Assembly: GCA_002256025.1 (NCBI GenBank)
Contig: NKIB01013989.1
Location: 1-48,879 of the forward strand
DNA from: Asterionella formosa
Lineage: Eukaryota
Direction: 5' to 3'
Length of the DNA: 48,879 bases
Of this stretch, positions 1 to 48,879 are shown one piece after another. A program made the translations under genes and the position numbers. Each line of letters begins with the position of its first letter. The first letter of the stretch is position 1. Under the pieces are notes generated by a model, which ran no database searches, was not told the DNA's origin, and saw only the letters and a list, made by a program, of their open reading frames with translations.

Positions 1-1500
1 CTGTGGGGGGCATAGCAATGATAACAGCACCATGGATAATTTTGAAACGTAGCAAGGAGAAATGGGAGGCGGCAACGAATCAGCTCAATGATGCATTTTG
101 GGCATGGGCTGAACCTGAAGTGTTTGTGGCAGCTATTGAGAGTTGGAGTGGCTTGCAAACTTCATAGAGGATTGGTGCTATCCAGCAGGGGCGACAAGAA
201 ATCATGGTTTGCCAGTGGAGACTTAGAAGTAGACATATCTAGCATTTTTATAATTAATTGTGCTTGAGCAAGACTGTGTATCATAGTTCTCTCATGTCAA
301 CCAAGACCCAAGAATCTCACTATTTTCACCAATTTTGTTTCAACTGCTGCATGAAAGCAAATTTGTCACCTTCAACATTAAATTCTATGGAAATGTTTCA
401 CAAATGACATATACATACACTGGGATTCTCTATTGAAAGTAAATACTAGTATATAAATTCTTTAAAAAATTTTATTGACTAGCCTCTAAGAGATACATTA
501 AATAGGGCTTATATTGAATACCAGTAATTGTACTAATGTCAATTGCAAGGTTGATGAACAAACCAAGGACTAAATAAGTCCTTGCAGCCCTGTGACCTAC
601 AATTGACCCAAAGTAGCTAGGTGATTGAAATTAGTGTTGTGTAATTAGTTATGAGATTAACGATAAGTGTATGTATATTAGCTCATGGTTAATGGGAATC
701 ACTGGGGACTCACAAAGGTCATAAGATTAGGTGGCAAGAGTACTGGTAGGAGCTTCTTGGACTCTAGGTCCGTGATCTGTAGGTGTACTCTATTTTTAGT
801 ACTAGAATTTAGCCTAAAATTGCTACGTCTATTCTAGAAGTACATGCATACCAATAGTTATGACGTAGTCATATGTACTACCGGGAGTCTCAGATACATA
901 ATGCATTATGCACTATGAGCTGCATACATACTAGGAGTCTAGCTATGCATAGCATCATGTACTAATCATGATCCCATGTACATGTATATATATTTGGAGT
1001 ACATAGTATGGGCATCATGTTGGTCATGTGTGGAATGATGAAAAAGGGAACACTTTTCACTGCTTAGGGCTGTTCTTATCATTTTGTCATGGCAGTCATT
1101 GGTGTATCATCTCAAGGTCTTGTTTCGAAAATGGCGTTTGTATCACCAACGGGTCTTTAGGTGTGATCACGGCTGTATCACTGATACAGTTTTTTCACCG
1201 TGTCCAAAACTGTATCAGTGACCTAACCGTTCATTGCTGTGTATCACATCCGTTGTCACCAAAAAAACTGTAAACACGCCCACATGACACTAATATTGCG
1301 TCAACTCTGTACCTGCCATTCAGCTTCTTTGGTCAAATGAGAATCAATACTCGGCTCTGTACCTGACTTTCAACATCGACTATTTCTTGGTTAATTGGCG
1401 CAATTAGCAGTGAAGCAGTGGCTATAGCTGAAAAGTTTGATGCCGATATTTCCATTTCAACAAAAAATCAAAGCGGTACAGCTGATGAGGACAAATAAGC

Positions 1501-1722
1501 TATTGTTGAAAAAAGGAATCCTTTTGCTGGTCCAGCCAGCATTGATGAGATTGGTATTGATGAAATGAGGAAACCTTTTGCTGGTGGTCCAGTCGACATT
1601 GATGAGATAGTAGGTATTGTTGAAATGAGAAAACCTTTTTCTGGTGGTCCAGTCGAAATTGATGAGATTGTGTTGTTGAAAAGAGGAAATCTTAAGCTTG
1701 TGATCCAGTTGACATTAATGAC
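1501..1722 (+). repeat. Degenerate tandem repeat, ~4 units of ~54-63 bp
   Basis: The unit ATTG(T/A)TGAAA..AGGAAACCTTTTGCTGG(TGG)TCCAGTCGACATTGATGAGAT recurs. One frame reads IVEKRNPFAGPASIDEIGIDEMRKPFAGGPVDIDEIVGIVEMRKPFSGGPVEIDEIV. Confidence 0.8.
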
Positions 1723-2102
1723 TTCATCAACCCGCTCATAGGACTAGATGAAATTGTTCTGTATGAAAGTGGGCTGGGGTTGATTCATATAAAGGCAAGT
1801 TGACATCAAAACAAATATCTGTCAAAATCCTTCAAAACATTTGCATGAGATTTTTAGTGTCAGGGATGAGGAATGGCAAGAAGGACTTTTCTATTTTGGT
1901 TTAGAAACTTTGTTCTTTCACACAATCGAGGAGCGAAATAATACAGAAAAGAAAAAAGCTGAACCCAATTGAGATCTGTATTGTTATGTAGTGATAATGA
2001 TCTGGTTGCTGCAACCAACCATGGATATCGCTGTAGCCTGACAGAAGTAGCAAGAATGCGTCCGCCCACAGGCAGTCATTCCTCCCACCAAACAACCCTG
2101 AT

Positions 2103-2127
2103 CATTCCATTCCATTCCATTCCATTC
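2103..2127. repeat. (CATTC)5 microsatellite
   Basis: CATTCCATTCCATTCCATTCCATTC read directly. Confidence 0.9.
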
Positions 2128-2566
2128 TGGTGAGCAAGGGTGATTGCCAGGCTGCTCCAGCAGCACTGTCGACTCCCCCTAGCTGAATATTGATACATAT
2201 CCTGTGATACAAATTCTGAGTAGAAAGGTAGCAAAGCGGGTTAGGACAAGAAAAGCATTCCTTGACGGCAATATTGACATCATGGTCAGCGACTAGCTAT
2301 ACAAATCAACAAATAAGATCAGCAACAACACATCTTCAAAGAGTAGACATTGATACATACATCAGCCCTTGCGTAGATAAATACAATCGAACCGAAACGA
2401 AAGCACAGAACGACAAACCACGACAGAAGCGATCAAAATGGACCATCGACGCAATCAAATCGCAAATTCGACTAATAGTATCAACATTCCACATTCAGTG
2501 TTTCACTGTTATACTCACCAATCCAATATAACTAGCATAACAAGCAGCAGATGATTTTGGGTGCCA

Positions 2567-4122
2567 GGTACCACCTAAAAACTGAGAGTCAACGTTTGAA
2601 AGATTTCGAACTGAGAGTCAACGTTAAATCGAGGAAATTCATGTTAGATACGAAAATAATTATTCAAGCAATGTTTTTTTTTTAATATTACGGACAAGGA
2701 CAGACGCGATGGAGTTATACCAGATGAGCACCGGACGCACTAGAAAAACCACGCGATGCGAATCGAAGGAGTCGAAGCTGAGAAATTAATAAAGCGACAA
2801 CGCGACTATTAAGTTCTAGCTTTTAGAGTTGAATCGAACAACCAAGAATCGGCAGCTAAGACAACAAGGGAAGAAGACAGCAACCACGCGAGGTTAAACA
2901 AGAAAGTAGTAGTACAGGGGTGAAGCACACAATTCTTTGAATAATGATTCAGAGAAGCAGTCTAAAGCATCGCCAAGCCTTTCGCAATTTATAGTCTAAA
3001 TCACCCACCCTACGTCCCTCCCTCGGCAAAGCGCAACTCGACTGCCGCAGAACCAGGAGATTGGATCTGGACCTCAAACCCGGATTCGGGAATGGGACAC
3101 GTTTACTTAGCACCGAATTCAAAAAAAACCTTTATGCAACTTCTACTTAGTATTCCTGGCTCGTTATTCGATTATTCTATGGATCGCTTTCATATATTCC
3201 AGCGATGTATCTACGAAGCTACAACACAAACTAAATATGGAGAAAGACGAAATGGACAGGACGGTAATTGTGTCGAAGTTGCTTCGATGAACTAACCAAT
3301 AATGATCATGATTTGAACTCGTCAATTAGCTAGCGTTACTTCCGTATTTGGTCCCAAAGGGTTCTGTTGACGAGAAATGGAATAAAAAAGCTAAATTAAT
3401 TTTTACTCCATTCAGCTGGCATCACCTTTTATATATGTATACAGGTATCAGAAATTATTTCTGTCAGTAGATTCATTTAGTGTCCGAATTGATTTTTTTG
3501 CTATGGTAAAATAAATAACGACTTCATTTTGCATTCTCCTCTACTACCTAAATGGAGAACATCAGCTGCGACCTCTCTGCGTGACTACCTGAAACACTAC
3601 ATACGAGGATTTGTCATGAAATCACAAAAATCACCCATGAAATGAATTGAAACAAGAGGAGGACCACCGGACAGATGAGAACTTGAAGTGATTGATATGC
3701 AAGTTCCGAACGAATACTTGACGAATATGCTACCAGTACTGTTATCATCGGCACTTAAAACCCTGGTACCTTGCACCGGTAGCTGGTACCGCTAATTATA
3801 GGATCAACAAAAGTAATAGAAAATAGTTTTTGTGGTAACAATCGAGTTAAAAAAAACGGTTTGGGGGTAAAAAATCTTCATGTATACATTAAAAACTATG
3901 TACTGAGAGTCAATGTTACGAGTCAAAATGGGTAAGACTAAATTGCTTAGATCTACATAAGTGTATGTTCTACTTGAGAAGTGATTAAATGATAGCTATC
4001 CCCGTTCTATCTACTACAATAAAGTTCGTATTTGGTTCGAATTTTATCATTTAAGAAACTTCGTTAATTTTAGTCGAAAAAAGGAGTACTGATATGTTGA
4101 CTCTCAGTTTTTAGGTGGTACC
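2567..4122. mobile_element. Non-autonomous TIR DNA transposon (~1.55 kb)
   Basis: Perfect 27-bp inverted repeat GGTACCACCTAAAAACTGAGAGTCAAC (2567-2593) / GTTGACTCTCAGTTTTTAGGTGGTACC (4096-4122). Extra internal ACTGAGAGTCAA copies lie near 2610 and 3902. No long ORF inside. Confidence 0.8.
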
Positions 4123-4139
4123 ACGTATGTACGTAGGCT

Positions 4140-4675
4140 AGATGACAAGAATACCGCCAGTTAAGCTTCACATATGTGACCGGATCAAAAACTTGCTGCC
4201 AAGAGCACATATATTGATATCATGATTTTTCCTAAGCAATGTGGACAATGCAAATACATGAATCCCACAAGAAGACAAGTAATCCAACAACCAACTGCAT
4301 CTATTTGACAATGAGGGAATCGCTACTGGCGTCTTCAATGAACTCATTGCGCTTCAGTTGGGCATGATGGACAATGATCGGCATGGTAAAAGGTGAATTA
4401 CCTGAGTCACTTTTCAGAAACAAGGTGAATACTAGATATGCTTTTAATCAAATCTGTAGAGTACATATTATAGGTTTCCTTAAGTAGACCCCATGCCGAT
4501 TTCGGCAATCCCAGGGCTGTAAAACCTAGTGGCAATTGACGTAAATTGCATCATTGCCTATGAAATATTCAAAAAATATTTAAATGATGGGTAATATCGG
4601 ACTCATTGCAAATTTCGATGTGAAGATAGGAAATCAACAAAATATATTTTATATGATGGGCTATGATAGCAAGCC
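4140..4675 (+). repeat. Interspersed repeat, copy 1 (diverged homolog of ~12755-13495)
   Basis: Colinear shared blocks: ATCCAACAACCAAC, TCAATGAACTCATT, AGGTGAATACTAGATAT, TTTTAATCAAATCTGTAGAGTA, GGTTTCCTTAAGTA, ATGTGAAGATAGGAAAT. Confidence 0.8.
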
Positions 4676-6469
4676 TTCAGCATGATTGGCTTATTGTCAA
4701 TACACATTTTTTATATAGTTGAATAAGAAAATGTATAGTACGCTTTTATTGAAACTCGAATCTAATGGAGTTCGTGAAGTCGCACTGGGGCTCAAGTGGG
4801 CCCCAAAGGAATGACGAGTGAGGGCGAGTCCATTGAGGGACTCTTTGGGGTTGCAGTTTGGAGGAAAAACAACCTTAGAGATGTTGAGGAAGGGCAAGAA
4901 GGAGCACATTATGAGGCTCTTAGGGTTTCATCTAAGCCGCGCATTACTTGAAGTGACCATCACGTAAATAAGCCTAGTTGATTTTGAATTGATCACATGA
5001 ATTAGTTGAATACATCAAAATGCTTACTTGAATATATCTATATGTTATCTGAATACATCACGTTAATTGTTTGATCAGAGTATCATGCATGCATTCCTGA
5101 TCATCACTATATTACGTGATCACCTTCAAATAATTATTTGAAATACTTCATATAATTATTTGAAATATTTCACTTAATTCTGTAATTTAGTTCACATTGC
5201 CTTATAATTTTGTTCACGTAATTCTATAATATAGTTCACGTAATGTATTAAATTTGTTAACGTAATTTAAAAGTACAATCAAATATGTTGATTTCTAATT
5301 CAACTGCCGGTATTTTACATTACATGGGAAACAAATCTCGATATGCAATCAAACAAAGCAGTTCTTTCAGAATGGCATCTTCAGTCTTGAGAAGGCAGGT
5401 ATCATCATGAGATGTCTGTAAGGACAATGCAAGACAAACAGAAACCGTTCATTCTGAATGAAAAAATTATTTATTCTTGAAAAGGCATCATGGTGCGAAA
5501 TCGCAACAGGAATGTATCACACTGGCTTCCTCCTTGTCCTTGAAATGAATTCTTCATTGACCTGCAAAGGTTTACAAAAGAACAGTGTGTCAGTAATTCA
5601 TTAAATAGAACTAGCAACAGCAGAAAGCAACACACACATGTGCTATTCAACTGTTTCATGGAGCAGTCAAATTGACAGCAGAACACCGGCACTAGCCAGC
5701 AGCACCCGCAACTCACTGATGCATTAAAAAAGATGCTCCTGTTATGAAATGGACAGCGAAAATGTAAAATAAATGTAGAGAACAATAACAGAACCATGAT
5801 TTCTTACTCGCTTTGCTGATACAATTATGAAAACTGAAGATTAAGCTCACCTTGAAGGCCTCCATTGCGGGTCTCCATATTTCTGTGTCATTTCATCTGC
5901 TATCACTCATACTTTCCAAAGAACACTGCCTGCTTTTCTGAAAAGGCCTGTTCAAATGTCAAATGAATGTTGAAAACAAAAGCCTCATGAGTTATCCCTC
6001 GCTTGGTGATAAAATAGCAAAAATAGCAAGCAAATAAATCTTACCTTAAAAGCATCGATTGCTTACGATCTCAATGTTGTGTCATACCACCTTCTATTGT
6101 TTCAACAAACAATATGTGAGTTCTTGGCTGATGTAGGATTTGTTAATGGTGAGGCGCTAAAAAGCTAGAAGGGGATGCTGCTTTTAAGGGTCGTCCCCAT
6201 GTTGAAAACATATATTGTGCACAGTGGTGGTTAAATGTTGTCTTCATGAATTCAGAGGGTCAAAAATCCTGGCGCAGCCATGACTTCATCTTTGTACCAA
6301 CAGAACCTACAATCTACATGAAAAAACCTGGCGCAGTCTTACTTTGTCGGGAAAAAGTTTGATGCTACAAGTGTGACCTTAAACAAATATCGGTATGACA
6401 AGAAGGAGAGGACACAGCCAGTGGTTACTCTTAATATATTCACAGTACGAACGCCATATTTTATTGTAA

Positions 6470-6790
6470 TAAGGGGAATATGGGAAGCAACGCTGGTAGT
6501 GCAAACCTACAGTTCCACAGTATGCACGTAGAAATGAGTACAGTTTCTCAGTACGAACGAAATAATTCCTATTGTAATAAGAAAGGAAAGACGGAAATAC
6601 TGGTAGGGCAAACCTACAGTCTCACACTTGTAACGATGACCTGGTACCTACCAGCGAGGAGTACCTTGTGGTACCATACAGTATAGCTATTTGTTAGTAT
6701 GTCTGAGTGCAACGTCAAAAGACCCAAGGTAGGGCAAACCTACAGTCTCACAGTGCAACGTCAAAAGACCCAAGGTACAAGGTACCAGGT
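6470..6790 (+). repeat. Degenerate copies of the GGTAG(G/T)GCAAACCTACAGT repeat, same family as the 32494-33015 array
   Basis: The motif occurs near 6493, 6600 and 6728, with a local duplication of GTGCAACGTCAAAAGACCCAAGGTA. Confidence 0.75.
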
Positions 6791-9467
6791 AACAGGTACT
6801 CCCCTGGTACTAGCCCTGGTAGTATGTATCATAGTTGCCCTGAGTAGGCCTTGTATAGCGGTACCTGGTCCCAGGTACCATACCTACTATTCATTAGCTG
6901 AGGTCAACACACTCAGCATCACGATGCCATTCCAGACATATTCACAATACACTAGGTATGTTATCCATATATTTTGTATCTTCAGAATTCATACGAAATA
7001 TAGTTTATGTAAAAGAATAAGAGAATTCATATTGGATGCTGACAATATCGATGGTAAGGATGATTGTTGATATGCTTCATGCACCCACTTGCCGACAACC
7101 ACATCACTTCGATTTTCTCCATCAATTCATGCCCAATAGCACTCCGAAGATTTGCAGTCGATAACACACACTAATTCGAATATATATTTCTTAGTTTAGC
7201 ATTTCAAATTCAATATTAAATGTTTCGTTCCGTACCTGTTTTGTCCACAGTAGTCGGGGTTGTTGCTTGCATCCTCACGAATCATGTCGCGATATTTCTC
7301 GAGATCCATTTCGTTCCGTTTTTCTCAATCAACTCAGGGCAGATTGCAATCAAAAAATTTGTAGTGAAGTCGTCTTTCGCAATGATTTATCCTCTAAAAA
7401 ATTGATCTTGAACTTTTAAAATGTTTTGTTGTAACATCAACTAGTCCTGCCTTGGAAATAACTGTATGATTGTGAACCAGCCATCACATGAAACCACGAT
7501 AAGTAATCTTGTTCAGCAAAAAAGTTAATATTATTTACGTGAAGTGCACAACCATAAACTGTACCTGGTAGCATGAATTAAGACACCACAAATATCCTTA
7601 CTATTTCGCAAAGGAAGAGGATGCATGTCGTAAATGAATTAGCCACGAGAGCAGGGTCTTAGTTGAACTTTGAAATGAATTATTTGAAACATCAACTAAT
7701 TCAGTCTCGAGTTCAAAGCTTTTTGTGAAATCTTCACATGAAACCGTTAAAAGTAACCTTTTCTCCGGGAAGAGTGGCATTAATTCATGTGAAGTACCAC
7801 ATAATTAACACTCCTACGTAGAACAAATTTCGAAAAGTGGCGTATTTCGCGGCTTAGATGTTTGGAATCATATGTAGAACAGTGCAGGGAATGGATATCA
7901 GAGTGGAAGGCCAGCAATCAAGAAATGGAAGTGTAGTAGCTTGATGAAGACATGGTAAGATATCAAGAGAGAAGGGTCTTGGAGGCAAACTGTATGCCAT
8001 TTCGGTTGATTTGAATTGACAAGCCACCCTGGTAGTCGATTGCCAGGATGAAATGTAGGAGGCAGTACAAGGTTGGAGCACATCCGATGGAATTTATTGG
8101 CCGGAGTGCATGCAGATTAAGTCGAGGTAGGATCAGCAAAGATATATGGGTGGAGAAAGATAAAGTGTGATGCTACTGTGATGGGGGGAGTGGGCGATTG
8201 CAGCTGGAAGGAGCACTTGTTCTACTTGTGTCGCATGCATGGTAGCGACAGAAGAGAGAGGGATGAGTGCAATGAGTGAGAGAGGATGAGTGAAGGAGGC
8301 GGGATGGTGCTGGAAGCTTGTCCAGATGTCAAGCTTTGCTTGCCTTCTTGTTTGCGCATTTAGGCGCTTTCTTTTGTGGAGTGTCGACAGGAGCGAAGCG
8401 GTTATTGTTATCCATAGGAGGGTCGCTCGGAGGGGCAGCAGAGCATGCTGCCTTGTCCGAAGACACCATGGTGGGGGCGGAAAATTCAGCAGCAGCACGT
8501 AGGGGGGCCGTAGGGCCGGTACTACTAGAGTAGAGGGCGTAAAATACACCAGAAAGTTGCAAGTTGCGTTGTTAAAAGAGTACACATTGTTTATATATAG
8601 ATGACATATAAATACCTTGAAGGTGAGACGTAAGGCTAAAAGCAAACAAGGCAATGTGTGCAGATTAGCACATTCCTAAGTAAAAGCTGACAATTAGCCC
8701 TTCATCACATGCATCTAGTAAGTCCTGCAAGGAAGCGGTTGTGATGGTTGAAGGAGGACTAGACAAATGGCAGGAGAGGGTATCATTACAAATATGGATT
8801 CAGCTTGGTTTAGATATCTCATTGTTTTGTGGATTCAATTCGAATTGGCCATGTGAAGGCTTCTATGCCATTCAGGCCAATTTTTTACAATCCCCCCACC
8901 CACCCAGTCAGAACAGTGCGAACTACTATATTTGAGTCCTCTGAGTCATTCCCGAATCGGGTTACTTTGGAACACAAATAGTCTGTCACACTTCGTGACT
9001 TAGCTGCACTCATTACCAAACTCTAGGAGTATATTATTCAACGTTGTACGGGTAGTACCAGGTACTAAACGTTACCATGCTACCGGTATGCATGTCTGAT
9101 CACATTCACGCAGTTACTGATGACTGAGGCGGGACCAAGGAATCTTAATTCCCAGCATATTTTTATGCATAACAACATCCAAATGCCATTTAAGAAGTAC
9201 GTATACATATAAACCGAGGTTCCGGAAGAAGGAGGTGATATTGCATACTGTATATAGCTCTGCCTTGTTCATAAACATATCGCTGCGCGCCAGAAAGTAC
9301 TATGTACCTGTATGGATAAATATAGTCAGTGTATAATAGTCATTGCTTACTAGATATGATGGGTATGCGACAAACAAGGCATCATAGAAGAACTGAGACC
9401 AGAGATGATCAAGCAAAGGTCTATTGATAGATCATTATTCCTGTAGGCCCTCAGTGGTGCAACTGCA

Positions 9468-10898
9468 ATGAAGTACACTGACAATGGTCAGCCTCATAGA
9501 TCCACGGATGTCCATCATCTGCAAGGTGGGCGACGACTAAAATCAGGTGAACATGCTGCTGATCAAGCACAAGCTCCACTGTCGACACAACAATTCATGG
9601 GGCATCTCGGTCGACAAGGCCAGCGGGATAGTTCGCCTCTATATATACCGAGTGAAGAAAGTAATGGAGCTACTGTTTACGAAACTATAACGACTCGAAC
9701 ATACGATTATTCGCCGTCACGACACGTGGGGTCGCATTCGCAAAAGCACCCTCAAGCCCATCAGCCGCAACATCAACCAAGGCACAACCCCGTCAGTGCA
9801 CCCAACCCACCAACGTCTCAATCTTCGTATATAGGAGGATATCAATTCCCTCCTTTGGGATGGCAGCAACAGTCGCATCCACCCGCCTCGCACATGTCCA
9901 GGGCTAAATCAAACTTAGTTGGTTCCTCCAATCACAGGGCATTTGACCAAAAGTCGGAAGAAGAACCGCTTATTTTTTCCCCCATCGTCTCATATGGTCC
10001 AATGGAAGGAGCAACACAGTGTTTTGAACTAGATAAAACTCCGAGCTTTGCCTCTATATACTCAACTCAACAGAAAGCTAGTCACAAACTGAATAAGCCT
10101 CAAACAGAAAGAATTAACCTTCACAAGACAGTACCAGCCTTTGATCTTGCACAAATCCATAGACCAGAGCACCGTCGTGTCAGATCGGATGGCATGTTTC
10201 TTCGATCCATTCACGAAGGACTTCCGCCCTTTTCTCCCTCTGTCAAAGGACGAAGCCAGTTTCCTGCTTTTAATAATCGGCCCAGGGAGCGGTCCCATTC
10301 TGCCCATTCGGCGAAACCTCGACATCGACGTGGTGATTCTGCCTCATCTGTTGCCTCCATCTCTTCCGTTTTCTCAGAAAGATCCGTCGTGTCGGATATA
10401 AGGAAAAGTACATTGTACAAGGATGTAACAGATGCAGGAGTGATTCGCATGCATTTGCCAGCTGACAATGTCCAGCTAGTAATGGATAATGCTCTTGAAA
10501 CTGGGTCAGTATACAAGAGAGTCACACACCCAGACGAGGGAGAGCGCTTTCTGGCATACCATCTTCAGTCACAGGACAGTTTTTGCACTAACAGTTGGCA
10601 AGACTTGATGGATCCCAACCTTGATGACCTTCCAGGTTGCTCGTGCACGTGCGAGCATTGTATTAAATGCAATCACAAAGCTGAAAGCTTACCATCCGTG
10701 CGCTATATCTTGGTTGTCGACTGTGACTTGTACCAGCGAGTGCTGGGCGAAATATCCGATAGCAAGCAAATGCCCTGTGGGTTGTTCTTTTGTGGTCATC
10801 ACGAGGATGTGCGTAAACCTAGTATTTGCATTGCCGTGGCAATTGTGGCGACCTTCTTCATTGTATTGTTTATCCTGACTTATATCAGTGGCTACTAA
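9468..10898 (+). CDS. Hypothetical protein (476 aa): disordered S/P/Q/H-rich N-terminus, Cys-rich C-terminal domain, C-terminal transmembrane anchor
   Basis: Long ATG-initiated ORF with coding-like composition. Motifs CSCTCEHC and CGLFFCGHHED; hydrophobic tail ICIAVAIVATFFIVLFILTYISGY. Confidence 0.85.
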   Translation: MKYTDNGQPHRSTDVHHLQGGRRLKSGEHAADQAQAPLSTQQFMGHLGRQGQRDSSPLYIPSEESNGATVYETITTRTYDYSPSRHVGSHSQKHPQAHQPQHQPRHNPVSAPNPPTSQSSYIGGYQFPPLGWQQQSHPPASHMSRAKSNLVGSSNHRAFDQKSEEEPLIFSPIVSYGPMEGATQCFELDKTPSFASIYSTQQKASHKLNKPQTERINLHKTVPAFDLAQIHRPEHRRVRSDGMFLRSIHEGLPPFSPSVKGRSQFPAFNNRPRERSHSAHSAKPRHRRGDSASSVASISSVFSERSVVSDIRKSTLYKDVTDAGVIRMHLPADNVQLVMDNALETGSVYKRVTHPDEGERFLAYHLQSQDSFCTNSWQDLMDPNLDDLPGCSCTCEHCIKCNHKAESLPSVRYILVVDCDLYQRVLGEISDSKQMPCGLFFCGHHEDVRKPSICIAVAIVATFFIVLFILTYISGY

Positions 10899-11032
10899 GC
10901 TATAAAATCTTGTCTAATTAGATGTTTCTATGCCTACAAATGATGACGATACCTTTTGAAGTTGAGGATACCTCTAGAATTTTACGTTACAGCGTGTGCT
11001 ATTCACTGGATATCCTCAAAAGAATTTTTCGT

Positions 11033-11881
11033 TCACTCGTGCTTACTCCCTAACTGTCTCGCTCGCAAGAACTCCTTGTAGTTTGACAAAGCTCCTTTTT
11101 GGAAGGATTGTATGGCGAATTTAGTAATGGTTTGATTAATAGCGTCCGATGCAGCCTTGAGGATCGGTTCTGGAAGCAGACGCATGGGTGGTGGCAATAT
11201 TCCAGATGTTGTAAAGGTAATTTTCCCTGTCACACCTTTCCCGTCCACCGTTGGTTGCAATTCACCAACGACTTCAATCTTAATTCCGAGTGACTTCGCG
11301 CTGAGACTAAGTCCAGGGACAACCTGCAAATTGGGTTCGAAGGCTACAGACTGCAATCGAAAGACTGGACTATCACCTGGCGAGACTTCGGTCCACATTT
11401 TGACATCGACACTGGGTTGCAATTGGATGGTTACAAACTGCAACTTCATGACTTTGAGTCGAAACACGTTCTTGTCAATTTCTTGAATGAGTTTCTTGTC
11501 CCAAATGGAAAATGCTACTCGTCCTTCATCGGACAAAAATGCATTCACAGACGGCAAATCGGGACGCTGTGGATTGAGCTGTGTTATGAGATCTGCGGTC
11601 GCTCCAAATTCGACGTTTCCACCATTACGATTCAATTGAAAGAATGGCCCATCGCGTTGCAGAAGCTGTTGACGTCGTTGCATATCAGCTGGAGAATCTC
11701 GAGAAGATAGGAAGACGCAAATGGATTGTCTCTGAACCTTGTTATTCGAAAAGCAATCAGCTTCCGACCAGTCCTTCCTGAAACCAGGCTGCAAAAACGC
11801 TTGTGAAGTGCTCAGTAAACATGTGATAACGGCAGAGAGTAGAGTCACCCGAGAGTAATGGATTGCAGTTGTAGCCATCAT
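11033..11881 (-). CDS. Plastid-targeted protein, DUF1997-like (lipid-binding/START-like fold suspected)
   Basis: ORF of ~282 aa from the ATG at 11881. Signal peptide ends LLSTSQA|FLQP (ASAFAP-type cleavage site), followed by a transit-like segment. W..KLIQEIDKNVFRLKVMKLQF and LPPPMRLLPEPILKAA resemble DUF1997 proteins; the family call is tentative. Confidence 0.8.
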   Translation of the reverse strand: MMATTAIHYSRVTLLSAVITCLLSTSQAFLQPGFRKDWSEADCFSNNKVQRQSICVFLSSRDSPADMQRRQQLLQRDGPFFQLNRNGGNVEFGATADLITQLNPQRPDLPSVNAFLSDEGRVAFSIWDKKLIQEIDKNVFRLKVMKLQFVTIQLQPSVDVKMWTEVSPGDSPVFRLQSVAFEPNLQVVPGLSLSAKSLGIKIEVVGELQPTVDGKGVTGKITFTTSGILPPPMRLLPEPILKAASDAINQTITKFAIQSFQKGALSNYKEFLRARQLGSKHE

Positions 11882-12754
11882 CGCCAAGGTTGTCTTTTAT
11901 GCATCTGATGTGGATGGCAGTGGATAAAATGATGATGGCTTATGGGACGATGAGTCACAGTCACTTTGAATCGATCTCTTAACCCCTAGCTCGAACAAAG
12001 TAGGGTTTAAAAAAATTGATTCTGGGTAATCAAGCGCACTCTTTTCTCGAGTAAAATAAATACCGGTATCTCTCTAAATTGAGCTTTCACCATTTGTCAC
12101 CCTTTCCATACTAGTATATGCTTAGATACAGCAATTGTGTCAAAGTATGGATATGGGTCAACTCTATATCATAACGTCAGGATAGGATCTGGCGGGAAAC
12201 TGCAAAGAGGAACTTCGGCTTTTTAGATATATCATGCTAAGCAAAAAGACTAGGAAGGTTGGGGCAAAACAGTTTTTTTGGCATAATAAAAGTCGACAGG
12301 AGTCCTTCCTCCAGTTTCTCGCCAGAAGTAACTACTGATGCTATTTGAATCTTGGTACCTTTGTATTTTATTTGCCTTCAAACCCCGCCAATGTTGAGCA
12401 ATCATCTCCAAAAATCGACAAAATCACAATGTACTGAAATGTCCTCCTCATTGGAATAGGAGTCTTGCGAAGGTATTCTTAGTCATAAATTTATAGGAAA
12501 TGGATCTCGAACAATCCCTGATTGATCACACATTTATTTGCAAAAGCTGACATTTTTCCTTTGGCTGATATTGTAAGATTGCCATTGTTGGTACTACAAC
12601 TAATACGGTACTCAAGCATCATCACCCTCAAAATTCTATAGTTACTGGATGGTGCGACAGTATTAGTAGTAGCAATTCAGGCAAATCATACAAACATGCA
12701 CCAGCTAGCTACTGTATAAGTGCTCCAAGTGTTTGTCTGGTACTATTTATCTAG

Positions 12755-13495
12755 GTACTAGATGCAGTTAGGATCCGGACACAAAAAATTGCTGCTACTT
12801 TGCTTTGGCTGCTAAAACTGCTAGCTGTCCTCACGTAACTATACATTTCTCTACTAATCGCACTTTTTCGCAACAATTGCGGTACTCTCCTATTCTCTCA
12901 TTTCCTCCTACCTTTGAGACTTCTTTCTCAAGAACAGACCAACCAAGATGATCAATGGTTTCTGTCCTTTCGAGGATCACAGGGCTCAGTATGGTGATGA
13001 CGATACTACCCACCAACATCATCTGGCTGATATCATTGTTCATCCGAAGAAATATGGACAATACAACTACATAAATCCAAAGAGAAGACACGCCATCCAA
13101 CAACCAACCGCATCCGATCAACAACGAACCGCCACTGGTGTCATCAATGAACTCATTTCGACTGGGTATGATGGACGATGATTGGCATCCTTAAAGGTGA
13201 ATTGCTGGAGTCAGTTTTCAGGCGATGACCAAAAACGAGGTGAATACTAGATATATTTTAATCAAATCTGTAGAGTATATAAAATGGTTTCCTTAAGTAA
13301 CTCCTTGCCAGTTTTGGCAATCCCAAGGCCGGAAAACCTAGGGGCAATCGGGGGCAAAATTGTCTTGCCAAAATGCGAACATATGAAATCTACAAAATAT
13401 ATTTTAATGATGTGCAATATTGGAACTTTGGCAAGATTTTATGTGAAGATAGGAAATATACAAAATATATTTCATATGATGGGCAATAGCAAGTT
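12755..13495 (+). repeat. Interspersed repeat, copy 2 (homolog of 4140-4675, with ~200 bp extra around 12810-13020)
   Basis: Same colinear blocks as copy 1. Confidence 0.75.
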
Positions 13496-13886
13496 AAAAA
13501 TGACATTTAAGCTCAATGAGTGGGCAGTAGCTAGGTAAGCGAATGGCACAATGATACTAGCTAGTTTGTGAATTGCCTCAATAATACCTTTCTCGGTGGC
13601 TACTTGCCTTCTTGTATACACCATGTGTACTTGGCTGGGATGGTACTTGTAGGGTAACCTCCTCAAACACATATATACTTGCAGGCAAGAGACCACCTCG
13701 GGCGTGTCTTGGTGCCTTCAGCAATAAATATACAACGAGTAGTGCACGATACTCATTGTCACACACTCCACTGTGATCGATTTAGGGTTCAGCAAAACAG
13801 CCGGTAACCATTTGGCTGACCAGTAAATAATTACAAATGTGTTTCACACTGAGAGAGATTAAACGAAATGACCTTAAAAGACCCTG

Positions 13887-14040
13887 AAAGTACGCAAAAG
13901 ACCGCTTAAACCCGGAGACGACCACGAAAAAACCGCAAAAGAACGGGAAAGCCCGGATATGCGATGTTTTTCTTCGTTTGCCTCCGGGTTTTCGTTCATC
14001 TCCGGGTTTATGCGGTCTTTTTAGGTCTTTTGCGTACTTT
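13887..14040. repeat. Imperfect inverted repeat / foldback
   Basis: AAAGTACGCAAAAGACCGCTTAAACCCGGAGACGACCACGAAAA (13887-13930) pairs with TTTTCGTTCATCTCCGGGTTTATGCGGTCTTTTTAGGTCTTTTGCGTACTTT (13989-14040). Confidence 0.8.
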
Positions 14041-14370
14041 TGCGAACTTCGCGTTCTGCTTTGCGTTCCTCGTTTATGTAGGAAAACATGGTGCGAGGTC
14101 GAATTTAGATAAAACACAATTTTTGGACGCGCCTTTTCGTACTTCGGAGTTTCCGGCATAATTATTGTACCATAGATATTTAGACGATCCATACATAGAC
14201 AGAAGCAGAAAAGAACAAAAATAGTACATAGCAGTACATAAGAAGTACTTTGTACCCTATGTAAATAATAAACGTACACGACCCTCTTAGATACCGGTAG
14301 TTAAAATTTCTTTCTATGTATACGGACTCGAACATACACGTAATTAGAAGCGCTGGGATTGTGCACCACC

Positions 14371-15156
14371 ATGGCGGCAAAAGCAAGTATCTCGAGACAA
14401 TACAACCCAACTGGACCTGAGCTCGCTGATGCTATCTCTTTATCCATCAAGTCGGTACGTGGCATTAGCTTCTCCAGCCAACTTTGTTCTGAGAAGCCAA
14501 GGACCCGGTTAAATCTTGTAAGGTAATTCCTCCTTCGAGTGTTCGCGTGTTTCGCTCATAGCGAGTTCGTTTCTCTCTCTCCTTCCTCCTCCAACTAGTC
14601 GCAAGTTACGCCATCCGTTAAGGCATTGGTAAAAACACTTGAACAAGAAAATCCATCTTGGAAATTACCTGAACGACGAGTCTCGAAATTCTTGAAGAAA
14701 GAGCTGAAAACAAATGGTGTGCCCCTTCCCGACGATCTCGTGGGAACAAACGACGACGATGACGACGTGTCTGTCGCATCCACCAACAACATGATGAAGA
14801 AAGCAGGTGCAAGCTTGAGGAGTCTATTCTCCAACAAGGAAGAGGTGGTTCCGACTACCATTGAGACAAAGGGCTTCTTCAGGAGTCCCCTCAAGTCTTT
14901 TTGGAACAAAAAGCAGGAGAAAAAGAAGGAACTAACAGAAATTCAGCCAGAAGCAACCGTTGTGGAACCGGGACATGACGTGAATGAGATCGTTAAGGAA
15001 GCCTCGTCACCTCCGCTGTTGCAAGTGAGTCCAGAAGAGCCAGAGGGCGACGTCCAGCCCCCCGAATCGGCTCCATTTAACAAAGATGTGCTTTACGACG
15101 ACGAAAATGACGGGAAACATGAACCAGCTTTGTGCGGTGGTTGTTTGATCCTTTAG
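14371..15156 (+). CDS. Hypothetical acidic protein with C-terminal CaaX box (CLIL); exons 14371-14454 and 14599-15156
   Basis: ATG in CACCATGG context at 14371. A phase-0 intron GTACGT...CTCTCTCCTTCCTCCTCCAACTAG (14455-14598) joins MAAKASISRQYNPTGPELADAISLSIKS in frame to SQVTPSVKALVKTLEQENPSWKLPERRVSKFLKK. The protein ends CGGCLIL*. Confidence 0.85.
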
Positions 15157-15471
15157 TGTTTTGAATTTATATGGGAATATCCAGCATGCGAGGTCGTTTG
15201 GAGTGAAATAATTTCTCCGTTTTGAGTGTTTCTTTGTTGTGTTGATACAGGCTGCAATGCGAGAGGCCTGACGGAAATCTCGTGTTACTACTGGCCTTGT
15301 ATGGCAGAATGAGAATACTTTGATGGAATGTGTTCACATTTTTTTTGTATTGCGTTGCGTGTATTATGGTCGGTAGTTTTGTGAATGTAATAGGTACTGC
15401 AAAGAATACTCGTACAAGCGTGACTCGAGATTCCATTACTTCGCGAAGTCATTCTTTCATTTCTTAGTGCA

Positions 15472-18400
15472 CTACAACCATGGTTGGTAGTTAGGAAGCA
15501 TCTGACAAAGCTTTTCTCGGTTCGTTGCTTCCTCCACTAGACTGCGAACCTTTTTGTCCACTGGATCCTTTGGCAGCTTTTCAGGCGTCAGATCTTTGGG
15601 TGGCCTACGAAAAGAGCATTCAACCATGCGAATCTGAACTTGCGACACATTCTTCAATACTCTATCGTGCAGCTGTTTCTCCAATTCTTGCGTCTTGGCA
15701 TCACTCTTTGCCATACTTTTGGAAGTATACCAGGCAATTATGTCATCCCTCATCAATAGTTTCAATACAGGGTCGATGTCTTCAAGGTGGTTCTTTACTG
15801 CAGTTGCAAAGGTGGCCATAGCAGGGACGAAACGACCAGCTTCAAATATTGAGCCAATCAATTCACGAAGGTTTCGCGTCAAGCGGAAAGGAACACGCTG
15901 CTCATCAAGAAAGCCTTGATTGTTGTAAGAGAACCTAAAATCGGGAGCGAAAACTTGGCCAGTACGCTCATTGAAGACAATTCGAGATGGGGTCCTTTCA
16001 GCTACGCAGAAAGCATGTTGAAGCATGGAGCTAATGGCCAGTTGTCCAGCAAAGCTTCTTCGGAAATGAAAGACCCTCTCGGCATCACCGAGTGTTGAGC
16101 GAATAAAGTCGAGGAGCATCGAAGAGTCCACCATGGTTGAGCAGATTCGATCATACGCTTTGAGCTTGAGAGACACTTCCAACTTGGCCTTTTCTTCTCT
16201 TCCAAGTTCTCGGAAGTTCTTTGCTTCTAACTCATTGACGATCTCGTTGTGAAAACTTTGCGATACCGCGTCAAACGGTTGACCTGATTCGTCGCAAACT
16301 TTCCTGAACACATCGTCAAGTGACATTCTGTTGTCATCTTCAGCGGTCATCCGAAGCCGTTGAGCAATTGGAATAACTGGTGTAGGCTGCAGTGCTAGAA
16401 ACTTGCGACTGCTCATGATGTCCTTTCGCAAGACCTTGTCAAGAATATAATGAATCTGAGTCGTCCGTTCGTCAGTACGTGTCCAATATGGAATTGCGAA
16501 TTGAAGAAGGAAACGATATCGCCTACCGTCACTGCCAATCATTCCAATTCTCCGCACCAATTGCTCATTGCGACGAATCACGTTGACCACAGCTTCGAAG
16601 GAGACCAGCTTTGGATGGAGTTCTGGTGAAGGCTTCAAATCTATGGAACTGGTTACGTTTGGGGCATACTGACCGGGAATCTCAATCGAGGCTGAGCCGC
16701 CTCCGTATTCGCCGCCGCATCCTTCGCGTTCAGCAGCCTTCGCAACAGCCAAAGCAGCGACCGAGAATGCTGCCTTGGCTGCAAGTACTGACGACGAAGT
16801 AGACGACAAATGGGAATTTTCAGTTTCACTCGCTCTGTCAATCTCCAAGGTTGATACTGTTGTGGGGTGAGGATCACACGACATGGGCCAAAGATCTGGT
16901 GAATCAGCTGTGAAAAGTGCAAGGGACGGAGAAGACTCGACCAATGGCAAGGAGAGCGGTGTTGAGGCAACCTGTGTTGCCAACAGGAACCTCCATTTCT
17001 TGAGCCTGGTCAAAAACTCCGCGAGAGGAAGTTTTGCATCTATCCCATCCACGTCCTTCTCCAAGAAATCATGTTGGAACATTGCCTTGTATTTACTTGA
17101 GAACTCAATTGTTCGTTTTGTTCTCTCGTCCCTCTTGCAAGATGGAGTAACTGGAATATCTCTAAAGAATTTAGCAGAGATCCTTGCGAGGGTTTTGGAA
17201 ACTGAAGCAACGATCGCTTCCTCGTCGTCACCCGCAGATTCTCTTCTTTCTGTGTGGATATAGTGATCGGTCTGTGACTCTGCTCGCTCTAACAAGGCAG
17301 TGATAGTAGCCAGTAGCTCTTCTTCGTAAGATGGCCGGAACTTGACAATAAGCTCTTCGAGGATGGCCTCTAGCGAGCTCCAAAGGCTGGCATGTGCTCG
17401 TCGCAACGAAGACATCAGCTCCTCGGAATTCGCTACAGAAATTAGATGGCCAGTTGCTAAAGGCCCTCGGTTACGTTCAACGTCTCGTCGCTCCAAGTAG
17501 AAGGCGCGTAAAGGAAAGTAGAGTGCCTGTGGATGTGATTTGACCAGTCCGTTCAAAATAGCTTTTGTTGCTTTTCCTTCGGTTCGATACAAGCTAGTCA
17601 AGAGTTGAGGGATCCACGGTAACCACACCCATTCTGGCAATACAGTGCCACGAGATTCAAATGTTTGGCATAATACCCCTGGCTCGGAGCCATCTTTGGA
17701 AAGCATCCATAGGCATTTTGAGAGATGAATTCGAGCCCAGTCAATAGGATCACATTGGATTGCTTCCAGATAGCAACCCATTCCTTGGGCGAGGTATTGG
17801 GCTACTTTCTTCGAATTTGTCAAATCGCCGAGGTCGGACCCAGGTTTTGAAGTACTACTGTCACTGACGGATTGTTTCTCGGCAAGCTTTCCTAGAGACG
17901 CGCACAATCCACCCCAACTCACCCAAGCTCGAGCATAGGATGGGCAAATCTGAACTGCATGGCAAAAACTCTGATTGGACTTTGATCTGCCCCCAAGTGA
18001 GGAAAGGAAAATTGCTTTCAAGCGAAAGAGCTCACTTTTCTGTGAGGAATCAAAAAACGACAAGTTGGTGTTATTTATCATATTCAATCCACCAGTTCTT
18101 TCCAAGTCCGAGTCTGGGTTGCAGTAAGCAAGAATTTGCTCGCGTAGCTTCGAAAATGCGTCTGAGACATCCATGGAGCAGTCTGTGAGCTGATTAAGGC
18201 TTTGAAGGGCAACCTCTCGAAGTCCCTGCTTACGTGCCACTCTGGCCATTTGGATTGAAGTCCACGGCCTATCGTGCAGGGACGCCAACATACTTGGTTC
18301 GCTCCAGCTGAAGTGGGATGCAATCGCACTGAACATGTGTAATCTCCAGAGGAATATTTCATCCCACAGAGAAATGGCATCGTGATCGTTTGGCAGCCGA

Positions 18401-21400
18401 TGTCGCCATGCACTCAACAGATTTTTCAAGTCAGGAAATGTCTTTCGATTTGAATGGTTTGTTGTCTCCACCATTATTTGACCAGATTCTCTGAGTTCAA
18501 CAAGGCGATGAAAGAAATGCAAAAGAGATGAATGTGCCGGACTTCCTGGTGCCATAGATGGTAGGAGCTGCCATTGATTCAGCGCAAGCTGAGCCGTTTG
18601 CGCGTGGAGATTTTCAATGTCGGTCAACTTGTTTTCTGAAATCGCGACAAGGATCTCGCTCATTTTTACGGAAGGGTCTCCATTTTCTGAAAGAGCAATA
18701 AGTGGGGGCGACACGCAGAGGTCTTTGACTTTGTCCCATTGGTGGGCTTGGCAAGCACATTCAAGCATCATTTTATAATTCTCAGTAGTGTTCGCGAATT
18801 CGGAAACAACTCCTACTTGGCACATTTCTCGTTGTAACTTGATCCATTGAGTTTCCCAAAGGTCCATTTCAAAACTGGTAGGAGCTCTTGGGCCGTTTGA
18901 TTCTTCAATCTTTTCAGCAAGAATCATCAAATTCTCGTATGCGATCAACGAATCATTTATTGGGCCTTGCTGGTGAAGTGAAATAGCCCATATTGTTTGG
19001 GGGAGCTTGCAAGATAGCGTGACTACGCCCAACTTGAGGCTTTCTTCCCCAAGTTCTCCCAGACAAGCAACGATTCCTTGTCGTAGTCTTGAGCAGATCA
19101 AGTGCTCGTCCTTGAATCCAGTATTTAACGACGCAACTTCGTACTGTGTAGTCAGAATATCCAGAACTGTGTGCCAAATATTATAAGAGACTGCCAACGA
19201 AACCAGAAGGTCGACATCAAACATTGGCAATGGGTCAAGTATCGAAATTGCCCGGGCCCAGCATTGAAGTGCGTTTGTAGTCTTGGCGCTTCCACACGTT
19301 GAAGTTCGTTTAAGGTGCTGAGCATGATACGGACGAGCTATTAAGTGCTCAATGGGGACGACAAGCGACAATCGCTGTTCATTATCAATAAGCGCCTTCC
19401 AGGACGAGGATATCAGTGTTTCAAACAAAGACTGTGAGAGCAGCTCATCACCGTGAGCAAGGCTCCGTGTGGCGTCAAGGCAACGCTTTGCGTTTCCTTC
19501 GCTGTTTTTCCTTGTCTCGGTAACAAAGGATAAAAAGTGAAAATACTCGGGACACGAACTTTCGATGCTAGCTTGGGCGCTCGGTGACCATTCCACAGAG
19601 GGTGGTGGTAGCCAACCTGAATCGGTGTGGGTCGCCAAACGTGGAGAGGCGCATTCCAAAAGCACGTCAGTGAACACAATAGTCCATAGCCTACGCCCCA
19701 GACCTTCAAAGTCACTGTGCAGTAGATTCCAGAGGAGCTGAAAAGTGATACCGATCTTGCTCGTCTCGCCTACACCTTCGTCAATAAAGTTCATAGATGC
19801 AATGTATGACGCTAAAATCTCTCGACGGATATTTTCGTTGGCATGAAGTAAACTTGCCACTAAAAGCCTCGCAGGTAAATCACCGCAGTCGATCCGAAGC
19901 TTATTGAAGCTCAAGCTTCGGCTCAAAATCTTTGGAGCAAGGTACGACGCAACTAAATCAGCAACAGGCTGAGAAACAACGGGAGGCAGTGTGTTGCAGT
20001 CAATAGAAGAAAGCTTCCAAAGAAAGCTTGCCTTCTCTTTGGCTGTCAAGGGGCTTCTCCCGTTTTCCATTAACAGCCAATTCCCAACCAGCCGAACGGC
20101 AGCAAGAACAATATGAACGCTGTTGCATGATTCCAAAATTGACCCAAGAAGATGAAAGAAGGTTTGCCTCTCACTAGAAAAAATGAATGGCAATTTACTT
20201 GATCCTGCCAATCGCAAACATATGACAAGACTTCGGATTGATGTTCCTACGTAACGATCAACTGCAAGAAATTGGCCCCCGTCTTGTCTTGAAGGAGACT
20301 TTGATTCTATTTCTTCCTTTCGTCCTGCGGTGCCAATGCTCGTCGACCAAAAATTTATGATTGCCGCAGTTGGTGAAATATGCTTCGAATTCCCCCCCTG
20401 ATTGGACAAAGTGGCTTGGCGAACATTATTGGGCGAAATTGTTGAATGTCGTTTTGCAAGTTTTTCCGCAAGACCGACAATTGTACCTGTGAACGTTTCC
20501 GCGAATGAAGGTGATATCTTGGATACCGTTTCGATCAGGTCCAACGAGAAGAGAGCGAGACACGAGCCTCCCATTTTGGTGTCATCCGATGAAAAGGGAT
20601 TCTCGCTAGAACTATCCGGTGACTTTGATAGCTCCGAGCTTGACAATGAAGTTGAGGCCTCCAGTGTCGACTCAACAATAAACCTCTCAAGAAGAGCATT
20701 GATTCGATAGTGGAATTCTTTGTCCATCATGGTAGACGTCGTTGTCAAGGCTGGGACAAGAAAGCTTCTAATTTTTTGGCGTAGCAACTTACCGTCACGA
20801 GACGACGCTCGTGAAAAACAGGGTTCAAGGATGTCCTTGATGACACCGCTGTTCTCTGACAGGAACAAATGACAAGGTTCATTTTCAACCAGTACAATGA
20901 AGATGTCAAGGCAAGCCAAGAGAAGAGTTGTTTGAACCGTTTTAGGGTCTTCCCTTGAGATCGAAGCCTGTGAGCTCTTGGATGTGGCCGATTTGCCAAA
21001 CTTCCCAAGGGACTTGGCGCTTGTCTTGGATTTGCCTTTATCTTTTCCTCGTTTCTCCGGTATATCAAAGCTTCCGTCGACGCGCCGAGGAGTTGCTGTG
21101 TCATCTCTGCACATCGATACTACTTTCTCGAAATACATCGGCCGAATATTGCATCGATTCCAACGTCGTATCACTCGGCTCAATAGCTCAGTCGTTTTCG
21201 AGTCAAGGTTCTGCGGGTTACCCTCAATTTTTGCATCAGCAAGTAGAATTTTCATTCGAACAAGAAAGTTCGCGAGAGTATCAATGTGATCTGGCCCCTT
21301 GTCGCTTGCCAGAATATTTTGCTCGAGTGTTTCAGGAGGATTTTCCTCAGTTATAGCTGATTTCTCCCCGCTGTCGAGGTGCGCATCCACTTCAGTAGGT

Positions 21401-24400
21401 AATGAGTTATGTTGGTCCTCTTGCCACTCAAGAACCAATTCAGTTAATCTGAGACTTAATGCCCGGTTCTCAATAGGGCAGCTAGGAGGCAGACCCAGCC
21501 TATTCACAGAATTGATAATGTGCCTAATGAATTGGTTCCGATGGCTGCGAAAGACTTCTGAGTGAGCAGCAATTATTTGCCAAATGTGTGCAACGTGAGG
21601 TACCGAGTTCCCTTCTTCGTACAATATCTTGTTTGTGTACTGAATGGCTTCATTGAACTCAAATTTGTTAAACCGCTCTTGCAACGAAGGAACAAGAATA
21701 GCCACTGACGCTTTGACTATTTCTCGACTCTCGTGCTGGTAAGCCCGAAGTAGGGCAACGTAAATTTGCATAACAATATTTGCTGGGGTTTCAAATGCCG
21801 CAACGAAACGACAAAGTGTTAAATATGCCCAGTTTTTGCAGTTTAAATCGTCGCTCTTCAGCAAGACCCATGAAAACTTGATCACTTCTTTTCTGTGACA
21901 TTCTATCGCGGTAGGGGCATACTCGAGGAGCAACATTGACAGTCTGAGAAACTCAACGCGGAGGCGGTCACCGTGGTTTGCAGGACTTCCATCTTTGAAG
22001 AGTACTTCCCTGATGAATTTCGATATCATCAACGACTCAAACACATCAGCTTTGGTAAGTTCTCTGGTTTCTGTCATGCCCTTGGAGTCCTTTACTCCTC
22101 CAGTTGTCGATGAGATATATACGTCCTCTGCAGTTTCCGTGTTTTGGACTTCGTTTTCAGTCTCAATGATCCCTTCATAGATAAGTGATTTAATCATAGG
22201 GAAAAGGATCAATTGAATACTTAGAACTTTTGTTTCTTCGGGGCCCTCCCCGGCCAAGAGAGCGAAGAAACGCTGTACAACATGTTTTTTCCTTTCATAG
22301 CTAAGCACCTTTGAAACCGTTTCAACAAGAAATTCCTTCACAAAGTTGAAGTCAGTTGTACTTGGTTGCAAAAATATTCGTAAAAGTTCGAATAACACAT
22401 CGACGTCATTTGGGAATGTTGTTGCATAGCTGACAAGAAAAGATGCAAGCTGCTTTGATTCCTGATGAAATCTTGGTGACATGGCTTCTTCGTGTTGCAA
22501 CCTTAGATGTCTTCCTTTCGAGCGCCACAGCCACCGGAATGCTCGAATAACGTCGTTGTGTTCCTTCAAATAGTTCAAGTCCTTGCTTATAAGCGACTCC
22601 GTGAGTCTAAAACCTTGCAACTGGAGTTCAAGTGCTTCGCTTGACATCCTTCTAGGTGAGACGTTTCCAACGTCGAAATCTTTTGGTTGTGCCACGCCTG
22701 CAGCATATCGTTGTTTGCAAGCAGTGAGGTCTTTCTGACCCCGATCAACCGCTGATTGAGCTGTTTTATGGTTACGTTTTGCTTCATCCAAGGCTGCAGA
22801 TGTTGACGTAGTGGACGAAAGTCTTGCCTGAAGTGCTTCTTTCGTTCGAGTTGCCTCTTGCTGGAGAAGAGTCAGACTTTTCTGTTTTACTTCGATATCC
22901 CGTCGGAGTCCTTCATTTTGCTTTCCACCAGTTACCTCTTCACTTACTCCATGCATAACAAGCATATCAGCCGATTTTTTTGGCGTACTTGCAAGCCCAT
23001 TCTGCCCCGGTGAAACCTTCTCTGATCGAATAATAGCTAAAGGTCTCTCAAAACAAACATTCAGTAATGTGACTGAGCATTGGCGTCCGCTGAGATGCTT
23101 CCGCAGAATTGAAGAATCTTCGTGCAGAATGATTTCATGAAATAGTTCGCTATACATAGGGTTTTTCAGTCGGTGGAAGAAGAAGGCAACAGTCCCGCTA
23201 CAGTGCTTGTTGAGATATCGGCTAAGTGGGCCTAAGTAAGGAGAGGTGACGCTCTCGAACTTAAAACGAGGCAAAACTGCTTCCAGCTTTATCGCAGTCT
23301 TTACCAACGGTTCCACGAAATGTGAAGCGTGTGGCAAAAGCGCGAACAAATCCATAATTGCAGCTGCAACTATAGGCTCTTGACCCTCATGCCATATCAT
23401 TTTGGTAATTATTCGATCTGGATCAGTCCACTTAGTGAGGTGTTCAAGGAGCTTCTCACCAAGCGTCGTATTGAACCAGCTAGACAGCAAAGACAAAAGC
23501 TTTGAGAGACCGCGAAGGAGAGGAACTGATAATCTTGTATAATCCCTCAGATTCAGAAGAACAGGACGAATGCAAGTTTGCAGCAGTTCTTTTGGCAGTC
23601 GCGACTGTGATTTTCCTGGTTCTGTTTCTTCCTTCTGCATCACACTAAGCGACAACACATCTAGCAAGGCTTCATGAGCAGTCGTCACTGCTTGTGTTGG
23701 GCTAGATACAAGCGACCGAAAGAGCAAACTAATTACGTGAGGCCGAATATTGCCAATCGGCGTTGAGGATTCTGCGTCAAAGAAGTCATCAGCATGTCTC
23801 CTAATTACCGCTCTGAACATTCGTAGGGCAGTCACTCTCAGTTGTATTCCGTGTGGAAGCTCTTGCGGGAGGATTGCATAAACTCTTTTGTTACCAATGC
23901 GAACAATACATTCCTGCCGAAAAAACAAACCACTTGCTTGGAGTGGCAATATATTTGGCAGAAGTGTCCCCGACGCAGAAGAGTCACCTTGAGTCGATGT
24001 GGCAAATCCATTCTTGTCAACAAACTGAGCGACAATACTAGAATCCGTCATTTCTCCATCAACAATTGATCCCATCTTGAGAAACTCGGACAAGAATCCG
24101 AGTAGCTGCTGGTCTGAAAGCGATATCAAACCAGGGATGCAGTCGATCACAAAAGCCAGTGCTTCGATTACACCGATTTGTTCAGGAAGCGGTAATAAAC
24201 GAAGTGATCGAGTAAAAAGTAGCCGTTTCATGAAAGGCAATTTAGAAACAAAGCAATCCTTGGGATTCGACATGGTCTCTAAGACGTAATTTTTCAAAGC
24301 AAACCGAATTGCAATCCTTTGAAATTTATAGTTCGTTTGTGAGATCTGTTGACATGGCACAATTCAAATAATTGCTCGTGTCTACTTACCTGACTATGTG

Positions 24401-27400
24401 AGATATTGATGATAACTCATTGATCAAGACGTGAAGAACCTCCTCTGATGGACATTGCGTTTGAGACGTTGCTTCATCACCTGTGCGTATATTATTATTG
24501 AGATTTTCGGTCGCACTGGAGCTTGTTGTCTTTTTCTCGTTTGGCAAATGCAGCGGATCACGAATCATCAATGTGGAATCGTCGTCAATATCAGTCCACT
24601 TTGAAGGTTCGCCGTAAATCTTTGAACAAATGTCGGCAAACAATTGAAAGGACTTCACGCCAGCATAAGGAATCTCCTTTGGGCACTTTTTGACTGCCAA
24701 AATGGCGGCATGCATAATTTCTAACTCATAACGCTTCGACCAATTCATGCCGAGCCCACCAATTAGCGCACATAGTCCGTCATACGAGGTTGAGGCTCGA
24801 TTCCAGGTCAATGAAGCGCATAGGTTACAAAACACGCACAGAAGGTTCTCGAAAAATGCATCAGCTCCCGATGAAAGCACATTTGTAGGATCGTTCTTCT
24901 TGAGTTCATTGAACGTTTCGAGTAAGTGTGATATCAGCATTGGCAGCACTTTGTCACAGGACGGCGTCGGGGAGCGCAAATATTCCCCTATTGCCTCGTT
25001 CAAAGAGAAAAGGTCGACTTTTCCTTGAAGGGGACCCGAAAACTCAAAGTAACCGAAAGGAGCACAAGAACTACTTTTCTGTTGAGAGTCTGAAGTCTCT
25101 CCAGGAATCCTCTCCTCGTTCTCGCGATTCTCCGCTGTGATATCGACTGAAGTAGGTCGGTTGGGGATACGGCACCCATTCGAATCGATCCTGTGTATGT
25201 AGGCACCATAAGTCACTGCGATGAAGAGAAAGTGAGAGGAAAGGCCCTTCAAGAGCATACAACAATCCTCTTGGATAGACACGATCGAGCTCCCAATGAT
25301 CAGCCCACGAATGATAAGTTTAAGACTCAAATCCTCTTTTTGTAGTCGTATGGATGGGATGGATAGCGAGCCTCTGGAAACAACAGGAGCGTTGTTGCAT
25401 TCAAAAACTGGTTCAACCTTTTCAATCTTGACTTCTAACGAGTGAGGCGACGATGCACCTGATGATGACCTCAATGGACCAAAATCTAAGACATTAATGA
25501 TTTGGGCCAGTGACGACGAGATAATCGTGAAAGCTGCCCTGGCTTGGGATGACTTCGTTTGCTCCACTACATCGTCACAGTATGCCCTTATATCGATGGT
25601 GTCGGGTTCCAGCTTCGACAGTTGATTGTAATCAGCCCATTTCATTTGGATGAGCTCAGTCTTGAACTCAGCATCGTGTGTTTCTTTGTTATCCTCGTCG
25701 AATCCATCCATCAATGGAGCGGACGCGATCAGAGCAAGTACTTCGACGGCCCTTTCTAGTGGAAGCAGAACTTTGAATGACTTTGGTACCGTTTCTTCGT
25801 CATTTAGAACGGGTTCTTCGTGTTCCCTGCTACTGCTGTGTTCCGTATTGTCCTGCGTGATATTTCGATTTCCCTCCTCCCATACGCAATCAATGGCGAG
25901 GATGTCAAGCTGCCGTCGGAGGTCGGAATATGCAGGCTGCTGCTCAAATGGTTCCCGAAGGAATCGGCGGTTTTTCCCACCAAGTTTTCCCATTAAACGA
26001 AGCGTTAAGAGACCATAAGGGTATGGCGCGGGTTGCAAATGTGTTGATAAGGATGCCATTAAGTCAACAAAGACAACGGATTGATTAGATAGAATTGGAT
26101 AAAGAAATTCAGGGTTCAGATTATCGATCCAAAACTCAAGAGTCCGCAATCCCAAATTCACCAGGTCCCCATTAGCTGATCGAAGGGCAGGGATGATCAT
26201 TTGTAGAAGCAATGACATATGCGGAAGTAGAGACGATAGCCTGGCTGGAATGGTAAGGCAGAGCTCGATAATGGTATGTCGCAAACTTATGTCGTCCGTA
26301 GAGTGGAAGATGCGGTTTAGTCCGTTCAATATAGTTGGAATAAGGGGCAGTAATTCTTTGTAAGATTCTTCAAACTTGCCTCCTGAAATCGAGCGAAAGA
26401 TACATCGAAGCAGAATACAGTATTTGTCAGGCCAATCGCCACAAAATGTTTCCATTGATGTCCGAAGGCACGACGAGACAACATTTCGCAAATGGGGCCT
26501 GAGAGCGACTTCATTCTCAGGGTGTGTTCCAAGCGACTTCAGGATTCGTTCGAATAATTCTAAGATAGCCAATGATCTCCCTTTTCGCTCGGCCTTCACT
26601 TCATCCGTGTCTTCCTTCATGTCGAGGATCGTCTCTCTAGCCCGCTGCTCAGCTTTCTCGACTTCAGCCAAATCCCAATATTTGATTGGTGTTTTCACAA
26701 AAACAAAATCGTGGTGTGGGGCAACACCAAGGTCAGCCAAATACTCCATCAAGTGTGACAGCAATAGATGCGTGTATTCATAGCTCATTTTTGATCCTAA
26801 CAGATGACGTGCAACAACCATGAATTGCTGGTCTTCAACAGTTGCATCAACCAAAACATTGATGCGACGCCCAATGGTTTGCCGAAAATTGAAAGTATCT
26901 AAAACTGTAAAGGAAGCTCCAAAGTACGTCAGGACATCCCTGTACTGCGATTCACTATCCGAAAATACCTTCATACAAGGCAGAGAGTAGAGAATGAATT
27001 TGTCAATCAGGTCAAGCTCCCATGCAGTGATTTTGACTGGTTCTTCCTCCTTGTTAGGGCGGTAGCTGGTGACGCACCAAATAACAGTCTTCAAACCGAC
27101 GACAATTGATCGCACAATGGACTGAATGTCTCGAAGAGAGTCTTCTGAGTTGGTGCTCATGGAGAGCCAAATGTCCGCAGGGGACTTTTGGAGTTCCCTT
27201 TGGGTTTTATCATTATTTCTTGAACCTCCCTGGACTTCCCATATCTCCTTCTTATAATTTTCACTGCTTTCATCTGATTGTCCAGGGTAATGGTACCTGG
27301 ATTTATTTTCGTTCCTATCTTTCCAATTTTTTCTCATATTGCCCTGTTCTTTGACCACCATGGGATGGTTTCGCAATGTTCCCAGTTTATTTACCAACGT

Positions 27401-28669
27401 ATCCAAAATTCGACTCAGAAGATCCTTTCCCACTTGTGGATCAGTTGTTGGCTGAGAGGACTTGGAATGAAAGATGATATCGACCAAATTCAACAACAAA
27501 CGAACAGCTGTAATTTGAATCGTCATTGGAAGCCTGAGGGAGGAATCATGTAAAACTCGGGAAAACATGTAAATGACCCGTGAGAGTTGCTTGACACTTA
27601 ACAACGAACGTACATGATGAACTAAATCTGCCAGTGTCGAGTAACCAAGAGGTTGTAGACTTTCACAAGAAAATCGATTCCCCATTAGAACTCTGTCGTC
27701 CAGAAGCTGATCCATGTACGTAAAGAACCCCTTACGAAACTCAGTAGCTAGAATATGCCGGGTCGCCACCAAGAGCTCTTTTCTAGTGGAAAGGGCTTCG
27801 CGGGGACATGTTTGCATTAATGCAACAACGTTGGAGGCAAGTCGATCTTCATAAACACGCATTTCTTGACCGAAACCGCGAAGGAGATAGGTCAAAAATG
27901 ACAATGTCTTGACTTGGGCGGCGACGAGCTCACGTTGGCGAGAATAGTAGTCGCGTCTATTTTTCTGTGTGGAGGATGGTTGCGGTGGACGGAGTCCTAA
28001 ACAGTCCATCATGAGGGAAATTAAAGACGGAATGTTGGCTTTCAGAAACTTCGGATACAGTTGAAAGAGTAGCATGACAGTAAGGGGACACTCAGTAAGT
28101 ACTCGAAAGCTATACAGCGAAGGAAGATTAGATGGGATGATTGATGTTGATGCTACCGACGACAGGGGGCTCTCATTTTGCTTCGATGGTGGAGCTGCTT
28201 CCGATGCGGATGAGAAGTTCCTTTCGATGCTCTGAGGTAAGGCCTTATACGATGCTTGAACAAAATCTAGATATGCCTGTACTTGCTCTTGCATTGATCG
28301 GAAATGTTTGTGCAAATCAAAAATGATTCGCGATGCCAAAAGTGCGTTTTCTTCAAAATCGCTTTGAAGCACCTCCATGGCAATCTGAAGTAACTGAGGC
28401 GCATGCTTCCGCAAGATTTCATTGTTGGGAAGTCTTGATAATATTTCGAGCACACATTTGCGCAGAGGATCATTAGGATTACATTTCGCTTGAAGCAGAG
28501 TTTTGAAGGCTGGAAGACCTTCACGGAGGAGGGCTGGATATTCCGTGGAATGGACTATTTCAATTCGCTCGCTGAGATCTCTTGCTGCCTTGAGAGCCTG
28601 TTCAGGATCTGGACCTAGAAGATCCTCCTTGACGGTCTCCCAGTTTATCTTGTTGGGCATATTTGCCAT
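15472..28669 (-). CDS. TRRAP: Transformation/transcription domain-associated protein (TRRAP/Tra1), PIKK-family pseudokinase scaffold of SAGA/NuA4; exons 28669-24390 and 24316-15472, ~4374 aa
   Basis: Tra1 N-terminal motifs SFRVLTECPL, AAQVKTLSFL, RKELLVATRHIL, IELCLTIPARLSSLLP and LGLRTLEFWIDNLNPEFL. FAT region motifs WRHRLPN and WIPQLL. The kinase-like C-terminus has VPFRLTRNL but lacks DRH/DFG (reads ERT..PDF); the FATC end is YQPWL. A 73-nt phase-2 intron GTAAGT...TTTCAAAG (24389-24317) joins the two ORFs in frame. Confidence 0.96.
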
Positions 28670-29094
28670 TGTTGGGGTTTGCCGCTAACAGACAAGAACG
28701 AGGCTAACTGTGCATGTACCGTGGGCGATTATCCTCATCCAACCACGGGGATTGAAGTCAATTGAAAAATACACAAAGTTATGAAAGAAAAAAATTGATT
28801 AAACGTCTTTTCAGGTCCAAACTACGCCCGCTCCTCTTACCGGTACCTTGGCTTTTTCGGTCGAGCGTAAGATAGCATCCGGAGCGAGTAGCAGGTACCA
28901 GGTACCAAGTACCGGGTACTATCGTATGTAGGGCGGGTGGGTTTGCAAAACGACAGATAGTAGCCGATTTTGGGTTTCGAAAATGTGTAAATAGTGCCTC
29001 AAATTTGGGGACTCCCCAAATTACGAACGCAATCAATCATGTCATAAATGATTGGGGAGCGAATCCCCAACTGATTTTGAAATACCACTGGTAC

Positions 29095-29189
29095 CTGGAA
29101 GCGCACATTTTATGCACACCTTTTCAGTTTCGACGCACTCCCACTTGATGGTCTCATGCCTGCTGGACTAGATAGACTGGCTTTTCATT
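29095..29189 (+). repeat. Left terminal inverted repeat of the 12.5-kb element
   Basis: ~75% identical to the reverse complement of 41491-41585. Confidence 0.8.
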
Positions 29190-29738
29190 CCAAACTCTCT
29201 TAAGTAAGTGGGCGCGTGACAAAATTATTATACCACAAATATTCCTTCGTAATTTGATGTATAATATCGTTGTTGTGCTCTGATATTCTTATAATTTTAG
29301 ATTACCTATCTGACATAAAATAAAAATTTGACGATAATTTTTACCAGTTAAATTTTCATAGCAATGCATCCTCCAATTTGTTATGCCTCCTCTTCTTATT
29401 CATTTTAAATATAATAATATTATTGATTTTGACTTGCATAATCTTGCCATCGTTGGTCACTGACAATGTTGCCTTTAATCGGATCAAATATGAATACAGC
29501 TTGCTTGTGCCGCTGGCAGATTGATTATGAAATGAAATCGAAATCGAAATCTTTGCCTTGTGTGATGAGAGAGTTGTCATGACAAAACAGCTTTTTCCGA
29601 GCTCCCCAAAGTGAATGAGCTAGTCATAGGCATAATTTTATTGTCCACATTTACATTTAGAAACGGTACTATTTTGACTGTTTCCCAACGCGTTGCAATC
29701 GAAATATGAAGGAGGGTTGTTCGATACGCTGCAAACGA

Positions 29739-29883
29739 TACTCCTGGGAATCCGTATATAGCCCATCCATATCCCCAGCTCACCACGCCGACAAGAATAT
29801 CGCTTGAAAAATCATTTCCGGAAAAAATCAGCGGCCCATCGCCCAGAGTCGCCTTGGCAGCTGTCTTTACCTTGACCAGTGGC
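29739..29883 (-). pseudogene. Trypsin-like serine protease (S1) fragment covering the catalytic Ser region
   Basis: The minus strand reads ATGQGKDSCQGDSG-(frameshift)-GPLIFSGNDFSSDILVGVVSWGYGWAIYGFPGV, matching the canonical GKDSCQGDSGGPL...GVVSWGYGCA...PGVY signature. Confidence 0.9.
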
Positions 29884-30489
29884 TGATTGATTATTCAAAT
29901 ACTTTGATTGATTATTCAAATATTTTGACATGTTGATGATAATTTTGATATATCAACGGCAGAGTATATATTAGTTACCAAATCTAATCGGTTAACCAAA
30001 ATTGTTGATAGATTGATCAAATGTTTTGTTATTTTGATGATATTTTTGATTTATCAATGACCGTGTCGGTGTGGTCAATCAAATTTGTTTGCAGATTTTT
30101 TTCTTACACACGTCAGGTTACGCATAGATAGAAGTCATATATATATTAGTTATCAAATTTAATATCCTAACCAAAATGCTTTGATATATTGATACGTTGT
30201 TTGATTGATAAATAGCTGTTGTTCTTTGATCAATTATTGTTTTAGCGAAGGTTATGACTTTACACAGATCACCTTACGTGTATGTAAACCTTGTACCCGA
30301 CGATGCTATCAGAATGAATTCTGTGCAACAACAGTGCGTTCCTTGTTGCCATTCCGATTTGAATGCTCTACCGGTACGGTACATGCTTTGATCCAATTCT
30401 TGTACCGGTAGTATTCCTCATTATCTCTCCATTCGCATATCAGATACGAATTTCTTACAAGCCATGTGCGTTTGTTGAACAATCCCTTA

Positions 30490-30910
30490 CGAGCTACCTT
30501 CTTGCGGGGATGACGATGATCTCAGTCTTATAACGAATGATATGGTCTCGATATTGATGGGGAATTATGCTGGCGAAGTTTGATTTGTTTGTTACTCGAA
30601 ATCAAAAGCTTTGGTCAATTTATACGACAGAATTGGAGAACGATGCATTGAAGGCCATACCCAATTCCAATTCCAACCAAAATCAAGAAGATAATACCTT
30701 TTGATCATAATTCGCCCATTGCGAACATCGATCCGTATTTTGAATCTGTTCTTCAAGATCAGATGTGGATCAAAGTGAAGATGGACCAGATGGCGGCGCA
30801 GTATGTTGCTCATGGCCTTAATCATGGGTCTTCCATTCTCATTGACTAGTTATTGGCGAGCACATTTGTATGCTGCAGAATTAGAGCCGCAACATCACGA
30901 ATCAGGAAGT
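30490..30910 (+). pseudogene. Possible Ulp1/C48-like protease remnant
   Basis: Frameshifted pieces GHTQFQFQPKSR/KIIPFDHNS, DQSEDGPDGGAVCC and LMALIMGLPFSLTSYWRAHLYAAEL follow the H...D...Q-x-DG-x-DCG...R order of Ulp1 domains. The similarity is weak. Confidence 0.3.
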
Positions 30911-32493
30911 AGCTTCATTTCATTCAGGAAATAGTAGCATCACATGAACCTTTAATAGCACGGGGTTCGAAATAACAATTGTAACTTTGCTTAATAACAT
31001 TGTACTTTCCCATTGTTTTCAGAAATCTCTTTATCGGCAACATCAGAGGCAATATATAGGACAGCCTAGCCCCATTGCCACACATATAGTTTCCACAAAG
31101 TGACCGCTTTATATAAATAGCTTATATATACGTAGTGTAGCTTGTCCTACACATATGTTCTCGCCACTCCGAAGAAGTGTAAAATATTTATGAGGGTACC
31201 AGAACCATGATTATTCAATCAATAGCTGATTCCAATTTTGTACATCAACAATGGTTGTCGAAATGAGTCCAATGATGTTGAAAAACTTCTCTGTTATTGG
31301 GGCGTTTCAAATGATCCCTGTGGTATTTTTACTAATATTGTTGTTGCTGGTATTGATACAGAAGAAAAGAGGAACAAGCTTCTGTGCACCACTATGGCTA
31401 CATTTGAGAAGCATCGCCAAAATTGGGAACTTTTTTTCCTGACAAGCCGATGGAATTAGTCATACCTGTCATTCCAAATAAAGATCACCGACGTTGTGTA
31501 TTCTCCATTTATGCATTGACACAGGCGAGTGAAAACGAAATAGTTGATGCCAGTTCATCTTCTCCCAATACCATTCCAAGAAGTAAAGATCATGTTGCTT
31601 GTATGCCCATGGTAGATCTTGTTTCTACTTCCTCATAGCGTCTAATGATTGAGTCTATCAAATCTGATAGACTTGATATAAAATCGCCCCCTGCCTTCCA
31701 AAGCAAAAGCAAAATGTAAATTGAAATTGAAGGCAATTCCAGCAGACATGGTTGCCAATCCGGAAGAAGCAGTCCATGACTTGTCACCAAAGAGTTCCGA
31801 AATTGTAGGAGTGATTGGGAAAGTAAATAGAAAAAAACAGGTCAAGGAGGAAAGTGATTTGTCCCATTTATCTAGTAAGGAGTTGGAAATATTGAAACAG
31901 GACATAGTCGCCAGTCTGTATGTAGTTCATGGGTGCATTTGGTGGCATATTGTTGTCTTTCTGATTTAGTCTAAAATCTCGAAGAAAGTGAGTTTTCCAT
32001 AAAATCATCGCTGGTCCTATATGATTCCGAAATTTCCTTGAAGTTTCAAATGATGTTTTGTTAAACAAGCCAGATTCTAGGACCACATAGAATTTGTTGA
32101 GAACAAAATCCAGGACACTGTCATATAGTCTCTTCTCCTTGCCTTTGTCATCATGATCAAAGTATCTAACCAGTAAGAGTCGTTCCTTACTCTTCCGTTG
32201 TCTCTTGAACAGACATGAAATACGCCATAGCAACACGTTTTTCCTGATTGAAAAATCTGCGATCGGTATCCCCTTCACAACCAAGATCGTTCCATTCCTT
32301 GTAGCACTCGGAACATTTGCCATTCCAGATAACAAGTGATATATTGCACTGTCAATTTGTCAAGAAAAACGTGACTGTAACAGAACAAGAAAGCAGAAAG
32401 GGATAATGGTCTGTCAACTATAGGATTAGACAGTGGGCGAGTGCTGGATCGGAAGCGATGCAGCACCGACATACTCAGTAATAGACATTGGAT

Positions 32494-33015
32494 TGGTAGC
32501 GCAAAGCTACAGTTTCATAGTACCAGCTTAGTAATCATAGGTACAGTTTCACTGTAGCCACGTCATGTTCCGACCGGGTATTGAGACAAGGGGAAGAAGG
32601 GAATGCTGGTAGAGCTAATCTACAGTTTGTTCACAGTACCTGGTACCAGCGTAGTAATAGGTACAGTTTCACAGTAGGCTCGTCATGTTCCGACCAGGTA
32701 TTGAGACAAGGGGAAGAAGGGAATGCTGGTAGAGCAAATCTACAGTTTCACAGTACCAGCGTAGTAATATGTACAGTTTCACTGTAGCCACGTCATGTTC
32801 CGACCGGGTATTGAGACAAGGGGAAGAAGGGAATGCTGGTAGGGCAAACCTACAGTTTCACAGTACTAGCGTAGTAATACGTACATTTTCACTGTAGCCA
32901 CGTCATGTTCCGACCGGGTATTGAGACAAGGGGAAGAAGGGAATGCTGGTAGGGCAAACCTACAGTTTCACAGTACCAAGGTAGTAATAGGTACAGTTTC
33001 ACAGTACCGGGTATT
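32494..33015 (+). repeat. Tandem array of ~110-120-bp units (~4.7 copies)
   Basis: TTGAGACAAGGGGAAGAAGGGAATGCTGGTAG at 32581, 32701, 32811 and 32921. TGGTAGNGC(A/T)AA at 32494, 32607, 32727, 32837 and 32947. Confidence 0.95.
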
Positions 33016-33647
33016 CGAAATTCCTGTTAATTCTTGTATATTTTATCTAATCATTCATACTGGTAGGGTATTAAATGTTCCTTCGAAAAAGTTACTAGAC
33101 ATACAGACACTTTTTGAAGAAGAGGAAATGTTGAGATATTGTTGAAAAATTCATGCCGGTGATGCATTCTATTCCACATAACAAACTGATAAGGGAATGG
33201 TGATAGAGAGCCTTCCACCGGTATCAAACCAACCGGTTATATGATTGTTTTGCTTCTCAACTGTGGCTACCAAGGGGCTTATGATCGGTACCGTGTGAGA
33301 CCGGAAGCAAACTATAAAATTGTATCGCTGTTCGTGTGCACTGCTACCACTCAAAGATTCTACACTTCCTCAGGACGAATGATAAAAATCAACCTAATGA
33401 CGAGGTAAGAAACCGCACTTAATATCTTTGTGCACGGCCAAGGCTGCAGAGGGTTTGTAGTGTCTGTGTCCATTTATTTGGATTTCGACATTAAGAACAT
33501 CTTTCCATTCCATGATATATGCAGATGTGAGGAGGGTTAACAACGCTACCTGTCACCCATCAATCAACAGTGAGAGCATAGGTAAGTTACTACACTCTCC
33601 TTTGATGCTCGTTTTGTCGATTGGAACGTGAAGTGCGTTATATAGAT

Positions 33648-34020
33648 TGTTTATGTCATCAGTTCGTGGCACATGTGTGGCCGCTGGAGATGCTTTAATC
33701 GTTGCAACACTTTTGCTAACATTGATATTATCTCCTCAAAATCATACAGGAACCTTGGAGAATGTGGCTTGCTACCATTCTTAATGGAAGCAACAATCAA
33801 CCATGAGAGCACAGGTACATTATATGCACATTGCCTGCTCATACAGAAATTGGAGTGATGGATTGTTCATGTGATCGTTTCGTGGCACATATCTACGTTT
33901 AGATGCCTTGCTTACTTGATGCAACAGTTTTGCTAACATTGTTGCTATTATCTCTTACAGGAAAGTCGTACAAGAACATTGGAGAATGTGACTTGTTGCC
34001 ATTCGCAATGGTAGAGGTTC
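33648..34020 (+). repeat. Diverged tandem duplication (~215-bp period)
   Basis: TTCGTGGCACAT...TGCAACA.TTTTGCTAACATTG...TATTATCTC...TTGGAGAATGTG.CTTG...CCATTC occurs at ~33663-33790 and ~33879-34010. Confidence 0.75.
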
Positions 34021-34099
34021 GAATAAAGCATCATCAATTTCAGGTAAATGATGTATTGGTATACATCAGACTTACTATGGATGTATTGTTACTAAAAGG

Positions 34100-35260
34100 A
34101 TGTCACTTAAACCTATTTTTGCATTTCCCAAAAAGGCTAGAAAACAACCAACCATATCTGTGAGTTGCAACTCCGTAGGCATATCGGATGTGAATGCAGA
34201 TTGGTTTGCTAACCGATGCATCTCCCGATTATTTCAACTAAATCCGCAGTTAGGCAAAGAAGCAGAGAGTGATCCTGAACTTTCAAATTACATATGGAAT
34301 GGATGTGATCCACAACTTCCGGATAATTATAGAATGGAACGTACAAACAAGCACATTTAGAATATATCAACTCTACATTCGGAGGTATTTGAATTAATAA
34401 AAATGCGAGAACAACAAAATAAATTCAACAATCATTTAAAATCGATTTTAAGTAAGTCAATTGTGATGTTTTTTTCTACAGTCAAAACATTTATTTCTTC
34501 TACTTCAATGTTCTAACCATTTTCTTGTCTTAGTTGGTGTTACAGAAGATTACTTCAACAGGCTTGGTCCGTCGGAGTTTATTGGTTGGGCATGCAAGTT
34601 GTATGCGTTTGCTCAAGCAAGTTTCATTGATAGAGCAAGCAATTCCTATCACCTACTATGCATTGATGTTCTTGCTCGAGTTCATTTTCTAGGTAAGGTC
34701 AGTTGTGGCGACCCCTATCTTATAGGAGAGAAAGTTGAAGAAATTAAATTCCTTCTAAGTGATCGAGCTAAATGTGTATTACAATCAAGGTTTGTTGGTT
34801 CGGTTATTAATGCTTCGACAGAAGCATTTTTTTTCTTGTATTAAAAGGGAAATTCCGATTACAACCTGGATGGATTAATTATAATCTTTCCTCTTATCTT
34901 CCTCAAGACCAATTACCTCGTTACTGGCAGTGGGCTGTTGAAATCGGTGGAAAACCACTTTTCAAGAAAAGTACAAGAGAGCAAAGTTCAGTGTCGTCAG
35001 GAGGTCTCACTGATCAATGGACTGATGTCTTATTGGAATATAATCAACAATTGTTTGGCGATATTGCACAGGATAATCGATCTTTGCAAGCAATGAACCG
35101 TAGCGGATTGGACAGTAAAGCACCTACAAATCATTTTCCAAACACATATTTTTAAATCCCAGAAGAGCAATTAAAGAAATATGGTGAAGATCAACTTCCA
35201 GAAGATGATGTTGCTGGAGTAGCATCAATTTACGACATTGTGGAAATCGTCAGATCATGA
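34100..35260 (+). pseudogene. Intron-containing gene of unknown function inside the transposon, convergent with the transposase
   Basis: The frame from 34100 (one TAG at 34358) runs to a phase-1 intron GTAAGT...TTCTAAC...TTTTCTTGTCTTAG (34452-34533). Splicing joins it in frame to IGVTEDYFNRLGPSEFIGWACKLYAFAQ. After a poly-T frameshift near 34830 it reads LVLKGKFRLQPGWINY...PRYWQWAVEIGGKPLF..., with another internal TAA near 35153, to TGA at 35260. Confidence 0.7.
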
Positions 35261-35287
35261 CTGTTAATATTAATATAAATCATTGAT

Positions 35288-38199
35288 TTAATATATATTT
35301 ACAGCTAGAAACTGGCGTGTAGGTAGGGAAACATAGTAATTATCTTTTTCTAATTGCTCCAATACCTCAGTGGTCTTCACTGGTTTCCTAGATTGAATAG
35401 AACCTTCTTGCGGTTTTAAGGCAGCCACAACAAACGCATCAGACAGAATGTTGTTAAACTCAACCACACTCAGTTCAGTTGTATCGTTGCATATCATCTC
35501 TCTCTGAGGACCAACCAGTGTCTTTGTAACAGACATGAACCTATTTATTCTTTCTTTCAGAGGTATCACACAAATTTCAGTATATTGGGGAATGAATAAA
35601 GTGTCGTTGATGGAAATGCCTAACCATAATAACAATGTGAAGTCTTTTTCAAGGTCGGTGTTCTCAGGACCCAACATTCCTCCCATTGAGAAAATTATTA
35701 GCACACATAAACCAGGGATTTCTTGGCCAGACATCTTGGATAATGCGGTCAATCCTGATCGATACGATAGTATTGGTATATTACAATCACTTTGCCTCTC
35801 CAGGTGGCTATTAATGTATCTAGCATTTTTTTCAAATTGAAGTTTTGCAAACACATTTCCTGTTCTAGAACATGTGTGGTTGTAACTTTTGACAGTGCTG
35901 GTACTTTTGAAAATTGGTTCGTATGTCAGTACTTGTTATGGTGGCATTCGTTCTTTTGGCCCGTTTTCTCGAACTTGGTTGGTCAGGATAAGTCAGGTCT
36001 ACTGGAGGTAAACCTGTTTCGTTCGCCTCAGAGTACCTGTTTGGTACTTCTTGACAAATTCTTTTCTTAAAAAATGATTCCCAATCTTTAGGAATAGTTA
36101 GATAATTATATAACGAATCCAAAATGTACTTCAATAGGCAAAGTGACAGTTGATGGAGCACCTCGAAGGGTGTTGCTCCAAATATTCCTTCGGGATCACC
36201 GCCAAAGTAATGCGTCATCAATGCCGGGATGATTGGATTATGAGAGATGACACGGCACCACTCATTTCGTGTTGCGAACTTACTATTAGTCTGAGTCACA
36301 CCAAAACATGTTGGTATAGATGGTAATTTGACATCTGGATAGGTTTCTTTATCCAAATGTTTGTTTTGCAATCAAATTTTAAAGTACATTACTACAGCTA
36401 GAAATTGCGCTCGTGCCAGGGTTGACACTTGACACTGCTTCATCATCATACTGGTTTCTTACGATCCCTTGGACGTCTTCCATGCCCACGAGCCCATACC
36501 GGTGCAAGACGGACGCTCCCCGCGACGTTTGGCATAGTCCTGGATTGATCGTTATTCCAAGCATTGAAAGCAAGATCCACAGTTTCCACCCACAAGCGCT
36601 TCTGCTGTAAAGTATGTCGTTTAATTCTCACCTCCATTGAAGCAGGAAAAATGATTTATCGATTTCTCTAACCCTTTGTGGATCAAATCTGTATCTAACC
36701 TTTATTTGTGAATCCACCTCTTCCATCAGTTTCCTTAATTGTTCCTGCTCTGTCTTTCCATATAGATCCTCATTGCGTGTAATCCATCTCTTGATGGCCA
36801 TATCCCATAAACTTGAAATAACCCTAGCGCTGGATATGTTTCTTTATCCAAATATTGCTTCAGAAATTTATATGCATCGGCAACTTCTCGCAGTTCACAT
36901 TCTATATCCGGATTGTCAGCATCTTCTGTACATACGGAGCAATCTCGGCAAAAATGTTGTCGATATAATCCATTATCTCCATGGAAACCGCAAATTTTAT
37001 TATGTTCCTCTATATCTCCAACTACCATTCCAATTTGGAAATAAACTTTTGTATACCCCAGACCAAGCACCCAATTATCATAGAATTTGTTTGGATCTTG
37101 AAAAGGTTCTATTAAAAATGCGGTTCCAACATTAAGTTTAAGATTGTTAGTAAGAATGGATGTTCTGAGTTCTTCATTTGTTTATCAATAGGTGAACCGT
37201 CGCTAAATACAGTCAATGCCATTAACAAATGCCCAGGCTTTAAAACTCCGTTTTCCGTAGCTTCAGAATTGTTGAATGCATTTTCAAACCAAGTGGCAGA
37301 AGTAACTTCGTCATATATTTGTTTTCCACAGTTTGAAAGCTTTCTTTTTTGATGATATACAAAATGTTCCATGATTTCAGGATCACGTAACAACGATGCC
37401 ATGAGTTGTCCTGGTTCAAAGTAATGTAATGTCTGTGGAATAGAGAGTATTCCATTATTCTCAAGAAGAATTTCTTTTTTCAACAGTTCACCACCTGTTA
37501 ACCTTGGCGGAAATGAATCATCCATCTTTTTCAAAGTTTGATAGGAAGGAGCTTGATTCTTTCCATGACAATATTTCATTCTCCGTGCTTTGAATAACCA
37601 TTTCATAAGATGATCGAAGTACATTGGTGGTAAATAGTTCTCGTTCAGGAATAATATGAGTTCTAAATCGATTGGATGCATATTTAGCAAATTGTTTTGG
37701 GAAGTTGAAATTGACCAGGTAGAGGAATTTTCATAGATTTCTTGGGAATGAACCCACTTCGATCTTTGTACTCAGGAAAATGCATAGTATCATTATCTAA
37801 CCCATTAATTTCTGTCAATTATATTTCTTCATCACCTTGCCCTGATATATTTGAAGTCACTGAGATACTTTCATCATAGAATTGAAATAACAAATCCTGG
37901 TCATCTAATTGTGAAGCAGATTCTTCCGTATGCAAAGTATCAGAAATAAGAACGTTGGGAAATGAGGAAGAGACACCTGACTTTCCTGTTTCATTTAAGT
38001 CGCTTGATAGTTTACCGCCGCAATACATAGTTTCATTGAAAATTCCATAAATGCGGTGTTCTTCCAAGCAGTGATGGCACAAACCAAAATCGTAAAATTG
38101 TCGATTGTTGCAGTTTCGATTGTGAAAGTCAGAGGAAGATTTGTTCTTCCGAAATTTATAGTTGCATACCGAGCACCAGTGAAAGGTTCGTAATGACAT
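35288..38199 (-). pseudogene. Plavaka-type (CMC/CACTA-related) DDE transposase, disrupted
   Basis: Colinear fragments: N-terminal CxxC/H zinc-finger-like segment; SLLRDPE...IYDEVTSATWF...LTVFSDGSPIDKQMKNSEHPFLLTILNL; MVVGDIEEHNKICG...CRDC; GIFGATPFEVLHQLSLCLLKY; RQSDCNIPILSYRSGLTALSKMSGQE. These follow the conserved order of Plavaka transposase motifs. The gene is broken by stops, frameshifts and an insertion. Confidence 0.82.
36359..36829 (-). mobile_element. 5'-truncated non-LTR (LINE) retrotransposon insertion, 471 bp, with 24-bp TSD
   Basis: Flanked by CTGGATA(G/T)GTTTCTTTATCCAAAT at 36335-36358 and 36830-36853 (1 mismatch). The insert reads ARVISSLWDMAIKRWITRNEDLYGK...QQKRLWVETVDLAF, the LW-x6-W-x2-RN motif of LINE ORF2 C-termini, then a stop and a short tail ending CAAAACAAAC. 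Confidence 0.82.
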
Positions 38200-38397
38200 T
38201 GTTTGGGCAAAAAGTCAAAATAGAGAGGAGGGATCGATTTGTGGGCAGCGGTATGGATAAGAGGATCAACGAAATGTCCAAGTATCGCTTTTTCGTCATA
38301 AAATACCGAATACCGGTATATACGTGTATATTCAATAATGCGTCATGCAGTACATCGTAGTACAAAGCACTGAAATCTTATTATGCAACATTCATCT

Positions 38398-40531
38398 TTA
38401 AAATTTTAGCTTATCTCTAATCTGCAATGCGTTGACAAACGCATTGACAAAGAGAGCAAATTTGTTTTCATTGATAGTAACGTCATTTGAGAGTCCAGAT
38501 GATACTGACTCCCAATTGAAAGGGGAAATTTCAGCTGTGGCATCACTATGGTGAAGGTAGGCGTCAACTTCCTTGTCATTCAAGAAGTTGCAAGGGTTTT
38601 TTCCAAATTTTTCATTCAACCTTTTCAAATCCATAAAACTATTCTGCACAATTTTCTTTATGAAGAAGAAAAACTACAGCTTTTTTCCATTTGCACCTTT
38701 TCCTTCTTGGTAAGAGCCTTCAATGATTTTTCAGACCAAACGGTTCCAAGGCCAAAAAAATTCTCCTTCTTCTTTACATGATGCACTTTCGAAGGATTAC
38801 CCACATGATCTGATGATACTACCATGCCGTCCAACTGCTTCCAATTGCAGTTCTCTAGACGAAATTGAGCCGGACATCCAACAAATTTGGTTTCGCCATT
38901 TCTTTCCAATTGAAGTAGACTTTATAAAAATTTCACAACATTGAATGGTCTACAGGACCATCCAGTATCACCTTCTGGCTGAAATAATAGTGAGTCATGT
39001 GTAGTTGCCATAAAAACTCGCAATGGAGCTTTTGTAGAATGATAGAAACTCTCACTCTGAATGTCCAAATTGTGGCTTATACTAAGCATGGCTCGGAAGT
39101 TAGGCATCCCATGATGCCATTTCTTTCTCCCTCTTACATCCAGGGATGATACAATATTTACGGGCAAGGTGATCGAGATGTTCTTGGACTGTGGCTGCTT
39201 CTGCTGGATCACGGATTTGACAATTTCATTCCTTAAGTCCAAATATGTAATGAAAAACAATGTCTATTACCACAAGATGATCTCTTGCAGTACACTATAA
39301 TCACATAGGTACACTCAATATACAACGGGTGACAATTCCCACTATAAGTGTCTCCACCACAATCCATTTGTGGATTGTCATCAACATCCACAGCAATAAC
39401 AATCACATTGGTTGGATGGAGTTCATGTGTTATAAATCGAATGAGATTCTGGATTGTTTGAAAATCCCAATATGCAAGAGATTTAAACTCCTCAATTTTT
39501 TTGAAATGTAACAAGTTATAAGTCTTTGCAGCATAAGTACAGACTTCTTGGGGAGTTCAAGAATAAAGTTCTTCCCATTTCTCGAATTGTGGCTTCGTTT
39601 TGGGAATGTTCACGTGCATGAAGGTTCAAATGGGAGACATGAGTTGACATAATTGACATGCATTTTCCTCTATATAGCTATGAACTGTCCTCGGGATTCT
39701 CCATGATGGTATTATTGACAGAATCTTTTTCAGCTTCATATGATTCAATAAAAATACCATTTCGATCATCCCGGTCATTGGGCATAACGAATTGGGAAAG
39801 GTCCAACATAGTCTGGCTGATAATGGTATTTTTGTTCTTCAACAACTTGATCTCTTCCACAATATCCTGAACAGAAGTTGATTTTCAAAAACAGGTTGAT
39901 GTTCAGTAGAACTAACAAAGATTCCTTTATTGGCATCGGGATGTTCCTCTTCATGACCATTCCTTGGCTAATTATTATTGTCTAGAATCTTTTCGTTACT
40001 TGATATTGTTGTCTTCGTTGGAAGAACACCAGAATCTATCAAACCAGCACCTGAGTCAGCATCATCTCCATTCATCAGATAATCTGGTGGGGTAGGGTTG
40101 TTGACATTTTCTGCATTAGAAACTTGGCCTTGGCCTCTAAATGTAGAGGTACCCTTGAAGATGTCTCGTCACGGAACTTATCGTGCATTATCACAAGAGA
40201 TCGACTGGCTTCTTCTCGATTTGGTGAACGATCAATAAGAATAGCCCGCTGCTTTTCATTGGAAAAAATTGGTTCAAATGTTTTGGTTTCGCCGTTGAAG
40301 ATGCCCTCTCTGATAAATGCATTGGGTCAATTCTGGAATTAACATATGAACTCTTTTTTCTAGAGAATTTTAAACCTTCTCGAAATCGTCAGATTTGGAA
40401 GGAAACAGACATGTGCTCTCAACCGATTCAATGAGTCGTTTCAATTTCTTCCTCGATGTTTAGACGTCTTCTAGTGTAAACCCAAATAGACTATCCTCTT
40501 TGTCATGGCAAATGTTGTTGTTGTGTTCCAT
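38398..40531 (-). pseudogene. Large disrupted ORF with probable Ulp1/C48-like cysteine protease domain
   Basis: A chain of same-strand ORF fragments. YWDFQTIQNLIRFITHELH...YVIIVYC...RHCFFITYLDL...LFQPEGDTGWSCRPF resembles the H...D...Q-x(n)-G-x-S-C-G-P pattern. The 5' limit is uncertain. Confidence 0.5.
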
Positions 40532-41490
40532 ATCAACTTTGATTGGTATTCATATGAAAAGCGATGCAGTATGGTTCCAAGAAATGATAATAAATGCAAT
40601 GAAACGGAGTTCGATTACTATCAATGATGGGAAGGCAACAGCAGCCTCCTCAGCAGCAGTATAATTGTATTTGCTTGTACTGATGATATCACGGTACATC
40701 ATGCATGCTATTCTATATTGGTATTTACTGCTATTTACATTCATCAAATTATATATTTTGACATAATGATAGTTGATGATAACATCTTATTACTGTATAA
40801 TTGTTTAGTAATAAATATTAAAAATATTAGCAATAACCTTTTAAAATATTTGAATTAATTTGCTCTTATAAATGTGATCAAACTATCATAGATTTAGTTA
40901 CAAGTGATTGTGAGTATGTGATAATGAATTATAAGTTCACTGTTGTAATCATACGATAATATGATATTAACGGTACGATCTCTTTTTCTTTTGAGTGTAC
41001 AGAACCATACGTCACCTTGTTTGTACGAGACCGTGTTATAGCCATGATAGTAGTATATGTGATATTCATGTGATATGTGTGATATTGCCAAAATAGTGGT
41101 ACCCCGGTAGGCTGTTGCATCAGGCATGATAGTGACTGTGACCATGTATATAGATATAACGTTATATATGTTCATACTATTGGCAACAATGCTATCAGTA
41201 GCTAGTGGTTGTGTCTGTTCATGTATATACTTCATAGGTAAAGGGGGTCATTCAGAAAATTTATTTGTATCCACAAGTTCTAGTCGTTGTCAGCAAATTC
41301 TAGTCATTGTCAGCAAGTTCTAAACGTAGAAAGAGATGATTCCTATTTGTATTCCGAAGCTAGGAGAAGACGGTTTGCTGAGCAGTTTCATCAGTCAGCA
41401 AATCCGAGTCGTGTTCAGAGACTGATTCTGCAAATCGTCATCGGTAAATAAGAGTAACGTTTTCCTAAATTACTTTAGGATTATTATTTC

Positions 41491-41585
41491 CATCGAAAGC
41501 TGTCCTATCTCGTCTGGCAGACATGAGATAAATCATTGGGAGTGGTTCAAAACTGGAAAGGTGCGCATAAAATTTGCGCTACCAG
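41491..41585 (-). repeat. Right terminal inverted repeat of the 12.5-kb element
   Basis: Its reverse complement matches 29095-29189. Confidence 0.8.
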
Positions 41586-43718
41586 ACCTTCCTGGTACCA
41601 GCCAGGTACTGTAGTTAAAAGCTACCGGTACTTCGACTCAATTACCGACTCGTTCGACTGTCTTTTCCTGCAAAAATTTCTTTCGCTTCTCCTTGATAGT
41701 TTTTTTATTTGCATTTTTCTGTTCCAATTAGTCTTTAGACGCGTAGTTGGGATTTTTGATTTTTGTTCTATGTAGTATGATCCCTTTCCCCTCCGGGTCC
41801 CCATAGCTGCAGTAAAGTTTGCACTTTAGACGTGGGTGGGATTTAGAGAGGGTGAATTTTATCCATTGACTGTAAATTTTTCACAACTTGGAGTTCAACA
41901 ATGTTGCTTTGCTGAAAGTTGATTCGAAGAATTGTGAGATTTCTTCCTTGAAACCTTTGTTGTTTGCCGTTCCTCTGGTTTCAATTCGCGCTTCGTGCAC
42001 ATCCCCAGGTTTCCCTCGTCTATATTACTAAGTACCGGTATTTGGCGCTTCAGAAGGGCGGTCTACCTGTCCCGGTATTATCTGCGTGCTCCTTACTGCG
42101 CAACAGGGAAAACTATAACAATCATATACCGGTACCAGTAAAAATCTGCATTGACCCACTGATTTCTCCCATTCGTTTGATTAGTTCGACTAAACCTTAA
42201 ATCGCATCTCTCAAAAATATGTTTTGTTGGATTCATGTCAGGAGGCGTCGGTATGTTAGAGTATCATGTTACTTGTTAATTGAACTGCTGGTTCAGAAGA
42301 TATTTATATTCATCTGGTTACAAAATTCAGTCTCAGTGGGTTAATGCAGTATATGAAATTTTTACCAGACCTGAAATTAATTTTGTATTCGTTTGTGAAC
42401 ACGGGTTATCCTGTTTGGTTCAAAGCGAAAAGACATAAAATGCATGATGGTTCATACTTTCTTAAGGTTGTGCCCCGCCGGCATAACCCTAGTTGCTTTG
42501 GTGTAAACATTGCTAGGGTTGTCAAAACATCATGGAACAAGGAGTTTGTTTCTATGTTATCCCATGATTTTAGTGTCGATTTGAATATTTGAATAGAATA
42601 GAAATCAGCGCCATATTGATAGAGTTTCATTTAAAAAATTATATTTAAGCGTTTGTATTATATCTACGTTGCTGAATGTAGATACAATTTTACTACATGC
42701 CAAAACACATATATAAATCAGGAGTATGCCAATATGTATGTGCATGGGTCTTGTTCAAAGAAAAGAAATGATGTAATTTATACGTTCATATTGAATCTTC
42801 GTTGCTGTATGTAGTTTCAATACTACTCTACGCCCAAAGGCAAACATACAATCAGTGCCGGAGTACCGGTATAGTAGTACCTGGTACATAATGAAGACGA
42901 TGGATGATGGAAGGCAAGATGAAACTGCCGGTAGCACTGATTTTACATACCGGTATGCAATACATTTAATACCTGTGGTTCAAGTGTGGCTGGTGTGATT
43001 TTACAAGACCAGGATACTTCAGCAAATCTGGAGCAGGTGAGTAAATTCAATTCAACCAATCTGAATATATGTAGTGATGCAGGAACTTAACCTGGAGTCT
43101 TTTCGGACAGAGAATTATTCAGCAAAACATACCTACACAAGACTCTAAGTCTACGAGAACATTGTTGAATGTACAAATTCCGATTCCAATATTTTGGCGA
43201 CTGCTGAAAAAGCCAATCGGGTCGACTTTTTGGAGGAGGATTACTCTACATCTACGGGGTTTCATGAAGATTAAAATAGATAGCCATGTATCCTATAATG
43301 TCAGGAGTTAACTTCTGTAGAGAAGTTACAGCTATCCCTCGTAGATTCTTTAAACGCTTTGCAGGTATCATTGATTGGAAGGGTTTTGACTATAAATAAA
43401 TAATATATGCATGTAAAAAACTACGCACTTCAATTTGATCAGCCGAGAAGAAGCTTTGATATATCAACAATATGTAGAATTTACGGAATTCTCCACGGCG
43501 ACGGTCGTGAATTTGTAATATTTGTACAAGACGGTTTGTACTATAAGGAAAACAGAGCTACTACTACCGGTATAACATTCTCATGCACTGGTGGACTTCT
43601 TTACGTATTCGTCCACTCGTACATACGTGTATATCATTGTAATGATTTCCAATCGATCTCCATCGACCCGTATCTACTTCCATTCATTATAGTAACAATC
43701 ATTGCCTATCTCCCCGAG

Positions 43719-45329
43719 ATGATGAGCACTGAATTTTTAGAGGAAATATCCCACGAGACCGAGGTAGGTAAAGAAAGCGCATCTGACCTGGCCCTACCGG
43801 CCTTTTCCGATGCTGAAGAAACCGTCACCCTGAATGCCGCAGAAGATACCCTTGAAAAAGGCGACATGAATAACGAAGAAGATTCTTCCTCGTTCAACAC
43901 CATGGACGAAGCTGAATCGGACGATTCTATACTATCAGATGACGAAGCTAATGACCTCGTGGCCCAAGCTGTATCTCAAAAAGACAAGGGCAACTCGTTT
44001 TTTAACCACGGCGACTTGGACAAGGCAGCTCGTGCTTATCGCAAGGGTACATCCCTTGTGAAACCACTCAACAAGGCCAATTCCGGTGACGACCAAGTCA
44101 AGGCCTTGTTGGTTTCTCTTCAAAATAATCTATCCATGGTCATGTTCAAACAAGAAAAGTACAAGTTATCAAGAGACGTTGCCACCAAGGTCTTGCAATT
44201 GGAAGAATCAAACGTCAAGGCTCTCTACCGACGAGCGACGGCACATCGCAAGCTAGGAGATATCATGGAGGCCAAGGCGGATTTGACCAAGGCATACAAG
44301 ATGGATCCATATAATTCTGCCGTCAAGAAGGAACTCCAGGCTGTGAAATCGGTTCTGGAGAAGAGCAAGGCGACAGAGAAAGTGCAAATGAAAAAAGCCT
44401 TTTCCTTTGGGTTGTACGAAGACAAGGTAGAAATAGAGCGAAAGAAAGAATTAGAGAAGGAAAAAAAGAAAATAGAAGAAGAAGATATGCTCAAGAAGCG
44501 AAAGCAAGAGTGGGAGGATGAGTGTGTGAAGCGGATGGCCAATAATGGAAAAGCCATTTCATACGACGAATGGGATATCGAACGCAAGGAACGTGATGAA
44601 GCGCTCACGAAACTCAAGAAACAACAAGAAAAGAAAAAAAGGATGGAGAAAAAGAAACAGGCACAAGTATTGAAGAAGATTACAGTTGAAGATAGTGACG
44701 ACGATGACGTACTCACAGAACAAGAAATGGCACAATTCCGAGGATACAAGAAGACCAAGGAAGGCAAGATTACTTCCTACTTTCACCGCGAGCAATCAGC
44801 AGAAGAAATTGCATTATTGGGCAATACGGCGCCTCAGCGTTTGGAAGGAGCAAGGATCTCACCCGACAACACTCCTGTGGATAAACCGAAGGCTTCTGCC
44901 TGGAATCAAGGGGGAACCACGTGGGAAGAGAAGGATACCACCGATTGGTGTACGACGACACTCACAAGATTTTTGAAGGAATCGTTCGCCACTGAAGCAC
45001 CCTTCCTGGCTGTCGTAACCGCGGTAGATAGCTTGACGGGCGACGCGTCAGTGGCCATTGCTGGTGGCAAAAAGCGGTATATTTTTGATTTTCACGTAAA
45101 GTTGACTTTTGATATTCGAGATGGCGATGACATTGTGGCATCAGGCATGTTGCAGTTACCGGACATTAATAGTGCATCTCATGATGAACTGGAGGTTGAA
45201 ATAATGACGTGGAAGACCAATCCATCGGAAGAATGCACTGAGGCCGCGAACAAATGTCGTACAGGTTTGGTGGGCTCAGTTCGCACAAGTGTGCTGCGCT
45301 TCGTGGAGGAATTCAATCATCACTATTAG
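43719..45329 (+). CDS. TPR-domain protein with coiled coil and C-terminal Aha1 (activator of Hsp90 ATPase) N-like domain; putative Hsp90 co-chaperone
   Basis: Carboxylate-clamp-type TPRs (KDKGNSFF, LQNNLSMVMFK, NVKALYRRA), a K/E-rich coil, RGYKKTKEGKITSYF, SAWNQGGTTWEEKD and GDAS...GKKRYIFDF. The likely start is MMSTEF at 43719; the upstream 43407 extension looks non-coding. Confidence 0.88.
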   Translation: MMSTEFLEEISHETEVGKESASDLALPAFSDAEETVTLNAAEDTLEKGDMNNEEDSSSFNTMDEAESDDSILSDDEANDLVAQAVSQKDKGNSFFNHGDLDKAARAYRKGTSLVKPLNKANSGDDQVKALLVSLQNNLSMVMFKQEKYKLSRDVATKVLQLEESNVKALYRRATAHRKLGDIMEAKADLTKAYKMDPYNSAVKKELQAVKSVLEKSKATEKVQMKKAFSFGLYEDKVEIERKKELEKEKKKIEEEDMLKKRKQEWEDECVKRMANNGKAISYDEWDIERKERDEALTKLKKQQEKKKRMEKKKQAQVLKKITVEDSDDDDVLTEQEMAQFRGYKKTKEGKITSYFHREQSAEEIALLGNTAPQRLEGARISPDNTPVDKPKASAWNQGGTTWEEKDTTDWCTTTLTRFLKESFATEAPFLAVVTAVDSLTGDASVAIAGGKKRYIFDFHVKLTFDIRDGDDIVASGMLQLPDINSASHDELEVEIMTWKTNPSEECTEAANKCRTGLVGSVRTSVLRFVEEFNHHY

Positions 45330-45477
45330 AGATTTGCGACAATGCATCAAGAATATCACAGTCGTGAGTGTTTAGAATGACAGACTTATATCATGGTCTT
45401 ATTAGGGAGTACGCAGTAAAAATATTAGAATTCCTACAATACCCATGTCCAAAACGTCCTTTAATATCCTGGCCATA

Positions 45478-48288
45478 TTACTCTTCTTTCTCATTAGCAT
45501 CGCTTGTTACTTCTAGTTCAGTAGATAGGGGTGGAAAGTATGGAACAGCTAAGCATTGTTCATCCGATAAATTGGGAAGGACCATAAACTGCTCCAAATC
45601 GGATGTAACATTCTTCTCCAGGAACAAGTAATCAACCGCCGAATATCCGACGACAGCATTCGCTGCCAACCATCCAGCCACTATGGATCCCGAAAAGGAG
45701 TCTCCAACTGTCAAATCAGGACTGCCCATGTACAACCCTGGATATGGTGTATCTACTCGGATTCCCTTAGCTGCATATCGCTCTGGATTGTGGCTCAAGC
45801 CTTGGACAAAAGGTCCTCGAAGTTCGACATGATCGATCTTGTCTGCAAGTTGAGGAAAGGTATCAATCAGATCATTCTTGACGCGCTCCAAAAGCCGTCC
45901 AGCCGCTTCGCTAGTAAGACTCGTACGCAACATGGAATAGATTTTAGGTTTCGTGTCAAACAGCACGACAAAGTCGTCATCAGCCTCAATGGTGACAACA
46001 CAAGTTGTCACGTCTCCGTGACGTGATGCAAAAGTTGGATCTTTGGCAGAAGGGAAGGCAATGTGCATCCACGAAACACCAGTATCAAACTTGTGTCGTC
46101 GAGGCTTCTTTCTAGGGGCAGAAATCGCTGTCGACTCAGCAGATAAGCAGTTAATGTCCTCCAAAGTAATTTGGCCTTCTTCCTTCTGGTCTGCTTCCAA
46201 CTTGTCACATCCCCCAACTTGACCCAAGTCAACAGTCCCGGTTACTGGGTCCAATTCATCGATGGGAAGTGAGGCAGATGGAACTCGATAAAAATCAGCA
46301 CCAGTTACATCGAGATCCTCGGCAGAACCTTGAAGTGCAAACAATACCTTTATATGGGGACGGCGTTCCGAAAGAGCAGGCAACCCTCTCGGCACTTTGA
46401 ACTCATCACGAATATGTTCGGGAAGCAAACGAATAAAAGTGTCAATAAAGCTCTTGAAGCAAACTACACAGTTGTCAGCATTGGTCTCTACTGTCGGAAA
46501 CACAAGAACTTGGCCATCTTCAAGCTTGACACCAATACAACGAGGATAAACCCGCTCTTCAGTATGTTTTTCCCCGGTATCATTCGTCAATGTTACACTT
46601 TCATCGAAGACAAGTTGCGCCAAAGGGGCTCCAGTCGCAACTTTTCCACCGCACTGTTCCACCACTGACGTCAATGCATGACAAAGAGCTCGAGGCCCAC
46701 CAATCGGATAATGGAGCCCTTCACCACTCATGGCCGCACAAACGTTTGTCACGTGGGCTCCCATGCTGGCTTTGGAGGGCTTCAAATCTTCATCCTTCAT
46801 TCCGATCCCCGCCATAAGTGCTCTGAGGTGTGCATTCATAGGAAAGGTTTGATCCAGGAAGGGGGCTGTATAGCGTATAGAAACTTCGGAGTATGTGCTT
46901 TTGGAGCGCAAGTCGTTGACCTTGTCGGTCAAAACTTTCGACATGTAGTATTCACTCGCAGTGGCATTCATACTTTGACATGCCGCCAAGTAAGCCCCTG
47001 CCAAATTATTTCCAATTCCTCCATCATAATCAGGCCAACCATCTCCCAAAAAGCGTGCAGTATCATCCATGAATCCCGAAGTTCCACCATCGGCCCGAAG
47101 GACAAACGGGACATTGTCGCCACCCATTCCTGGTATGGAGAGAATTTCAAATGCGTGTCCGTCTGTCTGATTCCCAATTTGTGCAAATCGAATGCCACCT
47201 TGATAATCAGTTGTAGTACAAAGAGCAGGTGCCAAAATTTCTTGTTGGCGACGGATGCGAGAAATGTTGTTGTTTTGAATATCAAATGGCATGCTTGGGT
47301 ACTTGTCAATGGTGGTACAACCACTGGCGTCATCGTCGGGTGATAATACGAGAACTTTCCGACCGGCTTTGGCTAATAAGGCCGCCGTGTAGAGCGCTCC
47401 AGGTCCACTTCCCAAAATCATGGTGTTATAATCTGACATGTTAATGTCATTGGAAAATTTAGTGCCAACCATTTGTTTGAGCAGAGATTGCTTGAAATTG
47501 TCAGACCCATCACCCTCTTTCTTATAGTATGGCTCTAGAGCATCAATTTCCTTCTTCATGTTTCCCAACGCTCTCGTTTTGCGTTTTCCGACCAGCCACT
47601 TGACAATCGCAATGCTCACTACCAAGGCCCAAGGCTGCAATCCAACCAACAAGAATAGAACTGCTAATACCATTAGGTTCCAATGGACCCCATTGCGCTG
47701 CATCATAAACAAGAAAATAATTGCTGTCGACTTGCTGATGGGACCCTGCGTTTGTCTAATGGGTGAAAAATGCCCTAGCTCGTACCTGCGTTGGATGGAC
47801 CTGACATAGTGTTCAATCTGTGGATGGTTGGTAATGAATGGTCTAAAGACCCCATAGCGCTCATCAAGAAGTCGTTCAAACTTGGCAGCCTTGGCGTACA
47901 CTCTATACTTTTTGAGTACCGAAAAGTCTTTTGCGGTTTCTGTAAAGAGTTCCTTGACTTCGTCGATCACTGCTTGGGAATGGAACAAGGGAGGCTTTGG
48001 CGGTTCAGGAGGATCCGTCGCGGAATAAATGTTTCCATCCACGTCAACTTCTGCCTTCTGCGTATTGCTCGCTGCTACTTCCTTGAGTAAGTCTTGGTAT
48101 GCTACGTACTGACTGGCATATGTTTCAAGAGACGAAGTGGCCAACTCCTCCATTAAGGGCGTCAAGATGGAATTGATGACATTCGAACTGACTTGACCAA
48201 CAATCAAGCCTAGCGACGAGAATTTGGGTTTTTGTTGAGGATACGCTTTGCCAATCCTCTCGTGTTTGCTCAATATTCCCATGCGCAT
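45478..48288 (-). CDS. FAD-dependent oxidoreductase, all-trans-retinol 13,14-reductase/phytoene dehydrogenase-like, with N-terminal membrane segment
   Basis: Motifs MILGSGPGALYTAALLAKAGRKVLVL, HYPIGGPRAL...VEQCGGKV, IAFPSAKDP and TPYPGLYMGSPDL. Hydrophobic helices at ~aa 188-232. The true start may be the ATG at 48153. Confidence 0.85.
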   Translation of the reverse strand: MRMGILSKHERIGKAYPQQKPKFSSLGLIVGQVSSNVINSILTPLMEELATSSLETYASQYVAYQDLLKEVAASNTQKAEVDVDGNIYSATDPPEPPKPPLFHSQAVIDEVKELFTETAKDFSVLKKYRVYAKAAKFERLLDERYGVFRPFITNHPQIEHYVRSIQRRYELGHFSPIRQTQGPISKSTAIIFLFMMQRNGVHWNLMVLAVLFLLVGLQPWALVVSIAIVKWLVGKRKTRALGNMKKEIDALEPYYKKEGDGSDNFKQSLLKQMVGTKFSNDINMSDYNTMILGSGPGALYTAALLAKAGRKVLVLSPDDDASGCTTIDKYPSMPFDIQNNNISRIRRQQEILAPALCTTTDYQGGIRFAQIGNQTDGHAFEILSIPGMGGDNVPFVLRADGGTSGFMDDTARFLGDGWPDYDGGIGNNLAGAYLAACQSMNATASEYYMSKVLTDKVNDLRSKSTYSEVSIRYTAPFLDQTFPMNAHLRALMAGIGMKDEDLKPSKASMGAHVTNVCAAMSGEGLHYPIGGPRALCHALTSVVEQCGGKVATGAPLAQLVFDESVTLTNDTGEKHTEERVYPRCIGVKLEDGQVLVFPTVETNADNCVVCFKSFIDTFIRLLPEHIRDEFKVPRGLPALSERRPHIKVLFALQGSAEDLDVTGADFYRVPSASLPIDELDPVTGTVDLGQVGGCDKLEADQKEEGQITLEDINCLSAESTAISAPRKKPRRHKFDTGVSWMHIAFPSAKDPTFASRHGDVTTCVVTIEADDDFVVLFDTKPKIYSMLRTSLTSEAAGRLLERVKNDLIDTFPQLADKIDHVELRGPFVQGLSHNPERYAAKGIRVDTPYPGLYMGSPDLTVGDSFSGSIVAGWLAANAVVGYSAVDYLFLEKNVTSDLEQFMVLPNLSDEQCLAVPYFPPLSTELEVTSDANEKEE

Positions 48289-48611
48289 CTTTCGGCTGTA
48301 TCTGGTGGTGCAATAACGAAACGAGACGAGACGAGACGAAAAAGTTTAAGGATTAGCTTTCTGGACCATCATCGTGACGAATCTGACTTTTGCTGTAGCT
48401 GCGGATTATAAAAAATACCTGATTCCATGTAATAAAACATTTTATGCTAAATGACTATACCGGTAGATACTGGTATACGCATCAGGTATGGACCATTGTA
48501 TTATAATAGATATAGGTGCATATATTGAAATGTATTTATTTATCTCATTTATAAATGGTGAGAGGACATGAAGATGTGGCCTGGCCGCCGTCCATCTCCT
48601 AGATAGATTCA

Positions 48612-48760
48612 GGATACCAGGTACCTAGAAGGAACCACCAGTACCAGGGTACCGGTACCAGGTACCATGTACATTGGCTATTACATACAAATGTACCAGG
48701 TATCGGTACCCTTGTGCCCGATACAGTACCGGTACCAGGTACCAGGGTACCAGGTACCTT
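48612..48760. repeat. GGTACC/TACCAGGTA/TACCGGTA low-complexity palindromic tract
   Basis: For example GTACCAGGGTACCGGTACCAGGTACC and GTACCGGTACCAGGTACCAGGGTACCAGGTACC. Confidence 0.9.
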
Positions 48761-48879
48761 GTTCTATTTTACTGATGCCTTCTTCTTTTCTTCATTTTCT
48801 ATTTTGTTTTTCAAGTGTCGTATGTATACCGGTATCTTATAAATGCTGTTACTTCCAGCTGGAGCTGGCATCTTTGGTG

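Follow-up and report, generated by a model that had tools for sequence, protein, structure and literature searches.

A probable decayed Plavaka-lineage transposon with two accessory genes in a contig from Asterionella formosa

In a contig of 48,879 nucleotides from Asterionella formosa (NKIB01013989.1; this whole stretch of analysed DNA is called the window below), two inverted repeats enclose about 12.5 kb of DNA with the remains of at least three genes: a transposase and two others, which we call U and X. The locus raises the question of whether repeats and genes form one transposon and, if they do, to which lineage it belongs and how much of the intervening DNA is its own. We consider it probable that the region is an old and dead copy of a real transposon of the Plavaka lineage, related to EnSpm/CACTA elements, the link between the arms and the transposase being drawn from this one copy. 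The features of the region, in window coordinates, are the following.

29093..29094, no strand: AC, left copy of the putative 2-bp target-site duplication (about 1 in 16 by chance, one copy)
29095..29184, plus strand: left terminal inverted repeat, starting CTGGAAGCGCACA (inverted-repeat search, BLASTN)
29185..29870, no strand: left subterminal region without coding signal (no Pfam match on its open reading frame pieces)
29871..34000 (approximate limits), no strand: block of high-copy repeat DNA, probably nested and foreign to the transposon (contig depth, Pfam)
32494-33006: 110-bp tandem array inside the high-copy block (tandem-repeat finding)
34533..35259, plus strand: gene X, a decayed accessory gene convergent with the transposase (tblastn with P0082, P0091 and the L001 open reading frame)
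35291..38214, minus strand: decayed Plavaka-type DDE transposase (tblastn, colinear with full-length relatives)
36335..36856, minus strand: insertion within the transposase, 497 bp, made up of 473 bp and a single 24-bp copy of a direct duplication (23/24 identical)
38661..40170, minus strand: gene U, a decayed upstream gene on the transposase strand (tblastn with P0130, P0094 and P0132)
40171..41495, no strand: right subterminal region (no Pfam family on its open reading frame pieces)
41496..41585, minus strand: right terminal inverted repeat, starting CTGGTAGCGCAAA when read inward (inverted-repeat search, BLASTN)
41586..41587, no strand: AC, right copy of the putative 2-bp target-site duplication (sequence)

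The arms, placed about 12.5 kb apart by the original prediction, are each 90 nt long and 77% complementary, with 12311 nt between them, and form the longest inverted repeat found in 28000-43000. A BLASTN comparison of the two ends gives an alignment of 81 nt (79%, E 2e-15). Within the arm, a core of 27 nt has two sites in the whole window, one in each arm, against an expected number of 0.00. As read from the sequence, the likeness between the arms ends sharply at CTGG and CCAG, and the termini are thus other than CACTA, as had been anticipated. Directly outside both arms, at 29093-29094 and 41586-41587, lies the dinucleotide AC. The predicted 2-bp target-site duplication is compatible with this, and its length fits that published for Plavaka elements, but two matching base pairs outside both arms are expected about once in 16 by chance and a single copy was examined. 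No second copy with ends was found among the metagenome and viral contigs scanned; the boundaries and the 2-bp duplication therefore rest on one copy. Both junctions recur in contigs of separate public DNA runs, which are metagenomes labelled lake, freshwater or algae (X1 and X14 for the left junction, X1 and X5 for the right), ruling out an assembly artefact of the window. A second inverted pair about 0.8 kb inside the ends (29893-29946 and 40821-40855, E 0.007) is AT-rich and is not regarded as a subterminal repeat.

The minus-strand transposase was recognized as Plavaka-type through its relatives. Its pieces are colinear with, and 41-59% identical to, full-length proteins for which Plavaka (PF18759) is the sole Pfam family. 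Three of these, P0074, P0075 and P0076, each contain PF18759 and run colinear with the window from 37773 to 35312; in tblastn, P0075 gave colinear matches of 51-59% identity (E 4e-49 and 3e-43). With a Pfam cut-off of 26.3 bits, Plavaka was found in five of six full-length relatives at 50.6-60.8 bits (P0053 60.8, P0075 59.3, P0074 50.6), and an intact open reading frame of 947 amino acids in the related contig L002 scored 51.3 bits. A 219-residue piece of the transposase used as a query had 73 matches at E<=0.001; among the nine of them that were scanned, PF18759 was above the cut-off in two, below it in three and without a match in four. The original prediction had named Plavaka and Transposase_21 as the families to be looked for, and the relatives answer to the first but not to the second, with none of six full-length relatives matching Transposase_21 at E<=0.05. 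The window's own open reading frame pieces did not match Plavaka either (0 of 20 at E<=0.1). This miss says little, because the domain is interrupted and spreads across three frames, and membership therefore rests on the relatives.

In the window, the motifs FSDGS, VVGDIE, CRDC and PFEVLH line up with conserved columns of seven relatives, as in the Plavaka/CMCT clade, and the columns of the catalytic D, D and E and of the CxxC motif are retained. Comparison at the sequence level thus supports a place for the transposase in the Plavaka lineage. The gene itself is damaged by several frame changes, by two deletions (of about 46-49 residues at 37124 and of about 290 residues near 35470) and by the 497-bp insertion, which is not present in the related contigs L001 and L002. 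A protein-cluster look-up with the tail of the transposase led to Plavaka/DUF6830 clusters, which we regard as a lead only.

That the element would carry several genes was borne out, as two further genes travel with the transposase lineage; the Ulp1-like identity proposed for one of them and the splicing proposed for the other were not. Gene U matches P0130, P0094 and P0132 in tblastn with 62-89% identity, in frames -1, -3, -1 and -2, and its relatives have intact open frames of 443-527 amino acids. It had been taken for an Ulp1-like reading frame; however, the C48 (Ulp1) profile of Pfam matched none of the 14 open reading frame pieces of the region at E<=5, nor P0094, an intact relative of U, at E<=1. 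By eye, a His can be picked out, followed 17 residues further by an Asp and then by a Gln and a Cys, an order that resembles that of C48. A profile of U retrieved two weak and unrelated matches from the PDB sequences, a piece of U gave no usable match in the protein-cluster look-up, and the fold prediction for U has a mean pLDDT of 27.1.

Gene X aligns with P0082 in tblastn at 79-85% identity, in three pieces that overlap and lie in different frames. This arrangement indicates frameshifts and not introns, so the plus-strand gene is broken, and the splicing that had been proposed for it is not supported; its relative in L001 is a single open frame of 276 amino acids. Seventeen homologues of X were found, and for X itself no Pfam family; its fold prediction has a mean pLDDT of 32.5. 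In at least one relative, P0089, X and a 2OG-Fe(II) oxygenase domain form one continuous reading frame. Neither U nor X shows a domain for chromatin or DNA modification, the type of cargo that had been mentioned for fungal elements. The same internal gene order had also been expected of other copies. In L001, the one related contig with two of the genes, X adjoins the Plavaka transposase on its upstream side and on the same strand, whereas in the window X lies downstream of the transposase and convergent with it; therefore, either the gene order is not conserved or one of the two has been rearranged.

The left half of the element does not agree with a complete outline, as it had been called. 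About 4 kb of it (approximately 29.9-34.0 kb) is without coding signal and resembles unrelated high-copy repeat DNA, and none of the 57 open reading frame pieces in 29095-34500 matches Pfam at E<=0.01. The summed contig depth in run X5, a rough measure, amounts to 0.49-0.95 million per bin in this block, 134 thousand in the arm (at 29144) and 11-101 thousand in the transposase. In the source runs, the block greatly exceeds both the ends and the genes in abundance and is therefore probably nested foreign repeat DNA and not cargo. It is rather unlikely that block and 110-bp array are instead integral to the family, as a binding array or as a region common to non-autonomous copies. A motif of the array units, CTGGTAG[ACG]GCAAA, agrees in 12 of 13 positions with the opening 13 nt of the right arm, and Plavaka elements of red algae are described as having tandem arrays of inverted repeats by an accessory gene (10.1101/2025.02.11.637652). 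The left arm, however, lacks this likeness, which extends over 13 nt only and is equalled in 2-6 of 500 shuffles, and the array motif also lies outside the element, at 6462-6760. Moreover, contig depth in X5 is about 5-7 times as high in the block as in the arm, which is hard to reconcile with a block always situated between arms. If the 4 kb are nested repeat DNA, the element proper is nearer 8 kb.

The arm repeat is present in many copies. At 29144, it is covered by 33-76 contigs per DNA run, and in three DNA runs the majority of contigs have the right arm's state at 29144 and 29146, showing that the left arm of the window has private changes. At the left end, 40 contigs of X5 part from the window copy behind 29207; at the right end, other copies have the last 200-310 nt or so in common (loose ends in X5 at 41274-41387). 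Joints that skip the interior, for instance from 38072 to 40336, resemble deletion derivatives. A joint of 29094 to 41586, which would mark an empty site, is not among the 15 joints listed; with 270 further joints besides these, this is evidence in neither direction.

These copies might also be read in another way: the arms could each terminate a different short non-autonomous element, or stem from another family, the Plavaka genes an older and unrelated fragment, and the 12.5-kb unit would never have moved whole. Many contigs indeed have in common with the window just 113 terminal nt at the left end or, at the right end, 200-310 nt, and the arm is commoner than most of the interior genes (in X5, 134 thousand at 29144 versus 11-45 thousand at several transposase positions). 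Nor was a second full copy found in the metagenome or viral contigs: exact-pattern scans for the arm gave no match in either, a scan with a protein alignment gave four short contigs, the arm being in none of them, and the viral collection contained no relative. However, DNA transposon families with deletion derivatives usually have more ends than transposase genes, so that an excess of ends is what such a family would show. Within the 48.9 kb of the window, the arm occurs just twice, in facing orientation and with the sole Plavaka genes in between, and the same dinucleotide lies outside both arms, 2 bp being a duplication length described for Plavaka (PMC12730594). We therefore judge separate origins of ends and genes to be improbable. 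That the locus is no transposon at all, its inverted repeat being due to chance or to a local inverted duplication, is very unlikely: one copy is seen in full, but the arms match with an E of 2e-15, are multi-copy in three DNA runs and have a DDE transposase gene between them.

For the Plavaka transposon that we favour, a mechanism can be proposed by transposing that of the Plavaka family. In a functional copy, the terminal inverted repeats of about 90 bp would serve as binding sites of the transposase, and the element would be excised and then reinserted via a 2-bp staggered cut, generating a 2-bp duplication, here AC. The family would carry at least two extra genes, U and X, and in the window copy the left half would probably have been swollen by some 4 kb of unrelated high-copy repeat DNA. 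As all three genes are broken, this copy is unable to move by itself. Other copies in the same organism are transcribed; in a polyA RNA run, X, the transposase and U are all covered by contigs, with a likeness of about 85-94%.

Elements of the En/Spm (CACTA)/CMC group move by cut-and-paste, produce short duplications and have more than one gene per element. The element is like them in these respects and in its related DDE transposase with CxxC, going by the description in PMC12730594; it differs from En/Spm (CACTA) in that none of its six relatives matches Transposase_21, its termini are not CACTA and its putative duplication is of 2 bp, not 3 bp. Fungal Plavaka elements are described with target-site duplications of 2 or 3 bp, with termini TGT..ACA or CATCA..TGATG in the groups PlavakaA and PlavakaB, and with an extra gene in some members (Kojima 2025, PMC12730594). 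In common with these, the element has the transposase family (its relatives pass PF18759), the 2-bp duplication, putative here, and extra genes. Its termini CTGG..CCAG are of neither fungal type described there, and for this reason we do not file it under PlavakaA or PlavakaB. Also unlike the fungal elements as described, its genes U and X are without TET/JBP or another Pfam domain, and the host is a freshwater photosynthetic eukaryote.

For the red alga Bostrychia moritziana, giant Plavaka elements of 17.4-19.1 kb with the accessory genes PAG1-3 have been described, most copies being degenerate (10.1101/2025.02.11.637652). The element resembles these in being large, multi-gene and algal and in having an internal tandem array, although the array here is probably not element-specific. 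Neither a DNA methylase nor a SET domain turned up in the present element. A literature search returned no structural description of Plavaka, CACTA or EnSpm elements in diatoms; a genome paper names EnSpm among the repeat classes and goes no further. The element is a copy of a new family within the known Plavaka lineage and a fairly ordinary one, the lineage having already been described in fungi and algae.

There is a slim chance of something broader: a Plavaka lineage of stramenopiles or other freshwater algae, characterized by termini of its own, 90-bp repeats and two lineage-specific genes, in which the fusion of X to an oxygenase (P0089) and the array with the terminus motif would have counterparts in PAG3 of red algae, which bears an oxygenase and is accompanied by arrays, and in the TET/JBP of fungi, as far as these are described. 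If true, Plavaka elements would repeatedly recruit 2OG oxygenases that act on the DNA or chromatin of the elements themselves. Provided that its boundaries hold, the element described here would supply the ends, duplication length and gene set of a Plavaka family from beyond the fungi and the red and green algae, as a first structural outline, and it would aid the repeat annotation of such algal genomes. The two accessory genes add to the question of why the Plavaka lineage so often carries extra genes; a single dead copy does not change ideas on how such elements work.

The flanks of the element are rich in GGTACC-like motifs, with CTGGTAC close to both junctions, and given these motifs the target-site duplication could conceivably be longer and offset. 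Rfam and tRNA scans over the window gave no match. The G+C content is 0.35-0.43 within the element, compared with 0.43-0.49 in the host genes to its left. The host genes in the window are Tra1 and TPR-Aha1, both eukaryotic, and a DUF1997 gene; the insertion site is intergenic, upstream of Tra1.

The stretch at 29095-41585 is a genuine copy of a Plavaka-lineage transposon; it is dead, and nested repeats have probably enlarged it.

Features of the element and its borders
29095-29184 and 41496-41585: terminal inverted repeat arms of 90 nt, 77% complementary, with 12311 nt between them
29093-29094 and 41586-41587: AC dinucleotides directly outside the arms, a putative duplication
32494-33006: 110-bp tandem array inside the high-copy block of the left half
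34533-35259, plus strand: decayed gene X, by homology to a family of 17 proteins
36335-36856, minus strand: 497-bp insertion in the transposase gene, made up of a 473-bp insert and one copy of a 24-bp direct duplication
40170-38661, minus strand: decayed gene U, to which proteins of the P0094 cluster map in four frame segments

The arms are the longest inverted repeat between 28000 and 43000, and the original prediction of inverted repeats 12.5 kb apart is borne out. Direct alignment of the two ends pairs about 87 positions, and BLASTN gives 79% identity across 81 nt (E 2e-15). A 27-nt core occurs twice in the 48.9-kb window, both times in the arms (expected 0.00). Read inwards, the left arm starts CTGGAAGCGCACATTTTATGC... 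and the right arm CTGGTAGCGCAAATTTTATGC...; the likeness ends abruptly at the outer edges. The G+C content is 0.35-0.43 within the element, compared with 0.43-0.49 in the left-hand host genes. The AC noted originally is present on both sides, but scans of metagenome and viral contigs found no second copy with ends, so the 2-bp duplication, the pairing of these arms with this transposase and the native order of genes are inferred from this one copy. As GGTACC-like motifs abound in the flanks and both junctions have CTGGTAC close by, a longer, offset duplication is conceivable. GGTACC and ACCGGTA motifs are concentrated at 28840-28925, 41590-41640, 42030-42140 and 42860-42890, and the right flank contains a perfect palindrome, CTGGTACCAG, at 41592-41601; the insertion site may be a motif-rich intergenic tract.

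Contigs from four public lake, freshwater or algae metagenome runs were aligned to 28500-42200 at a threshold of 80% likeness; three are DNA runs (X1 and X5, which may be the window's own source, and X14, from a separate study) and the fourth is polyA RNA. The left junction is spanned by contigs from X1 (15.2 kb) and X14 (612 nt), which cover the flank to 29131 with one letter different, and the right junction by contigs from X1 (41427-42193) and X5 (41544-42129). At positions 29144 and 29146, the matching letter of the right arm is present in 54 (X1), 76 (X5) and 33 (X14) contigs; the arm is therefore multi-copy, with changes that are private to its left-hand copy here. No empty site, joining 29094 to 41586, was among the 15 joints listed, beside 270 further joints. 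Portions of all three genes (X, U and the transposase) are matched by RNA contigs with a likeness of roughly 85-94%, so other copies of the element are probably transcribed. An opposite-strand joint, 37142/38363, is present in X1, X14 and the RNA run (RNA contig depth 2154) and points to a rearranged paralogue, strongly represented in RNA.

A 219-aa piece of the transposase (37112-37771, minus strand), searched against 1.8 billion representative proteins, gave 73 matches at E ≤ 0.001, chiefly short fragments. Among nine matches scanned, the Plavaka domain PF18759 was above the cut-off in two (P0053, 60.8 bits; P0006, 30.4), below it in three and absent from four. Four short relatives came from a scan of metagenome contigs; one, L002, holds an unbroken 947-aa frame with a Plavaka score of 51.3 bits, which as query led to P0074 (1219 aa), P0075 (1023 aa) and P0076 (614 aa), each with PF18759. 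The Pfam affinity originally proposed holds in that Plavaka matches five of the six full-length relatives (50.6-60.8 bits), but Transposase_21 matches none of the six, and none of the window's 20 raw ORF pieces has a relevant match. Along the minus strand, the relatives are colinear with positions 37773 to 35312 and share 40-59% identity. Compared with them, the window's transposase lacks about 46-49 residues at 37124 and about 290 near 35470, retains roughly the final 50 residues, up to 35291, and has several frame changes. Two aspartates, a glutamate (PFEVLH) and a CxxC motif (CRDC) are retained as alignment columns. Together, the colinear relatives with PF18759, the retained columns and the damage identify the gene as the predicted minus-strand transposase, of Plavaka type with a DDE core, and mark it as dead.

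The insertion is absent from L002 and from a further metagenome contig with a relative, L001. The 473-bp insert, bounded by the direct duplication (23 of 24 positions identical), looks like a 5'-truncated retroelement insertion; it has an A-rich stretch at its end and a 71-aa frame at 36631-36843, and no family was identified for it. A third contig, L004 (85-333 and 476-2235), contains a Plavaka remnant in which transposase residues near 382 run straight into the final 50 or so; the two deletions in the window begin and end at almost these residues. Behind this remnant come two long frames, with motifs that may resemble those of a tyrosine recombinase element.

Gene X, originally predicted to be spliced, matches P0082 at 79-85% identity in three pieces that overlap in different frames, which indicates frameshifts rather than introns, and in L001 (13-843) it is a single intact frame of 276 aa. 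As predicted, its end and the transposase stop are close together, no more than about 30 nt apart. The same gene order is not found in L001: there X precedes the transposase (1131-3110, itself frameshifted and internally deleted) by about 290 nt on the same strand, whereas in the window it is downstream and convergent. X therefore accompanies the lineage in two independent places, and by this comparison either gene order varies or rearrangement has affected one of these copies. One of the 17 family proteins has a Pfam family, and fold prediction gave no usable model (mean pLDDT 32.5). In P0089, a single sequence from a 5.5-kb contig, residues 1-78 are 86% identical to the tail of X and residues 86-194 form a 2OG-FeII_Oxy_3 domain (51.6 bits), of which the window has no trace; this may be a genuine fusion, or the gene call may have continued from a piece of transposon into the gene next to it.

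The segmented mapping of its relatives places decayed gene U directly upstream of the transposase. Its piece 38925-39263 (minus strand) led to P0094 (443 aa, 89% identity over the matched part), in a cluster whose longest members reach 527 aa. Inspection by eye shows a His in U, an Asp 17 positions on, then Gln and Cys, the order of Ulp1-type proteases; this is not a computed comparison, and the Ulp1 label is unsupported. Pfam gave nothing on the window's pieces (E ≤ 5) or on P0094 (E ≤ 1), a U profile gave two weak, unrelated matches among PDB sequences, and fold prediction gave no usable model (mean pLDDT 27.1).

None of the 57 ORF pieces of at least 45 aa in 29095-34500 matches Pfam at E ≤ 0.01. 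By summed X5 contig depth, a rough measure, the block at about 29871-34000 reaches 0.49-0.95 million per bin; the corresponding values are 134 thousand for the arm (at 29144), 11-101 thousand for positions in the transposase and, for single contigs of the flank, about 0.8 thousand. Being several-fold more abundant than the arms, it is hardly confined to the insides of such arms, and we interpret it as repeat DNA that is nested or unrelated. The array units contain CTGGTAG[ACGT]GCAAA with a short palindrome behind it; this motif matches the window nine times (0.17 expected), in part outside the element at 6462-6760. It shares 12 of 13 nt with the right-arm tip, a marginal likeness that 2-6 of 500 shuffles also attained and that the left arm lacks.

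Multi-gene Plavaka elements with 2-bp duplications are already known from fungal and red-algal descriptions. The excerpted text of PMC12730594 groups Plavaka with EnSpm, Mirage, Chapaev and Transib, gives common C(2)C and H(3-4)H motifs, and reports a TET/JBP gene in some fungal members. It assigns 2-bp duplications and TGT..ACA termini to PlavakaA families, and 2- or 3-bp duplications and CATCA..TGATG termini to PlavakaB, in contrast to CTGG..CCAG here. In a red alga, the preprint 10.1101/2025.02.11.637652 describes 17.4-19.1-kb families with three accessory genes, tandem arrays of inverted repeats and mostly degenerate copies; a green-algal genome preprint, as excerpted (PMC12633428), names EnSpm-Plavaka elements. 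A diatom genome paper has EnSpm merely as a repeat class, and no Plavaka element in a diatom was described among the matches listed for a literature search with both terms. The element is a new family within the known Plavaka lineage; its host group, termini and two accessory genes may be new.

The neighbouring genes encode Tra1 and two further proteins, one DUF1997 and one TPR-Aha1. The Tra1 frame (15472-28684, minus strand) begins about 410 bp from the element, which lies on its upstream side, and a 14.4-kb polyA RNA contig stops at 29092, two bases before the element.
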